Below are positions 1 to 64,000 of a stretch of DNA of 64,000 nt, one piece after another. Below the pieces are notes generated by a model. The model made no database searches. It saw only the letters and a list, made by a program, of their open reading frames with translations, and was not told the origin of the DNA. Numbering within the stretch: position 1 is the first letter of the stretch; each line of letters begins with the position of its first letter. This stretch comes from Planctomycetota bacterium (GTDB lineage Bacteria; Planctomycetota; UBA8742; UBA2392). Both the position numbers and the translations under genes were made by a program. The stretch lies in the NCBI GenBank assembly GCA_019636195.1, contig JAHBYA010000002.1, positions 18,311 to 82,310 of the forward strand. Reading direction: 5' to 3'.

Positions 1-58
1 AGCGCAACATCAGTATTGCGCTGGGCTCACGCCTGCTTGAGCAGAAGTCTTACAAACC

Positions 59-1174
59 CTACTGAAGCAACGCTTTCAACGCATCAGCGACCTGCCGCGG
101 TTCAATCAACCGCATCAGCTCGCCGGTGTGGTCTTTGGCCGCAGAGTAGCCCGCAGGCCAAGTTTCGCGCGGCGGCTGTAGCACCATGACGCGCTGCTGG
201 CGCGGGTGCGGGCCGGTCCAGCCCGGCTCATTGGGCCCGAACAGCGCCACGGTGGGCACATCCATTGCCAGGCCGCCATGCAGCAGGCCGGTGTCGCCCG
301 AGACGTGCGCCGCGCACAACGGCATCAGCGCGATGTCGCCTTGCAAGCCGAGGCGGGCAACCGCAACGTGGATTTCAGGGGCATCTTTGGTTGCTGCGCG
401 GATTTCCTCGGCGGCGACCTTGTCGTCCGGGCCGCCCACCACGATCACCGGCTTGCCCCGGCCAGCCAACTCAAGCGCCAGTTTTGCCCAGTATTCAGCC
501 GGCCAACGCTTGCGCGGCGCCGATCCTCCAATGTTCAGGGCAATCGCAACGCCGGGCGGGATGTGGAACTCGGCAAGCAGCGCGCGCGCCTTTTCGGACG
601 CCTCGGGCGACGGGTACAGCTCTGTATGCCAGTGCTCGCCCTTGGCGCCGACCGCCTTGCACAGGGCCAGACGGGCGTCAATCGTGTGTGCGCCGCCGGC
701 CTTGTCCGCGGGCGGCAGCGCAACCGAGTACAGCCGGCTGAGGGTGTGGCTGCGATAGCCAACGAGGTGCTTCGCGCCGCCCCACACAATCAGGGGCACG
801 ACGTCGGGGTCGTTCACATGCTGGATGACGGCAACCTCGTATTGGCGCGAGCGCAACTCATGCAGCGTCGCCTGCACCTTCTTGTACTTGCCGTGGTACG
901 TCACGACTTTCGCGATACGCGGGTTGTGCTTGACGAGCCCGACGCGACGCCGGTCAACAAACACGTCAATCTCGGCGTTCGGGAACGACTCGGCCAGATC
1001 GGCAATCGCGGCTGTGCAGAAGATCGTGTCACCGATGCCGGTGGTGTTGGCGACCAGTATGCGCGCGGGGGTGTGGGGCGGCAGCGGAGCAAGTGCGGTA
1101 GGGGGCCTGCGCCAGGCGCGCCAGCGCGCCCATAGCCGCGCAAGGTTGGTTGAAAGCCACGGCGGTTTGCGCAT
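59..1174 (-). CDS. Glycosyltransferase family 9 (ADP-heptose:LPS heptosyltransferase-like)
   Basis: 371-aa ORF with the GT9-type N-terminus (ILVANTTGIGDTIF) and C-terminal GDTGLLHGGLAMDVPTVALFGP motif typical of heptosyltransferases RfaF/WaaC/WaaQ. The start codon is uncertain. Confidence 0.7.
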   Translation of the reverse strand: MRKPPWLSTNLARLWARWRAWRRPPTALAPLPPHTPARILVANTTGIGDTIFCTAAIADLAESFPNAEIDVFVDRRRVGLVKHNPRIAKVVTYHGKYKKVQATLHELRSRQYEVAVIQHVNDPDVVPLIVWGGAKHLVGYRSHTLSRLYSVALPPADKAGGAHTIDARLALCKAVGAKGEHWHTELYPSPEASEKARALLAEFHIPPGVAIALNIGGSAPRKRWPAEYWAKLALELAGRGKPVIVVGGPDDKVAAEEIRAATKDAPEIHVAVARLGLQGDIALMPLCAAHVSGDTGLLHGGLAMDVPTVALFGPNEPGWTGPHPRQQRVMVLQPPRETWPAGYSAAKDHTGELMRLIEPRQVADALKALLQ

Positions 1175-1192
1175 GAAATGGCCGGTGTCGGA

Positions 1193-1858
1193 TTACAGGA
1201 AGCTGTACTTGCACTTGGGGCAGAAGGGCGCGGCAAAGCGCATGTATGTGCCGCAGCGGGTGCACTTCTTGCTGTCACGCTGGAACTGCACTTGCGTGTT
1301 CTTGAGCAGGTCGCTGTCCGGCCACTTCTGGACAGCTTTGGACAGCATGCTGGCGGCCTTCTGGTACTCTTCCTGCATCATGAACAGGTTGATCTTGTCG
1401 TCCACGGCTTCGACGTCGTTGCTGTCAAGCCGCAGCATCATATCCAGAAAGCGGTGGGCCTTGCCGTAGTTGCGCTCGGCGCGGGCCATGATGGCGTGGG
1501 CGCGAATCAGAAGGCGGTGTGCAGGGCGCTTCTTGGCAGCGGCATCCAGGATGGACTTGCCGCGCTTGCGCAGCTCGTCTTCCATCATCGGGCCGGCGCT
1601 GGCCCACACGGTCATACCCAGGCCCCACACCACTGTGCCGGGCTCGTCGCTGTAAGCGGCGTTGATGAACGTCTCGGCAAACTCGCTCTGGCCATCCACG
1701 ATCTCGCGCATTGCCTGCTCGACCTTGATCTTGGCAAGCTCAACCTTGGCCGGGTCGGGCTTGGCATTGCTGGCGGGCAGTTCCATGACGTAACGCCGCC
1801 CGAGCCTCGCAAAGTACTCAAGGTAGCGCACGTCAAATGCTTCAGCGGCTTCGAACAT
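1193..1858 (-). CDS. Hypothetical protein with C-terminal zinc-ribbon (CxxC-x10-CxxC)
   Basis: 221-aa ORF lying 10 bp downstream of the prkA stop on the same strand. The C-terminus is KKCTRCGTYMRFAAPFCPKCKYSF, and the rest is helical with no recognisable catalytic motif. Confidence 0.5.
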   Translation of the reverse strand: MFEAAEAFDVRYLEYFARLGRRYVMELPASNAKPDPAKVELAKIKVEQAMREIVDGQSEFAETFINAAYSDEPGTVVWGLGMTVWASAGPMMEDELRKRGKSILDAAAKKRPAHRLLIRAHAIMARAERNYGKAHRFLDMMLRLDSNDVEAVDDKINLFMMQEEYQKAASMLSKAVQKWPDSDLLKNTQVQFQRDSKKCTRCGTYMRFAAPFCPKCKYSFL

Positions 1859-1867
1859 ATGCGGTGA

Positions 1868-3928
1868 TCAGTCCTTCAGGTCTCCGCGGGCGAAGATGCT
1901 GGCGACGAAGTTCAGCAAGTCGGTCGCGCTGGTGTCGTTGTAGCCGTAGCGGTCGATCAGGCGTTGCTTGACCACGTCGATCTTGGCCTGCGTTTCCTTG
2001 TCCACGACGTTGCTGACCAGGCTTGTCAGCTTGATGCTGTCCTTCTGGTCTTCGAACAGCTTGAGTTCCAGCGCCCGATGCAGGCGCTCATTGGTCTTGT
2101 AGTCAAACGTCTTGCCTTCAAGGGCGAGCGCGCCGATGTAGTTCATGATCTCGCGCCGGAAGTCGTCCTTGCGGCTGTCGCTGACGTCAATCTTTTCCTC
2201 GATGCTGCGCATGAAGCGCTCATCGGGCTCTTCCATTTCGCCGGTGTACTTGTTGCGCACGCGCTCGCGCTGGGTGTAGGCCTTGACGTGGTCGATGTAG
2301 TTGCTGCACAGCCGCGCAATCGCTTCCTCGTCGGCGCTGATCGCCCGCTGGACCTCGTTCTTGGCGATCTCTTCGTACTCCTGGCGGACCACGCCCAGCA
2401 GCTCTTTGTACTTCTTCTTGATTTCCTCGCTGCTGATCAACGAGTGGTGCTTCAGGCCCTCTTCCAGCTCGTTCATCACCATGAACGGGTTGACGGTGTC
2501 GGTGTTGGGGTAGTTCACGATCGCGTTGCTGATCTTGTCCTGGATGTAGCGGGGGCTGATCCCGCGCATGCCTTCTTCGCGGGCCTCTGCGCGCAACTCG
2601 CGCACGTTGTCCTCGGTCATGCCCGGCACGCTCTTGCCGTTGTACAACTTCAGCTTCTGCAGCAGCGTCAAGCCGCTGCGCTTGGGTTCTTCAAGCCTTG
2701 TCAGGATCGCCCACATCGCCGCGATCTCGATGGTGTGCGGCGCGATGTGCTTGACGACGCGGGCCTTGGTGAAGTCCTTCTCGTAGATCTTGATCTCGTG
2801 GTCCAGAACCGTGTTGTACGGAATGTCAATCTTCACTGTGCGGTCGCGGAAGGCCTCCATCAACTCGTTGCTTTGCAGACGGCGGTACTCCGGCTCGTTG
2901 GTGTGGCCGACAATGACTTCGTCAATATCCGTCTGCGGGAACTTCTTGGGCTTGATGGCGTGTTCCTGGCTGGCGCCCAGCAGGTCATACAGGAAGGCGA
3001 CATCCAGCTTCAGCACTTCAATGAACTCGACGATGCCGCGGTTGGCGACGCAGAACTCGCCGTCAAAGTTGAAAGCGCGCGGGTCACTGTCCACACCATA
3101 AAAGGCAATCTTGCGGTAGTTGACGTCGCCGGTCAGTTCCGTGGCGTCCTGGTTTTTTTCGTCTTTGGGCTGGAACGTACCAATGCCCACGCGGTCCTTT
3201 TCACTGATGACCAGGCGCTTGACGACGATGTACTTGTCGATGACCTCACGCCAGTTGCCGTCGTGCCTGGCAAGCAGGTCCGCCATGATCTTGCGCGACA
3301 GCGGGTCTAGGTCGCCTTCCACGCGCAGCTTGTATGTGAGCTTGCTGCCGGCGTTGATCTGGTCCAGCAGCTTCTGGCGAGCCTCGCGCGGGATCAGCTT
3401 GATCGGGTCCTCGTGCATCGGGCTCCAGATCACGTCCGCGCCCGTTACTTCATCCTTGATCTTCCAGCCGAAGGTGTAAAGGCGGCCGTCATCGGTGCGG
3501 CAGTAGCGTTCGAGCCCGCGCTTGAGCAACCGGGCAATGGTGGACTTGGCGCTGCCGACCGGCCCGTGCAGCAGCAGCACGCGCTTTTCAGTGCCGAAGT
3601 TGTGGGCCGCCGACTTGAAGTGGCTGACCAGTTGCATGAGCTGCTTCTCAATGCCGAAGATCGCGTCCTGGCCCTCATTGAACGGGTCAGAAAAGAAGTT
3701 GTAGCGGACCAGCGTTTCCTTGAACTGCTTGAACTCTTTGGTGCCGTGCGAAAGCACCATGTCGTACACGCGCTGGTGGGCGTTGCGCGCGACGCGGGGG
3801 TCATCCATGACCAGTTTCAGGTAGTCATTGAAGCTGCCCTCCCAGCGCAAGTCGTGCAACAGCCGCACTTCGGGGCTATCGGCGATCGCGTCAAGGATGG
3901 ACGCTACGTCTGTCGTTTTCTTTGCCAT
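1868..3928 (-). CDS. prkA: PrkA family serine protein kinase (YeaG-like, AAA+ N-domain)
   Basis: 686 aa with Walker [14 protein letters not shown] and full-length colinearity with the PrkA/YeaG architecture. Confidence 0.9.
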
Positions 3929-4026
3929 GCCTCAAGCTCTCCCGGCCAACCAACAGTCTAGCAGCAACATCAAAAACCGCCCACCCGTGGAAACAAGTGG
4001 GAAACTCGCCCCCATCCGCCATCGCC

Positions 4027-4860
4027 CTACTTCTGACGCGACCGCGGGTCAAGCCAGTCCCGCAATCCATCGCCCAGCAAGTTGAAACCCAGCACGGTGC
4101 CCAGAATGCATGCCCCAGCCACGCCAACCTGAAAACTACCCTGGGTAGGAGAGTTCCAGCCGGCTTTCAGTATCAGTCCCCACTCCGGGTCAAAGGGGTC
4201 GCCGCCCAGACCCAGAAACGCGAGGCCCGCCACGTCGAGGATGGCCCCGCCCATGCCCAGCGTTGCAAGCACAATCAGCGGCGTCAGGCAGTTGGGCAGC
4301 ACATGCCGCAACATGATGCGCAAGTGCGAATAGCCCAGTGCCCGCGCTGACTCGATGAATTCCATCGACTTGATTCGCAGCACCTCAGCGCGCATCTGCC
4401 GTGCGAACAACGGCGCGCCCACAATGCCCACGGCCAGCACCAGGTTGTCCAGCGACTTGCCCAGCAGCGCGACCATTACCACTGCCAGCAGAAAGCTGGG
4501 AAAGCTCATCATGAAATCGACCACGCGCATCAGCGCAAGGTCAACCCACCAGCCCACGTACCCGGCGACTGCGCCCAGCGCGCCCCCGATCGTCAACGAC
4601 AGCAGCGTGGCCAGCAGCGCAATGCGTAACGTGGTGCGCGCACCGTACACCACGCGCGACAGCAAATCGTAACCCTGACCATCAAGGCCCAGCGGATGGC
4701 CAGACGACGGAGACGCGAAAAACTCATACGAGACACTTTCGCGCGGGCCCCACGGCGTCAGTAACGGTGCTGCCAGCGCGGCAAACACAACCAGCAGCAC
4801 CAGCAGCGCGCCCGCCTGCGCCGGCCTGTGTCGCATGAAGAACTTGAGCGTGTCCTTCAT
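4027..4860 (-). CDS. ABC transporter permease, DppC/OppC family
   Basis: 277 aa, multi-TM, with the binding-protein-dependent transport signature region (ESARALGYSHLRIMLRHVLPN). Confidence 0.85.
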   Translation of the reverse strand: MKDTLKFFMRHRPAQAGALLVLLVVFAALAAPLLTPWGPRESVSYEFFASPSSGHPLGLDGQGYDLLSRVVYGARTTLRIALLATLLSLTIGGALGAVAGYVGWWVDLALMRVVDFMMSFPSFLLAVVMVALLGKSLDNLVLAVGIVGAPLFARQMRAEVLRIKSMEFIESARALGYSHLRIMLRHVLPNCLTPLIVLATLGMGGAILDVAGLAFLGLGGDPFDPEWGLILKAGWNSPTQGSFQVGVAGACILGTVLGFNLLGDGLRDWLDPRSRQK

Positions 4861-5882
4861 TATCCCGCCCCCTTGTGCCGCAGGCGCGGGTCAATGATCG
4901 AATAGCTGATGTCCGTGAGCAGGTTCACGACAACAAAGAACGTCGCGATCAGCAGCACGCTTGCTTGCAGCGGCTTGCCGTCAAGGATGATCACGGCCTG
5001 CACGACATAAGTGCCCAGGCCGGGCCACGAGAAGATCGTCTCGGTCAACACTGCGCCGCCCAGCATGTACCCGAACTGAGTGCCGATACTGGTAATCACC
5101 GGGATCAGCGCGTTACGCATGGCATGGCGAATCACCACCGGCGTCATCGCAAGGCCTTTGGCGCGGGCCGTGCGGATGTAGTCCTGGCTGAGCACTTCCA
5201 GCATGTTGGCGCGGGTCATGCGCGCGATCAGCGCCGTGGGCACGGTCGCCAGCACGAACGCCGGCAGCGTCAAGTGGTGCAGAAGCTCCAGCGTGAGTTC
5301 AGGACTGCCATAGGTGAAGATTGCCTCGGCAATGAAGAAGCCCGTGTCCGGCTCAAAGCCCTGCCAGTTGGCCGCGTTGTAACGCCCGCCGAACGGCAGC
5401 AGGCCCAGCTTTCCTGCCATCATCTGCTGCGCAAGAAAGCCCAGCCAGAAGATCGGCATGCTTACGCCGATCAGGGCAATACCCAGGCAAGCGAAGTCCA
5501 CAACACTGCGTGGCTTGACGGATGCCAGAACCCCGAGGCTGATACCGACAATGCTGGCGATGATCATGGCCGCCAGCGCCAGCTCAATGGTGGCGGGCAC
5601 CCGCATGACCAGTTCGTCGGCGACGGGTCGGCCCGAAAAAAAGCTGCGCCCGAAGTCGCCCCTCAAAACGTTGCCAAGAAAGTCAATGTACTGGATGTGC
5701 AGGGGGCGATTCAGGCCAAGCTCTTCACGTACCTGGGCCATGGCCTCGGGTGTGGCTTCCTGCCCCAACAGCACAGCCGTTGGATCGCCGGGCAGCAAGT
5801 GCAGCAACAGGAAGCTCGCGATGCTGATGGCAAGCAGCATCGGCACGGCGGCAAGCAGTCGTCGCAGAATGTGGCTGAGCAT
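4860..5882 (-). CDS. ABC transporter permease, DppB/OppB family
   Basis: ORF 4860..5927, with the probable start at the internal Met (MLSHILRRLLAAVPMLL). Contains the EAA-like motif (IRTARAKGL). Overlaps the downstream dppC-like gene by 1 nt. Confidence 0.85.
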   Translation of the reverse strand: MLSHILRRLLAAVPMLLAISIASFLLLHLLPGDPTAVLLGQEATPEAMAQVREELGLNRPLHIQYIDFLGNVLRGDFGRSFFSGRPVADELVMRVPATIELALAAMIIASIVGISLGVLASVKPRSVVDFACLGIALIGVSMPIFWLGFLAQQMMAGKLGLLPFGGRYNAANWQGFEPDTGFFIAEAIFTYGSPELTLELLHHLTLPAFVLATVPTALIARMTRANMLEVLSQDYIRTARAKGLAMTPVVIRHAMRNALIPVITSIGTQFGYMLGGAVLTETIFSWPGLGTYVVQAVIILDGKPLQASVLLIATFFVVVNLLTDISYSIIDPRLRHKGAG

Positions 5883-5940
5883 GAGCGCGGAATTGTAGGG
5901 ACGGGCCGCGATGTTGTCGCGGCCCATCCCCCGTTACTGG

Positions 5941-7578
5941 CTAATCCTCAAAGTACGCCTTGTGGAATCGGAACGTGCCCGTCGAGTCCACTTCAACGCC
6001 CTTGAGGTTGCTGACCCACGCGTAGCTCTGCTCGGCTGAAACCAGCGGCACCATGGGCCGGAACTCGTCGTGGACCCACTTTTCCAGCTCGTAGTACAGC
6101 TCGGCGCGCTTCTTCAAGTCGGTTTCAACGCCCGCGGCGTCAACCTTTTTGGCCACGTCGGCGTGGTAAAAGCGCGTGTTGTTGTTGCCCGCGGGCTTGC
6201 CGTCAACGCCTGAAAGCAGCGGACCCCAGAAGTTGTGGGGCTCGCCGGTGTCCCCCATCCAGCCGATCAGCACCAGCGGGTATTCGCCCTTGTTCACGCG
6301 CTCGGTCAGTTGCGCCAGCGGGGCCTTGTCCAGCACCACCTTCAGCCCGACTTCGGCAAGCTGCTGCTGGATAAAGTTCGCCACTTCGTCCGGGTACAGC
6401 AGGTATGGGCGCGCCGTGTCTGGCAGGTACATCTTCAGTTCCTTGCCCTCAGCCCCGGCGTCCTTGACCAGTTTGCGGGCGCGCTCAAGCGCTTCGGCGC
6501 GAGGCGTACTGTCAGCCTTCGGCCTATAGCCCTTGGGGTGACCAAGCATGGTGGGGGGTATCAACACGTGCTGCGGCTTAGCGCGCCCCGCAAACTTGGC
6601 GACAAATGGCTGGCGGTCAATCGCCAGCGCAATCGCCTCGCGCACATCGCGGTTACTGGTGATGTGGCCGTCGGAGGGCAGGCAGTTCATCGCCAGGTAG
6701 CACAAGTTCTGACCTTGCCACGTGTACAGGGTGACTTTCGGGTTCTTTTCGATGCTCTCCCAGTCCGGCGGATCCAGGCTGTCAATGAAGTGCACGTCGC
6801 CGGCCAGCACGCGCTGGGTGCGGGTGCGCATGTCGGTCTGGGTCTGGAAAACAATCTGCTCAACCTTCGGCGCGCCGCCGTGGTAGCCGTCGAAGGCCAC
6901 AAGCGTGATGTCGGTACCGTCTTTGTAGCCGCCCTTGATGGTGTAGGGCCCCGTTCCGGCTGGGTTGCTTGTGATCCATGCTTTGCGTTCTTCGACCTTG
7001 AGTGTGGCAAGGTGCTCAATCGCAAGCGGGCTGATGATCATGGCGCTGTGGATGCCCAGCGTGCCAAGAAAGCGCGGGTTGGGCGACTTGTGTGTGACAA
7101 CGACGGTGGTGTCGTCGGTTGTCTCGACCGACTTGATGTCTTTGAAGTAGCTGTCGCGGTAGGGGCGCTCAGTGGGGCGTGCAGGGTGGTTTTCCACGAC
7201 CATGCGGTCCAGCGACTTCTTTACAGCATGCGCGTCAAGGTCTGCGCCGTCATGGAACTTGATGCCCTTCTTGATCTTGAAGGTATATACCGTGTGATCG
7301 GCGCTAATCGTCCAGTCCTCAGCCAGCCCCTTTTTCTCCCAGACGACTTCTGCGGTGCCGACGCTGGCGCTGACAAGGTGCTCGTACATCATCGACAGCA
7401 CGCGCACGTCGCCGCCGCTGCTGGTGCTGTGCGGGTCCAGATTGTCGGACTTGTCAGAGCGCAGCACGAGTATGGACTTGCCCGCCCCGACTTTCTTCAG
7501 GCCCGAATTGCCGCCGCCGCATGCCGAAACGCCAAGCACAAGCGCCGCAAATGCGGCCAGCCACAACAGTCGCGTCAT
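5941..7578 (-). CDS. ABC transporter substrate-binding lipoprotein, family 5 (DppA/OppA-like)
   Basis: Start taken at MTRLLWLAAFAALVLGVSACGGG (lipobox signal). About 545 aa with SBP family-5 hallmarks. Confidence 0.85.
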   Translation of the reverse strand: MTRLLWLAAFAALVLGVSACGGGNSGLKKVGAGKSILVLRSDKSDNLDPHSTSSGGDVRVLSMMYEHLVSASVGTAEVVWEKKGLAEDWTISADHTVYTFKIKKGIKFHDGADLDAHAVKKSLDRMVVENHPARPTERPYRDSYFKDIKSVETTDDTTVVVTHKSPNPRFLGTLGIHSAMIISPLAIEHLATLKVEERKAWITSNPAGTGPYTIKGGYKDGTDITLVAFDGYHGGAPKVEQIVFQTQTDMRTRTQRVLAGDVHFIDSLDPPDWESIEKNPKVTLYTWQGQNLCYLAMNCLPSDGHITSNRDVREAIALAIDRQPFVAKFAGRAKPQHVLIPPTMLGHPKGYRPKADSTPRAEALERARKLVKDAGAEGKELKMYLPDTARPYLLYPDEVANFIQQQLAEVGLKVVLDKAPLAQLTERVNKGEYPLVLIGWMGDTGEPHNFWGPLLSGVDGKPAGNNNTRFYHADVAKKVDAAGVETDLKKRAELYYELEKWVHDEFRPMVPLVSAEQSYAWVSNLKGVEVDSTGTFRFHKAYFED

Positions 7579-7656
7579 TGTACACCTCGTGAAGGGGGCC
7601 ACCCTTTTACGAACATTCGCGCCAAAGGGGCAAGCAGAATGGGCCCTGCCTCGGCT

Positions 7657-8325
7657 TTACCCCGTCGCTGGCGCTCCGGGCTCTTGTTTCTTGATGCCGA
7701 GGGATTCTTCCAGGCTTGCTACACGAGCTTCCAGGGCCGCGATGCGCTCTTCGAGAGCGCTGGTTTGGCTGGTGGGGGGCGTGGTGGGGGAGACGCGGGT
7801 GCTGGCAAAAGCCTCGGCCTGCGGGGCTTCTGCGGGCGGATAGAAGCAGTGCGCCCAGATTACGCCTCGGGCGCGGTTGGGGTCGCTTACGCGCCTTGCC
7901 AGCGGCTTTTCGCGTTCACTTAGGCTTTGAAGTACCTGGTGCAAAGCGGGCAGATCGTTAATCGCCGCCATGCGGCTTGCGCGCTGGCGCAACTCGCCCT
8001 CGGTTTGCGGGCCGCGCAGCAGCAACTCGCTGATCACCGCCGCCTGCGGCGGCGTGAGGTCAAGCAACGCCACCAAGGCCTCTTCCCACTTGCTCACGCG
8101 GGCGCCGGCGCCGAAAAATTCTGTCACCATGCTGCGGCGTTTCAGCGCGTTGCAAGTGTCCAGAACTTCCTGGTCAGTGTAGCTGGTTTCGGGGTCGCGG
8201 GCGGACTTCTGGTTACAGCCGTTGGTTAGGGCATTAAGCGACAGCGGGTAGTGCTGCGGCGTTGTCAGCGACTTTTCAATCAGCGTGCCGATCACCCGGC
8301 GTTCAATAGCATTGAGTGTTTCCAT
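7657..8325 (-). CDS. YceH/DUF480 (UPF0502) family protein
   Basis: Start at METLNAIERRVIGTLIEKSLTTP, colinear with E. coli YceH ([26 protein letters not shown]), with a C-terminal coiled coil (ALEARVASLEESL). Confidence 0.75.
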   Translation of the reverse strand: METLNAIERRVIGTLIEKSLTTPQHYPLSLNALTNGCNQKSARDPETSYTDQEVLDTCNALKRRSMVTEFFGAGARVSKWEEALVALLDLTPPQAAVISELLLRGPQTEGELRQRASRMAAINDLPALHQVLQSLSEREKPLARRVSDPNRARGVIWAHCFYPPAEAPQAEAFASTRVSPTTPPTSQTSALEERIAALEARVASLEESLGIKKQEPGAPATG

Positions 8326-8405
8326 GGCGCGGAAACTAGCAAGGCGTGGGGGAGTCGCAAAAGAAAAGGCGCGGCACAAGGCCGCGCCTTTGGACATTGC
8401 GTACT

Positions 8406-9383
8406 TCAGTTGTAGCGCTTGGCCAACTCGGCGGCTTCTTTGCCGGCTGGTGTCTCCGGGTACTTCTTGGCGATTTTTTCAAGTTCCTTGCGGGCATTGG
8501 CGGGCTTCATGTCTTCGAGTTTGGGCCGCAGCTTCTCAAGGTCGGTGGCCGCGCTATTGCAGTCCTTGTATTCCTTGGACTTCTTGAGCTCCTTGGCTTC
8601 CGTGTCCCATGTGCCGCCGATTTCGCTGCCCTTGAACTTGGCCGCGCCTTCTTCAAGCGCCTTGACCTGTGCCACGCGATCGCCCGCCGCGGACGCGCCT
8701 TCAACCTTGTTCTTGGTCAGGTTGACGTGCTTATTCAAAAGGCCCATCAGGTAGTCTGCGTCCGCCTTGACCAGCTCGTCCGTCGCACTCTCGGCAACGA
8801 TCTTAGTCTCATTCAACGACTTGCCGTACTCGCCCTTGTCGAAGGCCTTGACCGCGCCGTTGAGTTCTTTGGCCAATTCCTTGTCCACCTTGGTGGGGGC
8901 CAGGCTGGCAACCCACTCGGTCACTTTCTCGGCGGTGACGCCGCTGGGGTGGCCCTTGTAGATGCACTTTCCGTCGGCATCGAGCACCCAGCTGTGGGGG
9001 ATGCCGCGCGTTTCGTAAAGCTTGCTGATGTCAGCCTTGACTACGCCGAAGGTGGGTTTCTTGGCGTCGATCATCTTGCTCTGGATCAGGGCGGCGTCCT
9101 CACTGCTCACAGCCACGATCTCAAAGCCCTTGTCCCGAAACTTGTCCGTCAGCTCCTGTAGATGGGGAACCCCCGTCATGCAGGGCCCTCACCAGGTTGC
9201 CCAGCGCTCGATCATGACCACTTTGCCGCGGTACTGGTCGAGTTCCGTGAATCCCTGTGGCACGTTCCAGCTCTTGTCGAACTTGAAGTTGGCACCCTGG
9301 TCGCCCACCTCGACACCGGCATGCAGGACTCCCGCACCCAGCGCCAACGACAACAGCAGTGCAAATGCACCCATCCTATACAT
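8406..9383 (-). CDS. TlpA/ResA-like thioredoxin-fold thiol:disulfide oxidoreductase with in-frame TGA at the CxxC position (candidate selenoprotein), plus a Lys/Glu/Ala-rich C-terminal extension
   Basis: Two ORFs (9189..9383 and 8406..9179) are in the same frame, separated only by TGA at 9189..9191. Read through, the protein is signal peptide ...GKVVMIERWATW-[TGA]-GPC-MTGVPHLQELTDKFRDKGFEIVAVSSED...IPHSWVLDADGKCIYKGH, so the TGA replaces the first Cys of the WCGPC-type motif. A GC hairpin (GGGG-GUU-CCCC core with bulged U) starts about 8-17 nt 3' of the UGA. Confidence 0.6.
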
Positions 9384-9395
9384 GACTTCTCCCAG

Positions 9396-10619
9396 TTACC
9401 GAACCATCTTACGAGTAGAGTCTGGCCGCCTTCTATTACGCACAATCAACCCAAAACAGCCGACCAACACGCAAATTGCCCAGAATCGGCCAGGTGCGCC
9501 AATCGTTGAACAGCCGCCTTCGCCTTGAGCTTCCTTCGATTTCGGTTTTGGCGGCTTCGGTCGCAGGCTGATCACATTACTGCTGACCAGCGGCGGCGTG
9601 GCGATGAAAAAGTCCGCGGCGGCACCCAGCGCGCTGAGCACACCAGTGCGGCTGACCGTAACCTCGCACGATGTCTGCGGCCCGCTGCTGTTGAAATTGA
9701 TGCTGATCCAGAACGCGCGTACCTGCCCGGTGGGGATTGCGGGCACCGTGCCCGCGTCAAACGTAACCGTGATGACGCTGCCCGCCACCGACCACGCCGC
9801 AACATCTGACGGCGTGCGGGCCTGGATCAACACTTCGCCGCTGCCGGGCTCAAAGGCGCTGTCTCCGTCGTCCTGCCACAGCGCAAGCCGCGTCACAGCC
9901 GCCGTGTCCAGCGAGCTTGGCAGCGTCACTGACGCACTGATAGTCGCCAGTTGAATACCCGACAGCTGACCGGGCGGCGTCGGGTTCAGGCTTTCGACAA
10001 TGAAGTGAAGTGCTGCCACGTTGGTCGCGCCGAAGCTGACCGTGCGCGGCGAAGTCGGGTTGCCGGTGCCCGGCTGCAACCGGTTCTCGCTGTGGCGGAT
10101 GGTGACTGTATTGGCCTGCACGGGAAACGTGCCCGTTACGCTGTCCGTCAACGGGTCGTCAAGGTCGATGCTGGCGGCTGCGTCAATGCGAAAGCGAAAG
10201 GCCTCGCCGTACGCGGCCGCGTTGGCAGTAACGGTCACCAGCACCTGGACCTCGTGAAACTGGCCCTGCAACGCGGTGAAGGCCTCGGTGAACGTCAGAA
10301 AGTTGTCCGTGCCGTTGGGCGCCTGCGAAGTTGCCAGCTCTTCGGTGGCGTCAAAGATGCCGTTGTGGTCGGCGTCAAAAAACACACGCACGCCTGAAAA
10401 TACAATCGCGGCATTGGCAGCGTTATCAAAGTGCACGGTCAGCGCATTACAAAGCACGTCTCCGCCGCTGGCTTGCGCGACAAATCGGGCCACCTGCATG
10501 TTGGTACTGCCAAGTTGCGTGGCGTACGAGGGCCCGTTTGTGCCAGAGAGGTTTACAGACAGTGACGCGGCGGCCAGCGGGCAGGAAATCAGAAAGGCCA
10601 GAACAATCAGCAGGCGCAT
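9396..10619 (-). CDS. Secreted protein of unknown function with Cys-containing C-terminal sorting signal
   Basis: Start at MRLLIVLAFLISCPLAAAS (signal peptide). C-terminus is ...KPPKPKSKEAQGEGGCSTIGAPGRFWAICVLVGCFGLIVRNRRRP (Gly/Cys motif, TM helix, Arg cluster). Confidence 0.6.
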   Translation of the reverse strand: MRLLIVLAFLISCPLAAASLSVNLSGTNGPSYATQLGSTNMQVARFVAQASGGDVLCNALTVHFDNAANAAIVFSGVRVFFDADHNGIFDATEELATSQAPNGTDNFLTFTEAFTALQGQFHEVQVLVTVTANAAAYGEAFRFRIDAAASIDLDDPLTDSVTGTFPVQANTVTIRHSENRLQPGTGNPTSPRTVSFGATNVAALHFIVESLNPTPPGQLSGIQLATISASVTLPSSLDTAAVTRLALWQDDGDSAFEPGSGEVLIQARTPSDVAAWSVAGSVITVTFDAGTVPAIPTGQVRAFWISINFNSSGPQTSCEVTVSRTGVLSALGAAADFFIATPPLVSSNVISLRPKPPKPKSKEAQGEGGCSTIGAPGRFWAICVLVGCFGLIVRNRRRPDSTRKMVR

Positions 10620-10917
10620 CAGGACTCCAGCGGGGACAAAAACGGGGCGGTTTGGATTGTAGCGGCAAAGGCGCTGGCTGGAACCGGCGGCGAACGACAC
10701 ACGGCGACACCAGAAGAGCCCTCAGGCGGCCAAGGCTTGAATGAAGGGCTTGCCGGGCTTCTGGCCCCAGCCCGGCCCAACTGGACATAACATCGATTAT
10801 CGGACGTAGGGCATCGGGCCGCCGCGACTTCGGCAAGGTAAGCAACCGGCCACGCCTTTCAGCCAGATGATCTCTGCCGTCAAGGTGCCGCGGGTCGATT
10901 GAGGCCCTGCATCGCGT

Positions 10918-11376
10918 TTATAGGTCAAATCTGGCGATCAGCGGCAACCGGTACTCAACAGACCTGCGCGCCAGGGTTCGCAGGACAGCCAGCCCCGGCA
11001 TTTCCGGCAACCCAGCCAGCGACTTGGCCAGTTCGTTACTGGCGCCCACGCAAACCAGTTCTTCGCGCAGGTCGCGTACCTCAAACAGAAAGTCGTGATC
11101 GCCGGGAAGCCACAGGCTTGGCTTGACCAGTTGCTCGGGCTGTCCTGCCGCCCGGCACAGTGCTTGCCAATCGCTATCCCCTACGGCTGCGTCATCGAAA
11201 GGCGCTGTGGGGGACTCATCCCAGTCCAGTGGATGGGGGAGTTCCTTGTTCAGCCAGTGTCGCCAGGCGCTGACGGCGCCGGAGATAACCTCGGGGTCAG
11301 TCTCGCGCTGCAAGTCCCCCACGCCGCCAATCCGGGCGTAGAAGCGGGCCAAGCTGCCGAGGTAAAAGTGCGGCAT
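10918..11376 (-). CDS. Hypothetical protein (152 aa)
   Basis: ORF only, with no recognisable motif. Lies immediately downstream of the HNH gene on the same strand. Confidence 0.4.
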   Translation of the reverse strand: MPHFYLGSLARFYARIGGVGDLQRETDPEVISGAVSAWRHWLNKELPHPLDWDESPTAPFDDAAVGDSDWQALCRAAGQPEQLVKPSLWLPGDHDFLFEVRDLREELVCVGASNELAKSLAGLPEMPGLAVLRTLARRSVEYRLPLIARFDL

Positions 11377-11385
11377 GAGGGCAGC

Positions 11386-11883
11386 TTACTTCCATAGAAC
11401 CTTTTGTCCGCGCTTGAGGTCAAACGTGATGCCGCCGGACCACAGCCGCTGCTGAACGTCGTACTCGGCATGGCAGAACTGGCACAGTGCCGCCAGGTTC
11501 TCGTCGGCGCAGTTGGCTGGGTCGTGGTCAAGGTGCGCGGTTTGAAGGATCACCACAGCTGGCCGCAACTGCGGAATCTTCCCGCCGTGCCGGATCACGT
11601 ACTTCCACCAGTAGTCGCGGGGCCACGGCAGCGGGCCGGGCAGGCGCTTGCCGTTGCGGTCGCGCCACTGCCCGTCCTCGCCGGCCCAGCAGTTTTCGGC
11701 GCCGACGGTGACCTTTGCGCCGTGCGGCTTGGCGCAGAACTCGCACACGCCGCCCGCACGCATGAAGCGGATACGGTCGCTGATCAATGACCAGTTACCG
11801 GGATACTTGCGCTTTTGCGCCCTGCGGCGACGTTCAACAATGTCCATGAGTCCCCCACGCCAGTTTAGATTCGTGAGCGACAC
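11386..11883 (-). CDS. HNH endonuclease family protein
   Basis: CEFC ... HLDHDPANCADENLAALCQFCH gives the H-N-H/zinc-finger arrangement. The start may be the internal MDIVERRRRAQ. Confidence 0.6.
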   Translation of the reverse strand: MSLTNLNWRGGLMDIVERRRRAQKRKYPGNWSLISDRIRFMRAGGVCEFCAKPHGAKVTVGAENCWAGEDGQWRDRNGKRLPGPLPWPRDYWWKYVIRHGGKIPQLRPAVVILQTAHLDHDPANCADENLAALCQFCHAEYDVQQRLWSGGITFDLKRGQKVLWK

Positions 11884-11924
11884 GCGCGTTTGACTTCACC
11901 CCGCCGGGTGGTACGTTTCTGGGC

Positions 11925-12803
11925 ATGTTCCGTGGCGCGATAACCGCAATCGTTACGCCCTTCAAAGCCGACTACAGCATCGACTTTGATGCGCTGGACC
12001 GCTTGATCGACTTTCAGCTTGAGCAGGGCATCGAAGGCATCATTCCCTGCGGCAGCACCGGCGAAGCCATTACCCAGACCCTGGAAGAACGCTGCGCGGT
12101 CATTGAGCACACGGTCAAGCGCGTCAGTGAGCGCGTGCCGGTGCTCGCAGGCACGGGTGGCTCCAGCACTGCGGAAGTCGTTGAGGCAACCGCGCGCGCC
12201 CGCAAGCTGGGCGCCGATGGCGCGCTGATCAACACGCCGGCGTACAACCGGCCACAGCAGGAGGGCCTGTACCTGCACTACGCAGCCGTTGCAAAGGCAA
12301 CGCCGGGCTTTCCGATCATGTTGTACAACATCCCGGGCCGCACAGCCGTCAACATGAACACTGAGGTCATGGTGCGCCTGTGCAACGACTATCCCCAGAG
12401 CTTTGTGGCCTACAAAGACGCGACCGCCAACCTGAAACAGACCGAAGAAGTGCTGCGCCTGACGCCCTTGGTTGTCCTGTCAGGCGACGACGGCTTGACG
12501 TTGCCGATGATCAGCATGGGCGCGCAAGGGATTGTCAGCGTGGTCGCCAACGTGGCCCCCAAGGCGATCCGGCAGCTCAGCGACCTGTCGCGCGCCGGCA
12601 AGCTGAAGGAAGCAGCAGCGTTGAATCACAAGCTGGCGCCGCTGATTGACGCGTGCTTCGTTGAAAGCAACCCCGTGCCCTCCAAGGCCGCGCTGCACCT
12701 AATGGGCAAGTGCGGGCCGACCGCGCGCCTGCCGCTGGCGCCCATCAGCGAAAAGAGCCTCGCGGTCGTCCGCAAGGCCCTTTCGGATTTCGCCATCCTT
12801 TAA
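11925..12803 (+). CDS. dapA: 4-hydroxy-tetrahydrodipicolinate synthase
   Basis: 292 aa with N-terminal GAITAIVTPF and the conserved DapA fold motifs (GIIPCGSTGE, ...YNIPGRT...). Confidence 0.9.
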   Translation: MFRGAITAIVTPFKADYSIDFDALDRLIDFQLEQGIEGIIPCGSTGEAITQTLEERCAVIEHTVKRVSERVPVLAGTGGSSTAEVVEATARARKLGADGALINTPAYNRPQQEGLYLHYAAVAKATPGFPIMLYNIPGRTAVNMNTEVMVRLCNDYPQSFVAYKDATANLKQTEEVLRLTPLVVLSGDDGLTLPMISMGAQGIVSVVANVAPKAIRQLSDLSRAGKLKEAAALNHKLAPLIDACFVESNPVPSKAALHLMGKCGPTARLPLAPISEKSLAVVRKALSDFAIL

Positions 12804-15800
12804 TCAGTCGCGCCGCTTGCGCAGCCATGCCAGCAGGCCGAGCACCGCCAGGCTCCAGGCTGCGCCGCCGGTCAGCGTGCAACCGCCGCCGCCACCGCTC
12901 TTTTTCTTGCCGCCGCTGGACTTCTTGGGCAACGCGCCGGTCTCATTCACGTGCACGACTACGCGGTCCGTTGCACTGAGGCCGTAGCGGTCAATCACTG
13001 TAAGCTCAAACACTAGCCGGTCGTCCACGGCCGGTGCCGTAAACGTGGGCGTTGCGGTCGTGTCCCCCACCAAGACCACCGGATTTGTACCCCCCACCTG
13101 TGCCCACAGGTAAGTCAGAGCGTCGCCGGTGTTCGGGTCGCTGCTGGCTGTGCCGTCAAGCGTGACCATCGCGCTCCAGACTGCCCCTTGGTCGGGCCCG
13201 GCGTTGGCGACCGGCGGCCGATTGGCCTCAATCGTGACGCGGACAGTATCGGTCGTGAAGTCGCCGCGGTCATCCGTGACGGTAAGCTCGAACTCAAGTT
13301 GCTCGTCCGAAGTGACAGGCAGGGTGCTGAAGCCGGCAAGCATCGTGCCCGCGCCAGCCAGCGTAACCGGCGTGCCTGAGGTTTGCACCCATGAGTAAGT
13401 CAGCGGGTCTGACTCGGCGTCGGTGCTGGCGCTGCCGTCAAGCTGCACCGGGTCGCCGCCCAGCACACCGAAGTCTGCACCCGCGTTGGCGACAGGCGAA
13501 GCATTGTTGCGGACTGTTACCGTAACGCTATCGGTCGTAAACGCGCCTGCGCAATCGCGCACGGTCAGCTGCATGACCACCGGTTCATCCTGGGTGACCC
13601 ACGGCGCCGTGAAGCTGGGGTTGGCAATCGTGGTCGAGTTCAAAGCCAGCGTGACGTTGCCGCTCAGCTGGCTCCACTCGTAGCTGATCGGATCACCATC
13701 GGCATCGCTGCCACTGCCGGAAAGCTGACCGGGAGCGTTTTCGCGAACGTCGAAGTCCGCGCCCGCGTTGCTGCTGGGCGCGTTGTTGGTGCGCACGTCA
13801 AACTCAATTGCCAGGTACTGCAATTCGCCGGTGTTGCTTGCCACGGTGTCCCGGATGCGCACTGTCCATGTCCCGTTCACTGGCAGGCAGTACAGCGCGG
13901 TCATCGGGTCGTCTTCCTGCTTGGTGTCGGGAAACACGGCAATCAGGCTGTACTCGGTATTGAACACGCCATTGTTGGTGGACTTCAATGTTACGGTTGG
14001 TCCCCCACCGGGCGCCTGCAACGTAACAGACAGGTCGCCGCGACGCTGGTGCTTGATGCGGGTGAACACACGCACGCCCGTTATCACGCGCGGGTCGCTG
14101 ACGTTGAAGGTGCGCGTCAAGCCCGCTGTGCTGTTGTCCGGGATCGCCACGGGCGTGCTGCCGTTGACCGCGTCGCCCCGGAAGATCTTTTCCAGGTTGA
14201 CCTGATGGCTGCTGGCGACGACCCAGCCGGTTTCGTCGTTGGGTACGCCGGTTTGCGGGTTGGCCGGCACGCTGGTGCCCTTTACGCGCAAAATCCAGGT
14301 TCCGGTGATCGGATTGTCCACATGCACCAGCTCAAGGTTGTCGCGCTGGTTGGGGCCGTTGTTCGTGAACGCGTAGGTATGGTCGTTGGTGCTCGCGGTG
14401 TTCACGCCGCGCCACGGGTAGTGGATGCCGCCGTTCGGGTCTTCAAGTTCAATGTCGAGGTCATTGACCATGGACACCGCCGCCCCGCTGGTGGCATGCA
14501 CGTCAAGCCACGAGAGCACGATGTGAATCGGGTCAGCGCTTGAGACCGTGAATGTGTACTCCTGCACTTTCCCCGAGCGTGTGGTGCCCCGGAAAATGCG
14601 GCGCCCGCCGGAAGCCTTGTCTGCCAGGATCAGGTCAGAGGCCGCCTGCACGTCCACAATACCGAAGCCGTAGCGATAGTCCGGGCCGGGGTGGTACTTG
14701 TCGCGACAGGTCTGGGCCAGCACCGCGCGCGCGACATCCGGCGAAAACACCTGATCGCTGTGTTCGCGCCGCCACAGTTGCGCCAGCAGCACCACGCTGC
14801 CGCACACCGAAGGCCCGCTCATGCTCGTGCCGCTGGCGGAGTAGTAATTTGTGTTCGAACTGCTGCCGGTGCTGTCCAATGAAACTCCGTTGGCACAAAA
14901 CTGCGGGATCAGCCTGCCGTCCAGTCCCGGGCCGCGGCTGGAAAAGTCGGCGATGTCTTCGTTGTCCTCCGCGGCCGCGATGATGAAACCGTTGCGGTGT
15001 GCATTGGCCGACGGGATCGAGCAGGTGGGGTTGCTGTCGCCAAACGGCTTGGTGCCGGACGGCGAGTAATTCGCATAGTTGCCAGCCGACTGCACCATGC
15101 AACCAAGGATGTCGCGGTTTGTGCGGTCCTTGGTGCGCGTGTCACCGTTGTACGCAGCCCAGGTGGGACTGCTGAAGCTGGCATAGCTGTGATTGTCGGC
15201 AACGTGGTTGAAGTTGTGCTTGGCATCGCGCCGGCGAGCATCAACGCCATTCCACTCATGTACAAGGCAAAGCGCGCGGTACGCATAGCCGCGGGCTGAG
15301 GCGTTGTTGGTGCCGTCGCCGACAATCGTGCCGGTCACGTGGGCGGCATGGCTGTGCAGTGTGCTGTCCATGTTGTGCACGCGGCCGCTGCCCGGCCAGT
15401 TGCTTGGCACGCTTACGCCGGACAGCCCTTGGTACTGCTCATGGGTGCTGCGTGCGACACCGGCGTCAAAGACCGCAGCAACCTGGCCGTTGCCGTCAAG
15501 GTTGTACGGGTTTACGCCGATGATCGCGGGCGTGGCGTTGGCCATGGCCGCGCTGACCTGGTTTGTGGTCTCGGTGTGGCTGCGCGGCGATACGTACTCA
15601 ACCAGCGGACTGGCCAGCAGGCGCTTGAGGCCTTGACCCGTCAAGGAAAGGGTCACGGTCGCGTCGGTGCCGCCCAACTTGCCGTCAACCACAATGGCGC
15701 CCACGTCGTCCAGCAGCACTGCGGCTTGTTCAATGCTCACGTCCGCCCAGAACTCAACGGCATACTCACCGGCCTGATCCTGTTTGGCATAGACGTCCGG

Positions 15801-16259
15801 CGCCATCCGGTCCATCGGCTCAATTGCAAGCGTGCCTTCGACCAGCGTGTCTTTCAGGACTTCCGCGATGCTGTGGTCGCCGACACGAAGAAAGTGAGTG
15901 TGGGGCCACGCGTAGCCGATGAACGACACGCCGCGTGCATCAAGGCGCCGCGCCAGCGCCCGCGTCATGTCACCGCGAAGCTTCAGGGCAAACACTTCCC
16001 CAGTCGGCGGCACGGGGCACTTGCGGTCAGCAAGCACATAGCGCGAGCGCAACATCACGAGCCCGCGAACTTCAACTTCGTTCAGGCCGGCCTCAAAGCG
16101 CGCCTGGGCCTCCAGGTCGTAGGGCTGACCCAGTTCAAGGCTTGATGTCGGTCGCGGGGGCGCCGCCTGCTGGCCGGCGGCCTGATCCACCCGCAAAAGC
16201 GAAAGCACTGCCGCGAACAGCGGCAGCGCACACAACAACATCGCGTTGCGATAACGCAT
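12804..16259 (-). CDS. Secreted subtilisin-like serine protease (S8) with proprotein-convertase P-domain, 4 PKD-like repeats and Gly-rich Cys-containing C-terminal sorting signal
   Basis: Signal peptide MRYRNAMLLCALPLFAAVLS. Catalytic D (AVFDAGV), H (HAAHVTGT) and S (GTSMSGP), plus the P-domain hallmark RRGDLSVTL. Repeats have the form PVANAGADF/DQ...LDGSAS.D.DGD.L.Y.W, ending ...GGGGGCTLTGGAAWSLAVLGLLAWLRKRRD. Confidence 0.85.
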   Translation of the reverse strand: MRYRNAMLLCALPLFAAVLSLLRVDQAAGQQAAPPRPTSSLELGQPYDLEAQARFEAGLNEVEVRGLVMLRSRYVLADRKCPVPPTGEVFALKLRGDMTRALARRLDARGVSFIGYAWPHTHFLRVGDHSIAEVLKDTLVEGTLAIEPMDRMAPDVYAKQDQAGEYAVEFWADVSIEQAAVLLDDVGAIVVDGKLGGTDATVTLSLTGQGLKRLLASPLVEYVSPRSHTETTNQVSAAMANATPAIIGVNPYNLDGNGQVAAVFDAGVARSTHEQYQGLSGVSVPSNWPGSGRVHNMDSTLHSHAAHVTGTIVGDGTNNASARGYAYRALCLVHEWNGVDARRRDAKHNFNHVADNHSYASFSSPTWAAYNGDTRTKDRTNRDILGCMVQSAGNYANYSPSGTKPFGDSNPTCSIPSANAHRNGFIIAAAEDNEDIADFSSRGPGLDGRLIPQFCANGVSLDSTGSSSNTNYYSASGTSMSGPSVCGSVVLLAQLWRREHSDQVFSPDVARAVLAQTCRDKYHPGPDYRYGFGIVDVQAASDLILADKASGGRRIFRGTTRSGKVQEYTFTVSSADPIHIVLSWLDVHATSGAAVSMVNDLDIELEDPNGGIHYPWRGVNTASTNDHTYAFTNNGPNQRDNLELVHVDNPITGTWILRVKGTSVPANPQTGVPNDETGWVVASSHQVNLEKIFRGDAVNGSTPVAIPDNSTAGLTRTFNVSDPRVITGVRVFTRIKHQRRGDLSVTLQAPGGGPTVTLKSTNNGVFNTEYSLIAVFPDTKQEDDPMTALYCLPVNGTWTVRIRDTVASNTGELQYLAIEFDVRTNNAPSSNAGADFDVRENAPGQLSGSGSDADGDPISYEWSQLSGNVTLALNSTTIANPSFTAPWVTQDEPVVMQLTVRDCAGAFTTDSVTVTVRNNASPVANAGADFGVLGGDPVQLDGSASTDAESDPLTYSWVQTSGTPVTLAGAGTMLAGFSTLPVTSDEQLEFELTVTDDRGDFTTDTVRVTIEANRPPVANAGPDQGAVWSAMVTLDGTASSDPNTGDALTYLWAQVGGTNPVVLVGDTTATPTFTAPAVDDRLVFELTVIDRYGLSATDRVVVHVNETGALPKKSSGGKKKSGGGGGCTLTGGAAWSLAVLGLLAWLRKRRD

Positions 16260-16323
16260 GCGTTCCCCAGTTTGCAATTCAAAAGCTACCCGACGGGGCG
16301 CCGCTTGCGCAGCGCCCCGGAAT

Positions 16324-19300
16324 TCATGCCTGACCCCGGCGAGCTACCGCCCGGCTGCAAACCCACGCGCCTGCGGCAAGCGCGATCAGCAACCACAGCA
16401 GGCCCTTGCCGCCATCGGTGCTGCAACCGCCGCCCCCGCCGCCACCCTTGCTGCCGCCGCCGCCTCCCCCACCACCTCCGCCGCCACTGCCGACGAAGAT
16501 TGTGACGGTATCGAAGCTGATGTCATCGCCGTCATCCAGCATCAGCTGGAACACAAGCACATCGTTGACCGACGGGGCCGTGAAGCTCGGGAACTGGGAT
16601 GCTTCGTTTTGGAGCGTAACGACGTTCGCGCCGCCGATCTGCGACCACTGGTAGGTCAACGGGTCGCCATCCGGGTCGCTGCTGGCGCTGCCATCCAACG
16701 TAACCACCGCGCCGGTAGTTACTGTCTGGTCGGGCCCGGCATTGGCCACCGGGGGCGTGTTGGTCGAAACCGGGTTGACCGTGACCACCACGTCGTCCGT
16801 ATCCGATGCGCTGAACGGGTCCGTCACTGTCAGGCGCATCGTGATCAGCGTGGTTGAAAACACCGTCGGCGCCGTGAACGATGGCGTAGCCGTGTTGGCG
16901 CCGCTCAGGAACATGAACGATGACCCGATTTCTGCCCACGAGTATGTCAGCGGATCGCCATTGGGATCAGAACTGCCGGTGCCATTGAGGTTCCCCGGCT
17001 GGCCGGACGTGATCGAAAAGTTTGCCCCGGCGTTGGCTACAGGCGGCTGGTTTGGCGCCGGCACGTCATTGACGGTGATGTTGACGGTGTCAGACGAAAT
17101 GCCGCCGCGCCCGTCGTTGACCACCAGCTGAAACACGCAGATTTGCGTGCTGCCCACGCCCGGCGCCGTGAAGCTCGGCGTCGCGGTCGTCGGGTTGTTG
17201 AGTGTCGCGCTCGGGCCGGAGGTCTGGCTCCATGAGTACGTCAGCGGGTCGCCATCCGGGTCAAAGCTGCCGGTGCCATTGAGGTTCACGAGCGTGCCCT
17301 CATTGACCGACTGGTTCGGGCCAGCCTCGGCGACCGGCGGGTTGTTTGCGCCGCCGGTAACCGTCAGGTCAATCTCGAGCCCCAGCCACTGCAGCGTGCC
17401 CGAGTTGCTGCCGGTCTGGTTGTCGGTGATGATCACTTGCCACGCGCCGCCGGCGGGCTTGCCGATGAAGGCCGTGACGTCGCTGGCGTACTGGCGCGTG
17501 TCGGGATACACCGCCAGCAGGTCGCGGCGGGTGCTGGTACCAAAGTCGTTCAGTGTGACCGTGGTGTTGTCCGGGTGGCGCAGCTGCACTTGCAGGTCCC
17601 CGCGGCGGGTGTGTTTGATGTCCGTGATCAGGCGCACCTGCGCGACGTTGCCGCTGGCAGACACGTTCAGTGTCCGAGTCAAGTTGCCGCTGCCGTTGGG
17701 TATCGCCGCCGGGCTGCCCGTGTTCACGGCGTCTTCTGCCGACACCTTGCTGTGGATGATCTGGTGGTTCAGGCTCGTGACAACAAAACCCGCAACATTG
17801 TTCGGGTTGCCGTTGACATTCGGCGGCAGCAGGGACCCATGCACCTGCACCGTCCAGGTACCGACCGCGGGGCTGCTGATATCTACCAGCTCAAGGTTAT
17901 CGCGCTGGTTGCAGTGCGAGCGACTGAACGCGCTTGTGTTGACGACTCGTGTCCACTGGTGAGTCTGGTTGCCGGTTGCAGTCAGCCCCACCCACGCGTA
18001 GTGGCGCGTGCCTGTGGGCGAGATCAGGACCAGGTCAAGGTCATTGATCAACTTGGTACCTGAGCCGGTGCTGGCGTAAATGTCCAGCCATGACAGCGCA
18101 ACCTTGATCGGGTTGGTGCTGCTGGTAACCGACATCTGCCACTGCACAATGTTGCCTTGGCGCACCTGGCCGCGCACGATGTGACGGCCGCCGCTGCTCT
18201 TGTTCGCCAGCATCAGGTCCGCGGCGTTGCGCACGCGGATACGCCCGAAGCCGTACTGGTAGTCAGGCCCCTGGTTGCCGCTGTCCAGCGCGGTTGCGGC
18301 AAGCACGCCACGCAGCACATCGGGTGACAGGCGCTGCTTGCTGTACTCGCGCTGCCACAACTGGGCCAGCAGCGTGATACCGCCGCAGGCGCTGGGGCTG
18401 GACATGCTGGTGCCGCTGCTGCTGGCGTAGGCGCTGTTGCTGCCGGTGTAAGTGCTGGTAAGGCCCGAGCCATTGGCCTGAAAGTGCGGAATGATGCGCC
18501 CGTCGTTGGTCGGACCGCGCGAACTGAAACTTGAAATGCTGCCGTTGTCGTTCAAAGACCCGATCACGAATGCATTTTTCATGCACGTGTCGTTCGTACA
18601 GGTGTTGCTGCCGCTGCCGCTGTTGCCCGCCGACTTGCACATGTTCACCAGCACGTCGCGAATGTCGATGTCGCTGGACTGCGCGCTGCTGTTGTAGCCG
18701 CCGTTGCTGGTGCTTTCGCCATAGCTGTGGTTGTCTGCCACAATGCGATAGTTATGCACAGCCGTCAGGCGCTGGCTGTTCATGTTGTTCCAGTCGTGGC
18801 TGACGACATAGGCCCGGGGCGCGTAGCCGCGGCCGTTGGCGTTGGCGGTGCCGTCGCCGATGATGGTGCCGGTTACGTGCGTCGGGTGGCTGGACATGCT
18901 GCTGGTGTCCACGCGCAGCACACGCTTTGTGCCGTTGTTGATGGGGCTGGGTGAACTGGCGGCCTGCAATGCAACGTGCGTGTCCAGCGCCGTGCCGCCG
19001 TCCCATACACCCACCACCAACCCGTCGCCTGTCAGGTTGTAGCTGGTGGACGGGCCAACGTCGGAGGCGCCGGCAATGCTGAGCGATGCGCTGACAACAT
19101 TATGGATCACCTTGTGCGGCACCGGCTCAATCCACTCGATGCGCGGGTCGCGGCTTGCAGCCTTCAACTGCGAGGTGGTGAAGCGCACGCCGAAGAAGCG
19201 CACTTCTTCGGGATCGGGCGTGCCGTCGTTCAGCGTTGAACCGAACAGCAGGGGCACTTCACGCTCGTGCAACCAGGCCAGGATTTCCTCGCCGGTAACG

Positions 19301-19866
19301 TTGCGCCAGAACGTGATGCGCAGGTCGTGCGTCGCATCGGTAGGGGCAGACATCAACTCCCATGCTTCCTTGCTGCACACGTCCATCGCATGGCTGAGCA
19401 ATGTGCCCGCCACGTTGGGATGACCCTTCAGCATTTGGCCTGCGGTGTTGAGGCTTTGCCCGTCGTGGGCGCGGAAAAAGTAGGCATTGGGCCCGGCATA
19501 GCCGACAAATGCGATACCTGCGGCCTCAAGTTGCGCCGCAAACTCTGCGTCAAGAACCTCACGGAACTTGACGTAGAACATGGATGTCGGTTCGGACGTC
19601 GGCAGCGGGCAGTCGGGGTCTGCTAGCGCGAATCGGGATTCAAGCTCAATCAATCTCGCCCGCTCGTCGAAGGTAAGCTGCTGTTCAAATCGTTGGTGGG
19701 CCTCGCGGTCAAACGCTTGACCAAGGTCCAGGCTGGTGGCCGGTCGTGTCCCCACGACATTGCCGGCCTCTGGTGCGGCCTTGCCGTTGCCGGGAGTCAC
19801 CGCAAGTACCGCTGCGGCAACGACCAATGCAATTGCAAGACACGCCCATGCGGATGGGAACCGCAT
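16324..19866 (-). CDS. Secreted subtilisin-like serine protease (S8) + P-domain + PKD-like repeats + poly-Gly + C-terminal sorting signal (paralog of the 12804..16259 gene)
   Basis: Same architecture as its neighbour, with a homologous ~250-aa N-terminal region, catalytic triad motifs and RRGDLQVQL. The tail is poly-Gly (GGGGGGGGGGGGSKGGGGGGGCSTDGG) then LLWLLIALAAGAWVCSRAVARRGQA. Confidence 0.85.
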   Translation of the reverse strand: MRFPSAWACLAIALVVAAAVLAVTPGNGKAAPEAGNVVGTRPATSLDLGQAFDREAHQRFEQQLTFDERARLIELESRFALADPDCPLPTSEPTSMFYVKFREVLDAEFAAQLEAAGIAFVGYAGPNAYFFRAHDGQSLNTAGQMLKGHPNVAGTLLSHAMDVCSKEAWELMSAPTDATHDLRITFWRNVTGEEILAWLHEREVPLLFGSTLNDGTPDPEEVRFFGVRFTTSQLKAASRDPRIEWIEPVPHKVIHNVVSASLSIAGASDVGPSTSYNLTGDGLVVGVWDGGTALDTHVALQAASSPSPINNGTKRVLRVDTSSMSSHPTHVTGTIIGDGTANANGRGYAPRAYVVSHDWNNMNSQRLTAVHNYRIVADNHSYGESTSNGGYNSSAQSSDIDIRDVLVNMCKSAGNSGSGSNTCTNDTCMKNAFVIGSLNDNGSISSFSSRGPTNDGRIIPHFQANGSGLTSTYTGSNSAYASSSGTSMSSPSACGGITLLAQLWQREYSKQRLSPDVLRGVLAATALDSGNQGPDYQYGFGRIRVRNAADLMLANKSSGGRHIVRGQVRQGNIVQWQMSVTSSTNPIKVALSWLDIYASTGSGTKLINDLDLVLISPTGTRHYAWVGLTATGNQTHQWTRVVNTSAFSRSHCNQRDNLELVDISSPAVGTWTVQVHGSLLPPNVNGNPNNVAGFVVTSLNHQIIHSKVSAEDAVNTGSPAAIPNGSGNLTRTLNVSASGNVAQVRLITDIKHTRRGDLQVQLRHPDNTTVTLNDFGTSTRRDLLAVYPDTRQYASDVTAFIGKPAGGAWQVIITDNQTGSNSGTLQWLGLEIDLTVTGGANNPPVAEAGPNQSVNEGTLVNLNGTGSFDPDGDPLTYSWSQTSGPSATLNNPTTATPSFTAPGVGSTQICVFQLVVNDGRGGISSDTVNITVNDVPAPNQPPVANAGANFSITSGQPGNLNGTGSSDPNGDPLTYSWAEIGSSFMFLSGANTATPSFTAPTVFSTTLITMRLTVTDPFSASDTDDVVVTVNPVSTNTPPVANAGPDQTVTTGAVVTLDGSASSDPDGDPLTYQWSQIGGANVVTLQNEASQFPSFTAPSVNDVLVFQLMLDDGDDISFDTVTIFVGSGGGGGGGGGGGSKGGGGGGGCSTDGGKGLLWLLIALAAGAWVCSRAVARRGQA

Positions 19867-20154
19867 CGGTGCCTCCTTCTGCGTCCGAAATGCCAAAGAA
19901 CAAAGTTGTTTGCTTACAGGAGAGTTGCCCAGACCCCACCTGACTTACGCTAACGAACAGACAATTAAAAAGTTCACTTCGAATCTTCGAATCTTATCAC
20001 ATTGTAACCACCTTCGTGCACCCGGTTTGCGACACCAGACACACGCACTCGACGGCTTGGCGTGTTCGCGCTACCTTGCAACTGGACCTGTTTTGCATGG
20101 GTGGCCACAACCACCCAGCCGTGTTATGCAGTGAAGCAACGACAAGGACGCCCA

Positions 20155-21636
20155 GTGCTGTTGAACTCTGAACTGTTTACCGCCCAGCAGGAGATCCTGA
20201 AGCATGCCAGGGAATTCGGGCTGGACTTCTTTGATGTTCACTTCGAGATGCTGGATTACGAAAGCCTGAACGAAGTGGCCGCCTACGGGGGCTTTCCCAC
20301 CCGCTACCCCCACTGGCGCTTCGGCATGCATTACGAGGAACTGCTCAAGGGCTACACGTACGGCATCAGCAAGATCTATGAGCTGGTGATCAACAATGAC
20401 CCGGTTATTGCTTACTTGATGGACAGCAATGACTTCGTGTCCCAGAAGCTGGTGATGGCGCACGTTTACGGCCACGCCGACTTCTTCAAGAACAACCTGT
20501 GGTTCAGCAAGACCAACCGCAAAATGGTTGACCAGATGGCCAACCACGCGGCGCGCATCCGCCGCTACATGGACCATTACGGCCGCGACAAGGTTGAGCG
20601 TTTCATTGACGCGTGCCTGAGCCTCGAAAACCTGATTGACCCGCTGCTGCCCTTTTCAAGGCCGCCGCAACGCCAGCAGACCGTTGACCTGGACGATGAG
20701 ACCGTGCGCATTGAGGTGACCAAGCTGCAGTCCAAGGATTACATGGACCGCTACATCAATCCGCCCGAGATACTGGCCCGCAAGCGCACCGAGCTTGAGC
20801 GCAAGGCCCAGGAGCCGCCGAAGTTCCCCGCCGAGCCGATCAAGGACGTGCTTTGGTTTCTCATGACCTACGCGCCGCTGCGCAACTGGCAGCGTGACGT
20901 GGTCAACATCGTGCGCGAAGAGGCCTACTACTTCGCACCGCAACGCTCGACCAAGATCATGAACGAGGGCTGGGCCAGCTATTGGCACAGCACGATCATG
21001 ACGCAGAAGGCAGCCACAGCCGCCGAGATCGTGGATTTTGCCGACCACCACAGCATGACGATGGGCATGAATCCCGGCGTGATCAACCCCTACAAGCTCG
21101 GGATTGAGCTGTTCCGGGACATCGAGTATCGCTGGGACCACGGCATGCACGGCCTTGAGTGGGAACGCTGCGAAGACCTGAGCGAGAAGGAAAACTGGGA
21201 CAGGCCCGCCCCCGGAGAAGGCCGCAAGAAGATCTTTGAAGTGCGCAAGATCCACAATGACCTGACGTTCATTGACGAATTCCTGACCGAAGACTTCTGC
21301 ATCCGCGCCAAGCTGTTCACGTATGACTTCAACCCCACCACCGGCCGCTACGAAATCAGCAGCCGCGACTTTGAGGGCATCAAGAACAAGCTGCGGACCC
21401 AGTTGACTAACATGGGCGAGCCGTACATCTACGTGGAAGACGGCAACTACGCCAACCGCGGCGAGCTTCTGCTGGTGCACCGCCACGAGGGCTTTGACTT
21501 GGACGAGGGCTACACCCGCGAGACGCTGCGCAACGTCCACCGTATCTGGAACCGCCCGGTGTACCTGAGCTCAAAGGAAGAGAACAAGTCGGTCCTGCAC
21601 CGCTATGACGGCAAGGACTACAAGCGCGAGTCTTGA
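20155..21636 (+). CDS. spoVR: SpoVR family protein (YcgB-like)
   Basis: ORF 20062..21636. Homology begins near GTG 20155 (ELFTAQQEILKHAREFGLDFFDVHFEM...FPTRYPHWRFG), typical of the SpoVR N-terminus. The start codon is uncertain. Confidence 0.8.
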   Translation: MLLNSELFTAQQEILKHAREFGLDFFDVHFEMLDYESLNEVAAYGGFPTRYPHWRFGMHYEELLKGYTYGISKIYELVINNDPVIAYLMDSNDFVSQKLVMAHVYGHADFFKNNLWFSKTNRKMVDQMANHAARIRRYMDHYGRDKVERFIDACLSLENLIDPLLPFSRPPQRQQTVDLDDETVRIEVTKLQSKDYMDRYINPPEILARKRTELERKAQEPPKFPAEPIKDVLWFLMTYAPLRNWQRDVVNIVREEAYYFAPQRSTKIMNEGWASYWHSTIMTQKAATAAEIVDFADHHSMTMGMNPGVINPYKLGIELFRDIEYRWDHGMHGLEWERCEDLSEKENWDRPAPGEGRKKIFEVRKIHNDLTFIDEFLTEDFCIRAKLFTYDFNPTTGRYEISSRDFEGIKNKLRTQLTNMGEPYIYVEDGNYANRGELLLVHRHEGFDLDEGYTRETLRNVHRIWNRPVYLSSKEENKSVLHRYDGKDYKRES

Positions 21637-21703
21637 CCCCGGTTTCCCGGTTGCACGGCAACCGGCCAACCGTATATTGAGCACTCCCCCCGATTGAACG
21701 AGC

Positions 21704-22585
21704 TTGCAGATTATGCGCAAAGCATTGCTGCTAATTGCCTGCGTGGCTGCGCTGATGCTTGCCGCGTGCGCCTCAAGCGAGAAGTTCCCCGGTCGTGGCC
21801 CCACGGCGATTGACCAGCCGTCGGGCGCTCCCACCCGCTCACGCTGGAGCCAGTACCTGGTGGTGATGACCGACAAGGAACGCACCGAGTTCCTTGACAT
21901 CCAGGGCGAGTTCGAGCGTGAACAGTGGGTGCGCCGCAACGGCATTGACGTGCGTGCCGACCTGTCGCGCCGCCTGGCCCGCGGCATCAGTGTCGAAGCC
22001 GCCAAGCGCCGGATACTCGAAGTGCCAGACGAGACCCACAAGCACGGTCGCAGCACCTACCTGTTTTACAGCCGCTTCAACACAGCAAGCCGCACTCACT
22101 TCTGGCTGCGCTTTGAGAACGACCAGTTGTTGAGCTGGAACAGCTACACCCAGGAACAGCAGGATCGTGAGCGGGAGCTGATTGAGTTCGAGACACGGTT
22201 GATGCGCAAGTTCGATACCGTGCTGGTCAAAGGCATGGGCGTAGCAGAGATCAGGCGGCAGGCCGACAACGCGCGGCAGGACCTGAACAAAGTTGAAATG
22301 GCGTACCGCGAACGCCTGGCTGACCCTAACTACAAGGGCGGTCGCAACGTCGGCAGCCGCGACTACATCATTGCCGAGAACCTGCTGTACGCCAAGACGC
22401 GCAACGAGCTGTTTGAGTGGTTTCAAGGCCGTGAAGCCGACAAGATCATCATCCACCGGCCCTTCGAAACTCACCAGTACTACATGGTGCACCGCGACAT
22501 CCGCGGCGTTGAGCGCATCGTGACCGCCGAGTTCGTCTTCGAAAACGGCGGCCTCGTGGACTGGTTCGTGTTCCACGAACGCTAG
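21704..22585 (+). CDS. Hypothetical lipoprotein
   Basis: N-terminus MRKALLLIACVAALMLAAC (lipobox), with no recognisable domain. Lies downstream of spoVR on the same strand. Confidence 0.5.
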   Translation: MQIMRKALLLIACVAALMLAACASSEKFPGRGPTAIDQPSGAPTRSRWSQYLVVMTDKERTEFLDIQGEFEREQWVRRNGIDVRADLSRRLARGISVEAAKRRILEVPDETHKHGRSTYLFYSRFNTASRTHFWLRFENDQLLSWNSYTQEQQDRERELIEFETRLMRKFDTVLVKGMGVAEIRRQADNARQDLNKVEMAYRERLADPNYKGGRNVGSRDYIIAENLLYAKTRNELFEWFQGREADKIIIHRPFETHQYYMVHRDIRGVERIVTAEFVFENGGLVDWFVFHER

Positions 22586-22650
22586 ACCCTAACGCACCCC
22601 AACGGCGCGGGCACCATGCCCGCGCCTTTCGTTTCTGCTACATTGCAGCC

Positions 22651-23511
22651 ATGACCCGCTACTTCACAGCCACGCCTGAAACGCCCATCGGCGATATCCG
22701 CGTCACCACTATGCTGGACGGTTGGCTTAGCCTCGATGGCGGCGCGATGTACGGCATTGTGCCCAAGGTGCTGTGGGAAAAGGCCCTGCCCGCCGATGCC
22801 CACAACCGCGTCAAGATGGCCATGCGCCCGCTGCTGGTGCGCACAGCCCGGAACATCGTCGTGATCGAAAGTGGTATCGGCCACGCCGTGCCCCCGGAAC
22901 TACATGAACGCTACGGCATTGAGCGCCTCGGCCCCACGCTGGACGAGCAGGTGCGTGCCCAGGGCGTTGATCCCGCCCAGGTTGACACCGTCGCCTGCAC
23001 CCACCTGCACTGGGACCACAGCGGCGGGCTGTGCAAACTGGTGGACAGCAAGTACGTGCCCACGTTTCCCAACGCAACCTATGTGCTGCAGCGCGGCGAG
23101 TGGGAAATCGCGATCAACCCAAGCAACCTGCACAAAGCCAGCTACACGCCCGAGTCGCTGACGCCGCTGGCAAGCCGCCTGCGCCTTGTCGAGGGCAACG
23201 CCGAGATCGTGCCCGGCGTGCGCTTTGACTTCACAGCCGGGCACACTGAAAACCACGCCGTGATCTGGTTTGAAAGCAGAGGCGAAAGCGGAGTGTTTTT
23301 CGGCGACCTGGTGCCGACGCTCAGCCATGTGCCAATGGCATGGATCAGCGCCTACGACATCAACGCCGGCGGAAGCTGGCAGGCCCGGGAAAAGTTGTAC
23401 CCAGCCGTAGTCGCCTCCAGCGCCAAGTGCTTCTTCTACCACGAGCCTGAGTACCCCGTGGGCCGAATGCTTAGGGACAAAAGCAAGTACAAGTCCGAGC
23501 CGATTGGCTAG
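22651..23511 (+). CDS. MBL-fold metallo-hydrolase
   Basis: CTHLHWDHSGGL is an HxHxDH-type metallo-beta-lactamase motif. Confidence 0.75.
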   Translation: MTRYFTATPETPIGDIRVTTMLDGWLSLDGGAMYGIVPKVLWEKALPADAHNRVKMAMRPLLVRTARNIVVIESGIGHAVPPELHERYGIERLGPTLDEQVRAQGVDPAQVDTVACTHLHWDHSGGLCKLVDSKYVPTFPNATYVLQRGEWEIAINPSNLHKASYTPESLTPLASRLRLVEGNAEIVPGVRFDFTAGHTENHAVIWFESRGESGVFFGDLVPTLSHVPMAWISAYDINAGGSWQAREKLYPAVVASSAKCFFYHEPEYPVGRMLRDKSKYKSEPIG

Positions 23512-23687
23512 CCGGGCAATGCCAAGTTGAAGCCCCCTACGCAAACCCAGTTTCGCCACAGAGCCGCAGAGAACCTCAAAAGCGGTCCGCAGATTCAAGC
23601 AAACAAGCGCAGATGTGTCCGTGGCACGGGCGTCCCTACCCGTGCGCAGTTCCCAAACAGCAGCCTCTCACAATGTTCGCCCGCCAC

Positions 23688-23733
23688 GCCCGGCCCTCCT
23701 CGGAACGCTGCACGTTCGTGAGGAGGGCCGGGC
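23688..23733. terminator. Perfect 14-bp inverted repeat (GCCCGGCCCTCCTC / GAGGAGGGCCGGGC) with palindromic 18-nt loop, between convergent genes
   Basis: Seen directly in the sequence. Located between the MBL hydrolase (+) stop and the HtrA (-) stop, with no clear U tract. Confidence 0.45.
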
Positions 23734-23803
23734 TGACGTGGCTGCGTGTTTGTGCGGCTTGGGCGTGCTGCTGAACGGGAACTACTTTGGTGCCTAAGCA
23801 ACC

Positions 23804-25036
23804 TTACTCGCCCAATGTTACTTCAATGCTGTGGTTTCTGCCGTTGCGGGTATAGGTGATCTGCACCTTCTCGCCGGGTTGGCGGCCGGCCAGTGCTGTG
23901 CGAAGGTCGTCAAAACCCGCCACCCTGCTGCCGCCGATGTCGACGATCACGTCGCCGGCCTGCAGGCCTGCCCTGTCAGCAGCAGTCCCGTAAATGATCG
24001 CGCGGATACGGGCACCCTCTTCGCCGCGCTCGGGCCGGTAGCCGTCGTCAATCTGCACGCCCAGAAATGCGCTTTGCAGGCTGCGCGGGCGGCTGCTGAT
24101 CGTGGTGTCGCGGTTGCGGTCGTCGGCATTGATGATGGCTTCAAACACGCGCCTTGCAGTGTTGATCGGTATCGCAAACCCGATGCCGTCCGCTGCATCC
24201 TGGCCGGTGCCAGCCAGCTTCCAGGTGTTGATGCCGATCACGCGCCCGGTCAGGTCAATCAAGGGGCCACCGCTGTTGCCGGGGTTGATCGCGGCGCTGG
24301 TTTGCAGGTAGTTGCGCACCAGCGTGCCCGGCGCTTCCGTGCGTCGGCCCGAATAGCTGACAATGCCCTCAGTCGCGGTGTGAAACAGCCCGTGCGGGCT
24401 GCCGATGGCAATCACCACATCGCCCTGCTCGGCCTTGTCGCTGTCGCCCAGACTGGCGGGCACAAGCCCCTTGGCGTTGATCTTGATGACCGCCAGGTCG
24501 TACTCGGGGCGGTGACCGACGAAGCGCGCCTCGTACAGGTCGTCGCCGAGCACGACGCTGAGCTGCGTGGCGTCGCTGGGGATCACGTGGGCGTTGGTCA
24601 GAATGTAGCCGTCTTCGGTCAGCACCACGCCGCTGCCCACATGGGTCTGGCCGGGAATGCGCCATGCGCTGTTGCGCGTCGCCCGGTCCGGCGTGCGCGC
24701 GACGATGCCCACTGTGAAGCGTTTGGCCCAATTGATCGCGTTGACGTACTCACGCGGCTTTTCCTGGGTCAGGGCCGGGTCTTCCACCACAGGGTCAGCG
24801 GCCAGCCGGTCCAGCACGCCCGCATTGGCGACCAGGAACATCACGCCCGTGCCGAAGAACATGCCGACCAGCAGGTACATGAGTGAGCGCCGGCCAAGCA
24901 TTTTTGCGGTGTCGGCATGGCCGCGGTTGTAGCCCTCGTAGTACGCTGCCTCAGCGGGTTCCTGCGGGTCAAGCTTGCGGATCGTCATGGCGCCTCCAGC
25001 ACTATTGTTACGCGCGAGAGCCGGTTGTCGATACAC
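23804..25036 (-). CDS. HtrA/DegP-family trypsin-like serine protease with PDZ domain
   Basis: S1 catalytic motifs VLTNAHVI, D, and GNSGGPL, followed by a C-terminal PDZ domain and an N-terminal membrane anchor. Confidence 0.8.
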   Translation of the reverse strand: MYRQPALARNNSAGGAMTIRKLDPQEPAEAAYYEGYNRGHADTAKMLGRRSLMYLLVGMFFGTGVMFLVANAGVLDRLAADPVVEDPALTQEKPREYVNAINWAKRFTVGIVARTPDRATRNSAWRIPGQTHVGSGVVLTEDGYILTNAHVIPSDATQLSVVLGDDLYEARFVGHRPEYDLAVIKINAKGLVPASLGDSDKAEQGDVVIAIGSPHGLFHTATEGIVSYSGRRTEAPGTLVRNYLQTSAAINPGNSGGPLIDLTGRVIGINTWKLAGTGQDAADGIGFAIPINTARRVFEAIINADDRNRDTTISSRPRSLQSAFLGVQIDDGYRPERGEEGARIRAIIYGTAADRAGLQAGDVIVDIGGSRVAGFDDLRTALAGRQPGEKVQITYTRNGRNHSIEVTLGE

Positions 25037-25092
25037 GGAAATGGCGCGGACATAATCGTCCGCGCCATCCGGAAACCCAGACCGGGACGGTC

Positions 25093-27063
25093 CTAGCGTT
25101 TGACCTTCAACTCCAGCGGCTTGCCGCCGCGCATGACCTTCAGGGTGTAATCACTGCCCCGCTCAATGCCGTTCATGGCGTCCCGCAACTCATTGCGACT
25201 GTCAACCTTGCTGCTGTTGACTTCCAGGATGATGTCATAGACCTCCAGCCCGGCGCGGGCGAGTGCTTTGTCGGCATCGACAATTTCGTTGACGCTCAAG
25301 CCGTGGTCCAGGCCCAGTTGCTTGCGGGTCAGCGGCAGCAGGCGTGCCACACGCACGCCCTCAACCACATCCATGTGCTCGCCGGCCGGCAGCGGTGTGT
25401 CCTTGTCCGGCGAGTCCTTGGGCTTGCCGCCCAGCTCAATCTGGCGTTGCAGCAGGTTGATCTTGTCCACGAACAGCTTGTAGTGCTTTTCAGCCTGCTG
25501 CTGGATCGCCGGCCACTCTTTCTTGTCACGGTTGACCACGCGATCCTTCAGGTCGGCAAAGGTTTCCTTTACGTTGTCTTCCAGCTCGTCAAGCTCGTCC
25601 TCAAACTTCTCGCCGTCAAGCCGTCGCACTTGCGCGATGCGTTCCAGCAGGTCCTGGCGCAGGTTGGCAATCGTCTCAAGCGGCGAGGACACTGTCTCAT
25701 CTACGCCTGCTTCTTTGGCCCACTTGTCCAGATCTGCACTGTATTGGACAAAGAACTTCTCCGCCGTTGCCAGAATGTCCTTCCAGCCTGAAGGCGGCGT
25801 GTCCTTCACTTTGTCTTCAAGTCGCTCGTAGCTGGCCAGGATCTTCTCTTCCAGATCATCCAGGTTGTTCTCGATGCGCTTGGGGCCGGCCTTGCGTATC
25901 CGCTTCAGCCGATCGCGCAACTGCTTCTTCATTTCCGTGACGCGCACGGGCACGTCCATGACGGCGGCGTCGGCGCCGATCTCGCCTGCCCACTTGTTCA
26001 GTTCATCGCTGAACTGTCTGTGGAACTTGCGGCCGTCTTCCAGGGCGCGCTCCCAGTCTTTGGGGCCGCCGTCCGCCATCTTGTCGTGCAGGTTGGCAAA
26101 CGTGTCGCGGATGCGGTCCTGCATGGAGTCAAGCGTGCCCTCCCATTTGCCGCCGGCGGGACGACGCAGATCGGAGACGCGGTAAATCAAGTCGCGTTCA
26201 AGGGCCTTCAGGCTGGCGCGATGGCGTGACTTCTTGATGTCCAGGTCTTCACGCGGGTCCTTCTCGCGGGCGTTGTCTTTCTCGCGGTTCTGGAGCTTCT
26301 GCATGTCCTTCTCAAGCCGCTGGCGGGCCTTTTCGTTGAGTGCCTTGCGTTCTTCATCGCTCAGGTCGCCATCGCCGAAATTGAGCTGATCGACCAGGTC
26401 CAGGAACTCCTGCACCTCGCCCATGTCCTTGCGGGCGTTGCCGTCGCCGATGCCGGCTTCCTGCGTAAGGTCGGCAGGATTGGCTTCGCCGTGGGCGCGG
26501 GGCGTGCCCTGCAACTCGCGATGCAGTGCGGCGTCGGACTTGCGCAGGTCTTCGGCGTCGGCAAAGGCCTGCACCTTCACTTCGGCGCCGTCGCGGACCT
26601 CGACGCGGATGCTGCCGTCTTCGTTGCGTACAAACTTGAATGCCTTGCCATCACGCTTGACGATCACTTCGCTGCCGCTGCCGCTGACTTCAACGCTGCG
26701 CGAATCGGACTTCACGCGGATGCGCAACTCCGACCTCGGGCGCTCCAGCGGCTCAGCGATGCCGCCCAACAGCTTGATGGTAGCCCGCACCTGATCGAGC
26801 GTTTCAGCGCTCAGGTCCTGGTTGCTCAGGTGTTTGCGCAATTGCGGCACAGCCGCGTCGCCCAGCGCGATCAGCGCTGTCTGTGCGCCGTTGCGAATGT
26901 CAAGGTTGGGATGGTCCAGCAACTTGACCTGCTCATCGACTTCAGCGGCCACGGGCCGGGCCTGAAGGATGTGCATGGCCGGCGTTTCGCTGGCCGCACC
27001 GTGCAGTGAAGCGGCAAGACCCAGTACCCCAAACGAGAACACCAAGCGCCCGAAACTGTGCAT
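25093..27063 (-). CDS. Secreted repeat protein with HEAT-like N-terminal repeat, highly charged ~45-aa internal repeats and C-terminal PDZ domain
   Basis: Signal peptide MHSFGRLVFSFGVLGLAASLHGAAS. The internal repeats have the form W..xL....KF...F...L.KWA.E.G.D (three copies), and the C-terminal PDZ is GLSVNEIVDADKALARAGLEVYDIILEVNSSKV. It lies directly upstream of htrA. Confidence 0.6.
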   Translation of the reverse strand: MHSFGRLVFSFGVLGLAASLHGAASETPAMHILQARPVAAEVDEQVKLLDHPNLDIRNGAQTALIALGDAAVPQLRKHLSNQDLSAETLDQVRATIKLLGGIAEPLERPRSELRIRVKSDSRSVEVSGSGSEVIVKRDGKAFKFVRNEDGSIRVEVRDGAEVKVQAFADAEDLRKSDAALHRELQGTPRAHGEANPADLTQEAGIGDGNARKDMGEVQEFLDLVDQLNFGDGDLSDEERKALNEKARQRLEKDMQKLQNREKDNAREKDPREDLDIKKSRHRASLKALERDLIYRVSDLRRPAGGKWEGTLDSMQDRIRDTFANLHDKMADGGPKDWERALEDGRKFHRQFSDELNKWAGEIGADAAVMDVPVRVTEMKKQLRDRLKRIRKAGPKRIENNLDDLEEKILASYERLEDKVKDTPPSGWKDILATAEKFFVQYSADLDKWAKEAGVDETVSSPLETIANLRQDLLERIAQVRRLDGEKFEDELDELEDNVKETFADLKDRVVNRDKKEWPAIQQQAEKHYKLFVDKINLLQRQIELGGKPKDSPDKDTPLPAGEHMDVVEGVRVARLLPLTRKQLGLDHGLSVNEIVDADKALARAGLEVYDIILEVNSSKVDSRNELRDAMNGIERGSDYTLKVMRGGKPLELKVKR

Positions 27064-27228
27064 ACACGTCTCCGATCCGGTCCGTCCAAGCGACCAACTA
27101 TTCTACGCCATCTAAGCACGGCCTGCTCCGGATTTCTGCTGCCAAAAATGCGGCAGACGGCGCGCATACCCCGCCTGTTACCGCCCGCAGTTTTGCCTAG
27201 AATCCGACCCTCGTTAGCCTTGCAAGTA

Positions 27229-28287
27229 GTGCAAAGACAGGAGCTTGCGTTGACGCCCCTGAAGTATGGCCCAATCACGCTGAAGAACAACCTGGTTGCC
27301 GCGCCGCTGGCTGGCATCAGCAACCGGGCGTATCGGGTGTTGTGCAGGCGCTATGGCGCGGGATTGGCCTACGTTGAGATGCTGAAGGTCGAAAGCTACC
27401 TGCACCACAACCGCAAGACGATGACGCTGAAGTATTACCGTGAAGATGAACGGCCTGTCGGCATCCAGTTTGCCGGCAACAACCCGGCATGGCTGGCCGA
27501 AGCCTGCCGCATGGCTGAAGACGAAGGCTACGACACGATTGACCTGAACATGGGCTGCCCCGTGCCCAAGATCGGCAAGTGCGGCGCGGGCAGCGCGCTG
27601 ATGGCCTACCCTGAACGCGCCGCGAAGTGCATGGAAGCGATGGTCAGTGCGGTGAAGATTCCAGTCACGGTCAAGATTCGCGCGGGCGTAAACGACAATT
27701 GCCTGAACTTTCGCGAGATCGGCCGAATGGCCGAGCAGGCGGGCATGGTGGCAATCACGATTCACCCGCGCACAAGGGCGCAAAGCTTTACCGGCCTTGC
27801 CAACCACCAGCTTACGGGCGAACTGAAGGCCGCCGTGAGCATACCCGTTATCGCCAGCGGCGACGTGAAAGAGCCCGAAGACGCCGTGCGCGTGCTGAGG
27901 CAAAGCGGCTGCGACGGCATCATGATCGGGCGCGGCTGCTGGGGCAGGCCGTGGCTGTTTCGTGAAATCGACGAAGTGCTGCACTACGGCCGCGTGGTCA
28001 CGGAAACGCCCGGGCCGATTGAGCGGCTGGCGGTGCTGCGCGAGCACTTTGAGATGCTGCTGGAGAGCTTCGACCCGCGCCATGCCTGCCAGGTCGTGCG
28101 TCGCTACGCCACGTGGTACATCAAGGACATTCCCGGCAGCGCGCAGTTCCGGCACCGTATGACCAAGGTGGAGAGCCGCAACGAGTTTCACGAAGTACTG
28201 GACGACATCACCGCACACTTCGAAAGCGTGGTTGGCGTGCCCGAAGATGAGTACGTCGGCAGGCGGGCCGCGCTTGTATCGACCTGA
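27229..28287 (+). CDS. tRNA-dihydrouridine synthase (DusB-like)
   Basis: LVAAPLAGISNRAYRVLCRRYGAGLAYVEM and DLNMGCPVPK match Dus signatures. The start is approximate, since ORF 27058 overlaps a divergent gene's start and a GTG/TTG start near 27229-27251 is more likely. Confidence 0.7.
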   Translation: MQRQELALTPLKYGPITLKNNLVAAPLAGISNRAYRVLCRRYGAGLAYVEMLKVESYLHHNRKTMTLKYYREDERPVGIQFAGNNPAWLAEACRMAEDEGYDTIDLNMGCPVPKIGKCGAGSALMAYPERAAKCMEAMVSAVKIPVTVKIRAGVNDNCLNFREIGRMAEQAGMVAITIHPRTRAQSFTGLANHQLTGELKAAVSIPVIASGDVKEPEDAVRVLRQSGCDGIMIGRGCWGRPWLFREIDEVLHYGRVVTETPGPIERLAVLREHFEMLLESFDPRHACQVVRRYATWYIKDIPGSAQFRHRMTKVESRNEFHEVLDDITAHFESVVGVPEDEYVGRRAALVST

Positions 28288-28327
28288 ACCCCTTTGCATT
28301 TCCCCCACCACGGCATACAAAGGCTCA

Positions 28328-29890
28328 ATGCGCTTCGGGCTGGGCTTGATTCTTGCCGCAATTGCACTTGCGGGGTGCACAGTCGCCGGTGGCGACCGGC
28401 CGCCGACACGCACCTACGCGTGGCCTTTTTTCAACGAATCCACGAACATTGACGGCAGCATCAACACGCGCGCTGCAGGGCCGTTCTACGAAAAGCAGAC
28501 CGGCCCGGACGGTTACGTGCAACGCAGTGTGCGGCCGTTTTACAGCTACACAGAGTCGCCGGCGCGCGCTGAGAAAGACCACTTGTTCTTCTACCCGATC
28601 GGCCGCTGGCGCGAACGCACGACTGCCGGCTGGAAGGGCCGGCTTGAGCGCCAGATTCATGCGATGCCGGTGTTCTGGTGGAACGACGTAAGTTACGCGC
28701 CCGGCCACCGCGAGCTGGACTACTTCTTTTTTCCGCTGGTGTTCGGCGGCGACAGCAGCATCGAAGGCTCGCACTTTGCCGTGGCGCCGTTCGGCGGCAA
28801 CCTGAAGGGCGTTTTCGGCAACGACGAGATCCGCTTTATCATGTTCCCGCTGTACGTTGAACTGCACCGTCAGGGCCGTGTCACGTACTACATGCCTTTC
28901 CCCATCGTGAAGTGGGGCTATGGGCCGGGCTATCGCACGTACGGCGTGATGCCGCTGTTTTCACGCACCGAGGTGTGGCGTGAAGTCCCCGACGAGATCA
29001 CCGGCGGCACCAAGAAGCTGCCGGTCGCTGACCGCTGGACCGTGCTGTGGCCGCTGTTCCGCTATGACCGTGAAGCCATGGACCGCAAGTACCCGCGTGA
29101 AGCGCTGATGGTCTATCCGTTGTTCGGGTACAAGAAAAGCGCGGTCACGCTGAACCTCAGCATGTTGTTCATCTACAACTACCCGATGTTCAGCTACACG
29201 CGCGCCGACCTTACCGACACCACCATCATTGATTTGTTCTGGCCTGTCTTTCGCTACGCCAAGGGTGACGCCTTCAAGCAGTACCGCGTCTGGCCGCTTT
29301 GGGACTACAGCGAGCGCAAGTACCCTGACGGCAGCTATTCAACCGCCATCAACGCGCTATGGCCGCTGTTCTGGTACTTCGAAGACAAGTTCCCCACGTA
29401 CACCGAAACCCGCTGGCAGATCTTTCCGCTGTTCTTTGCCAACTTCAAACGCTACCTGCCCGAACCGGACGGCACCATCCGCACCAAAGACCTGATCCGC
29501 ATCTGGCCCGTTGCCAAGTACCGCAAGGATGTCGATGGCACCGTGGACTTCGAAATGTTGAGCATCTTTCCGTTCAACGACAAGAAGTTCGACAACACCT
29601 ACGGCCCGTTCTTTAAGTTCTTTTCGGTCCGCGTCGGGCCCAGCGAAACCAAGGTGCAGGCGTTGTTCCGGATTTTCAGCTACGAGGAAGACCCCCACCG
29701 CATTGACCTGTCGCTGGCGCCGCTGTTTGACTGGCATGTGGTCAAGCAGGCCAAGGATCGGTTGTACCCCTCCGGCCCCAACCCCGGCGACATCGAGGAC
29801 TTCAACCTGCTGTATGGCCTGCTGGGCTATCACCATGGGCCGGATGACCGCTACACCCGGTTGTTCTGGGGCATCAAGATCCGCAAATGA
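28328..29890 (+). CDS. Lipoprotein with ~20 tandemly spaced [hydrophobic]-x-P-[hydrophobic]-F-x-Y/W repeats
   Basis: MRFGLGLILAAIALAGC lipobox, then repeats such as AWPFF, VRPFYSY, FFFPLVFG, MFPLYVE, LWPLFRY, VYPLFGY, NYPMFSY, FWPVFRY, VWPLWDY, LWPLFWY, IFPLFF and IWPVAKY every ~20-25 aa. Its stop overlaps the mlaE start (ATGA). Confidence 0.6.
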   Translation: MRFGLGLILAAIALAGCTVAGGDRPPTRTYAWPFFNESTNIDGSINTRAAGPFYEKQTGPDGYVQRSVRPFYSYTESPARAEKDHLFFYPIGRWRERTTAGWKGRLERQIHAMPVFWWNDVSYAPGHRELDYFFFPLVFGGDSSIEGSHFAVAPFGGNLKGVFGNDEIRFIMFPLYVELHRQGRVTYYMPFPIVKWGYGPGYRTYGVMPLFSRTEVWREVPDEITGGTKKLPVADRWTVLWPLFRYDREAMDRKYPREALMVYPLFGYKKSAVTLNLSMLFIYNYPMFSYTRADLTDTTIIDLFWPVFRYAKGDAFKQYRVWPLWDYSERKYPDGSYSTAINALWPLFWYFEDKFPTYTETRWQIFPLFFANFKRYLPEPDGTIRTKDLIRIWPVAKYRKDVDGTVDFEMLSIFPFNDKKFDNTYGPFFKFFSVRVGPSETKVQALFRIFSYEEDPHRIDLSLAPLFDWHVVKQAKDRLYPSGPNPGDIEDFNLLYGLLGYHHGPDDRYTRLFWGIKIRK

Positions 29891-30672
29891 ATACCGACCA
29901 CATCGGCATCCGTTCGGTCAAGGGCGCAGGCTACACCCTGCTGCTGCTGCTTGAGTCGCTGGGCTACGTCACCCATATCTGGAAACGTCGCCGTGCGATA
30001 TTTACTCAGATGCACGTGATCGGTACCCAAAGCCTTGCCATTGCCTGCTTCTTCATGCTGCTGGTCGGCATGGTGTTTGCACTACAGACCGGCATCGAGT
30101 TCGCGCGCTTCGGGCAGACCAGCCTGATCGGCTTGGTCATTGTCAGCGCTATGGTACGCGAGCTTGGCCCGTGGATGACGGCATTTGTGCTGATCGCGCG
30201 CGTGGGCAGCAGTATGGCCGCTGAAATCGGCACCATGAAGACCGCCGAAGAAATCGACGCCCTTGAGGTCATGTCGATCAACCCCGTCAGCTTTGTGGTG
30301 ATGCCCCGCGTGATCGGCTACGCGATCATGGGCCCGATCCTCACGATTTTCGGCACGCTGGTCGGGGTCGGCGGCGGCATGCTGGTGGCATACGCCCAGC
30401 TTGGCGTACGCCCTGACGACTTTCTGCGCTTTGCGGAGCGCGGCGCAGAACCACTCGACATCTACTGGGGCCTCCTGAAGTCTCTGGTTTTCAGCCTGTG
30501 TGCCGCCGCCGTTGCGTGTAGCAACGGCATGCGCACCACCGGCGGGGCGGTCGGCGTCGGGCGTGCCAGCCGCAACACCGTCGTGATTGCGCTTACGCTA
30601 ACCGTGTTTTTGAACTACCTGCTGACCAGTTTCTATAGGATGGTCAAGCGGCTTGTGGCGGGGCTGGTTTGA
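29887..30672 (+). CDS. MlaE-family ABC transporter permease
   Basis: 261 aa, multi-TM, with the MlaE/YrbE-like core (EIDALEVMSINPVSFVVMPRVIGYAIMGPILT). Confidence 0.8.
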   Translation: MNTDHIGIRSVKGAGYTLLLLLESLGYVTHIWKRRRAIFTQMHVIGTQSLAIACFFMLLVGMVFALQTGIEFARFGQTSLIGLVIVSAMVRELGPWMTAFVLIARVGSSMAAEIGTMKTAEEIDALEVMSINPVSFVVMPRVIGYAIMGPILTIFGTLVGVGGGMLVAYAQLGVRPDDFLRFAERGAEPLDIYWGLLKSLVFSLCAAAVACSNGMRTTGGAVGVGRASRNTVVIALTLTVFLNYLLTSFYRMVKRLVAGLV

Positions 30673-30734
30673 ACAAGATGATCAGGCGGCACACATCAGC
30701 AGGCAAGGCCACCGTTCCGGCGCTCGCAGACCGC

Positions 30735-31690
30735 GGAGATTCGGCATGAGCGGCGCCATCCAGCCAGCTGAGCCTCAAGCCCTGACCCTGAACACCCCGA
30801 TGGTTGAGTTCGCGGGGGTCAGCAAGACGCTGGCAGGCCGCAAGATCCTGGACAAGCTTGAGTTCTCGGTCAAACGCGGCGAGACGTTCGTGATCATAGG
30901 GTACTCGGGCACGGGCAAGTCGGTGTCGCTGCGCAACCTGGTCGGTTTGATGCGGCCCGACGAAGGCAGTATCCGCGTCGCGGGCGAAGAAATCACGACC
31001 ATGACGCCGCGCGAACTTGAAGTGATGCGCCGCAAGTTCGGCGTGCTGTTTCAAAGCGGCGCGCTGATCGCGTGGTTGAACCTGTTCGATAACGTCGAGC
31101 TGCCGCTGCTTGAGCACACCAAGATGAGCCGCAAGAAGCGCGCCGAGATCGTGCAACAGAAACTCGAGCTGGTGAACTTGTGGCAGGATCGCGAGAAGTT
31201 TCCCGCCGAGATTTCCGGCGGCATGAAGAAACGCGCCGGTCTTGCCCGGGCGATTGCGCTGGACCCCGAAATCGTGCTGTACGACGAGCCTTGCAGCGGA
31301 CTCGATCCCGTCATCGCCCACGAGATTGACAAGCTGATCATCCGGCTGCGCGATGACATGAAAATGACCCAGATTGTCGTCACGCACGACATGGAAAGCG
31401 CCTACAGCATTGCAGACCGCATCGGCATGTTTTACCACGGTCGCATGATCCAGATCGGCACGGCCGACGAAATCCGGAACAGCAACCTGGAGGAAGTGCG
31501 ACACTTCGTGTCCGGCGGCCGGGAGGGCGCAGTCTCGGTCCGGAGCCAGGCCGCCATCGAAAAGGGCCGGTCGCCGACCTTCAGCGCCCGCGTCGAAGCC
31601 GGCAACGAACAAGCCGAAAGTGAAGCCGTAGTGCTTGAGCCAGTCTCGGAACCTGCCCCGCCAAAGCTTGAACCGGAGAACACGCCATGA
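30735..31690 (+). CDS. MlaF-like ABC transporter ATP-binding protein with C-terminal extension
   Basis: Walker A GYSGTGKS, signature ISGGMKKRAGLARA, Walker B VLYDEP and H-loop VVTHD. The start is at MSGAIQP. Confidence 0.8.
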
Positions 31691-32772
31691 AAGCACGCGA
31701 CATTATCGCAGGACTGTTGTTCTTCATCGCCGTCGGAGTAGCGCTGTTCTTTGCGATGCGTTTGGGCGGCGACGGCAGCATCCGCTTCGGCGCCGAGCAG
31801 ACGGCCAAGATCCGCTTTGCCAACGTGCAGGGCCTGCAGCAGAACTCGCCGGTCTGGATCAGCGGCGTGCCGATGGGCCGCGTGCGCGAGATGTTCGTTG
31901 ACCGCACCGGCACTGTTGAGGTCAAGATCAGCCTGGACAGCAGCGTGCGGCTGAATTCGGACTGCTACGCCGAGATCATACCGTCCAGCGCGTTCGGTGG
32001 CCGCGCCATCGCGCTGTACATCGGCGACGCCCCTACGCCGCATGACATGGACAACTACATCGAAGGCCGCGTGGTGGAAGACCTGTTCACGGCGGCGGGC
32101 CGGGGCATCGGCAAGATCAACGAGGGCATTGACCTGGCGGTGGACACCGTCAAGGACGTCAACGCGATCGTAAAGGACGTGCGCGATGGCCGCGGACCCA
32201 TCGGCACAATCCTGCGCGACGAAAAAGTGGCGGGCGACATCGCAGCAACCGTTGAAAATGTCCGCGCGACCAGCGAAGACGTCAAGGGCATCACAGCCAA
32301 CGTGCGCGACATCACCGACAAGGTCAACGCCGGCGACGGCATGGCGGCAATGCTTCTGGACGACGCCGACACCGCCCTGCGCATGAAGAACATTGTGCGC
32401 AATGTTGAGGACGCGACCGATAACACCGTGGGCGCCTCGCGCAGCATAAAGTCGATCGCGGCCAAGCTGGACAACGGCAAGGGATTGTTCGGGATGCTGC
32501 TGAACGACGAAGAAACCGGCGAGAACGTGAAAGAAGCAATCGCCGGCACGCCGCAACTGGTGCGCAACGCCTCGCGCGTGGCCAAAGAACTGGGCGACAC
32601 CATGGAAGGCGTGAACAAGGGCGAAGGCACGGTCGGCAAGCTGTTCAAGAACGACACCCTGTTCAACGACACGCTGAACGCGATCAATACCCTGCGCGCC
32701 GGCTTCGAAGACATCCGTGAACAGGCGCCGATCACCACCTTTGCCAGCCTGCTGTTCCAGGTGCTGCAATAG
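31687..32772 (+). CDS. MCE/MlaD-family protein
   Basis: N-terminal TM (IIAGLLFFIAVGVALFF), then an MCE domain (IRFANVQGLQQNSPVWISGVPMGRV) and a long helical C-terminal extension. Confidence 0.75.
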   Translation: MKARDIIAGLLFFIAVGVALFFAMRLGGDGSIRFGAEQTAKIRFANVQGLQQNSPVWISGVPMGRVREMFVDRTGTVEVKISLDSSVRLNSDCYAEIIPSSAFGGRAIALYIGDAPTPHDMDNYIEGRVVEDLFTAAGRGIGKINEGIDLAVDTVKDVNAIVKDVRDGRGPIGTILRDEKVAGDIAATVENVRATSEDVKGITANVRDITDKVNAGDGMAAMLLDDADTALRMKNIVRNVEDATDNTVGASRSIKSIAAKLDNGKGLFGMLLNDEETGENVKEAIAGTPQLVRNASRVAKELGDTMEGVNKGEGTVGKLFKNDTLFNDTLNAINTLRAGFEDIREQAPITTFASLLFQVLQ

Positions 32773-32781
32773 GCCGACGGA

Positions 32782-33708
32782 ATGTGCGCGCCGCGGCTTG
32801 CGCTTGGTGCGCTTGTCGTTTGCAATGGCCGTATGCTGGCGCAGAACTTCCACTCCTTTACGACCAACGCCATGGGCGCGACGGCCGTTGTTGCCCTGCA
32901 TGCAGCGATCCTGTGCTTCATGGTCGCCGCACTGATGGCGGTGGCTGCACTGTTTCAGCCGCGCCGGATGCGGATGCTATGGGCCGAGTGCGTTGGCGGC
33001 GCGGGCGCAGCGGCGCTGGGCACATACTTCATTGCAAGGTTTTCGGAAGCCGGCACCGAGCCATTCTCCAACCTCTTCGAAGTGATCAACCTGGCGGCGC
33101 TTTGCGTTGCCCTGACCTGTTTTGCCATAGCCCGCGTGCGCAAACTCAAGACGCTTGCGGCGTTTGCCTTTCCGGGCATCGCCGTGATCTTTGTGGTCAA
33201 CCTGCTGTTCGCCGACAGCGCCGCGCAGGGCCGTGCAAGTTCAGGCCTGCTGGTGGTTCACGTCGTGCTCACGCTGATGAGCTATGGGCTGTTCTTCATG
33301 GCCGCGATTGCCGCTGTGATGTTCCTGCTGCAGGAGCGCGCGCTCAAGAAACACCGCGACCCCGCCGTGATTCGTGACTTTCCACCGCTGGAAAGCCTGC
33401 GCCGGCTGGTCAACACCTGCATCCTGACCGGCCTGCCGCTGCTGACACTGGGCCTGGGCCTCGGCTTCGTCGCCATGTCCGACCAGGGCTGGGAGGCGAT
33501 CCTGCGCAACCCCAAGATTCCGCCCAGCGTGGTGCTGTGGGGCGTGCTGCTGCTGGCTGCGGCGGGGCGCTGGACCGGGCGGCTGCACGGCCGTCGCCAC
33601 CTGTACATGGTGCTGGCGGGCTTTGCACTGGTGCTGATGACGTTTGTGGGCCTGGGCGTGTGGTCGCGCTCGCAGGCAACCGCCCCGCAACAGCAGGAGG
33701 TGCGCTGA
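32782..33708 (+). CDS. Cytochrome c assembly protein family membrane protein (HemX/CcsA-like)
   Basis: Multi-TM protein located immediately upstream of hemA with a stop/start overlap (TGATG), the classic hemX position. The start is uncertain. Confidence 0.6.
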   Translation: MCAPRLALGALVVCNGRMLAQNFHSFTTNAMGATAVVALHAAILCFMVAALMAVAALFQPRRMRMLWAECVGGAGAAALGTYFIARFSEAGTEPFSNLFEVINLAALCVALTCFAIARVRKLKTLAAFAFPGIAVIFVVNLLFADSAAQGRASSGLLVVHVVLTLMSYGLFFMAAIAAVMFLLQERALKKHRDPAVIRDFPPLESLRRLVNTCILTGLPLLTLGLGLGFVAMSDQGWEAILRNPKIPPSVVLWGVLLLAAAGRWTGRLHGRRHLYMVLAGFALVLMTFVGLGVWSRSQATAPQQQEVR

Positions 33709-35027
33709 TGCAGCGCTACGTCGTGCTGGGCGTGAACCACAAGTTCGCACCGCTGGAGGTGCGGGAACGGCTTGCATACCCCGAACGCAAGCTGCCCGGC
33801 GCGTTGAAGCAACTGCGCGAGGGCCTGCCGTGCGACGAGGCGGTGCTGCTTTCCACGTGCAACCGCGTGGAAGTGTACGCCTTTGCCGACGCTGCCGACG
33901 CGCGCGATAGGCTGATCGCCGCGCTGGCCGCAGATCACGGCATGAAGCCTGATTACCTTGAGTCGTTGTGCTACTTCCACCGCGGCCGGGACGCTGTGGA
34001 ACATGTGCTGCGCGTATGCGGCGGGCTTGACAGTCTGGTGCTGGGTGAGACGCAGATTCTCAGCCAGGTCAAGCGCGCATACCTGCTGGCGCAAAGTGAA
34101 GGCGCTACCGGCAAGCAGTTGAATGGCCTGTTTCACAAGGCGTTCCATGTGGCCAAGCGCCTGCACAGCGAAACCGCAATCGGGCAGGGTCAAGTCAGCA
34201 TCAGCAGCGTGGCGGTGCGCTTTGTCCGGCGCATTTTTGACGACCTTGGCAGCAAGACAGCGCTTTTGATCGGCGCCGGCGAAGTCGGCGAGCTTACGCT
34301 GACTTACCTGCGTGAAGCCGGCATCGGCCGCGTAGTAGTCGTTTCGCGCAGCCTTGAGCGCGCCAAGGAGATCGCCGAGCGCTACAAGGGCGACGCCGTA
34401 CCCGTCAACCTGCTTGAAGATTACCTGCCCGCCGCCGACGTGGTGATTACCCAGACCGCCGCTGAAGACCGCATTCTCAGCAAGGCACAGTTTGCGAAGT
34501 CGCAGAGGGCTCGCGGCTATGCGCCGGTATTCGTCCTGGACCTGGCTGTCCCTCGCGACGTTGAGGAAGCAGCGGCAGAGCTTGACGGCGTGTTTCTGTA
34601 CAACGTGGACGACCTTGAACAAGTGGTGGCCGAAAACGCCGAAGAACGCAGCCGCGAGTTGGACAAGTGCGCCGCCATTGTGCGCAGCGAGGCCGATGAG
34701 TTTCTCGCCGGCTTCCAGACGTACGCCGCCGCCCCGCTGATCACCGAGTTGCGCGAAAAGGCGATTGCGGTAAAGAACGCCGAGCTTGACCGCGTGTTCG
34801 CAAAGTATCCCGAGATGCCTGAAGATCAGCGCCGCGAACTGGCGGCATTTTCAGAACGGCTGGTGAACAAACTTCTGCACCCGCAGATCCAGGGCATCAA
34901 GGACCAGGCCGCCCGGGGCGATACGGAAAGCATCCGGCGCCTCGCGCTTGCGCTCGGCATCGACAAGGCGGTTCCGCCCGCGCCGCCATCGCCACAGGAA
35001 GAAGCCGCCCGCAAGACCGGGGACTAG
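33708..35027 (+). CDS. hemA: Glutamyl-tRNA reductase
   Basis: MQRYVVLGVNHKFAPLEVRERLA..., STCNRVEVY, and an NAD-binding GAGE motif. Confidence 0.9.
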   Translation: MQRYVVLGVNHKFAPLEVRERLAYPERKLPGALKQLREGLPCDEAVLLSTCNRVEVYAFADAADARDRLIAALAADHGMKPDYLESLCYFHRGRDAVEHVLRVCGGLDSLVLGETQILSQVKRAYLLAQSEGATGKQLNGLFHKAFHVAKRLHSETAIGQGQVSISSVAVRFVRRIFDDLGSKTALLIGAGEVGELTLTYLREAGIGRVVVVSRSLERAKEIAERYKGDAVPVNLLEDYLPAADVVITQTAAEDRILSKAQFAKSQRARGYAPVFVLDLAVPRDVEEAAAELDGVFLYNVDDLEQVVAENAEERSRELDKCAAIVRSEADEFLAGFQTYAAAPLITELREKAIAVKNAELDRVFAKYPEMPEDQRRELAAFSERLVNKLLHPQIQGIKDQAARGDTESIRRLALALGIDKAVPPAPPSPQEEAARKTGD

Positions 35028-35323
35028 CGCAGCGCCAGCCGGATTGTGAACGGCAGTCCGCAGAATTCACGGATTCCGCAGAATCGGCGTGGAAGCTCCA
35101 ACGTGAGGGCGTCCGACCATTACTGGGTTCGCAGAGAACTGGCATTCAGTCCTCTGTGGGCACTTTGAACTCTGTGGTGAGCGCCCTTGTTGTTGAATGG
35201 CTGGCAGCCACGCAGGACTGCAAAGTAACAGGATAGGCAGGATTCACAGGATTGGGCCCCGCATCCGATTCATCATGTCCATCCTGTTAGGACTCCCCTG
35301 ACAGGGTTCATCATGCGGGCGGG

Positions 35324-36091
35324 CTAGTCGCCGCCCAGTTTCCAGCCCTTGGGAATCTTGACCTTCACGTCAAAGTGCCGCTTCAGGACCGCTACGGCCG
35401 TCTCAAGCACTGTGACGCGCGCGTGCCACTTGTGCTGGCTTGAGACCGCGTGCCAAGGCGCGTAGTCGGTAGATGTGCGCTTGAACATTTCGTCCACGGC
35501 GGCTTCGTACATGTCCCATTTCTCGCGGTTGCGCCAGTCTTCGGGGCCGATCTTCCATGCCTTGAAAGGGTCCTGCTCGCGGGCCTTGAAACGCTTGAGC
35601 TGCTCGTCCTTGGAAATGTGCAGGTAGTACTTGATCACCGGCACGCCGTCATCGTGCAGCATGCGCTCAAAGGCATTGATCTCGTCGTAGGCACGCTTCC
35701 AGGCTTCCTTGGCAGCGAACTTCTCCACGCGCTCGACCAGCACGCGCCCGTACCAGCTTCGGTCAAAAATGCCCATGCAGCCGGGCTCGGGGATGCGGTC
35801 CCAGAAGCGTTGCAGGTAGTGCCGCCCCTTTTCGCGGGCGCCGGGCGCGCCAATCGGGTGCACCACGTAGCCTCGTGGGTCAAGCCGCTCAATCAGCCGC
35901 CGAATGGACCCGCCCTTGCCTGCCGCATCGCAGCCCTCGAACACGAAAATGGCTTCGCGGTTGTTCTCGTGCATCCAGCGCTGGATGAACAGCATCTGCA
36001 TCTGCGCCAGTTCCTGGCGGCTGTGGTATTCATCCTTGTCCTTGATGCGCGCGGACAGGTCTATCGACTCAACGGTCAAGGCCATGTTCAC
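35324..36091 (-). CDS. ppk2: Polyphosphate kinase 2 family (polyphosphate:nucleotide phosphotransferase)
   Basis: FEGCDAAGKGGSIRRL (Walker A) and FDRSWYGRVLVERVE (PPK2 lid motif). Confidence 0.85.
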   Translation of the reverse strand: MNMALTVESIDLSARIKDKDEYHSRQELAQMQMLFIQRWMHENNREAIFVFEGCDAAGKGGSIRRLIERLDPRGYVVHPIGAPGAREKGRHYLQRFWDRIPEPGCMGIFDRSWYGRVLVERVEKFAAKEAWKRAYDEINAFERMLHDDGVPVIKYYLHISKDEQLKRFKAREQDPFKAWKIGPEDWRNREKWDMYEAAVDEMFKRTSTDYAPWHAVSSQHKWHARVTVLETAVAVLKRHFDVKVKIPKGWKLGGD

Positions 36092-36217
36092 CCCCGGGGC
36101 ACATTACGCCGCACCCAGCCGTACGCGCCAGTGAGAAGCAACAGAACCGACACGACTACCTATAGCCGCAGCGGGCCCGGACTGGCGCACGGGGCTGAAC
36201 GCGAGTAAGACTCAAGC

Positions 36218-36973
36218 ATGAGCAAGGCCAGTTCACGGCTTGAGTTCCTAGGCCAGCTTGCTGGCGGGTTGGCGCACGAGATCAAGAACCCGCTGTCCAC
36301 AATCAAGCTGACCCTGCAGTTGCTTGACGAAGACATGCAGAAAGAGGACTCCCCCACCGCCCAGCGGGCGCGCCGTAAGATTGAAGTGCTGCTGCGCGAA
36401 GTGAAACACCTTGATGACATCGTGCAGGAGTTTCTGCACTTTGCACGCGGCCACGACCTGAAGCTGGCCCGCACTGACCTGTACCGCCTGATTGTCGAGC
36501 TGTTCGAGTTCCTCGGCGACGAGGCGCGGCGCCGCAACATCCGCATCCACTTTGACGCAGACGGCAAGCTGGACGACCTGGTGCTGGATCCCACGCTGAT
36601 CCGGCAGGCCCTGATGAACCTGCTGAAGAACGCCTTTGACGCGCTGGACGAAAAGGGCGGCGGTGAGGTCGTGGTGCGCGCGCGAGTCAAGGGCGACCTG
36701 CTTGGCCTGGAGGTGCTTGACACGGGCTGCGGCATTGCCGAAAGCAACATGGATCGTATGTTTCGCCCGTACTTCACGACCAAGAAGAACGGCACGGGCA
36801 TGGGCCTGGCCATGGTGCGGCGGATCGTGGAGGAGCACGGCGGGCAGATCACGTTTGAGTCCGAGGCCGGCAAGGGCACGCGCTTCATTATCCTGCTGCC
36901 CGCGGACCCGGAAAAACGCGGCAGCCTGAAGTCGATGGTCGCTGTCGATGAAGCACCCGGGGAGCAGCCATGA
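36218..36973 (+). CDS. Sensor histidine kinase (cytoplasmic, HisKA + HATPase_c only)
   Basis: H-box LAHEIKNPLSTI, plus N, G1 (LDTGCGI) and G2 (GTGMGLAMV) boxes. There are no TM or sensor domains. Its stop overlaps the purD start (ATGA). Confidence 0.75.
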   Translation: MSKASSRLEFLGQLAGGLAHEIKNPLSTIKLTLQLLDEDMQKEDSPTAQRARRKIEVLLREVKHLDDIVQEFLHFARGHDLKLARTDLYRLIVELFEFLGDEARRRNIRIHFDADGKLDDLVLDPTLIRQALMNLLKNAFDALDEKGGGEVVVRARVKGDLLGLEVLDTGCGIAESNMDRMFRPYFTTKKNGTGMGLAMVRRIVEEHGGQITFESEAGKGTRFIILLPADPEKRGSLKSMVAVDEAPGEQP

Positions 36974-38235
36974 AGGTCCTTGTCATCGGCAGCGGCGCCC
37001 GCGAACACGCCCTGTGCTGGAAGCTCAAACAATCGCCCAAAGTCACACGCATCTATGCTGCCCCCGGCAGCGACGGCATTGGCCAGATTGCCGAGTGCGT
37101 GCCGATCAAAGTCAACGAGCTCAACGCCCTGGCCGCATTTGCCCGCGAGCAGAGAATCGACCTGACCGTCGTCGGCCCCGAAGACCCGCTGGTCGAAGGC
37201 ATCGTTGACCTTTTTCAGAAAAAGCAGCTGCGCATTTACGGCCCCACCCGCAAAGCCGCACGGCTTGAAGGCAGCAAGGATTTCGCCAAAGACATCATGT
37301 CTCGCCACGGCATCCAGACCGCCGGGCACAAGACCTACGACCAGCCGGCGCCGGCGCTTGAGTACCTGCGCAACTGCGACTACCCGGTGGTGCTGAAGGC
37401 CGATGGCCTGGCGGCGGGAAAGGGTGTCACGATCGCCCGCACGTTTGAAGAGGCCGAGGCCGCAATCAACGAAAGCATGGTCGCCAAGCGCTTTGGCGTG
37501 GCGGGCCGCCGCGTGCTGATTGAGGACTTTCTGGTCGGCGAAGAAGTCAGCGTGCACGCGATCAGCGATGGCCATAACATTCTGCCGCTGTGCCTGGCGC
37601 AGGACCACAAAGCCGCGCTCGATGGCGACGAGGGCGAAAACACCGGCGGCATGGGGACATACAGCCCGCTGCCTCAGGTCAGCAGCGAGGTCATGCGCCA
37701 GCTTGAGCGCGACGTGATTGTGCAGACGATTCATGCCATGAACGTTGAGGGCGAGCCTTTCAAGGGCACGCTGTTCGCGGGCTGCATGATGACCAAGCAG
37801 GGCCCCAAGGTGCTTGAGTACAACGTGCGCTTCGGCGACCCCGAAACGCAGAGCATTCTGCTGCGCATGCAAGCCGACCTGTTTGAAGTACTGAGCGCGA
37901 CCATTGACGGCCGGCTTGACCAAGTGGAAGTGAACTGGGATCCGCGCAGCGCGGTCACGGTGGTGCTGGCCAGCGGCGGCTACCCGCGCGAGTTTGAGAA
38001 AGGCTACAAGATCAAGGGCCTGGACAGCGACTTCGGCCCGGACGTGCAGGTGTTTCACGCGGGCACAAAAAAGGTGGATGGCCAATGGTTTACCAACGGC
38101 GGCCGGGTGCTGAGCGTGTGCGCGCTGGGCGCAGACCTGCCGGACGCCCGCCGCAAGGCATACGCGGCGGTTGAGAGGATCCACTTCGACAAGATGCAGT
38201 TCAGGAAAGACATCGGCCACCGCGGTTTGAAGTAG
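36970..38235 (+). CDS. purD: Phosphoribosylamine--glycine ligase
   Basis: MKVLVIGSGAREHALCWKL with an ATP-grasp domain, 421 aa. Confidence 0.9.
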   Translation: MKVLVIGSGAREHALCWKLKQSPKVTRIYAAPGSDGIGQIAECVPIKVNELNALAAFAREQRIDLTVVGPEDPLVEGIVDLFQKKQLRIYGPTRKAARLEGSKDFAKDIMSRHGIQTAGHKTYDQPAPALEYLRNCDYPVVLKADGLAAGKGVTIARTFEEAEAAINESMVAKRFGVAGRRVLIEDFLVGEEVSVHAISDGHNILPLCLAQDHKAALDGDEGENTGGMGTYSPLPQVSSEVMRQLERDVIVQTIHAMNVEGEPFKGTLFAGCMMTKQGPKVLEYNVRFGDPETQSILLRMQADLFEVLSATIDGRLDQVEVNWDPRSAVTVVLASGGYPREFEKGYKIKGLDSDFGPDVQVFHAGTKKVDGQWFTNGGRVLSVCALGADLPDARRKAYAAVERIHFDKMQFRKDIGHRGLK

Positions 38236-38259
38236 ATTGCGACAGTAGAGAGAGCTTTG

Positions 38260-38315
38260 AACCACAGAGGCCACAGAGAAACACCTCTAAGTAGTTCTCC
38301 GTGTCCTCTGTGGTT
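38260..38315. promoter_or_regulatory. 11-bp perfect inverted repeat AACCACAGAGG ... CCTCTGTGGTT (34-nt spacer) upstream of bioB
   Basis: Seen directly in the sequence, between the purD stop and the bioB start. It may be an operator or a terminator-like element. Confidence 0.35.
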
Positions 38316-38344
38316 AACCGCAGTTCCAAAGCCAAGGAGCAGCC

Positions 38345-39361
38345 ATGGCAGGTACCGCAACCTCAAACGCGCTAGAAATCGGCCACGGGCCGCTGACCAA
38401 CATTGCCGAGTACATCATTGACGGCGGTGCGCTGGATGACGCGACCGCGTTGCGGCTTTTGACCCTGCCCGACAGCCGCGTGTATGACCTGATGTACGCC
38501 GCGTACCTGGTCAAGCGGCACTTCCAGGGCGACAAGCTGCACCGTTGCAGCATCGTCAACGCGAAAAGCGGCGCGTGCGGCGAAAACTGCACCTTCTGCG
38601 CACAAAGCAGCTTTTACCAGAAAGACACCGGCGTACCGACCTACCCGATCATGAATGCCGACGCCATCCTGCGCGCCGCCGACGAAGCCGTTGAGTACGG
38701 CAGCACCAACTTCGGCATTGTCACGGCGGTCAAGGGCGTGCAGGAAGGCCCTATGCTGGACGCGATCCTTGAGGCGATACGCAAGATCCGCGCCCAGGGC
38801 CGCATCGCCCCCGACGCCAGCCTTGGCGTGGTCACGCGCCGCGTGCTGGAAAAGCTGAAAGACGCCGGCTTGCAGGTGTATCACCACAACCTGGAAAGCG
38901 CGCGCAGCTTTTACCCCAACATCTGCACCACCCGCGACTGGAGCGAAAACTTTGAAACCATCCAGCGCGCCAAGGAGGTCGGGCTTGAAGTGTGCTGCGG
39001 CGGCATCATCGGCATGGGCGAAAGCCCGCAGCAGCGCATTGAGCTGATGCAGCAGGTCGCGGCGCTGAAACCTGAACACATCCCGCTGAATTTCCTCGTC
39101 GCCGTCAAAGGCACGCCTCTGGCCGATGTAGCGCCCATGCGCCCCGTGGACTGCCTTAAATCCATCGCCGTGTTTCGCCTGACCAACCCCACCAGCGACC
39201 TGTTTGTCGCCGGCGGCCGCGTGCAGCAGTTGCGGCAGTTGCAGCCGTTCATCTTCATGGCCGGCGCCAACGGCATGATGGTCGGCAACTACCTGACGAC
39301 GCCCGGCCGCACCAAAGAAGACGACCTTGAACTGGTCGCCGACCTCGGCATGAACATTTAA
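38345..39361 (+). CDS. bioB: Biotin synthase (radical SAM)
   Basis: CGENCTFCAQ radical-SAM cluster motif, plus YHHNLESARSFYPNICTTRDW...VCCGGIIGMGE colinear with BioB. Confidence 0.8.
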   Translation: MAGTATSNALEIGHGPLTNIAEYIIDGGALDDATALRLLTLPDSRVYDLMYAAYLVKRHFQGDKLHRCSIVNAKSGACGENCTFCAQSSFYQKDTGVPTYPIMNADAILRAADEAVEYGSTNFGIVTAVKGVQEGPMLDAILEAIRKIRAQGRIAPDASLGVVTRRVLEKLKDAGLQVYHHNLESARSFYPNICTTRDWSENFETIQRAKEVGLEVCCGGIIGMGESPQQRIELMQQVAALKPEHIPLNFLVAVKGTPLADVAPMRPVDCLKSIAVFRLTNPTSDLFVAGGRVQQLRQLQPFIFMAGANGMMVGNYLTTPGRTKEDDLELVADLGMNI

Positions 39362-39371
39362 TCCTGCGTAC

Positions 39372-40073
39372 GTGGGTCCAATGAACGCAGTCTGCGCTTG
39401 GATTGCCGGGGCAAGCGGGCTGGTGGGCAACGAGCTGCTGCACCTGCTGCTGGATGACGCGCGCGTGGCGCAAGTTGTTTCGCTGGGCCGGCGCGAGTTC
39501 AAGTTCACGCACGGCAAAATGCTTCAGCGCATCGTTGACTTTGCCGCGCTGCCAGCCGGCCTGCCCGCGCCTGACGTCGCATTCTGCGCACTTGGCACCA
39601 CCATCAAGAGCGCGGGTTCGCGCGAGGCATTCCGCAGGGTGGATCACGACTACATCGTTGCATTCGCCAGTGCGGCGCTTGCGGCAGGTGCGACCCGCTT
39701 CGCCATGGTCAGCTCCATCGGCGCTGACTGCGAGTCAGGCAACTTCTACCTGCGCACCAAAGGCGAAGCGGAACATGCCATCAGCATGCTGCCCTTTGCG
39801 GCTGTACACATCGCGCGGCCCAGCATGCTGCTGGGCAAGCGCCGTGAGTTCCGGCTTGGCGAGCGGATTGCAACACCGCTGTTCTATCTGGCGTGGCCGC
39901 TGCTGCTGGGCCCCCTGCGCAAGTACCGCGCAATCCACGCGCGGCAAGTGGCCAAAGCCATGCTTGAGTGCGCGCTGGGGCCGACGCAGGGTGTGCACAT
40001 CCACGAGAGCGACGAACTTGCCCGAATGGGTCGCACCACGGCTCGGCGCATTGGTACAAACTCACCAACCTGA
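39372..40073 (+). CDS. NAD(P)H-binding oxidoreductase (atypical SDR / NmrA-like)
   Basis: N-terminal Rossmann GASGLVGNELL, about 230 aa. The longer overlapping ORF 39403..40848 in another frame is spurious over this span. Confidence 0.6.
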   Translation: MGPMNAVCAWIAGASGLVGNELLHLLLDDARVAQVVSLGRREFKFTHGKMLQRIVDFAALPAGLPAPDVAFCALGTTIKSAGSREAFRRVDHDYIVAFASAALAAGATRFAMVSSIGADCESGNFYLRTKGEAEHAISMLPFAAVHIARPSMLLGKRREFRLGERIATPLFYLAWPLLLGPLRKYRAIHARQVAKAMLECALGPTQGVHIHESDELARMGRTTARRIGTNSPT

Positions 40074-40113
40074 TGTAATCGCCGCCGCGGGCGCGCCAGT
40101 CTATACTCGCGGC

Positions 40114-40848
40114 ATGCGCTTCTCGGTGAGATCACGCAGGACCCTTACCACAGGCCAGTCGGCGATTGCGTTGCCGCTGATCGGGCTGGTGCTGCTGATT
40201 GTCGCCTTTGTAGTTCACAGCCAGGTCAGCGACGATCCCAGGCTTGGGCGTGAGGAAGTGCCGGCGCAGGTGATCGGCACGGACAAGGAAACGCGGCGAA
40301 CCGGCGACAGCAGGAGCACGTACTACTACTTGATGGTGCAGTGTGAGCCTCCGGGCTACACGCAGTCACAACGCAGAGTTGAGGTCTCGGGCGGCACCCA
40401 TGACCGCTTTGCCGCTGCCAGTGAGTTGAGCCCGGCAGCAACCACGGTGTACTTTCTGCCGGCCGACGGAAGCTGGCTTGAAGTCAATGAAATCGAGCAT
40501 CGGCAGTTTTCGGGCTCCGTGGTGATGTGGAGTTTCGGGCTTGTCGGCGTGCTCATGATCGGGCTGGGCGTAGTGTCGGCTCGCAAGTGGATGCGCGGCG
40601 AAGCGGAACACACGAGTCGCCGCCGCGATGAGCCTGTGCCGCCCGAAGCGCTGGCTTTCATGCAGGCAATCGGCGTACCAACCCAAGGGCTGGCACAGCA
40701 TGTCCCGGAACAGCCCAAGCCGTATGCAGCCCCGCCACAGGACCGCCCGCCGTGGGAGGGGGGCCGCTCACAGCCTGCACAACCCGAGCCTCACAATGAT
40801 CCTGACAACGTCCTGTACGACGCGAACCGTCCGCCGCCGGCAAACTAA
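40114..40848 (+). CDS. Hypothetical membrane protein (two TM helices flanking a soluble domain, DUF3592-like topology)
   Basis: Start at MRFSVRSRR, with TM helices IALPLIGLVLLIVAFVV and VVMWSFGLVGVLMIGLGVV and a Pro-rich C-terminus. Confidence 0.4.
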   Translation: MRFSVRSRRTLTTGQSAIALPLIGLVLLIVAFVVHSQVSDDPRLGREEVPAQVIGTDKETRRTGDSRSTYYYLMVQCEPPGYTQSQRRVEVSGGTHDRFAAASELSPAATTVYFLPADGSWLEVNEIEHRQFSGSVVMWSFGLVGVLMIGLGVVSARKWMRGEAEHTSRRRDEPVPPEALAFMQAIGVPTQGLAQHVPEQPKPYAAPPQDRPPWEGGRSQPAQPEPHNDPDNVLYDANRPPPAN

Positions 40849-42662
40849 CCGCGCACCCAGCGGAAGCCTTGGGGCGTGTCCTCAAGCTGCACGCCGCGCT
40901 TCTTCAGGTCGTCGCGGATCGCGTCGCCGGTCGCGAAGTCTTTGGCTTTGCGGGCGTTCTGGCGTATTGCGACAAACAGCTCGATCATCGCGCCGTCCAT
41001 CTGTTCCACGGGCGCAAGTTCGTCAAAGGCGGGAAGCTGGCCGGCCTCAATGCGCTCCCATAGCTGCTCGCGGTCCGGCGCTTCCGCCCAGTGCTTCAAG
41101 TGCGCGGCCTTGGAGCGCAGGGACTCGGGTTCAAGCCATGACTGTACCTGCTCGCGCGTGATCAAGCCGCTGCGTGCCGTGGTGTCCAGCACGTCCAGCA
41201 CGTCGTTGAAGCTTTCCATCATGCGCAGGGCTTCGCGGGCTTCGGCCAGGCCGAGCTCCATCTGGTTCAGCTCCCCCACGGCCTTGAACACGGCGGCCAG
41301 CGCGTTGGGCGTGTTCAGGTTGTCGTTCAGGGCGTCGTCAAAGTCGCGCAGGGCGCCCTCGACCAGCGTCAACACGCGGTCGCTCGCGACTTCGCTGCTG
41401 TCGCCTGTGTCCCCCACCGCCTCGCGCAGCTTGTCGTAGCGGATTTGCAGGCGCTCAACACTGGCGCGGGCTTGCGCAAGCGACTCCATGGAAAAGTTCA
41501 TGGGCTGCGTGTACTGGTTGGCAATCAGCGCGTAGCGCAGCACGTTTGCGGGCACGCGGCCGCCGGCAAAGCCGGCGGCTTCAAGGTCGCGGGCCAGATC
41601 GGCGCGGCCTTCGGCGACGGGGTTGAAAAGATCGCGTGCGGTAAAGAACGTGCCGTCGCGCTTGCTCATTTTGCGGTTGTTGACCAGCAGAAAGCGTCCG
41701 TGCACCCAGTAGCGCGCGAAGGTGTTGCGCGGTGCGCCTTCGTCGGGCGCGCCGTGGGGGCCGGGCACGTGCGTGTGATATGCCCCGTAGCTTTGGGCGA
41801 TTTCGCACTCGTGGTGCGGAAAGATGTTGTCTTCGCCGCCGGTGTGAATGTCGATTACGGGCCCCAGCCGCGCGCGCGACATGGCGCTGCATTCAATGTG
41901 CCAGCCGGGAAAGCCCGGCTTGATGCGCGCATCCACGCCGTCGGGGCACAGTTGCACAAAGCGGCGCCAGTCGTCGGGTTCCCAGCCGACGTTGCTGTGG
42001 GGGTCCCACTGCATCAGGTGCTTGGCATCAACTTTCCAGAGGGCGAAGTCGCGGGGGTCGCGCTTTTCGTCTCGCACTTCAACTCGCGCGCCGGCTTCCA
42101 GGTCGTCGATGACTTTGCCGCTCAGCTTGCCGTATTCGGGGAACTTCGCGACTTCAAAGTACACCTCGCCGCTGGGCACGACATAGGCAAAGCCGCCGGC
42201 GATAAGCCTCTGGATCGCGGCCAGCATCTCGGCGATATGGGCGGTTGCCCGCGGGTGCAGCGTTTCGTCGCCGGCTTCGCCGCCCTGGTAGATTTTCAGC
42301 TTCAGGGCGCGGGCGTCGGCCACAAAGGCGTCTTCAAAGTGCCGGGCCACGCGGAACGGGTCGGTGCCAAGCTCGCGAGCGGCCTTGGCAAGCTTGTCTT
42401 CGCCGGTGGCGTCGGCCACGTGATCTTCGGTCATGTGTCCAACGTCGGTGATGTTCATGACGTGGCGGACTTCGTAGCCGTTGCGCTCAAGCACGCGGCG
42501 CAGCACGTCGGCCATGAGAAAGCTGCGAAAGTTGCCGATGTGGGCGTAGCTGTAAACGGTGGGCCCGCATGAATACATGGTCACGCACTCGCCACGCGGG
42601 TCCAGCGGCTGGAAGACCTCCAGCGCCCTGGTGTAGGAGTTTTTTAGCTTCAGTACGGACAT
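40845..42662 (-). CDS. cysS: Cysteine--tRNA ligase
   Basis: MYSCGPTVYSYAHIGN (HIGH region) and KMSKRDG (KMSKS motif). Confidence 0.9.
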   Translation of the reverse strand: MSVLKLKNSYTRALEVFQPLDPRGECVTMYSCGPTVYSYAHIGNFRSFLMADVLRRVLERNGYEVRHVMNITDVGHMTEDHVADATGEDKLAKAARELGTDPFRVARHFEDAFVADARALKLKIYQGGEAGDETLHPRATAHIAEMLAAIQRLIAGGFAYVVPSGEVYFEVAKFPEYGKLSGKVIDDLEAGARVEVRDEKRDPRDFALWKVDAKHLMQWDPHSNVGWEPDDWRRFVQLCPDGVDARIKPGFPGWHIECSAMSRARLGPVIDIHTGGEDNIFPHHECEIAQSYGAYHTHVPGPHGAPDEGAPRNTFARYWVHGRFLLVNNRKMSKRDGTFFTARDLFNPVAEGRADLARDLEAAGFAGGRVPANVLRYALIANQYTQPMNFSMESLAQARASVERLQIRYDKLREAVGDTGDSSEVASDRVLTLVEGALRDFDDALNDNLNTPNALAAVFKAVGELNQMELGLAEAREALRMMESFNDVLDVLDTTARSGLITREQVQSWLEPESLRSKAAHLKHWAEAPDREQLWERIEAGQLPAFDELAPVEQMDGAMIELFVAIRQNARKAKDFATGDAIRDDLKKRGVQLEDTPQGFRWVRG

Positions 42663-42664
42663 GT

Positions 42665-43138
42665 TCAGCTATGCCTGAGCAGCACCACCGCCTGCGTGGC
42701 GATCGCCTCTTTGCGGCCCACGGCATCCAAGCCCTCGTTCGTCTTGGCCTTTACATTGACGCGGCGCGTCTCAATCTCCAGCAGGCCGGCGATGCGCGCC
42801 TCCATCTGGCTCTTGTACGGCTTGAGTTTAGGCGCTTGCGCGATGATGTTGCAGTCAATGTTCTCGATTTCGAAGCCGCGGCGCTTGACCTGTTCAAAGG
42901 CCGCCTTCAGCAGCACGGCGCTGTCGGCATCTTTGTAATTGGGGTCGGTATCGGGAAAGTGGTCGCCGATGTCGCCCATGCCGGCCGCGCCCAGCAGCGC
43001 GTCAGTAATCGCGTGCAGCAGGCCATCGCCGTCGCTGTGGCCCTTGAGGCCCTTGTCGTTGGGTATGTGCAGCCCGCCCAGCATCAGTTTGCGGCCGGGC
43101 TCAAGCAGGTGGATGTCATAGCCGATGCCGATTCGCAT
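42665..43138 (-). CDS. ispF: 2-C-methyl-D-erythritol 2,4-cyclodiphosphate synthase
   Basis: MRIGIGYDIH...GHSDGDGLLHAITDALLGA, 157 aa, upstream of cysS. Confidence 0.9.
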   Translation of the reverse strand: MRIGIGYDIHLLEPGRKLMLGGLHIPNDKGLKGHSDGDGLLHAITDALLGAAGMGDIGDHFPDTDPNYKDADSAVLLKAAFEQVKRRGFEIENIDCNIIAQAPKLKPYKSQMEARIAGLLEIETRRVNVKAKTNEGLDAVGRKEAIATQAVVLLRHS

Positions 43139-43212
43139 GCTGCGAGTTTGCCAACGGGGTTAACAAAGGGAAGCGCCGGGGGGCTGTCCCAATTTGGCGC
43201 AGTTTCGCTACG

Positions 43213-43947
43213 ATGGGCGCGGAGACTGACATGACAGAACTTTCGACATTCGGCGACGGCACCAGCGATTACGAAAAGTACATCCGCACCCAACAACTCT
43301 ACGCACTTCAAAAGGCGCCCACGGAATGGGTCAACGAGGAAGAGTTGCTGTTTCAGGTGATTCACCAGTCCATGGAGCTGTGGCTCAAGGTCTGCATCCA
43401 GCACCTTGAGCAATGTATCACCTGGATAAACGACGAAAGTCTGCACGAAGCCACCCGCTTTTTGACGCGCACCAGCGAAATCCTGACTTGGCTGGCTGAG
43501 GGCCTCAAGTTTCCGCGCAGCATGGCGCCGTGGGATTACCACAAGATCCGCATGGGCTTGGGCAAGGGCAGCGGCCAGGAAAGCCCCACATACCAGCGCA
43601 TCCACAAGGTCGTACCGCGCGTGCTTGCGGCATTCAACGCGCTGCTGGCCAAGCGCGGCCTTACCGTCGATGAACTGCACCAGGAACGTGCCAAGCACCA
43701 GCCGCTCTATGACCTGATGTGGGCCATGGCCCAATTCGACCAGGAGCTGCTGGCCTGGAAGTTCCGGCATTACCACGTTGTACGGCGCATCATCGGCGAC
43801 GCCGTGATGAGCCTGAAAGGCATACCAGCCAAGTCACTTGAAAAGACAACCATGGAACCTGCATTCCCTGACCTCTGGGATGTCATCAATCGCACCACGA
43901 ACACCTATAACGCGAGATACCGCCCGCAGGGCGGGGCCTATCAATAG
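43213..43947 (+). CDS. kynA: Tryptophan 2,3-dioxygenase family protein
   Basis: YEKYIRTQQLYALQ...LLFQVIHQSMELWLK and GKGSGQESPTYQRI match the TDO signature GSGFQS.QYR. Confidence 0.75.
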   Translation: MGAETDMTELSTFGDGTSDYEKYIRTQQLYALQKAPTEWVNEEELLFQVIHQSMELWLKVCIQHLEQCITWINDESLHEATRFLTRTSEILTWLAEGLKFPRSMAPWDYHKIRMGLGKGSGQESPTYQRIHKVVPRVLAAFNALLAKRGLTVDELHQERAKHQPLYDLMWAMAQFDQELLAWKFRHYHVVRRIIGDAVMSLKGIPAKSLEKTTMEPAFPDLWDVINRTTNTYNARYRPQGGAYQ

Positions 43948-43956
43948 GGGTGCGCC

Positions 43957-44184
43957 ATGTCGAAGAAGCTTGGCTTGATCGTGCTGCTGTTGGGAGTTGC
44001 ATTGACACTCGCAACATCACTGGATGCCTTCAACATGAGCCATGTGGGCTCTCCCGCTCCGGGTTTGGGCGGCGAAGGCGCGCTGGGCAAATGGACTTTC
44101 ATGCGCCTGGCTTTCCTCGCGGCGGGCCTGGTGCTGGCGATCTGGGGCGCGTACGGAATTGCCAAGAAGCCAAAAAAGGCGTGA
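43957..44184 (+). CDS. Small membrane protein (2 TM, Lys-rich tail), paralog 1
   Basis: 75 aa with two hydrophobic helices and a KKPKKA tail. It is a tandem paralog of the next gene. Confidence 0.45.
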   Translation: MSKKLGLIVLLLGVALTLATSLDAFNMSHVGSPAPGLGGEGALGKWTFMRLAFLAAGLVLAIWGAYGIAKKPKKA

Positions 44185-44205
44185 CCTGTTGAGGCGCAAC
44201 CGGGA

Positions 44206-44436
44206 GTGAACATGCCAAAGAATTCCGCACTGATCGTGCTCGTGATCGGCGTTGCAATCATTGTTGCCGCGCTGGTCGATGTTTTCGGCATGAGCGCGGG
44301 CTTTAACCTCAAGATCGGTGACGTGTTTGAGGCATCCGAGTGGCCCACCGAACGCATCGTGCTGCTGGGCGTCGGCGTACTGCTGGCGCTGTGGGCCGCC
44401 TACAGCCTTGGCATGAAGGGCAAGCGCAAACGCTAG
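44206..44436 (+). CDS. Small membrane protein (2 TM, Lys/Arg-rich tail), paralog 2
   Basis: 76 aa with the same topology as its neighbour and a GKRKR tail. Confidence 0.45.
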   Translation: MNMPKNSALIVLVIGVAIIVAALVDVFGMSAGFNLKIGDVFEASEWPTERIVLLGVGVLLALWAAYSLGMKGKRKR

Positions 44437-44443
44437 GAACCCA

Positions 44444-45601
44444 ATGACCAACGACCCGCTGCTGAAGTGGCGCGAAGAGTTTCCCATCCTTTCGCGCAAG
44501 ACCTACCTGATCAACAACTCGCTCGGCGCCATGCCCCGCAAGGTCTATGAAGGCCTCAAGCACTTCGCTGACATGTGGAACGAAGACGGAGTCGTTGCCT
44601 GGCACTATGAAGACGGCACGGGCTGGCTGGATGATTGCGAAAAGACCGCCGACCTGATCGGCAGCGTGATGGGCGCGCCGCCGCGCAGCGTGATGCTGCA
44701 CCTGAACGTGGCGACGTTGACGGCGCAGGTGCTTTCCAGCATTGACTTTTCCGGCAAGCGCAATCGCATCGTTTACGACGACATGCAGTTCACCAGTCCC
44801 CACTACGTTTGCCAGCAGTGGGCGCGCTACGGGGCCGAACTGCACCTTGTGAAGTCCCACGACCGCATCGGCGTCGATGTTCAGCAGCTTCTCGACGCCA
44901 TTGACGAACGCACTGCCATCGTGCCGATCAGTCACGTCTATTTCCGCAGCGCGTACTTGCAGGACGTGCAGCCGATCATCGACAAGGCCCACAAGGTCGG
45001 TGCGAAAGTGCTGCTGGATGTTTACCAGTCCATCGGCACAGTGCCCTTTGACGTCACACAGCTCAATGTTGACTTCGCGGTCGGCGGCAGTGTCAAGTGG
45101 GTCTGCGGCGGACCCAACGTCTGCTACCTGTACATCCGGCCTGACCTGATCCCCACCTACCAGCCGGCACTGACAGGCTGGATCAGCCACGCGCGCCCCT
45201 TCAAATTCGAGATGGACTTCACGCCGCACAAGACGGCATGGCGTGCAGCCACCGGCACACCGCCCGTGGTCGCGCTGTACTCGGCCAGGCCGGGCTACGA
45301 CATCATCAAGCAGGTAGGTTTGCCAGCAATTCGCGAGAAAAGCGTGCGCCTGACCAGCCACCTGGTCGAGAAGGCCCTGGAGGCGGGATTTACGGTAAAC
45401 AGCCCGCGCGACCCCGCCCGTCGCGGCGGCACGGTTTGCATCGACTTCGCCAACGCCGAGGAAGCGCACAACGAGTTGATCCGGCGCGGCTTTGTCATTG
45501 ACTACCGCCCCGGCGGCGGCATTCGTGTAAGCCCCCACTTCTACAACACGATCGACGAGTGCAACGCCATCATCGCACAGATGAAAGAGCTGCGAAGGTA
45601 G
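44444..45601 (+). CDS. kynU: Kynureninase-like PLP-dependent enzyme (aminotransferase class V fold)
   Basis: FPILSRKTYLINNSLGAMP, DFAVGGSVKWVCGGPNV (PLP-lysine region). Sits next to the TDO gene. Confidence 0.65.
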   Translation: MTNDPLLKWREEFPILSRKTYLINNSLGAMPRKVYEGLKHFADMWNEDGVVAWHYEDGTGWLDDCEKTADLIGSVMGAPPRSVMLHLNVATLTAQVLSSIDFSGKRNRIVYDDMQFTSPHYVCQQWARYGAELHLVKSHDRIGVDVQQLLDAIDERTAIVPISHVYFRSAYLQDVQPIIDKAHKVGAKVLLDVYQSIGTVPFDVTQLNVDFAVGGSVKWVCGGPNVCYLYIRPDLIPTYQPALTGWISHARPFKFEMDFTPHKTAWRAATGTPPVVALYSARPGYDIIKQVGLPAIREKSVRLTSHLVEKALEAGFTVNSPRDPARRGGTVCIDFANAEEAHNELIRRGFVIDYRPGGGIRVSPHFYNTIDECNAIIAQMKELRR

Positions 45602-45702
45602 TCACGGATTTCCGGAATTCGCTGAACCTTTGGCCCGGCCCCCCCGTTTGCATTTCTGAACTCGGGAATTACGGCTGGGCAAGCTGAATATCCGGAGTCG
45701 TC

Positions 45703-46881
45703 ATGCGCCTTCTGTCCGTGGCTGCCGCCTGTGTTGTGGCAGCATCTCTTTCCGCTCAAGCCAACCAACCGACCTCACCTACTGCCGCTGAGCAGTTGTT
45801 CATGTACGAGGTCAACCGCGCCCGCGCCAACCCGCAAGGCTACGACACCGAAAAGGGCCTTGGCGGGGTGTGCAACGGCATAACACCTGCGCATCCGCTG
45901 GCGTTGAATGAACGACTGGTGACGTCATCGCGCTTTCACAGCGCTGAGATGGCCCAGCACGGCTATTTCGCGCATACCAGCCCGATCACCGGCCATCAGC
46001 CCAACAAGATGGCGCGCAATGCCGGCTATCCGTTGAAGTCGAGCTACCCCGATGCGGCCAACTACATCGAGTCGCTGGCGGGCATCTTCGGCAGCAGCAG
46101 CAGCATCAGCTATGAGGCCACGGCGGCTGTGCGCGCGCTGATCCTGGACGCTGGCGTCAACCCGCCCGGCCACCGCTATCACCTGCTGTCATGGGGCGGG
46201 TCGCAGGCGCAGATCGACACCGCGCGCCTGAACCGCGAGTGCGGCGCGGGCTACGCCACCGGCATTGGCGCCAACGGCTATGCTGCCGGCGCGTACTGGG
46301 CGTTTCACACCGGCGTGCGCGACACCAGCGTCACGTTCATTGCAGGCGTTGTGTACAATGACGCCAACGACAACGGCCGCTTTGACAACGGCGAAGCGCT
46401 GCCCGGGGTAACCGTCAAGCTGATCAACTGGAACACGCAGCAGCAGGTCGGCACCTTCACCACCGGCGCGGGCGGCGCCTACACGCACCAGGCCGGCAAC
46501 GGCACCTGGGTGCTGGAGGTCAGCGGCGGCAGCTTCAGCGGCACGCGCTGGGCCAAGATCACCGTAAGCGGCCAGAACGTGCAGGTTGATTTCCGCAGCA
46601 ACAGCAACAACGCCGACATCAACTTTGGCTCATGGGGTCAGCTCCCGGGCAGCGCCTCGGTCGATGGTTCAACCATGCCCGCCCCCCCGCCCACAAGCGG
46701 CGGTGGCGGTGGTGGCACGGGCGGCGGAGGCAGCGGCGGCACCGGCGGCGGTGGCGGCTCCGGCCCCGTTGAATACGGCGGCAGCAACAGCTGTGTAGCC
46801 GGCCACGGGACGCACTGGGCCCTGCTGGCGATGGCCCTGCTGGCCATGGCCGCGGTCAGCCTGCGTCGCACCCGCGCGTAA
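45703..46881 (+). CDS. Secreted CAP/SCP (PR-1-like) domain protein with beta-sandwich domain, poly-Gly linker and Cys-containing C-terminal sorting signal
   Basis: Signal peptide MRLLSVAAACVVAASLSAQA. CAP motifs YEVNRARAN...HSAEMAQHGYFAHTSP. C-terminus ...GGGGSGPVEYGGSNSCVAGHGTHWALLAMALLAMAAVSLRRTRA. Confidence 0.6.
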   Translation: MRLLSVAAACVVAASLSAQANQPTSPTAAEQLFMYEVNRARANPQGYDTEKGLGGVCNGITPAHPLALNERLVTSSRFHSAEMAQHGYFAHTSPITGHQPNKMARNAGYPLKSSYPDAANYIESLAGIFGSSSSISYEATAAVRALILDAGVNPPGHRYHLLSWGGSQAQIDTARLNRECGAGYATGIGANGYAAGAYWAFHTGVRDTSVTFIAGVVYNDANDNGRFDNGEALPGVTVKLINWNTQQQVGTFTTGAGGAYTHQAGNGTWVLEVSGGSFSGTRWAKITVSGQNVQVDFRSNSNNADINFGSWGQLPGSASVDGSTMPAPPPTSGGGGGGTGGGGSGGTGGGGGSGPVEYGGSNSCVAGHGTHWALLAMALLAMAAVSLRRTRA

Positions 46882-46904
46882 GAGAAGTGCATGTGCTGGG
46901 AAAC

Positions 46905-46936
46905 GGCGGCCGCAGCAGCGGCCGCCGCAGTTTTTT
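46905..46936 (+). terminator. Rho-independent terminator (GGCGGCCGC-AGCA-GCGGCCGCC followed by TTTTTT)
   Basis: Perfect 9-bp GC stem plus a T6 tract, 24 nt downstream of the CAP-protein stop. Confidence 0.65.
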
Positions 46937-46965
46937 CAGCGCGCGAGGGTTGCTACAATGAACGC

Positions 46966-47406
46966 ATGAAATCCACCTTCGCTACCGAGATGTTTGTCAA
47001 GCTGTTTGGCGCCATGCCAAGACCGCGTGAGCCACAACACAGGCCGGAGCCGCCAACCTCGGCCATCATGGTGCCGGACCGACCGGCGCCCAGCGGCGGC
47101 AAAGTCATTTACCACGTCGTCCCGCGCCGCAAGGACGACGGCTGGAACGTGAAGAAAGAGGGCGCCAGCAAGCCCTCAAGCGTCTGCGACACCAAAGATC
47201 AGGCAATTGAGGCCGCGCGCGGGTTTGCACAGAACCTTCCGTGGTCCCAAGTTGTCATTCACAACAAGGACGGCAAAATCGCCCAGGAGTTCAGCTACGG
47301 CACGCCGCCGGAAGGCCACACCGACAAGCCCGCCAAGCCGGTCGGGGACTGGTCCCGCGACCCCGAAGACGAAACCGAGGCCGATCCCGGCATCCAGGAC
47401 TCATGA
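46966..47406 (+). CDS. DUF2188 family protein
   Basis: Start at MKSTF, with WNVKKEGASKPSSVCDTKDQAIEAARGFAQN...VIHNKDGKIAQEFSYG typical of DUF2188. A TACAAT box lies 6 nt upstream of the ATG. Confidence 0.55.
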   Translation: MKSTFATEMFVKLFGAMPRPREPQHRPEPPTSAIMVPDRPAPSGGKVIYHVVPRRKDDGWNVKKEGASKPSSVCDTKDQAIEAARGFAQNLPWSQVVIHNKDGKIAQEFSYGTPPEGHTDKPAKPVGDWSRDPEDETEADPGIQDS

Positions 47407-48939
47407 CCCCCGCGTGCTGTGAGCGACGAACTGAAACTCTCGGCCCAGCGTCTGCGATAGCAGGCGGGCATTGTGCGCCGCGCCGTCAAGTTCAAAGGCC
47501 GCGTTCTTCCTGGCGCGCACAACCACCCGCACCGTGTTCTTCAATACAGTGCAGCGAAGGTCGGTAACAACGCCGCTGCGGCCGCGGTCAAGCCCGGCCG
47601 CAACGCGCAGCATGCCGGCCATCACTTTGACGGTGTGCTGCACATCCGGCTCAAGCGCGGCATAGGTGCGGTGGCGCCGTTTTGGCGCGCCGCTAAGGCT
47701 GTAGCGTGCAGCCAAGGCCATCGCTTCAATCTCAACGTCCGTGGCGCCGCGCAGCCCGCCGCCGCGGATCAGCTGGTACGCGATGTGTTTGCGGTCGATG
47801 TAGCTGATGCCGTGCCCGACATCGACAAGCAACGCTGCGACCTCCAGTAGGCACCCCACCCTGGCGGGCAGTCTGTGTACCCTGCGCGCGCAGTTGAACA
47901 GCTTCGTCGCGAGCACCGACATGCGCGTGGCCCGCTCCTTGTCTGCGCCTGTGCTGTCGAGCAGTTCAAACGCGCTTGCACGCAGGATGTCGTGGGGCGG
48001 CTGCTTGGTGCGGTAGTACCGGGCCATTTCGCGAAGCAGCAGGCCCTCGCGCAGGGCGGCTTCACACAACAGGATCCGTTCCGCCCGCACGATGCCGAGC
48101 ACCGCAGTCAGTACCGCCGCGCCCAAATGAATCGTATCCACGCGCTTGGCGTCAACGCCGGCCACGTTGGCGCGCTCAACGGCCGTTGCCGTGAGCAGTT
48201 CACCGGCCAACTCGTTCAGTTCATTCGCGCCGACTTCACAGCCGGTGAGGTTGCCCCACGTCTCCTGACCGCGCAATCGAATGCACGCACGGCCAAGCGC
48301 CAGTTGCGTGCCGGATGTCGCAACAACAACATCCACGCCGCGACGTCGGATGTCCTTGAGCAGCGGTTCTGCGCGTGTGCGCACCAGCCGCCACAGCTTG
48401 TTACGGCTTCGACGCGTGAGCGGGTCGTCCGCGCCGATTTCGTCGCGCAGGCGACGCACGCCCAGTGGCAGGCTTTTGCCGACGATCAACCGTCTGGCCT
48501 CCCCGTACATGACTTCCAGGCTTCCACCACCAAGGTCCAGCACTAGGCCGCGGCGGCCCTCAAGGTCTACCGAGTGGCGAACTCCAAGAAAGATCAGCTC
48601 GGCTTCTTCGCGGCCGTCTATCAGTTCGGGAGACAGGCCGGTGCGGCGCTTTACCTCGCGCAGGAACTGGGCGCCGTTTTCGGCTTCGCGTACCGCGCTG
48701 GTCGCCACTGCCGCGATTCTCTGGACCCGCAGGCGTTTGCACATGTCCGCGAAACGCTCCAGCGCTTCCAGAGCCGCTTTCATGTTGGCGGCGCGCAGAC
48801 GGCCATTGCGGAAGACGCCCTCGCCCAGTTTCACTCGTTCAAGCTCGCGGTCCACCATGCGAAAGCTGTGCGGGCCCCGCGCGTCGGCGATGACCATGTG
48901 GACGGAGTTTGAACCAATGTCGATGGCGGCTATTCTCAC
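47401..48939 (-). CDS. ppx: Exopolyphosphatase / guanosine pentaphosphate phosphohydrolase (Ppx/GppA)
   Basis: MRIAAIDIGSNSVHMVIA with a Ppx/GppA ASKHA fold. Its start overlaps the ppk1 stop. Confidence 0.85.
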   Translation of the reverse strand: MRIAAIDIGSNSVHMVIADARGPHSFRMVDRELERVKLGEGVFRNGRLRAANMKAALEALERFADMCKRLRVQRIAAVATSAVREAENGAQFLREVKRRTGLSPELIDGREEAELIFLGVRHSVDLEGRRGLVLDLGGGSLEVMYGEARRLIVGKSLPLGVRRLRDEIGADDPLTRRSRNKLWRLVRTRAEPLLKDIRRRGVDVVVATSGTQLALGRACIRLRGQETWGNLTGCEVGANELNELAGELLTATAVERANVAGVDAKRVDTIHLGAAVLTAVLGIVRAERILLCEAALREGLLLREMARYYRTKQPPHDILRASAFELLDSTGADKERATRMSVLATKLFNCARRVHRLPARVGCLLEVAALLVDVGHGISYIDRKHIAYQLIRGGGLRGATDVEIEAMALAARYSLSGAPKRRHRTYAALEPDVQHTVKVMAGMLRVAAGLDRGRSGVVTDLRCTVLKNTVRVVVRARKNAAFELDGAAHNARLLSQTLGREFQFVAHSTRGS

Positions 48940-51146
48940 GCGGCAGGCCCCACCTGGTTGTATCGCGCGATCAGGACTTCCTGGGCCGCGCGGCGCGGCT
49001 CACTGCCCGGCCCGCGGCGGTACCACTTGCCGTCGGGCTTCAACTCCCAGGCCTGGCAATTGTCGGCCAACGGCAGATCCAGACATTCCTCTACGACGCG
49101 CGCCTTAAGCGCAGGGTCCAGGATCGGGAAGCAAGACTCCACGCGGCGGTGCAGGTTTCGCTGCATCCAGTCTGCGCTGGAAGCATAAGTATGCTCGCCC
49201 GAAGGCCCAAAGCTGTACACGCGGCTGTGTTCAAGCCAACGCCCGACAATCGAGATCACACGGATGTTCTCACTAACCCCGGGCACGCCGGGCCGCAGGC
49301 AGCACACGCCGCGCACGACCAGGTCGATTGGCACCCCCGCTTGGCTGGCGGCATACAAGGCCTGAATCACGCCCGGGTCAGCCAGCGCGTTCATCTTGGC
49401 GCGGATGCGGCTGGGCTTGCCCAGCCGGGCGAGTTCAGCCTGCTCATGAATGCGCTCAATGACCATGGTGTTGAGCGTGAACGGCGAATAGTGCAGGTGC
49501 TTCATGGTCGGCGCCTCGCCTGGCGCCATCAGCTCACGAAACAGTCGGTGCACGTCAGTGCAGATTTCTTCGTTCGTGGTCAGCAGGCCAATATCAGTAT
49601 AGAAGCGGGCAGTCGTGGTGTGATAGTTGCCCGTGCCCAGGTGTACATAGCGGCGCAAACCGCCTTCTTCGCGGCGCAGCACCAGCATCATTTTGGCGTG
49701 CGTTTTGTAGCCGACCACGCCGTACATCACCTGCACGCCCGCGCTTTGCAGATGCTGGGCCAGGTTGATGTTTGCGGCTTCGTCAAAACGCGCGCGCAGT
49801 TCAATCACAGCCGTGACTTCCTTGCCCGCGCGCGCGGCATTGAACAGCGCGTCGGTAATCTGGCTGCGGTCGCCGGTGCGGTACAGCGTGACCATGACGG
49901 CCACTACCGCAGGGTCAACGGAAGCGCGCTGGATGAAGTCCAGCACCGGACTGAACGACTGATAGGGATGATGCAGCAGTACGTCGCCCTTACGCAGTGT
50001 TTCGTAAAGCTCGTCAGCCTTGCCAATCCGCGGCGGCAGGCTGGGCGTGTGCGGCGGATACTTGAGTTCGGGCAGGTCCGCCAGGTTGTACAGCAGCACC
50101 AGCCGGTTCAGGTTGACCGGCCCGTTGACGCGATACAGGTCGTCGGGCGTGAGATTGAAGTGATCTAGCAACCGCGAAGCAACTTCAGGCGGGCAATTGT
50201 CGGCGACTTCAAGGCGTACCGCGTCGCCATAATTACGATGCGGCAACTCGTAGCGCAGCGCCTCAGCGAGGTCTTCGACTTCTTCTTCGTCCAGCCACAG
50301 GTCGCTGTTGCGTGTAACGCGGAACTGCCAGCAACCCTTCACTTCCATGCTGGGAAACAGCGTGCCGATGTTGGCGTGTATGGCCGCCGACAGCAGCACA
50401 AAGTCCTGCGCGCCGCCGGAAACGGCCGGCGGCAGCTTCAACACCCGGGGCAGCAGCCGCGGCGTCTGGACAATCGCCACGCCGATGTTGCGCGAGAACG
50501 CGTCCTTGCCCTCAAGCTGCACAAAGAAGTTAAGGATGCGATTGAGCACGTTTGGAAAGGGGTGCGCGGGGTCCAGGCCCACGGGCGTCAGCAGCGGCTG
50601 CACCTCGCGATTGAACCAGTCGCCGACCCAGTCATTCACCGCCTGCGACCACTCGGTCCTGCGCAGGATTCGCACACCTTTGTCGGCAAGCGCCGGCAGC
50701 AGCAGGTCGTTGAACACGCGGTACTGCTCGGTCACCAGTTCGCGGGCCTTTTCATGAATCAGGTGCACCAGGTCTTCAGGCCGGACATCCTCCGGCCCCA
50801 GCGACTGCACGCCGGCCGCCGCCTGCTCTTTGATGTTGGCGACACGGATCTCGAAGAACTCGTCGAGATTGCTCGACGAGATAGTCAGAAAGCGCAGCCG
50901 CTCAAGCAGCGGCACGCTTTCGTCGGCGGCCTGCTCAAGCACGCGACGATTGAAGTCGAGCAGCGACAGTTCGCGATTGATGAACAGCTTCCGGTCTGGC
51001 GCTTCCGCGCGGCTGGACGCGGAGGCGGCGTCCAAGGCATCCCCCGCGCCGGTTTTACGCCCGGACTGTGAAGATCGCGTCAACGACGGACGCCCCGCGG
51101 CGTTCTCGCGCTGCCAGTCAGATTTGCGTCGTTTGCGTTGCGCCAT
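48936..51146 (-). CDS. ppk: Polyphosphate kinase 1
   Basis: Start taken at MAQRKRRK (the ORF continues to 51284). PPK1 N-domain (RFLTISSSNLDEFFEIRV) and PLD-like C-domains, about 736 aa. Confidence 0.9.
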   Translation of the reverse strand: MAQRKRRKSDWQRENAAGRPSLTRSSQSGRKTGAGDALDAASASSRAEAPDRKLFINRELSLLDFNRRVLEQAADESVPLLERLRFLTISSSNLDEFFEIRVANIKEQAAAGVQSLGPEDVRPEDLVHLIHEKARELVTEQYRVFNDLLLPALADKGVRILRRTEWSQAVNDWVGDWFNREVQPLLTPVGLDPAHPFPNVLNRILNFFVQLEGKDAFSRNIGVAIVQTPRLLPRVLKLPPAVSGGAQDFVLLSAAIHANIGTLFPSMEVKGCWQFRVTRNSDLWLDEEEVEDLAEALRYELPHRNYGDAVRLEVADNCPPEVASRLLDHFNLTPDDLYRVNGPVNLNRLVLLYNLADLPELKYPPHTPSLPPRIGKADELYETLRKGDVLLHHPYQSFSPVLDFIQRASVDPAVVAVMVTLYRTGDRSQITDALFNAARAGKEVTAVIELRARFDEAANINLAQHLQSAGVQVMYGVVGYKTHAKMMLVLRREEGGLRRYVHLGTGNYHTTTARFYTDIGLLTTNEEICTDVHRLFRELMAPGEAPTMKHLHYSPFTLNTMVIERIHEQAELARLGKPSRIRAKMNALADPGVIQALYAASQAGVPIDLVVRGVCCLRPGVPGVSENIRVISIVGRWLEHSRVYSFGPSGEHTYASSADWMQRNLHRRVESCFPILDPALKARVVEECLDLPLADNCQAWELKPDGKWYRRGPGSEPRRAAQEVLIARYNQVGPAA

Positions 51147-51180
51147 GCTGGGCACTAATTGCGGTCTGCCGCCGATTTCG

Positions 51181-52713
51181 TCAAGGCTGTCCGTAACCCC
51201 CGCCACCGGGGGTCTGAATCTCGATTGCGTCGCCGGCCGCAAGGGTACCGCTGCACTTGGGTGACAGTGCCTCGACGCTGCCATCTTTGCGGATCACGCG
51301 GTCAAGGCCCGGGGCGCCCGCCGTTCCGCCCTGTGCCCCTGCAGGCCCGCGCCTGCGTCGTTCTGCCAGCAGCGCGAACTGCGCGCGTGTCAATGCTCGC
51401 ACACGCCTGATCACCCCCTCGCCACCGGGGTGTCTCCCTGCGCCGGAGCTGCCATCGCGCAGTGCATACTCATCCACGCGCAGGGGATAGGCGTGCTCCA
51501 GCGCCTCAACCGGCGTATTGAGCGTGTTGGTCATGTGGCTGTGGGTTGCGCTTGCGCCACCCCGCGCAGGGCCGCCGCCGTAACCGCCGGCGATTGTCTC
51601 ATAGTATGTGAACCCGCCGCCGCCGATTGTCAGGTTGTTCATAGTGCCCTGCGCGTTGGCAGGCACCTTCCCCGGCACCGCCTGCGCCAGTGCAGTCAGG
51701 CAGATATCTACAATGCGCTGGCTGGTCTCGACATTGCCGCCGGCGACCGGTGCCGGGCGCTTTGCATTGACAACAGTGCCCTGCGGCGCGATGACTTCAA
51801 TGCACTCAAAGCAGCCCGCGTTGATGGGCGGCCGCGGGTCAGCGATGCACAATGCGGCGTAGTACGCTGCGCTTTGAGTGACAGCCCGGACCGCGTTGAC
51901 GCCGCCACGCACTTGTGGTGCGCTGCCCGTGAAATCGAAAGTCAATCGGTCGCGTGCGACAGTCAACGTGACACGAACGGGTATGTCCGTCGTGCCCGCG
52001 CCGTCGTCATCCAGAAAGTCATCGGCTTCATACACCCCGGGTTTGAGACGCATAAGGCTTGCCTGGATCAGAAGCCGGCTGTGCCGCTGCAAAGCCGCGC
52101 ACAGCTTGTCGTACGACTTGCCGTGACGGCGGCGAATCTCCGCCAGCCGGGCGCCTGCGCGGTCGCAGGCGGCCACTTGCGCGCCAAGGTCGCCGTCGCG
52201 TTCAAGGGGTGTGCGCGTATTGGCCAGTATCAACCTCCAGGCCTGTGTGCGGGCGCCCTTTGCCGTGCGCAGCAGTGTCGGCGGAATCACTAGGCCCTCC
52301 GCGATCAGGTCGTTTTGCGGCGCCATGCTGCCGGGTGCCGCGCCGCCGATGTCTGCGTGATGGGCGCGGTTAGCGGCGTAGCCGATCAGCTTGCCGTCAA
52401 AGATCGGGACGACCACAGTCAGGTCGGGCAAGTGCGTGCCGCCTTCATAGGGGTCGTTCACGACAGCGACTTCGCCTTGGCCCAGCGACATTGACGCTAT
52501 CACGGCTTGCACGCTGGCGGGCATGCTGCCCAGGTGGACCGGCAAGTGCGCCGCCTGTGCCAGCAGGCGGCCCTTGGCATCGAACAGCGCGCACGAATAG
52601 TCCTGCCGTTCCTTGATATTCGGGCTGAATGCCGCGCGCTTCAGGGCCTCGCCCATTTCCTCGGCGGCGCCGACGAGCGCGTGGTGCAGCACGCTGATTT
52701 CGGCTGCGTTCAT
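51181..52713 (-). CDS. Hydantoinase B / oxoprolinase family protein
   Basis: Start at MNAAEISVLHHAL, HyuB-like throughout. Overlaps the hyuA-like stop by 4 nt. Confidence 0.8.
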   Translation of the reverse strand: MNAAEISVLHHALVGAAEEMGEALKRAAFSPNIKERQDYSCALFDAKGRLLAQAAHLPVHLGSMPASVQAVIASMSLGQGEVAVVNDPYEGGTHLPDLTVVVPIFDGKLIGYAANRAHHADIGGAAPGSMAPQNDLIAEGLVIPPTLLRTAKGARTQAWRLILANTRTPLERDGDLGAQVAACDRAGARLAEIRRRHGKSYDKLCAALQRHSRLLIQASLMRLKPGVYEADDFLDDDGAGTTDIPVRVTLTVARDRLTFDFTGSAPQVRGGVNAVRAVTQSAAYYAALCIADPRPPINAGCFECIEVIAPQGTVVNAKRPAPVAGGNVETSQRIVDICLTALAQAVPGKVPANAQGTMNNLTIGGGGFTYYETIAGGYGGGPARGGASATHSHMTNTLNTPVEALEHAYPLRVDEYALRDGSSGAGRHPGGEGVIRRVRALTRAQFALLAERRRRGPAGAQGGTAGAPGLDRVIRKDGSVEALSPKCSGTLAAGDAIEIQTPGGGGYGQP

Positions 52714-54713
52714 TGGCGGCCCTTTGGTGGCTTGCGCTGGCCCTTGCGGCCCCGTCGCTTGCGCTCCGGGCCCTTGTTTCTTGTGACGAGTATCTGGCCC
52801 TGACGTGTAACCTTGGCAGTCCAGCCTTCCTTGACGTACAGGCACGACGACAGCTCTGTGACTATGGCTGGGCCCTTGATTGTGGCGCCTGCGCCAAGCT
52901 TGACGCGCTCAAACACCGGCGCGTGTGCGCTTTGGCCGACGGGCTCAGGCTTGCCTTTGCCGGTGGCAGCGGGCAGTTTTGGCGGAGCGTGCTTGGCCGC
53001 TACGCGCACCCTGACGTTGACAATCTCGACGGCCTCGCCTTTGCGCGCAAAGCCGAACTCGCGCTCGTGGGCCTGCTCGAACCGTTTACGCCAATCCGGC
53101 TTCAGCGGCACGTTCAGTTCAAAGCTCTGGCCGACGTAGCGGACATCCAGGCTGGCGGCGGTCGTGAACGGCCCATTCAGCTTACAGTCCAATAGCTCAC
53201 GGGTTGCACGGGCCGCAAGTTCATCGGCAGCACTCACAGCCATAGGCAGAAGGTCAGCGCTTTCGCGCAGCAGCAGCGTGCGCGAAAGGTCGCGCGATGC
53301 GGGCGTGAACAGCATGCCCAGCGCGCACAGCAGGCCGGGGTGCCGCGGTACAAGCACCGTTGCCGTGCCCAGCAGCTCGGCCAGGTCGCACGCGATCAAG
53401 CCGCCCGCGCCGCCGAACGGCACAAGCGGCAAGTCGTCTGCGCGAACGCCGCGCTCGACGGTAACGCGCCGCAATGCGCGCTCAATGCCCGCCAGAGCAA
53501 CCTGCAGCACGGCCTGCGCGGCGGCCTTTGCCGTGCCCATGCCAAGCGCCGCCAGCGCGGCTTCGGCGGGCGCGTACTGCAAGCCTATCTCGCCGCCGAG
53601 CTTCAGTTCGCGCGGGATGCGGCCCCGCACCAGCAGCGCATCAGTCAATGTGGCCGCCTTGCCGCCTTTGCCGTAGCAAGCGGGGCCGGGCTCGGCGCCG
53701 GCGCTTTGCGGCCCGACGTGCAGCGCATTGCCCGCATCAAGCCATGCGATGCTGCCGCCGCCCGCGCCGATGGTGTGAATGTCCAGGCTGGGCGTGCGCA
53801 GCGGCAGGCCCGCGATTTCGGTCACCGGGCGAAGGGTAGCCGTTTGTTGAACCAGTGAAACGTCGGTGCTGGTGCCGCCGACGTCAAACGCGACGCCGCC
53901 GGCAAGGCCTTCCATGTCCAGCGCTTTGCGCACGCCCGCAATGCCGCCAGCGGGGCCGGACAGCGCAAGTTTCACGGGCTCAAGGGCGGCGATTTCGGCG
54001 GGCAGCCAGCCGCCGGCGCTGTGCATCAGCACCACGCGCGCGGGCTTGACCCGTGCCTCAAGGCCGGCCAGATACTCGCGCATCAGGGGCAGCAAGCCGG
54101 CGTTGGCGGCTGTGACAAGGCTGCGTTCGTATTCGCGGAATTCGGGCGCAAGCTGCGACGACAGCACGTGCGGCACACCCGCCAGCTTCAGGCGCGCGCC
54201 CAGCAGGTTCTCGTGCGCGGGATTGGCGTAGCTGTGCAGCAGGCACACGGCACAGGCCTGCACGCCCGCGGCCAGCACCTCGCCCACAGCTATGGCGATT
54301 TCGCCTTCGCTTAGCGCAAGTTCAACCTCGCCGCCGGGGCCGACACGCTCTGCGACTTCAAGCCGCAACTCGCGCGGCACCAGCGGCTGGCGTTGCGCGG
54401 GCTCAAGGGCGTACAGCTCGCGCGGGTCGCGATTCTGGCGGCCGATGGCCAGCACGTCGCGAAAACCTTTGGTCGTTATCAGGGCGATGCGCCCCAGCCT
54501 GCCGGTCAGCAGGGCGTTGGTGGCGACCGTTGTGCCGTGAATCAGCAGATCGGCCCCGCCCAGCCGTTGCAGTGCCTGTCCCACCGCGATGCCGGGGTCA
54601 CGCGGCGTGCTGGGCACTTTACACGTCAAGACCTTGTCGTCGCGGATGACAATCGCGTCGGTGAATGTCCCGCCCACGTCAACGGCGGCGATGGTCTGTA
54701 TGCGCGCTTCCGG
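52710..54713 (-). CDS. Hydantoinase A / oxoprolinase family protein
   Basis: IAAVDVGGTFTDAIV (ASKHA phosphate-1 motif). The start is probably at MPEARIQTI, while the ORF extends to 54770. Confidence 0.8.
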   Translation of the reverse strand, partial: PEARIQTIAAVDVGGTFTDAIVIRDDKVLTCKVPSTPRDPGIAVGQALQRLGGADLLIHGTTVATNALLTGRLGRIALITTKGFRDVLAIGRQNRDPRELYALEPAQRQPLVPRELRLEVAERVGPGGEVELALSEGEIAIAVGEVLAAGVQACAVCLLHSYANPAHENLLGARLKLAGVPHVLSSQLAPEFREYERSLVTAANAGLLPLMREYLAGLEARVKPARVVLMHSAGGWLPAEIAALEPVKLALSGPAGGIAGVRKALDMEGLAGGVAFDVGGTSTDVSLVQQTATLRPVTEIAGLPLRTPSLDIHTIGAGGGSIAWLDAGNALHVGPQSAGAEPGPACYGKGGKAATLTDALLVRGRIPRELKLGGEIGLQYAPAEAALAALGMGTAKAAAQAVLQVALAGIERALRRVTVERGVRADDLPLVPFGGAGGLIACDLAELLGTATVLVPRHPGLLCALGMLFTPASRDLSRTLLLRESADLLPMAVSAADELAARATRELLDCKLNGPFTTAASLDVRYVGQSFELNVPLKPDWRKRFEQAHEREFGFARKGEAVEIVNVRVRVAAKHAPPKLPAATGKGKPEPVGQSAHAPVFERVKLGAGATIKGPAIVTELSSCLYVKEGWTAKVTRQGQILVTRNKGPERKRRGRKGQRKPPKGRQ

Positions 54714-54741
54714 CATAGCCAGTGAAGTTGACAGTTGGCCG

Positions 54742-55455
54742 TCAACAGTCAAGCCGATCAGTGGCTGCATGCCGGGCTGCCCAGTCGTCGATCAACCTGG
54801 CCACCTCCGGCGCGGCCTCGGCGCTGACCAAGTGGCCATAGCCCGCGATGGCGTGCACGCGGCAGCCCGGAACGTTGGCCCATACTTTCAGGAGATCGGG
54901 CTGGTTGCACATGCGGTCGCGGGTGCCGTACGCGAATTCGATGGGCAGTTTCACATCCATCAGCCTGCGCCGCGTGTCGAAACCCTTGAGCAGTTCAAGC
55001 CGCCGGGCGAGCTCGGCGTGATCGACCTCGGCAAAGCGCGCGAGAAACTTCTCCCGGTCATGGCCTTCCATAGTGCCAGCCAGCTTCCAGGCTGCCAGTT
55101 GCCTGGCTACGGGCTTGAGCATGGCCTTTGGCAGGAAGCGCGTGGCTGTGCGGCCCAGCGCAGCGGCAAACGGCTCGGGTTCAACGGGGAACGTCGCCAG
55201 CAGGAACACGGATGAGAGCGCGTCCGAGTGACGCAGCAGTGTTTCCTGGGCCACGGCGCCACCGAAGCTTTCGCCGACCAGCAGGCGCGTGCCAAGCTGC
55301 TTCATGCGCGCAGTGACAGAAAGCGTCAACGACGGCCAGTCCAGCGGCAGGCCTTCCGGGTACCGGAAGACTTCAAGGCGCGTGGCGGCCTGCTGCGCAA
55401 TCTTTTCAGCGCAGAAACCCTCGCCATCCAACCCGGGCAGATAGAGTACGGTCAT
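54742..55455 (-). CDS. Alpha/beta-fold hydrolase
   Basis: Nucleophile elbow GESFGG, about 237 aa. Confidence 0.6.
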   Translation of the reverse strand: MTVLYLPGLDGEGFCAEKIAQQAATRLEVFRYPEGLPLDWPSLTLSVTARMKQLGTRLLVGESFGGAVAQETLLRHSDALSSVFLLATFPVEPEPFAAALGRTATRFLPKAMLKPVARQLAAWKLAGTMEGHDREKFLARFAEVDHAELARRLELLKGFDTRRRLMDVKLPIEFAYGTRDRMCNQPDLLKVWANVPGCRVHAIAGYGHLVSAEAAPEVARLIDDWAARHAATDRLDC

Positions 55456-55525
55456 GATTTTGCCGTGCGCGGTTCAAAGCAAAGCGGACGGCATGCGCCG
55501 TCCGCTTCTCATTCTGTGTCGTTGG

Positions 55526-55915
55526 CTATTCTGCCGTTACTGGCAGTCCTGCCTTTTGCCAGGCGTCGAAGCCGCCGACGATGTTGCTGACGTTGGTGTA
55601 GCCAAGCTTGCGCAGCGCGCCCTGGGCCATGCCGCCGCGCATCCCACTCTTGCAGTACACGACGACGGGCGCCGTCGGATCGGGAATGTTCTTGGGCACG
55701 GTGTCCAGGATGTTGTCCAGCGGAATGTGTGTTGCGCCGGGGATCGTACCGGACGTCAGTTCCTGGGGCATACGCACGTCAATCAGCGTAAGGAAGGGCT
55801 GGGCGCCCGCCTTGAGTTGCTTGGTCTTCTTTCGTTTGGGTTTGGCTGCTGCGGTGGTGGTCGGTTCAAGAATCGTTGCTGCGTCAGTGGGTCGAAGTCG
55901 AGGTGGCAGTTGCAT
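55526..55915 (-). CDS. Rhodanese-like domain protein
   Basis: Active-site loop VVVYCKSGMRGGMA with the flanking rhodanese fold. The start is taken at MQLPP. The ORF extends to 56065 through an AT-richer region that is probably a promoter. Confidence 0.65.
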   Translation of the reverse strand: MQLPPRLRPTDAATILEPTTTAAAKPKRKKTKQLKAGAQPFLTLIDVRMPQELTSGTIPGATHIPLDNILDTVPKNIPDPTAPVVVYCKSGMRGGMAQGALRKLGYTNVSNIVGGFDAWQKAGLPVTAE

Positions 55916-56170
55916 CGGGGTCCCTTTTCCAACGGCCGTAGAAGGATCAGTAAGTCCAAAGAGCTCAATCAGGGCCATAATTATACGCAGCATTAACGAA
56001 ATTTGAAGTGCAAAGCTCTTGATCTGTGGCACTCCCTGACTATTGTCCGCGCCCCTTTGTGACACTCCCCGCTTTGCAGGCGCATGGATTGACCGCCCGC
56101 CACCCCGCCAGTATATGCACTCCGGGGCCGATTCGAACCTTCGTGCCCACTGTCACTTGCGAGGACTGCC

Positions 56171-57118
56171 ATGGCCTTCACCCGACCCAAGATCTCTGTT
56201 TTCGGTGCCGGATTTGTCGGCAGCACGGTTGCCCAACGTTGCGCTGATCGCGAACTGGGCGACATCCTGCTGATCGACATTGTGCCCGATATGCCCAAGG
56301 GTAAGGCCTTGGACATGTTTGAAAGCAGCCCTGTCGAGCGCTTTGACGCCCGCATCAACGGCAGCAGCGACAGCAACGATGTGCGCGGCAGCGACATTGT
56401 CGTCATCACCAGCGGCATCCCGCGCAAGCCCGGCATGAGCCGCGACGACCTGCTGAAGACCAACGCCGCCATTGTGCACAGTGTCGTTGACAAGGTGCGT
56501 GAACACGCGCCCAGTGCCATCATAATCATGGTCACAAACCCGCTGGACGTAATGACGTTCGTGGCGCACCAGCGCAGCGGCTTTGCCAAGAACAAGGTGA
56601 TCGGCATGGCCGGCGTGCTGGACAGCGCCCGCATGGCCAGCTTTGTGGCCGAAGCCTTGGATGTAAGCGTGAAAGACATCAGCCCCATGGTGCTGGGCGG
56701 CCACGGCGACACGATGGTGCCGCTGCCGCGCTATACCACTGTCAGCGGCATCCCGATTACCGACCTGCTGCCCGCGGACAAGATTGAAGCCATCAACAAG
56801 CGCACCCAGAACGGCGGCGCCGAGATCGTAAACCTGCTCAAAACCGGCAGCGCCTACTACGCGCCCGGCAGCAGCGTAGTCGCGATGGTCGAAAGCATCG
56901 TGCGCGATCAACGGCGCGTGCTGCCGTGCTGCGTGCTGCTGGAGGGCGAGTACGGGTTGAAGGGTTCATGGCAGGGCGTGCCTTGCGTGCTGGGCAAGAA
57001 CGGCGTCGAAAAGATCATTGAGCTCAAGCTCAATGACGCCGAGAAAGCCCTGCTGGAGGTGAGCAACCAGCACGTCGCCAAGGCCATCACCGAGTGCAAG
57101 GCGCTGCTGGGCCTGTAA
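56171..57118 (+). CDS. mdh: Malate dehydrogenase (LDH-like type)
   Basis: KISVFGAGFVGSTVA and IVVITSGIPRKPGMSRDDL, 315 aa. Confidence 0.9.
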   Translation: MAFTRPKISVFGAGFVGSTVAQRCADRELGDILLIDIVPDMPKGKALDMFESSPVERFDARINGSSDSNDVRGSDIVVITSGIPRKPGMSRDDLLKTNAAIVHSVVDKVREHAPSAIIIMVTNPLDVMTFVAHQRSGFAKNKVIGMAGVLDSARMASFVAEALDVSVKDISPMVLGGHGDTMVPLPRYTTVSGIPITDLLPADKIEAINKRTQNGGAEIVNLLKTGSAYYAPGSSVVAMVESIVRDQRRVLPCCVLLEGEYGLKGSWQGVPCVLGKNGVEKIIELKLNDAEKALLEVSNQHVAKAITECKALLGL

Positions 57119-57140
57119 CGCACACGCACAGCCGGAATCA

Positions 57141-57176
57141 CCCCCGGCGTGTGCCGGGGGTTCACATTGGTGTGAA
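57141..57176. terminator. GC hairpin CCCCCGGC-GTGT-GCCGGGGG followed by palindrome TTCACATTGGTGTGAA, between convergent mdh and the downstream gene
   Basis: Seen in the sequence. It is a likely bidirectional terminator with a weak U tract. Confidence 0.4.
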
Positions 57177-57177
57177 C

Positions 57178-57774
57178 CTACAGCTTGGTGGGAATGGCGC
57201 TGAAGGGGGCTTGCACCTCGGTCGGGTGCAGCATTTCAAGTATCGCGTACACGCAGTTCACCGCGGGTGCGGCGTCTGTGGTGTACAGCGAAGCCAGCCC
57301 TTGCAGCGTCTGCATCACAAGGCGCACCGGGTCAAACCACGGGCGGCGCGCGGCCTTGACCACTTGGCCGTCATGCACGGCGTCAGCGACGCTTGAGATC
57401 ACGCTGCCTTGCGGCAGACCCTTTTCGTGAAACAGCTTCTGCAGGTGCTTCTCACGCTGCTCAATTGACTTGTCGAGTTGCGCGGGCACACCAAACGCAT
57501 TGGTCAAACGATCTACAACTTCGGCCCAAGTCACGTTGCGGGTGGGCACAAAGCTGCGCCAGCCATTGAGGCGCGCGATCATGCCCTTGCGGTCGGTATC
57601 AATGATCTCGGCGGCTTGCTTGGCAGGATCGTTGCCCGCGGTCTTGCTGAACGGGTAGCCAAGGTGCGCCGCCATGCTTTCGCGCACCTGCGGTGGCTGG
57701 GCGGCAAGCACCTCAAGGGGCCTGCGCCAGCCGGAGTCTTCGACTTTGCGTACGTCGGACGACATGGCCGCCAA
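57178..57774 (-). CDS. Hypothetical protein (198 aa)
   Basis: ORF with coding-like composition but no motif. It lies downstream of the inositol-phosphate synthase gene. Confidence 0.4.
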   Translation of the reverse strand: MAAMSSDVRKVEDSGWRRPLEVLAAQPPQVRESMAAHLGYPFSKTAGNDPAKQAAEIIDTDRKGMIARLNGWRSFVPTRNVTWAEVVDRLTNAFGVPAQLDKSIEQREKHLQKLFHEKGLPQGSVISSVADAVHDGQVVKAARRPWFDPVRLVMQTLQGLASLYTTDAAPAVNCVYAILEMLHPTEVQAPFSAIPTKL

Positions 57775-57831
57775 GGCTAGAATCCCCCCGGCCCGTTGCC
57801 AACCGTGGAGTTTTGCCGACCGTGGCCTGCC

Positions 57832-59010
57832 TTACTTGCGTTCGCGGGTTTGGCCGGCACGGACTGTGTCCAGCCATGCGTACAAGCCGGCCATCTGCTG
57901 GTGAAAGTCGTGGGTGTGGCCATCGAGCGGATTCTTAAAGAACGGCGCCAGCTGCGCCAGCATGCCGCTTTCGCCGCGCTGCCAGGCAAGGTCAACCAGG
58001 CGCACGAGGTCCAGCACCAGCGGCGCCGCGAGCGCGCTGTCGCAGCCCTGCCACGTGAACTGCATCGTCATCGGCGTGCCGAGAAAGCCCTCGAAATGGA
58101 TGAGGTCCCACGCGGTCTTCCAGTCGCCGAGGCTGGGCACGTACTGGATGTCCGTGCGCACAAAGGCGCCGCCCAGCATCTCGCGCAGCGCTACATCTTT
58201 CTGGCGCAGTTTGCTGTCCTTGCTGGCGGGCGCGTCAAGCACAGCGCCATCGTTGTTGCCCAAAAAGTTGTTGCCCATCCATGACAGCACCTTCAGGTTG
58301 CGGGCCAGAAACATCGGGCCCAGCACGGTCTTGAGCAGCGTTTCGCCGGTTTTGCCGTCTTTGCCGGCGTGCGGCAGGCGTGAATCGCGCGCGATCTTGC
58401 GCAGCGCGGGCAACTCGCTGGCTTGGCTGGGCGTGAAATTGACATAGGCACAACCCTGGCGCAGCGCCGCCAGCGCGTTGAGCAGTGTGCCGGTGCAGAA
58501 GCCACCGCCGGCCTTGGGCAGCGCTGCCATCAGGGCCTCGGGCGTGTCAAAGTCGGCGGTTTCAGCAAAGTGCGGCTCGGTGCTGCAAAGATTTACCACG
58601 ATCACGCGGTCAAGACTGTTGTCGGTGCGAAAGCGCGCTATGCGCTCTTCAATCCGGGTGAGTTCCGCCAGGTAGCCGCCCTTCGGAATCGCGCCATAGG
58701 CAAAACCCTGCACGGTCTGGATGTTGCGGTCAACACCCGTCAACTCGTCACGCAGGGCTGCGGCAAGCTGGCTGGGCAATACGCGTGCTTCGCCAAGTTC
58801 GATGGCCTTTTCGTGCAGCGGCTTGCTGTTTACGTCGACACCGCCGAACACCAGGTCCGGCAAGCCCGTCAGACCGATTCCCCTGAACTCCGGGCCTTCT
58901 GTGACCATGCCCGTGCCTGTGGCACGGTTGCTGCGAATGGCCAGCGCACCCGTGATCACTGTGGTCGCGACGTTGCCCCGCGCGCCGATGAAATACACCC
59001 CGATGCCCAT
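57832..59010 (-). CDS. myo-Inositol-1-phosphate (inositol-3-phosphate) synthase
   Basis: VNFTPSQ...LPHAGKDGKTGETLLKTVLGPMF and TDIQYVPSLGDWKTAWDLIHFEGFLG are colinear with archaeal/bacterial MIPS (e.g. NFTPSPG...PHAGNDGKTGETL ... YFPSLVDNKTAFDFVHFKGFLG). Confidence 0.85.
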   Translation of the reverse strand: MGIGVYFIGARGNVATTVITGALAIRSNRATGTGMVTEGPEFRGIGLTGLPDLVFGGVDVNSKPLHEKAIELGEARVLPSQLAAALRDELTGVDRNIQTVQGFAYGAIPKGGYLAELTRIEERIARFRTDNSLDRVIVVNLCSTEPHFAETADFDTPEALMAALPKAGGGFCTGTLLNALAALRQGCAYVNFTPSQASELPALRKIARDSRLPHAGKDGKTGETLLKTVLGPMFLARNLKVLSWMGNNFLGNNDGAVLDAPASKDSKLRQKDVALREMLGGAFVRTDIQYVPSLGDWKTAWDLIHFEGFLGTPMTMQFTWQGCDSALAAPLVLDLVRLVDLAWQRGESGMLAQLAPFFKNPLDGHTHDFHQQMAGLYAWLDTVRAGQTRERK

Positions 59011-59012
59011 CG

Positions 59013-60053
59013 CTACTCCTCAAGCGCCGCCATTGCCCGCGATACCAGTTCCCGACGCTGGGGCGTTTGTGACGCCAATTCTGCTGAACTTGACCCGCCG
59101 GCAACCTCGATCGCCGGCAGCGCCACGAACGTTGAAGCAGCGCTGTTGCCGGTCATCACGCCATCGCGTCCGCTGTCGGTGGTGCCCCCCACCTTGTCCG
59201 CGCGCTCACCTGCGCCCAAGGCGATGTTCTCAAGCCTGCTTGCAAGCTCGTTGCGCTGCACGGCGCCCGTCGGCGCAGTTTCCGGCAACTCGGATGCGGC
59301 TTGCCGCAGCCTCTGGTCGCCGCCGTCCTGCGCGGCCTTGCGCGCCTGGTCAAGGGCCGCCTGCCGTTCCTGCTGCGTGGCGGTTTCACTGCGCATGGCC
59401 TGCGCGGCGTTGCGCATGCTCGCAGCCGCCTGCTTCAGGCCCATGGCCTGTGCGGCTGCCTGCGCATCGGCTGCGTCGCGCTGTCGCTGTACATCGATGC
59501 TGAAAGCCTGGGCCCCGGCCTGCTGCGGGCCCTGCGCCTGCGGTGCAATTCCCGAGGCAGCGGCCCACACCAGCGCCGTCGTGGCCATCACCAGCGCCAG
59601 CGGCAGCGCCAGCAACTCACGGGTAGGCAGCATGTGCGGCGCCGGCAACGCCAGCGCCCGGCGCAATGCGGCGTCAGCACGGGAAATCAACGGCGGCAGA
59701 AACGCGCTGTCAGGCGCAACTTCCAGCGCGGTTGACAGCACCGCCTCGTGCCGCGTCAGCCGCGCTTCGAGGGATAGCGCGGCCTCGCGCAAATCCGGCG
59801 CTGGGTCACGCGCCAGCGTCCGGGCTGTACTGACGATGAACACGCAAACGCCGAACGCGAGCGCAAGCCAGTGCGCGCCAGGCAACCCGGTCCCGAGCAT
59901 CATCGGCAAAGCATGCAGCAGCAGCACACCGGCGAGCACCCCCGCACAGCCACGTACCGCCCCGCGCGCGACGGCGCGGGTCAGCCGCCGCGCGTGCAGT
60001 CGCAACGCAAAAGCGCGCAGACGGGCATTCAGCTGGGCAGCGGCGGCGGTCAT
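59013..60053 (-). CDS. Hypothetical membrane protein (N-terminal TM helices, Ala/Gln/Arg-rich helical domain)
   Basis: 346 aa. Its stop is 2 nt from the MIPS start, and its start overlaps the upstream lipoprotein gene (ATGA). Confidence 0.45.
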   Translation of the reverse strand: MTAAAAQLNARLRAFALRLHARRLTRAVARGAVRGCAGVLAGVLLLHALPMMLGTGLPGAHWLALAFGVCVFIVSTARTLARDPAPDLREAALSLEARLTRHEAVLSTALEVAPDSAFLPPLISRADAALRRALALPAPHMLPTRELLALPLALVMATTALVWAAASGIAPQAQGPQQAGAQAFSIDVQRQRDAADAQAAAQAMGLKQAAASMRNAAQAMRSETATQQERQAALDQARKAAQDGGDQRLRQAASELPETAPTGAVQRNELASRLENIALGAGERADKVGGTTDSGRDGVMTGNSAASTFVALPAIEVAGGSSSAELASQTPQRRELVSRAMAALEE

Positions 60054-60844
60054 TCGTGAGGCTCAAAGATCAGGACCACGCGTGCAGGCTGGCCGCGCTC
60101 GGCGCGAGGTATGCCGGGCGCGTTCGGGTTGGGCGAATAGACGTCTGAGTGCATGCCGCTCTCACGGTCGTTGTCCAGCACGCACGACGAGTCGCGCCAC
60201 AGCGCGACGATGTTGCCCTTGAGGTCAGCTTCGAAGATGGAACGGTTCAGGTCAGGCTTGTACTGCTCAAAGCTGCCGGTAAACACCCAGCCCACCGGCT
60301 CGGGCTTTTCCTTCAGTCGAAAGTCGGTCAGCCAATCTTCCACGCGCACGGTTGTCTGCTCGCCGGTGTCGGCGTGCTTGAAGCGCACGCTGATCTTCAC
60401 GCGGTCGCCCTTGGGCTTCTCGAAATAACCCCGGCCGGTGCGCTTTTCAGTGCTTTCCGACAAGCCGACAATCTCAAGGCCGCGCTTGAGGTGCTCGCCG
60501 CGGGCGCTGGTCGCGAACAGCGCTTCGTGGGTCGCGCCGCCAGGCGACACGACCAGAAACTCCAGCGGCCGGGTTTGTTCGCTGAGCATCACGGCGTCCA
60601 TCTCCACTTGCCGCTTGGCGGGGTACACACGCAGGCCTCCTTCAAAGCTGACATACTCGGCGTCGCGCTGCGAGGCTGTGTCCCGTTTAGGATCAGGCTC
60701 CGGATTGGGCTCTGGCGCTGTGTTCGACTTCGTCGGCCCATTGCCGACTGGCGCGTTGGAGGCGGCTGGCTGGCGCTGGGCTTCATTGTTTGAGCCACAG
60801 CCGGCAGACATCACAGCGAAAGTCAGCACCAGCATCCAGCGCAT
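60050..60844 (-). CDS. Hypothetical lipoprotein with Pro-rich linker
   Basis: Start at MRWMLVLTFAVMSAGC (lipobox), followed by a PEPNPEPDPK linker. Confidence 0.45.
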   Translation of the reverse strand: MRWMLVLTFAVMSAGCGSNNEAQRQPAASNAPVGNGPTKSNTAPEPNPEPDPKRDTASQRDAEYVSFEGGLRVYPAKRQVEMDAVMLSEQTRPLEFLVVSPGGATHEALFATSARGEHLKRGLEIVGLSESTEKRTGRGYFEKPKGDRVKISVRFKHADTGEQTTVRVEDWLTDFRLKEKPEPVGWVFTGSFEQYKPDLNRSIFEADLKGNIVALWRDSSCVLDNDRESGMHSDVYSPNPNAPGIPRAERGQPARVVLIFEPHE

Positions 60845-60954
60845 TCTAGCCTCCGTAATCAGTACCCCGGATCGGGGCACCCTGACAATCATTAGACGCA
60901 AATTGAAGGCATAAAGCCTACCAATTCCGCAGCTTGCGTCAGCCACCCCGCGGA

Positions 60955-61569
60955 CTACCGGTAGCGGCCCAAGGCGTCGGTGAACTTGAATACGACACCA
61001 AGGGTTGGCTGGCCGCGCCCTGCCCGCAGTTCGTTGACACCGGCAACAGAATCAACTGCCAACGACACAAAGACCCAAGGGGCCGTCCCGGAAGCCGCGC
61101 CTTGCGTAGAGTTGACCGCAAAGCTGACCTCAACGTTCTCGATGCGGGTGCTGCCGGAGTCGGCAATGTACTCCTCAATGGCAGCAACCAGCGCCTTGAA
61201 CGCGCGGGCGTACGCCTCTTTCTTGGCGCGTACCTGGGGGCCGCGGTCGGTATCGAGAATCACGACTTGCGGCAGCGTCGCGTAGCTGTCAGGCACCGGC
61301 CTGCGCCCGCGCGACTGCATGGCCACGACGTAGCTGTTGGCGCCCGCGGCCTCGTCCCACAAGCAGTACAGCGTCAGGTGCTCGCGCGGCATCGAGGGGT
61401 TGTTCGTGATGCCCTGTTCGCGCGGCAGCTCGATCTTGAAGCACTCTTCCTTCGTGATGAAGCGCGTGCACAGGAGGAAGAAAATCAACAACTGGAACGT
61501 CACGTCGATCATCGGCGTGAGGTCGGGCGCGGCCTTTTCAGGTTCGCGACGACGTTTGCGTGCACGCAT
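60955..61569 (-). CDS. ExbD/TolR family protein with extended C-terminal domain (paralog a)
   Basis: DLTPMIDVTFQLLIFFLL is the ExbD TM signature. At 204 aa it is longer than canonical ExbD (~140 aa). Confidence 0.7.
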   Translation of the reverse strand: MRARKRRREPEKAAPDLTPMIDVTFQLLIFFLLCTRFITKEECFKIELPREQGITNNPSMPREHLTLYCLWDEAAGANSYVVAMQSRGRRPVPDSYATLPQVVILDTDRGPQVRAKKEAYARAFKALVAAIEEYIADSGSTRIENVEVSFAVNSTQGAASGTAPWVFVSLAVDSVAGVNELRAGRGQPTLGVVFKFTDALGRYR

Positions 61570-61590
61570 GGCGGACTCCTTGCAGGATCC

Positions 61591-61641
61591 GCCCCGGGAT
61601 GCTGATTAAACGACCGGGGCGCGAGAAAGTTCTCGCGCCCC
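61591..61641 (-). other. Two overlapping, mutually exclusive GC-rich hairpins between the exbD paralogs (GCCCCGG-N16-CCGGGGC and GGGGCGCGAGAA-AG-TTCTCGCGCCCC)
   Basis: Seen in the sequence. The 12-bp perfect stem is followed on the transcribed strand by GGUCGUUUAAUC. Confidence 0.35.
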
Positions 61642-61658
61642 GCTTGATGATAACCCGG

Positions 61659-62279
61659 TCAGCCGGCGTAGCGGCCCATAGAGTCCGCGAACTTGAAGGT
61701 CACGGTCAGTGGCTGCTGGCCGCGCTCGACGCGGTTGGAGTTTACGCGGGTTGCGGCGTCCACTGCCAGCGACACGAACATCCAGGGCGCAGTGCCGGAC
61801 GTGGCGCCAGCCATGGCGTTGACGGCAAAGCTTATCTCAAGCTTTTCAATCTGGTCGCTGCCGCTGCCGATGATGTATTGCTCAACGGCGTTGACCAGGT
61901 TGTTGAAGACCTGGCTGTAAAGCGCCTTCTTGGTGCGGATGGCATCGTTGCGATCGCTGGTGAAGATGACCATGCTTTCCAGCGTGGCGTAGCTGTCGGG
62001 CACGGGCTTGCGGCCGCGGGCGTCGATGGCGACGACGTAGTTGTTGCTCTTGCTGCCTTCGTCCCACATGCAGTAGATGGTGACCTGCTCTTTGGGTACG
62101 GAAGGAGCGCTGGAGAGGCCTTCGTCCTTGGGCAGCTGCACCTGGTGGTTGCGCTCGTCAACCTTGAAGCGTGTGCACAAGATGAAGAAGATCAGCAGCT
62201 GGAACGTCACGTCGATCATCGGCGTGAGGTCCGCCTTTGCACTGTCTTCTTCGCGTGTGCGCTTGCGTTTGCGTGCCAT
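61659..62279 (-). CDS. ExbD/TolR family protein with extended C-terminal domain (paralog b)
   Basis: DLTPMIDVTFQLLIFFIL, 206 aa, paralogous to 60955..61569 along its whole length. Confidence 0.7.
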   Translation of the reverse strand: MARKRKRTREEDSAKADLTPMIDVTFQLLIFFILCTRFKVDERNHQVQLPKDEGLSSAPSVPKEQVTIYCMWDEGSKSNNYVVAIDARGRKPVPDSYATLESMVIFTSDRNDAIRTKKALYSQVFNNLVNAVEQYIIGSGSDQIEKLEISFAVNAMAGATSGTAPWMFVSLAVDAATRVNSNRVERGQQPLTVTFKFADSMGRYAG

Positions 62280-62309
62280 GGGTGTCTCCGTGCCGGCGTG
62301 TGGCCGGGT

Positions 62310-62819
62310 TTAGTCGATTTCCTGGTCTTTCATGATGGCAATCTTGATCTTGTAGATCTTGATCAGCGCCATCAGCTCGATCAGCTGCCCGAAGTACTGG
62401 GCCGGTGCACGGGCATCGCAGCGCACTACAATCATGTTCTCGCTGATGCCGTCCGGGCCGCGGCCGGTGTAGTCGGCGCTTTCATCCACGCGGTCAGCCT
62501 GTTCCTGCAGGATGCCTTCCATTTCCTTGATGTTCTTGGGCTCAGGATGGCCGTGGCAGAAGTACCCGAAGATCTCCGGCAGCACCGCGTCGCTGGACTG
62601 GTCAGCCGGCGCGATATGGATGACAAACGGGCGCTTGCTTTGCGGATCTTCTTCGTTGGCGGCGAGCGCGTCGGGCAGGCGCAGGTTCACGTTCTCCTGC
62701 GTCGTGATCTGCGTGACCACCAGGAAGAAGATGATCAGCAGGAACACCACGTCGATCATCGGTGTCAGGTCAACCTCGACCTTGTCCGAGCGGGCGCCAG
62801 TTTTGCGTACTTTGGCCAT
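62310..62819 (-). CDS. ExbD/TolR family protein (canonical length)
   Basis: VDLTPMIDVVFLLIIFFLV, 169 aa. Confidence 0.75.
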   Translation of the reverse strand: MAKVRKTGARSDKVEVDLTPMIDVVFLLIIFFLVVTQITTQENVNLRLPDALAANEEDPQSKRPFVIHIAPADQSSDAVLPEIFGYFCHGHPEPKNIKEMEGILQEQADRVDESADYTGRGPDGISENMIVVRCDARAPAQYFGQLIELMALIKIYKIKIAIMKDQEID

Positions 62820-62873
62820 GATTAGGGCTCCACAAGGGCGGGGCCGGGACCCCGCCCTTGCCTGAAGTGTTGG

Positions 62874-63614
62874 TTACTGCTGGCCGGCGTAGGCCGCAAT
62901 CGTTTCCACCATGTCGTCGGCGACAAGCGTGATGCTGGTGCCGATCGACTGCACCTTGTTCTTGAAGAACCAGAAGAACGAAAGGCCGGGGATGGCGATG
63001 ATCAGACCGCAAACCGTCGAGAGTAGGGCCAGCGAAATGCCGCCTGCCACCATCTTCGGGTTCACCTGGCCGCCGGGCGCGTTTTCAATCTGTTCGAAGG
63101 CCTGCACCATACCCGTCACGGTGCCGAACAGGCCCATCAGCGGGCCGACCGATGCGCACAGCGCGATCGGCGAGATATGGAACTCGACCTTGCCCTGCTC
63201 GGCGTCGGCCATGGCGATGGCCGCGTCCTTGACGCTTTCGGGGCCGTACTGCATGCGGTTCAGGCCCGCACCAACAATGCGCGTAAGGTAGTTGGGGGCG
63301 CTTTCGCAGTACTGCAGCGCGCCCTCAAGGTCGCCTTCGTCAATGTAGTTCTGGAGCGCGCCGATCACTTCGGGCGGCACGATCTTGTCGCGACGAACGT
63401 TCACGAAGCACTCAATGATCCAGCCGAACATGAACACCGAAGTCAGGATGATGATCAGCTGGGTCAGGATACCGAAGGCCCCTGACGGGATGCCCAGGAT
63501 CTTTTCACCCAGCGAGTATCCGCCCTCCTGGGCGAACAAGGCCGGCGCCAGTACCGCGGCAACGGCGAAGATGAGCACGCCATAGAAGGCTTGCTTGGTG
63601 ATCTTGACGTTCAT
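62874..63614 (-). CDS. MotA/TolQ/ExbB proton-channel family protein
   Basis: 246 aa with an N-terminal signal-like segment, then the ExbB TM core (GPLMGLFGTVTGMVQAF...GGISLALLSTVCGLIIAIP). Confidence 0.8.
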   Translation of the reverse strand: MNVKITKQAFYGVLIFAVAAVLAPALFAQEGGYSLGEKILGIPSGAFGILTQLIIILTSVFMFGWIIECFVNVRRDKIVPPEVIGALQNYIDEGDLEGALQYCESAPNYLTRIVGAGLNRMQYGPESVKDAAIAMADAEQGKVEFHISPIALCASVGPLMGLFGTVTGMVQAFEQIENAPGGQVNPKMVAGGISLALLSTVCGLIIAIPGLSFFWFFKNKVQSIGTSITLVADDMVETIAAYAGQQ

Positions 63615-63810
63615 GAGAGGCCTCTTCCTTGCAAACAGGTCTTATTTTGGAACGCCGCCCGCCCTCGGCAGGTCAGAACCGGCGCCCTTGTTTGTGGTAT
63701 CTTCAAAACGACAGTGTGGCAGGAAAGTTCGGGCAATTTCTGAAATTGGCAGAAGGGTCAGGGGGCGCCTCAACGGCGCCCCCGGCTGTGCCTTTACTCA
63801 TGGGCTGACT

Positions 63811-64000
63811 ACTCGCCCTTCTTGTAGCGGGTGATCTTCTGCTGGATGCCGGCGATCGACTCGTCTTCCGCCGCACGGGACTTGGGCATCAGGTTCAGCA
63901 ACTCGGCCAGGTACTTCTCGCCCAGCTTGGCGTGGTTGCTGGCTGTGGTTTCATTGGCCTTGCCGAGTTCTGCCAGTTCCGCGCAGGCACGGGCGGCACC
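63811..64000 (-). CDS. C-terminal fragment of a hypothetical protein (gene continues beyond the window)
   Basis: Open frame ending ...IAGIQQKITRYKKGE*, followed by the GC hairpin GGGGCGCC-TCAAC-GGCGCCCC at 63757..63777. Confidence 0.3.

Follow-up and report, generated by a model that had tools for sequence, protein, structure and literature searches.

A probable selenocysteine codon at the active site of a TlpA-like, presumably exported thioredoxin-fold protein from an uncultured planctomycete

On the minus strand of the window (the whole 64-kb stretch of planctomycete DNA analysed here), two adjacent open reading frames are separated by a single TGA, which raises the question of whether this codon ends a short gene or is decoded as selenocysteine (Sec) within a longer one. 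Our answer is that the two frames very probably form one gene, which encodes a secreted selenocysteine-containing thioredoxin-fold enzyme of 325 residues. A candidate selenoprotein had been proposed here in the preliminary description of the locus, and the proposal is supported by the alignment of Sec and Cys forms, the conservation of the TGA, an equal constraint on its two sides, the use of TGA as a stop elsewhere and the fit of a downstream hairpin to the published criteria for bacterial SECIS elements (bSECIS).

The 5' part begins at the ATG at 9383 and runs for 64 codons, ending in ...GKVVMIERWATW, before it meets the TGA (9191..9189, minus strand). The 3' part continues in the same frame with GPCMTGVPHLQ... 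for 260 codons up to the real stop, TGA 8408..8406. Reading the sequence directly, we found neither a frameshift nor a second internal stop within 8406..9383 (minus strand), and the TGA at 9189..9191 is the sole interruption of one 325-codon frame (64 + Sec + 260), as had first been described. The read-through active site, W-A-T-W-U-G-P-C, was likewise read correctly, with the resolving Cys kept (Cys68, encoded by TGC); the residues around Sec are ...IERWATW-U-GPCMTGVPHLQELTDK. The features of the locus are collected in Table 1.

Table 1. Features of the selenoprotein gene and its surroundings, in window coordinates
Feature	Position	Strand	Basis or remark
Complete selenoprotein CDS	8406..9383	-	325 codons + TGA stop 8406..8408; single frame
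Shine-Dalgarno-like GGGAGAAG	9386..9393	-	2 nt 5' of ATG; read from the sequence, role presumed
Signal peptide, aa 1-22 (MYRMGAFALLLSLALGAGVLHA / GVEVGD)	9318..9383	-	Sequence; predicted cleavage site
TlpA/ResA/DsbE-like thioredoxin-fold domain, aa 26-147	8943..9308	-	
In-frame UGA, proposed Sec codon, residue 65, U of UGPC	9189..9191	-	Cys-aligned; TGA in 15/15 family A
Resolving Cys68 (TGC) of U-G-P-C	9180..9182	-	Sequence and alignment
Candidate bacterial SECIS, imperfect hairpin, nt 5-41 (U of UGA = 1)	9151..9187	-	MFE, bSECIS criteria, fdhF geometry
SECIS upper stem GGGG/CCCC and apical loop G-U-U	9164..9174 (loop 9168..9170)	-	GU = Val71 codon
Cis-Pro-loop Pro129 in G-I-P-H of the thioredoxin fold	8997..8999	-	Invariant column, 40-sequence alignment
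C-terminal all-helical domain, aa ~165-325, Lys/Glu/Ala-rich	8409..8891	-	AlphaFold2 model of P0003; NF041382 homology
Terminator-like hairpin, 11 bp (8 G-C), then T-run	8365..8391	-	14 nt past the stop codon
Upstream partner gene, 434-aa secreted protein	9396..10700	-	Conserved adjacency

Three Pfam families, Redoxin (PF08534, the best match), AhpC-TSA and Thioredoxin_8, span the UGA (aa 26-147), and the domain shows the thioredoxin fold with the N-terminal and central insertions of the TlpA/ResA/DsbE-like family (cd02966). In the AlphaFold2 model of P0003, a Cys-containing homologue with 63% identity (mean pLDDT 90.9), the active-site motif lies between strand 51-57 and helix 63-67. The W-C-x-x-C site at the N-terminus of helix alpha-1 and the cis-Pro loop of the family are both present, the former as W-U-G-P-C; Pro129, whose column is invariant, is presumably in the cis conformation, as knowledge of the family suggests. 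The sequences and structures that matched best were DsbE 3gl3, ResA 1st9/2f9s, TlpA 1jfu and CycY 1kng. A hydrophobic N-terminus resembling a signal peptide is conserved 5' of the TGA in all loci, and the N-terminus of the P0003 model has the low pLDDT expected for a signal peptide. We infer that the protein is secreted or periplasmic, with a cleavable signal peptide. The Lys/Glu/Ala-rich helical C-terminal extension that had been recognized from the sequence appears in the P0003 model as eight helices (residues 169-317, pLDDT above 88). No Pfam match was obtained for this domain. The fold searches matched the thioredoxin domain only, and none of their top hits was a solved structure comparable to the C-terminal domain.

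One comparison is that between Sec and Cys forms of the protein. An alignment with Cys-containing orthologues had been called for in the preliminary description, and in it the TGA lines up with the first Cys of the CxxC motif (ERWATW[U]GPCM versus ERWATWCGPCM in six full-length homologue clusters); at the DNA level, the Cys forms carry TGT or TGC at the UGA position. The sequences with TGA, here called family A, comprise the window and the loci L002-L012, L018, L020 and L022, and include 12 GTDB species representatives. TGA occupies the Sec codon in all 15 of these distinct sequences, at identities from 71% down to 26%, whereas the real stops of 12 family-A genes vary (3 TGA, 3 TAA and 6 TAG), which bears out the earlier argument that the TGA is not placed at random. 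Among the sequences examined, Cys codons were the only alternatives to TGA at this site.

The same codon recurs in other genes of these loci. In a paralogous family, family B (WKIH-U-EPC, eight loci), and in an unrelated Prx-like gene at locus L012 (GHW-U-PYC), an in-frame TGA at the CxxC motif is accompanied by hairpins of the bSECIS type, one of which contains a compensatory C-G to G-C change. Moreover, the codon that holds the GU of the hairpin loop encodes Val (GUN) in 47/47 Sec-type clusters of the family under study and Ile (AUH) in 6/6 full-length Cys-type clusters. Sec and Cys copies lie side by side at related loci, and the Cys copies have lost both the hairpin and the loop-GU Val codon, which shows that a SECIS located within the coding sequence constrains the protein sequence.

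Elsewhere in the window, TGA behaves as an ordinary stop. About 21 of the 53 window genes (about 40%) terminate in TGA, including ispF, ppk1 and dusB, whose HMM matches reach the natural C-terminus. A code-wide reassignment of UGA was rejected because TGA terminates these three genes at their natural ends, and also the selenoprotein gene itself. No other TGA read-through gene was found in the 64-kb window, the remaining candidates being shadow frames or adjacent genes.

A hairpin capable of directing Sec insertion might be expected just past the UGA, and a candidate is present. Its upper stem is made by GGGG at +15..+18 and CCCC at +22..+25, counted from the UGA, which enclose a GUU loop (+19..+21). 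Two further pairs, G12-C28 and A13-U27, lead down to a lower stem of seven pairs (nt 5-11 with 34-41, U of UGA = 1), and the MFE is -16.2 to -16.8 kcal/mol. This stem and loop are those given in the preliminary description; the single bulged U described there is not present, the stem being interrupted instead by three internal loops, one of 1x1 and two others that are small. The published bSECIS criteria (PMC13188914) are a loop of 3-9 nt, an upper stem of 4-16 bp, a G in the first two loop positions, a spacing of 16-37 nt and an MFE <= -7.5 kcal/mol. The window hairpin passes on all four counts (18-nt spacing, GUU loop, 4-bp upper stem, -16.2 kcal/mol), and the E. coli fdhF element, used as a control, has an 18-nt spacing, a GGUC loop and a 4-bp stem. 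Compatibility with a bacterial SECIS had been suggested for this hairpin, and both the criteria and the fdhF geometry agree with it. Like the fdhF SECIS, it lies right after the UGA, is ~38 nt long, places its apical loop at 18 nt above a 4-bp upper stem and opens that loop with G-(G/U)-U. The two differ in sequence, which is unrelated, in the loop itself (GUU here, GGUC in fdhF) and in the 1x1 internal loop, which stands where fdhF has a bulged U. The window hairpin is without an Rfam match, both at the gathering score and at E<=10 on 9100..9260.

The statistics of this RNA structure point in several directions. The bSECIS criteria are passed at 18/21 Sec sites and at 0/7 Cys sites; in this GC-rich window they are also passed at 26% of random in-frame positions and at 10/21 true-stop TGAs. 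In the family alignment, 75.7% of hairpin cells pair, compared with 46-54% in slid controls, and the covariation score was reached by 6/500 shuffles. The distant L012 sequence retains the hairpin with a different, compensatory stem sequence. The RNAalifold consensus of family A is weak (-0.98 kcal/mol) because the register of the hairpin shifts among lineages. The local fold has no extra stability relative to dinucleotide shuffles (z=0.28), synonymous-codon randomisation of the window gave z=-1.39 with 7.8% of randomisations equally stable, and synonymous-site conservation does not increase 3' of the UGA. Taken alone, the RNA-structure statistics are only moderate.

These moderate values would accord with a read-through of the UGA that does not involve Sec, in which a near-cognate or suppressor tRNA would insert Trp, Cys, Gly or Arg, the hairpin possibly aiding. 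So would the subgroup formed by L010, L011 and L020, for which no convincing hairpin, and hence no clear SECIS, was found, and so would the searches for the Sec machinery. Indeed, none of selA, selB and selD was present among the ~47 window genes scanned with NCBIfam (64 kb of a several-Mb genome), tblastn with E. coli SelA, SelB and SelD gave no match in the window and related loci (~0.5 Mb; a weak negative), and ARAGORN, with which tRNA-Sec was sought, detected no tRNA of any kind, either in the window or across 12 loci. Extension outward from the window ends yielded a single Logan contig, which is unrelated. The absence of sel genes from 64 kb and ~0.5 Mb is nevertheless uninformative because the genome spans several Mb, and the full Sec machinery has been documented in other Planctomycetes (PMC4807772). 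Non-Sec read-through also leaves unexplained why TGA is kept at the catalytic Cys of three gene families, with no drift to TGG, TGC or TGT. About 40% of the genes here rely on TGA for ordinary, efficient termination. Moreover, the hairpin geometry and its G-U loop fit a SelB-type SECIS, and the switch between Val and Ile tracks the UGA. We therefore regard decoding by another amino acid as very unlikely.

More unlikely still is that the TGA is a genuine stop between two products, a secreted peptide of 64 residues and a protein of 257 residues starting from an ATG located 9 nt past the UGA. This would match the public gene calls exactly, and every member has an ATG or GTG after the CxxC motif. 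The Met past CxxC, however, is also found in the uninterrupted Cys forms (CGPCM) and is therefore a family residue, not a start signal. In the protein database search, ~56 homologue clusters had been called as ~255-aa proteins that begin just past CxxC, a pattern that selenoproteins usually leave in databases. Pfam and structure matches show one thioredoxin fold running without a break across the UGA, and translation from the later ATG would leave out its strand beta-1 and both of its active-site residues, as well as the signal peptide. We also looked for orthologues with a true stop or a frameshift at this position, which had been named as grounds for abandoning the selenoprotein; the two parts were always in frame and always separated by TGA, never by TAA, TAG or a frameshift. 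The pN/pS ratio was 0.39 over 45 codons 5' of the UGA and 0.39 over 36 codons 3' of it, which argues that protein-level constraint is equal on either side and that both halves are under purifying selection.

That the gene is a pseudogene, or that an assembly or sequencing error turned TGC or TGT into TGA, is almost certainly wrong: only one base separates these codons and the source is a metagenome-assembled genome, but the TGA recurs across independent assemblies and separate sequencing projects, in 15 distinct sequences altogether, and is implied in the ~56 protein clusters, purifying selection acts on both halves, and a rough tree places Sec in every deep branch of the family.

Under the selenoprotein reading that we favor, SelB with Sec-tRNA(Sec) would recode the UGA at 9189..9191 during translation, the hairpin just past it presumably recruiting SelB, with the G-U-U apical loop 18 nt downstream in an fdhF-like layout. 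The protein would then be exported, probably to the periplasm, and its signal peptide cleaved. At the N-terminus of helix alpha-1, the selenolate might attack disulfides (or sulfenates) of the substrate and Cys68 would resolve the selenenyl-sulfide. The enzyme would be a thiol:disulfide oxidoreductase of the TlpA/ResA/DsbE type, likely working in the reductase direction. The eight-helix C-terminal domain probably serves in the binding of a partner or substrate, for which the always-adjacent 434-aa secreted protein is a candidate. The gene of this protein ends at a TAA (9398..9396), 12 nt before the ATG of the thioredoxin-fold gene on the minus strand, and lies directly 5' of the thioredoxin-fold gene(s) in all related loci, with 40-58% identity. 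The short gap and a Cys-containing sorting signal had both been pointed out before; the gap is as stated, and the secreted protein has a C-terminal tail made of Gly-Cys, a TM helix and an Arg cluster. Neither Pfam nor NCBIfam gave a match for it. Given the 12-nt gap, the two genes are probably co-transcribed.

Selenoproteins of the UxxC type with TlpA-like and Redoxin domains have already been catalogued (PMC1794560, PMC13188914), in line with the earlier statement that UxxC thioredoxin-fold proteins are an established class, and the present gene is a further example of this known type (UxxC TlpA-like). With the catalogued Redoxin UxxC selenoproteins it shares the domain family (PF08534), the UxxC motif and the type of evidence (Sec/Cys pairs and bSECIS). 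Entries in the catalogue include MGB1650493.1, which is thiol-disulfide isomerase-like (cd02966), and HEU0032618.1, a UxxC protein of the Redoxin family. The window protein resembles the TlpA/ResA/CcmG(DsbE) reductases (cd02966) in its thioredoxin fold, its W-C-x-x-C-type site and its cis-Pro loop, and is presumably extracytoplasmic, as they are. It differs from them in having UGA (proposed Sec) instead of Cys as the first active-site residue, an extra helical C-terminal domain of ~160 residues and a predicted cleavable signal peptide instead of a membrane anchor, and in that no cytochrome-c-maturation or Sco genes lie near the locus. The NCBIfam ResA subfamily NF002854 was matched at 85.2 bits, below its cut-off of 170. 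The ResA-like WAxxUGC selenoprotein NF041054 is also TlpA/ResA-like, of similar length (354 aa) and with the same W-A-x-x-U-G start of the motif; the match reached 41.9 bits, with the cut-off set at 300, and the motif here is U-G-P-C (classical UxxC) whereas it is U-G-C there. Like NF041382 (VPGUxxT thioredoxin-like (seleno)protein, type 1), the window protein has two domains, and the helical one at its C-terminus is homologous to that of NF041382 (aa 150-322 against profile positions 172-348 of 349, 65.5 bits, E=5e-18). That match is confined to the C-terminal domain and lies below the cut-off of 350, and the active site is WATWUGPC, not VPGUxxT. No NCBIfam model reached its cut-off on the family to which this gene belongs.

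It is tempting, if still doubtful, to go further and see here a previously uncatalogued two-domain selenoprotein family, TlpA-like UxxC plus eight helices, confined to one uncultured Planctomycetota clade. In such a family Sec might be ancestral, and the genes might have formed tandem arrays repeatedly (Sec+Sec, from families A and B, or Sec+Cys). The Cys copies could then be selenium-independent back-ups, and the 434-aa protein a dedicated substrate or partner.

For public databases, the consequence is that ~56 protein clusters, including NCBI MAG records, are cut at the UGA. Such MAG records are labelled "hypothetical protein", "redoxin domain-containing protein" or "TlpA family protein disulfide reductase", and the database proteins lack the signal peptide and the active site because the gene calls are truncated at the UGA. 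The current understanding of selenoproteins is unchanged by this gene or its family. Our results indicate that an uncultured clade of Planctomycetota, with at least 11 GTDB species representatives, decodes Sec and employs it in proteins of the cell envelope.

The TlpA-like gene of the window is, in our assessment, very probably a selenoprotein gene. Its start codon, an ATG at 9383 (-), stands 12 nt past the stop of the upstream gene, with a GGGAGAAG run before it. From there the codons read MYRMGAFALLLSLALGAGVLHAGVEVGDQGANFKFDKSWNVPQGFTELDQYRGKVVMIERWATW, then TGA at 9191..9189, then GPCMTGVPHLQELTDKF..., and 260 further codons follow in the same frame up to a TGA at 8408..8406 (-). The coordinates, the common frame of both halves and the motif W-A-T-W-[U]-G-P-C of the preliminary description were all found to be correct in sequence and translation. 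The read-through protein matches the Pfam families Redoxin, AhpC-TSA, Thioredoxin_8 and Thioredoxin at residues 26-147, spanning the UGA. It most likely works in the periplasm as a thiol:disulfide reductase, or as a related redox enzyme, using a selenolate as nucleophile. This protein and its paralogues remain below every NCBIfam cut-off (for the window protein, 85 vs 170 bits for the ResA subfamily, 42 vs 300 bits for WAxxUGC and 65 vs 350 bits for VPGUxxT), which is consistent with the names "hypothetical protein" or "redoxin domain-containing protein" given to the truncated ORF in NCBI records.

A homologue search in 5.8 billion proteins revealed close relatives of two kinds: among the matches listed, six clusters are full-length (321-326 aa), and about 56 are called as short proteins (~255 aa), with 99% to 42% identity, these short ones each covering an identical 79% stretch of the query. 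The full-length clusters read ERWATWCGPCM, with TGT or TGC as the first active-site Cys codon in the DNA. This Cys therefore aligns with the UGA, bearing out the earlier proposal that the TGA stands at the first Cys of the CxxC motif. DNA of the short kind was taken from Planctomycetota MAGs representing 11 GTDB species, with 6 metagenome contigs in addition; an in-frame TGA was present at exactly this codon in 15/15 distinct sequences, including a distant locus, L012 (26% identity), and one reading U-T-P-C (L022). In these orthologues (family A), the signal peptide and N-terminal domain are conserved 5' of the internal TGA, and pN/pS is 0.39 over the 45 codons before the UGA as well as over the 36 codons after it. 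The true stops of 12 family-A genes vary (3 TGA, 3 TAA, 6 TAG), so that stops swap freely at this depth; the internal TGA never does. A reassignment of UGA in this genome is ruled out, since TGA terminates about 21 of the 53 predicted window genes and also this gene itself. Moreover, ispF, ppk1 and dusB end in TGA with HMM alignments reaching the natural C-terminus, and no second gene with coding sequence on both sides of a TGA was found in the window.

The related loci contain one to two thioredoxin-fold genes in different combinations (table). A paralogous TlpA-like family (family B) occurs in tandem, directly 3' of the family-A gene, without a copy at the window's locus. Family B also carries an in-frame TGA at CxxC (…LEIWKIH-U-EPC…), followed by a hairpin unlike that of family A (6 bp, +25..+39, CACCUC-GUU-GAGGUG, triloop GUU/GUA) in which a C-G pair of one lineage is replaced by G-C in another, a compensatory change. 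Cys copies are in tandem with a Sec copy in three loci, which are those with examinable context; they are without hairpin and may be selenium-independent back-ups. In a rough tree (neighbour-joining, no bootstrap support), the Cys forms make up two clades nested among Sec forms, and all deeper branches are Sec. This nesting suggests that Sec would be ancestral and the Cys copies derived, and the same tree suggests that Cys forms may have arisen twice independently.

Features of the window and of related loci
Feature	Sequence	Position	Strand	Remark
Probable TlpA-like selenoprotein gene	window	8406-9383	(-)	325 codons
434-aa secreted protein	window	9396-10700	(-)	directly 5' of Trx gene
ORF, 165 aa	window	11386-11883	(-)	close to breakpoint; Cys/His clusters (…CEFCAKPHG…HLDHDPANCADENLAALCQFCH…)
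Two tandem proteins, ~1,150-1,190 aa	window	12804-16277, 16324-19896	(-)	
PPK2-family polyphosphate kinase/phosphotransferase	window	35324-36091		
Exopolyphosphatase and PPK1 genes	window	47401-48939, 48936-51284		adjoining
Family-A Sec alone	window, L002-L004, L006			
Family-A Sec + family-B Sec	L007-L011, L021			
Family-A Sec + Cys copy	L005			
Cys copy + family-B Sec	L024, L025			
Family-B genes	L024; L025; L007; L008; L009; L010; L011; L021	5874-6842; 5400-6383; ~11222; ~11266; ~11197; ~11236; ~10162; ~2484		
Cys-form copies	L005; L024; L025	~11308; 4799-5764; 4328-5305		TGT/TGC
AhpC/Prx-like lipoprotein	L012	around 1464	(-)	third selenoprotein candidate

Every related locus has a homologue of the 434-aa secreted protein before the Trx gene(s) (40-58% identity) and a DUF480 gene after; a strong terminator-like hairpin lies 3' of the selenoprotein gene. 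The 434-aa protein has no Pfam or NCBIfam match. Its C-terminus (…GEGGCSTIGAPGRFWAICVLVGCFGLIVRNRRRP…) combines Gly-Cys, a TM helix and an Arg cluster, a tail that we take to resemble MYXO-CTERM-type sorting signals, and the protein could be a partner or substrate of the selenoprotein. Window bases 1-10,807 are identical to a Planctomycetota MAG (GCA_026184255.1, contig JAHCJM010000001.1), the identity ending at 10807/10808. Past this breakpoint, 8.4 kb or more follow in the public record (L001 1-8372), encoding a Rep_1 (PF01446) protein together with HTH proteins and small ORFs; this segment is without match in the 64-kb window, and the window has an HNH-like ORF and dapA, the same as its relatives. 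A polymorphic mobile-element insertion, or else a mis-join in the record, seems to account for the breakpoint. The 165-aa ORF, which by eye looks like an HNH-type nuclease, matched neither Pfam nor NCBIfam at the cut-offs applied. Both large tandem proteins contain a subtilase S8 domain, a proprotein-convertase P-domain and PKD/K319L-like repeats. The remainder of the window, with its flanks, also includes a PrkA/DUF444/SpoVR-type set.

Regarding the decoding machinery, there were no tRNA genes in the window or the 12 loci, an NCBIfam scan of about 47 window genes showed no SelA, SelB or SelD, and tblastn with E. coli SelA, SelB and SelD gave no match in the window or any locus (the query sequences were approximate, which makes this a weak negative); as the window is a small part of the genome, this absence says little. 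Other Planctomycetes are reported to have complete selA/selB/selD sets: Gemmata obscuriglobus, Isosphaera pallida and two strains associated with Porphyra (PMC4807772). The third candidate, unrelated and found in the distant Planctomycetota MAG of L012, is weakly matched to a SelL-related family; it reads …VVLFFRGHW-TGA-PYCRRQL…, with a hairpin (GCGCC-AGUUG-GGCGC) at +12..+26 that agrees with the bacterial SECIS criteria. TGA thus occupies the first CxxC Cys in three gene families of the clade, each time followed by a SECIS-type hairpin, which together with the machinery of other Planctomycetes indirectly supports Sec decoding in the clade.

The bacterial SECIS consensus, as published in PMC13188914 (Fig. 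2 legend), comprises an apical loop of 3-9 nt on an upper stem of 4-16 bp, G in the first two loop positions with G or U usually next, a UGA-to-loop distance of 16-37 nt and an MFE <= -7.5 kcal/mol. The hairpin previously proposed after the UGA is present, with its GGGG/CCCC upper stem and G-U-U loop, and agrees with all four criteria (spacing 18 nt, MFE -16.2 kcal/mol), its shape being imperfect over nt 5-41 (U of UGA = 1). The actual E. coli fdhF sequence, our positive control, gave the same geometry (nt 3-42, loop GGUC, spacing 18 nt, upper stem 4 bp). The L012 family-A gene has a 7-bp hairpin in the same place with another sequence (GUGCCCA-GGU-UGGGCAC). Agreement was found at 11/14 family-A and 7/7 family-B Sec sites, vs 0/7 Cys-form sites, 26% of random in-frame positions and 10/21 true-stop TGAs of the window, the latter two rates giving the criteria, in DNA this GC-rich, no more than moderate specificity. 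Despite this, Sec sites still contrast clearly with Cys sites. Rfam gave no match to the window hairpin region even at E<=10, local fold stability showed no excess over dinucleotide shuffles (z=0.28), synonymous sites 3' of the UGA showed no unusual conservation, and the L010/L011/L020 subgroup had no convincing hairpin. Under synonymous-codon randomisation, the fold z was -1.39 for the window, with means of -0.94 for family A, -1.74 for family B and -0.11 for Cys forms. The window-derived structure paired in 75.7% of alignment cells vs 46-54% in slid controls, and its covariation score was equalled by 6/500 shuffles.

UxxC thioredoxin-fold selenoproteins are a long-established class, which in Zhang et al. 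2006 (PMC1794560) includes a thiol:disulfide interchange protein, a Prx-like thiol:disulfide oxidoreductase and thioredoxin. The selenoprotein reading of the window gene is a sound annotation correction that will be unsurprising to specialists. In family A, the loop "GU" forms bases 1-2 of a Val codon, and among the matches listed this residue is Val in 47/47 Sec-type clusters starting at CxxC and Ile in 6/6 full-length Cys-type clusters; the tandem Cys copies likewise have Ile. This split is the pattern expected if GU is required only where UGA must be recoded, and the window gene is a neat case of a SECIS constraining protein sequence.

What the first reader, a model, noticed from the sequence alone, without database searches (positions are those of the whole stretch)
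9396..19866. Four secreted proteins share a Gly-rich/Cys - hydrophobic helix - Arg-rich C-terminal sorting signal (MYXO-CTERM / GlyGly-CTERM-like); processing enzyme not in window
The C-termini are ...EGGCSTIGAPGRFWAICVLVGCFGLIVRNRRRP (9396..10619), ...GGGGGCTLTGGAAWSLAVLGLLAWLRKRRD (subtilase 1), ...GGGGGGGCSTDGGKGLLWLLIALAAGAWVCSRAVARRGQA (subtilase 2) and ...GGSNSCVAGHGTHWALLAMALLAMAAVSLRRTRA (CAP-domain protein 45703..46881). All four have a tripartite layout with an invariant Cys 3-8 residues before a Trp-containing TM helix and a basic tail. This is the logic of exosortase, rhombosortase, archaeosortase and myxosortase substrates, where the Cys is presumed to be lipidated. There is no PEP or LPXTG motif. 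The four substrates (two proteases, a CAP protein and an unknown) are functionally diverse, which argues for a general surface-anchoring pathway.
Basis: partly seen in the sequence, partly recalled or inferred. Interest (0 to 1): 0.6.

Follow-up and report, generated by a model that had tools for sequence, protein, structure and literature searches.

The report
Myxobacterial-type sorting tails in a planctomycete
Four exported proteins in this planctomycete genome fragment end in the short cysteine-containing membrane tail that myxobacteria use to send proteins to the cell surface; the signal is a known kind, but its wide use in planctomycetes has not been described and the enzyme that would cut it was not found.

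Summary
Four ORFs, and only these four in the window, have an N-terminal signal peptide and a C-terminal tail made of a Gly run, one Cys, 5-8 polar residues, a Trp-containing TM helix and a basic cluster. The window comes from a Planctomycetota MAG (GCA_026184255.1). All 44 full-length subtilase orthologues (41-67% identity) and three protein-1 orthologues keep the tail, and the Cys is the only invariant column. A tail profile finds 317 protein clusters, with at least 34 Pfam cargo families; eight of nine named members are planctomycete. The tails belong to the MYXO-CTERM kind: 31 of 63 reach about the TIGR03901 cutoff, profile-profile probability against genuine myxobacterial tails is 94.7%, and a planctomycete-derived HMM scores genuine myxobacterial tails as well as the window's own. 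They differ in having a single Cys (GGC-S/T-T, not GCGC) and a longer, often acidic spacer. The four window tails themselves fall below curated cutoffs. GlyGly-CTERM, PEP-CTERM and LPXTG do not fit. The window holds no sorting enzyme. Myxosortase-family enzymes were recovered from metagenomes, but none could be tied to this lineage. Verdict: a lineage extension, with a minor motif variant, of a known sorting system. The processing steps are inferred by analogy.

The parts
9396..10619 (-). Protein 1 (407 aa), an exported protein of unknown function (only a weak GEVED-domain hit). It has a signal peptide and the Cys tail.
   Evidence: ORF and translation. Exact product on record in GCA_026184255.1. 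Pfam GEVED 17.8 bits, below cutoff. Orthologues in L004, L005 and L007 keep a GEGGCS...TM...basic tail.
9396..9524 (-). Tail of protein 1: GEGGCSTIGAPGR-FWAICVLVGCFGLIV-RNRRRPDSTRKMVR*
   Evidence: Translation. Independent tail HMM 20.8 bits, E 1.3e-4. No NCBIfam CTERM model hit.
12804..16259 (-). Subtilase 1 (1151 aa): signal peptide, N-terminal pro-region, S8 catalytic domain (D/H/S present), PPC domain, P-domain, three K319L-like PKD domains, Gly-rich linker, Cys tail.
   Evidence: Pfam. Called gene in the public record. Catalytic motifs VFDAG, HVTGTI and GTSMS.
12804..12896 (-). Tail of subtilase 1: GGGGGCTLTGG-AAWSLAVLGLLAWL-RKRRD*
   Evidence: Translation. TIGR03901 15.8 bits vs cutoff 20; TIGR03501 13.4 vs 15.5. 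Independent tail HMM 21.5 bits. The full protein aligns to the end of the myxosortase-dependent M36 model.
16324..19866 (-). Subtilase 2 (1180 aa), a paralogue of subtilase 1 (43% identity) with the same architecture.
   Evidence: Pfam, alignment, called gene in the public record.
16324..16446 (-). Tail of subtilase 2: GGGGGGGCSTDGGKG-LLWLLIALAAGAWVC-SRAVARRGQA*
   Evidence: Translation. Independent tail HMM 24.0 bits, E 1.3e-5. No NCBIfam CTERM hit above noise.
45703..46881 (+). Weakly CAP/YkwD-like exported protein (392 aa) with a CarboxypepD_reg/SdrD_B-like beta-sandwich, a long Gly-rich linker and the Cys tail.
   Evidence: The start codon is uncertain because an exact-product lookup failed.
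46777..46881 (+). Tail of the CAP-like protein: GGSNSCVAGHGTH-WALLAMALLAMAAVSL-RRTRA*
   Evidence: Translation. TIGR03901 17.3 bits vs cutoff 20; JDVT-CTERM 17.6 vs 27. Independent tail HMM 18.8-21.3 bits when tested alone.
10539..10619 (-). Signal peptide region of protein 1 (MRLLIVLAFLISCPLAAASLSV...)
   Evidence: Read directly from the sequence; the cleavage site was not predicted with a tool.
16167..16259 (-). Signal peptide region of subtilase 1 (MRYRNAMLLCALPLFAAVLSLLRVDQAAG...)
   Evidence: Read directly from the sequence.
19765..19866 (-). Signal peptide region of subtilase 2 (MRFPSAWACLAIALVVAAAVLAVTPGNG...)
   Evidence: Read directly from the sequence.
45703..45780 (+). Signal peptide region of the CAP-like protein (MRLLSVAAACVVAASLSAQA...)
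   Evidence: Read directly from the sequence.

Best explanation
The four tails are members of a planctomycete version of the MYXO-CTERM class of C-terminal protein-sorting signals. The proposed pathway has five steps.
(1) The N-terminal signal peptide sends the protein through Sec. The signal peptides are shown in the sequence.
(2) The C-terminal helix holds the protein in the cytoplasmic membrane, with the Arg/Lys cluster on the cytoplasmic side. This topology is inferred from the positive-inside rule.
(3) The invariant Cys just outside the membrane is modified, probably lipidated. This is inferred by analogy with the MYXO-CTERM model of Guo, Haft and Wall 2025 and has not been shown in any system.
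(4) An intramembrane protease removes the helix and basic tail distal to the Cys. The enzyme is most likely a CPBP/Rce1-type glutamic endopeptidase of the myxosortase (Mrt) clade, encoded elsewhere in the genome. This is inferred; the enzyme was not found.
(5) The mature protein is moved to the cell surface, probably through a type II secretion secretin. This is also inferred.
The cargo consists of degradative enzymes and adhesin-like Ig/PKD proteins, so the pathway would be a general housekeeping route for surface display in this lineage.
For: - Conservation: all 44 full-length orthologues of the subtilases (41-67% identity) keep the tail. The Cys is the only invariant column and the preceding Gly is at least 90% conserved, while the flanks vary. 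Protein-1 orthologues keep GEGGCS plus TM plus basic residues.
- Generality: the tail profile finds 317 clusters (50% identity) at E<=1e-3 among 1.84 billion proteins. 143 of 146 new representatives carry it at the extreme C-terminus. 73 sampled proteins span 34 Pfam families, a list like the M. xanthus MYXO-CTERM cargo list. Eight of nine named members are Planctomycetota.
- Specificity: an HMM built without the window tails hits only planctomycete DNA, with 0 hits in 1.26 Mb of other phyla.
- Family identity: TIGR03901 matches 31 of 63 tails at about its cutoff, JDVT-CTERM 14 of 63 and GlyGly-CTERM 0 of 63. hhalign against 8 genuine myxobacterial tails gives 94.7% probability, E 5.6e-8, in register. 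The planctomycete HMM scores genuine tails lying next to MrtX-type genes at 21.7-21.9 bits, equal to the window tails. Myxococcota homologues of the subtilase PKD region carry GCGC MYXO-CTERM tails, and Bacteroidota homologues carry T9SS C-terminal domains at the same position.
- Enzyme logic: every Cys-containing tripartite signal studied so far pairs with an Mrt-clade CPBP (Haft preprint). MrtX cleavage needs the Cys (mBio 2025). A housekeeping enzyme is not expected next to its clients. In a metagenome contig (L133) a single-Cys GGCS-tailed protein sits in tandem with an Mrt-like gene. A secretin gene lies 6-9 kb beyond the window.
Against: - The four window tails score below every curated cutoff, or not at all.
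- No CPBP, rhomboid or exosortase gene was found in the window or in about 190 kb of related planctomycete DNA.
- Of 120 myxosortase-like loci recovered from metagenomes, none carried a planctomycete-type tail or resembled this genome.
- A profile search with Mrt enzymes listed no Planctomycetota name and no contig of this lineage among the best 120 hits. This is a low-power negative.
- Haft found the myxosortase core model only in Myxococcota and Bradymonadales among about 14,000 representative proteomes.
- The GCGC double Cys typical of myxobacteria is nearly absent here.
- Lipidation of the Cys has not been shown biochemically in any system.
Confidence: 0.65

Rival explanations
1. The tails are a Cys-bearing variant of GlyGly-CTERM. 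They would be cut by a rhombosortase (a rhomboid-family serine protease) after the Gly run, and the new C-terminus would be attached to a glycerophosphoethanolamine-type anchor before type II secretion.
For: The tails are preceded by a Gly run. TIGR03501 scores 13.4 bits (cutoff 15.5) on subtilase 1. The subtilase PKD region also matches the rhombosortase-dependent M36 model. GlyGly-CTERM proteins were reported in the planctomycete Rhodopirellula baltica (PMC3237569).
Against: TIGR03501 matched 0 of 63 lineage tails at E<=7e-4, against 31 for MYXO-CTERM. GlyGly-CTERM has no Cys and its GG abuts the helix, whereas here an invariant Cys and a 5-10 residue polar spacer intervene. No rhomboid gene was found in the window.
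Confidence: 0.1
2. The tails are ordinary C-terminal membrane anchors of type I membrane proteins. Nothing is cleaved or lipidated, and the proteins stay tethered to the cytoplasmic membrane facing the periplasm.
For: A signal peptide, one C-terminal helix and basic residues are all that a bitopic protein needs. No processing enzyme was found. The window tails are below curated cutoffs.
Against: A plain anchor does not explain an invariant Cys with a conserved GG before it, at a fixed distance from the helix, across hundreds of unrelated families while all neighbouring positions vary. It also does not explain profile homology to a signal shown experimentally to be cleaved. Large secreted-type proteases and adhesin-like cargo are expected on the surface.
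Confidence: 0.1
3. The signal is recognised by a sorting enzyme outside the myxosortase clade. This could be another CPBP subfamily or an unrelated intramembrane protease or transpeptidase, so the planctomycete system would be a convergent or strongly diverged pathway.
For: No Mrt-type enzyme could be linked to the lineage. Haft found no NF040914 hits outside Myxococcota and Bradymonadales in representative proteomes. The motif differs: single Cys, an S/T-T after it, and an acidic spacer.
Against: The searches had little power, since only about 190 kb of lineage DNA and 120 listed hits were seen. All four Cys-type signals studied pair with the Mrt clade. The tails are reciprocally recognised with genuine MYXO-CTERM.
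Confidence: 0.13
4. The tails are PEP-CTERM/exosortase or LPXTG/sortase signals.
For: The tripartite layout is shared by all these systems. Three of 63 tails weakly matched the LPXTG anchor model.
Against: No PEP, LPXTG or related motif is present in any of the four tails. No PEP-CTERM model hit appeared at E<=10.
Confidence: 0.02

Closest known systems
MYXO-CTERM sorting signal (TIGR03901) with myxosortase MrtX/MrtC/MrtP (Myxococcota, Bradymonadales)
   Same: Extreme C-terminal position, about 35-40 residues, Gly-Cys signature, TM helix, Arg cluster, and signal peptide on the cargo. There are many clients that are not linked to the enzyme gene. The cargo classes are the same (PKD, He_PIG, LamG, GSDH, trypsin, peptidases). 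Recognition by HMM is reciprocal, and hhalign gives 94.7%.
   Different: The host phylum is Planctomycetota. There is almost always a single Cys (GGC-S/T-T) instead of the frequent GCGC. The spacer is longer and often acidic, and there is a Trp at the start of the helix. The four window tails are below the curated cutoff. The cognate myxosortase was not found.
JDVT-CTERM with MrtJ (Pseudomonadota)
   Same: Single invariant Cys and a Leu-rich helix. 14 of 63 lineage tails reach E<=7e-4 on NF033191, and the CAP-like tail scores 17.6 bits.
   Different: There is no Asp-Pro motif nine residues after the Cys. JDVT-CTERM has typically one client per genome, adjacent to MrtJ, whereas here there are four clients in 64 kb and none next to a protease.
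GlyGly-CTERM with rhombosortase (Vibrio, Shewanella; reported in Rhodopirellula)
   Same: Gly-rich signature, helix, Arg cluster, S8 and other protease cargo, and dependence on type II secretion in the model organism.
   Different: GlyGly-CTERM has no Cys and is shorter (22 residues), with the GG directly before the helix. TIGR03501 matched 0 of 63 lineage tails.
Bacterial N-terminal lipoprotein pathway (Lgt, LspA)
   Same: An invariant Cys next to a membrane helix that is removed after lipidation of the Cys. This is the mechanistic analogy drawn by Guo et al..
   Different: The topology is opposite (C-terminal), there is no lipobox, and a different protease class is expected.

Membership tests
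MYXO-CTERM (TIGR03901) | Domain lies at or very near the C-terminus of a protein with an N-terminal signal peptide | tested here: met
   All four tails end the ORF and all four proteins start with a signal peptide. 143 of 146 representative hits are at the extreme C-terminus.
MYXO-CTERM (TIGR03901) | [quoted passage not shown] | tested here: met
   The Cys is the only invariant column in 37-, 38-, 63- and 73-sequence alignments. Helix and basic cluster are present in all four.
MYXO-CTERM (TIGR03901) | Score at or above the curated HMM cutoff (20 bits) | tested here: not met
   Window tails score 15.8 and 17.3 bits, and two give no hit. In the wider lineage 31 of 63 tails reach about the cutoff, best E 3.1e-7. 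Haft notes that a single model performs unevenly between lineages.
MYXO-CTERM (TIGR03901) | Sequence homology to genuine myxobacterial tails | tested here: met
   hhalign gives 94.7% probability, E 5.6e-8, in register. The planctomycete-derived HMM scores L159 and L164 tails, which lie next to MrtX-type genes, at 21.7 and 21.9 bits.
MYXO-CTERM (TIGR03901) | Frequent second Cys (GCGC motif) | tested here: not met
   A CxC motif occurs in 1 of 143 anchored representative tails, and none of the four window signature motifs has it. The feature is frequent, not obligatory, in myxobacteria.
MYXO-CTERM (TIGR03901) | Many client proteins per genome, of unrelated families | tested here: inconclusive
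   Four clients in 64 kb here and four in 23 kb of L004, and 34 Pfam families across the lineage. The whole genome could not be counted.
MYXO-CTERM (TIGR03901) | Taxonomic range: Myxococcota and Bradymonadales | tested here: not met
   The source and relatives are annotated as Planctomycetota MAGs. The curated range is given.
MYXO-CTERM (TIGR03901) | A myxosortase (NF040914 core) encoded in the same genome | not testable with these tools
   Only about 85 kb of the genome was reachable, and none was found there. The indirect searches were negative but low-powered.
JDVT-CTERM (NF033191) | Nearly invariant Asp-Pro nine residues after the single Cys | tested here: not met
   No DP at that position in any window tail or in the lineage consensus.
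JDVT-CTERM (NF033191) | About one client per genome, adjacent to MrtJ; HMM cutoff 27 bits | tested here: not met
   Four clients in the window with no adjacent protease. The best window score is 17.6 bits.
GlyGly-CTERM (TIGR03501) | GG motif directly before the helix, about 22 residues, HMM cutoff 15.5 bits | tested here: not met
   One window tail scores 13.4 bits and the others give no hit. 0 of 63 lineage tails match at E<=7e-4. A Cys and a spacer separate the Gly run from the helix.
PEP-CTERM / LPXTG | PEP or LPXTG signature before the helix | tested here: not met
   The motifs are absent from all four tails, and no model hit appeared.

The most novel reading that the evidence does not exclude
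An uncultured planctomycete lineage runs a high-capacity Cys-tail surface-sorting pathway with hundreds of client families. Its processing enzyme, or the chemistry on the Cys, lies outside the known myxosortase clade. That would be an independent branch of C-terminal lipid anchoring in a phylum whose cell envelope is still debated.
Probability: 0.15. Interest if true: 0.65.

Novelty: new member of a known kind. Interest (0 to 1): 0.38.

Why it matters
MYXO-CTERM is described in the literature held here as specific to myxobacteria, with Bradymonadales as the only other lineage reported. These results show the same kind of signal on hundreds of exported protein families in Planctomycetota MAGs. 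This has three consequences:
- The range of Cys-based C-terminal sorting becomes wider.
- A lineage-specific seed alignment is now available for better annotation, because half of these tails are missed by the curated model.
- It gives a concrete route by which planctomycetes may attach proteases and adhesin-like proteins to their surface.
It is not a new principle. The value is in annotation and comparison unless the enzyme turns out to be different.

Tried and rejected
- Tail profile against the word-indexed 5.8-billion protein set: it returned only 11 short fragments and was useless as a census. The exhaustive representative search worked instead.
- Tail alignment as a query for reference genomes: the first alignment was too diverse. 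The second was reduced to a Gly/Asp-run pattern with 600 unconfirmed matches.
- Subtilase alignment against reference genomes: it gave only 5 true orthologous loci, and this genome is not a species representative. The other roughly 70 loci served as negative controls.
- Exact-product lookups with wrong start codons failed.
- Generic CPBP consensus against plasmids: it found real CPBP genes but none of Mrt type or from planctomycetes. Two Vibrio loci had no Cys-tail neighbour.
- Metagenome scan with a DNA pattern back-translated from the two MrtX peptides quoted by Haft: it gave 120 genuine myxosortase-like genes, none attributable to this lineage by flank homology, tail content or tetranucleotide signature. 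Tetranucleotide signature could not separate planctomycete from acidobacterial origin.
- A DUF1559 pseudopilin marker was uninformative.
- L152, the contig leaning most towards the planctomycete signature, has a myxobacteria-style Cys-rich repeat neighbour.
- The last profile search with unassigned Mrt enzymes gave no planctomycete names, and the two long contigs I fetched from its hits (P0429, P0337) were myxobacterial in composition.
- Considered and rejected: PEP-CTERM, LPXTG, GlyGly-CTERM and JDVT-CTERM membership (see the membership table).
Full report
**What is there**

The flagged span holds three ORFs on the minus strand: protein 1 (9396-10619, 407 aa), subtilase 1 (12804-16259, 1151 aa) and subtilase 2 (16324-19866, 1180 aa). 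A fourth ORF lies at 45703-46881 on the plus strand. A structural scan of every six-frame ORF for a C-terminal hydrophobic run followed by basic residues returns these four and no other real gene. Each protein begins with a Sec-type signal peptide. Each ends with a Gly run, one Cys, 5-8 polar residues, a Trp-containing helix of about 14-16 residues and a basic cluster.

Protein 1 continues for eight residues (DSTRKMVR) after RRRP. The fourth protein lies outside the stated coordinates. Its CAP label is weak: PF00188 scores 14.5 bits against a cutoff of 21.1, and YkwD scores 27.3 bits against 171.

The subtilases have an S8 domain with the catalytic Asp, His and Ser motifs. They also carry a PPC domain, a proprotein-convertase P-domain and three K319L-like PKD domains. 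Protein 1 has no confident domain.

**Source**

Exact-product lookups place the window on contig JAHCJM010000001.1 (1.27 Mb) of GCA_026184255.1. NCBI labels this assembly a Planctomycetes MAG. The rest of the window is housekeeping: dapA, cysS, ppk1, ppx, ppk2, dus, mlaE, exbBD, oxoprolinase and others.

**Is it more than chance?**

- All 44 full-length planctomycete orthologues of the subtilases (41-67% identity) keep the tail.
- In alignments of 37, 38 and 63 tails, the Cys is the only invariant column and the Gly before it is at least 90% conserved. The spacer, helix and linker vary freely.
- Orthologues of protein 1 in three other MAGs keep GEGGCS, a helix and basic residues.
- An HMM built from 59 tails of other proteins, excluding the window's own, scored three window tails at 20.8-24.0 bits (E<=1.3e-4 among 7,931 ORFs). 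It scored the CAP-like tail at 18.8-21.3 bits when tested alone.
- Every hit of that HMM was in planctomycete DNA. There was none in 1.26 Mb of control loci from Bacteroidota, Acidobacteriota and other phyla.

**How general is it?**

The tail profile was searched against 1.84 billion representative proteins and found 317 clusters at E<=1e-3. Of 146 new representatives among the best 150, 143 carry GG-C-[S/T/A]-x, a polar spacer, a helix and RRR at the extreme C-terminus, in proteins of 50 to 2,643 aa. Eight of nine named cluster members are Planctomycetota.

Seventy-three sampled cargo proteins span 34 Pfam families. These include He_PIG, VesB-like Ig, DUF1573, PKD, TIG, LamG, S8, trypsin, GSDH, polysaccharide lyase, FG-GAP and MAM. 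This list closely resembles the domain list published for M. xanthus MYXO-CTERM proteins.

Homologues of the subtilase or its PKD region in other phyla carry other sorting tails at the same position: GCGC MYXO-CTERM in Myxococcota and T9SS C-terminal domains in Bacteroidota.

**Which known signal is it?**

NCBIfam on the four tails alone gave MYXO-CTERM at 15.8 and 17.3 bits (cutoff 20), JDVT-CTERM at 17.6 (cutoff 27) and GlyGly-CTERM at 13.4 (cutoff 15.5). Protein 1 and subtilase 2 gave nothing.

Across 63 lineage tails at E<=7e-4, which is roughly the TIGR03901 cutoff, the counts were:

| Model | Tails matched (of 63) |
|---|---|
| MYXO-CTERM (TIGR03901) | 31 |
| JDVT-CTERM | 14 |
| Older GC_trans_RRR model | 7 |
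| GlyGly-CTERM | 0 |

A profile-profile comparison with eight genuine myxobacterial tails gave 94.7% probability (E 5.6e-8), with Cys, helix and Arg cluster in register. In the other direction, the planctomycete HMM scored two genuine tails lying beside MrtX-type genes at 21.7 and 21.9 bits, the same as the window's own tails.

The signal therefore belongs with MYXO-CTERM. The differences are a single Cys (a CxC motif in 1 of 143), a preferred S/T-T after the Cys, a longer and often acidic spacer, and a Trp at the start of the helix. The DP motif that defines JDVT-CTERM is absent, and PEP and LPXTG motifs are absent.

**What is known**

Haft's preprint restricts curated MYXO-CTERM to Myxococcota and Bradymonadales and treats hits elsewhere as singleton false positives. 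It assigns all four Cys-type signals to CPBP/Rce1-type proteases of one clade: MrtX, MrtC, MrtP, MrtJ, MrtS and MrtA.

Guo, Haft and Wall (mBio 2025) showed three things: MrtX is needed for cleavage and surface display of TraA, cleavage needs the Cys, and it works in E. coli. Lipidation of the Cys and handover to the type II secretion system remain a working model.

No paper in the searchable library links this signal to Planctomycetes. The only co-mention is the 2011 report of GlyGly-CTERM in Rhodopirellula. JGI's automatic annotation already labels at least two such proteins as MYXO-CTERM.

**The enzyme**

The window has no CPBP, rhomboid or exosortase gene. Its only multi-pass membrane proteins are ABC permeases, MlaE, a cytochrome-c-assembly protein and ExbB. 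None is present in five orthologous loci or in 10 kb beyond the window's right end. This is what Haft predicts for a housekeeping enzyme with many clients.

To look further, I back-translated the two MrtX peptides that Haft reports as diagnostic and scanned the metagenome contigs.

- All 120 stored hits were in-frame CPBP genes with all three catalytic motifs.
- Nine of ten sampled passed the curated myxosortase-core model. Two classified as MrtX, one as MrtC and six fitted no named subtype.
- None of the 120 contigs (593 kb) carried a planctomycete-type tail or genes resembling this genome.
- Compositional signatures were not decisive.
- A final profile search with the unassigned enzymes listed no planctomycete name and no contig length of the lineage among its best 120. 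Two of its three long-contig hits were fetched, and both were myxobacterial in composition.

The enzyme for this lineage therefore remains unidentified. The negative result has little power, because only about 190 kb of lineage DNA and a small slice of a large family were seen.

**Mechanism, and what is shown versus inferred**

- Shown: signal peptides, tail architecture, invariance of the Cys, spread across unrelated cargo, homology to MYXO-CTERM, and absence of the enzyme from the window.
- Inferred: membrane topology, modification of the Cys, cleavage by an Mrt-like CPBP, and secretin-dependent surface display.

I put the signal identity at about 0.85 and the full pathway, including an Mrt-clade enzyme, at about 0.65. 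The rivals and their rough weights are a rhombosortase-processed variant (0.10), plain uncleaved anchors (0.10), an enzyme outside the Mrt clade (0.13), and PEP-CTERM or LPXTG (0.02).

**Verdict**

This is a new lineage, with a modest motif variant, of a known sorting system rather than a new kind of system. Its interest is moderate. It widens the range of a signal thought to be myxobacterial and gives planctomycete surface-protein biology a testable pathway. A full-genome scan for the protease would settle the open part quickly.

Noticed in passing
window 10790-10807; public record JAHCJM010000001.1 (L001 1-9812, L002 1-8865): The window is identical to the public contig except that the record has an extra 16,531 bp at this point. 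The extra segment is bounded by an 18-bp direct repeat (ACATCGATTATCGGACGT) and carries Rep_1, HTH_31, AAA_25/DnaB_C-like and He_PIG genes. It looks like an integrated mobile element that is absent from the window. No tRNA is at the site.
   Followed up: partly
window 9396-19866; L004 2723-16861, L005 5334-17355, L007 3-10684: The gene order of two or three tail-bearing subtilase paralogues, followed within a few kb by a protein-1 orthologue, is conserved in other planctomycete MAGs. This suggests a functional link between protein 1 and the proteases.
   Followed up: partly
L083 1535-4216, about 6-9 kb beyond the window's right end, upstream of exbB (window 62874-63614): A secretin gene (STN plus Secretin domains) whose product has a lipoprotein-type signal peptide (…LVACSS…). 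It sits beside two large unannotated exported proteins (1339 and 439 aa) and exbB/exbD. It could be the outer-membrane gate for tail-bearing cargo. The same ExbB product occurs on 23 or more contigs in public assemblies.
   Followed up: partly
L087-L206 (metagenome contigs): Myxosortase-family (NF040914-positive) proteases are abundant in metagenomes on contigs with GC from 0.40 to 0.75, and six of ten sampled fit none of the named subtypes MrtX/C/P/Z/J/S. The family is probably wider than the lineages described so far.
   Followed up: partly
L133 436-1179(-) and 1233-3503(-): On a GC 0.53 contig of unknown origin there is a tandem pair on the same strand, 54 bp apart: a cargo protein ending in a single-Cys GGCS tail, followed by an Mrt-like CPBP gene. 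This is the dedicated client-enzyme layout known for JDVT-CTERM/MrtJ.
   Followed up: partly
window 35324-36091, 47401-48939, 48936-51284: Three polyphosphate genes lie in one window: ppk2, ppx/gppA and ppk1, with ppx and ppk1 overlapping by 4 bases.
   Followed up: no
window 1868-3928 and 20062-21636: prkA and spoVR, which from my own knowledge often sit together in one operon in other bacteria, lie about 16 kb apart here, with the subtilase cluster between them.
   Followed up: no
P0058 (homologue): A PKD-domain homologue ends in ...GGGGCTLGQPGAPDPTLPAIAIVALLWILRRKG, with Asp-Pro nine to ten residues after the Cys. That is a JDVT-CTERM-type tail, showing tail swapping within this protein family.
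   Followed up: no
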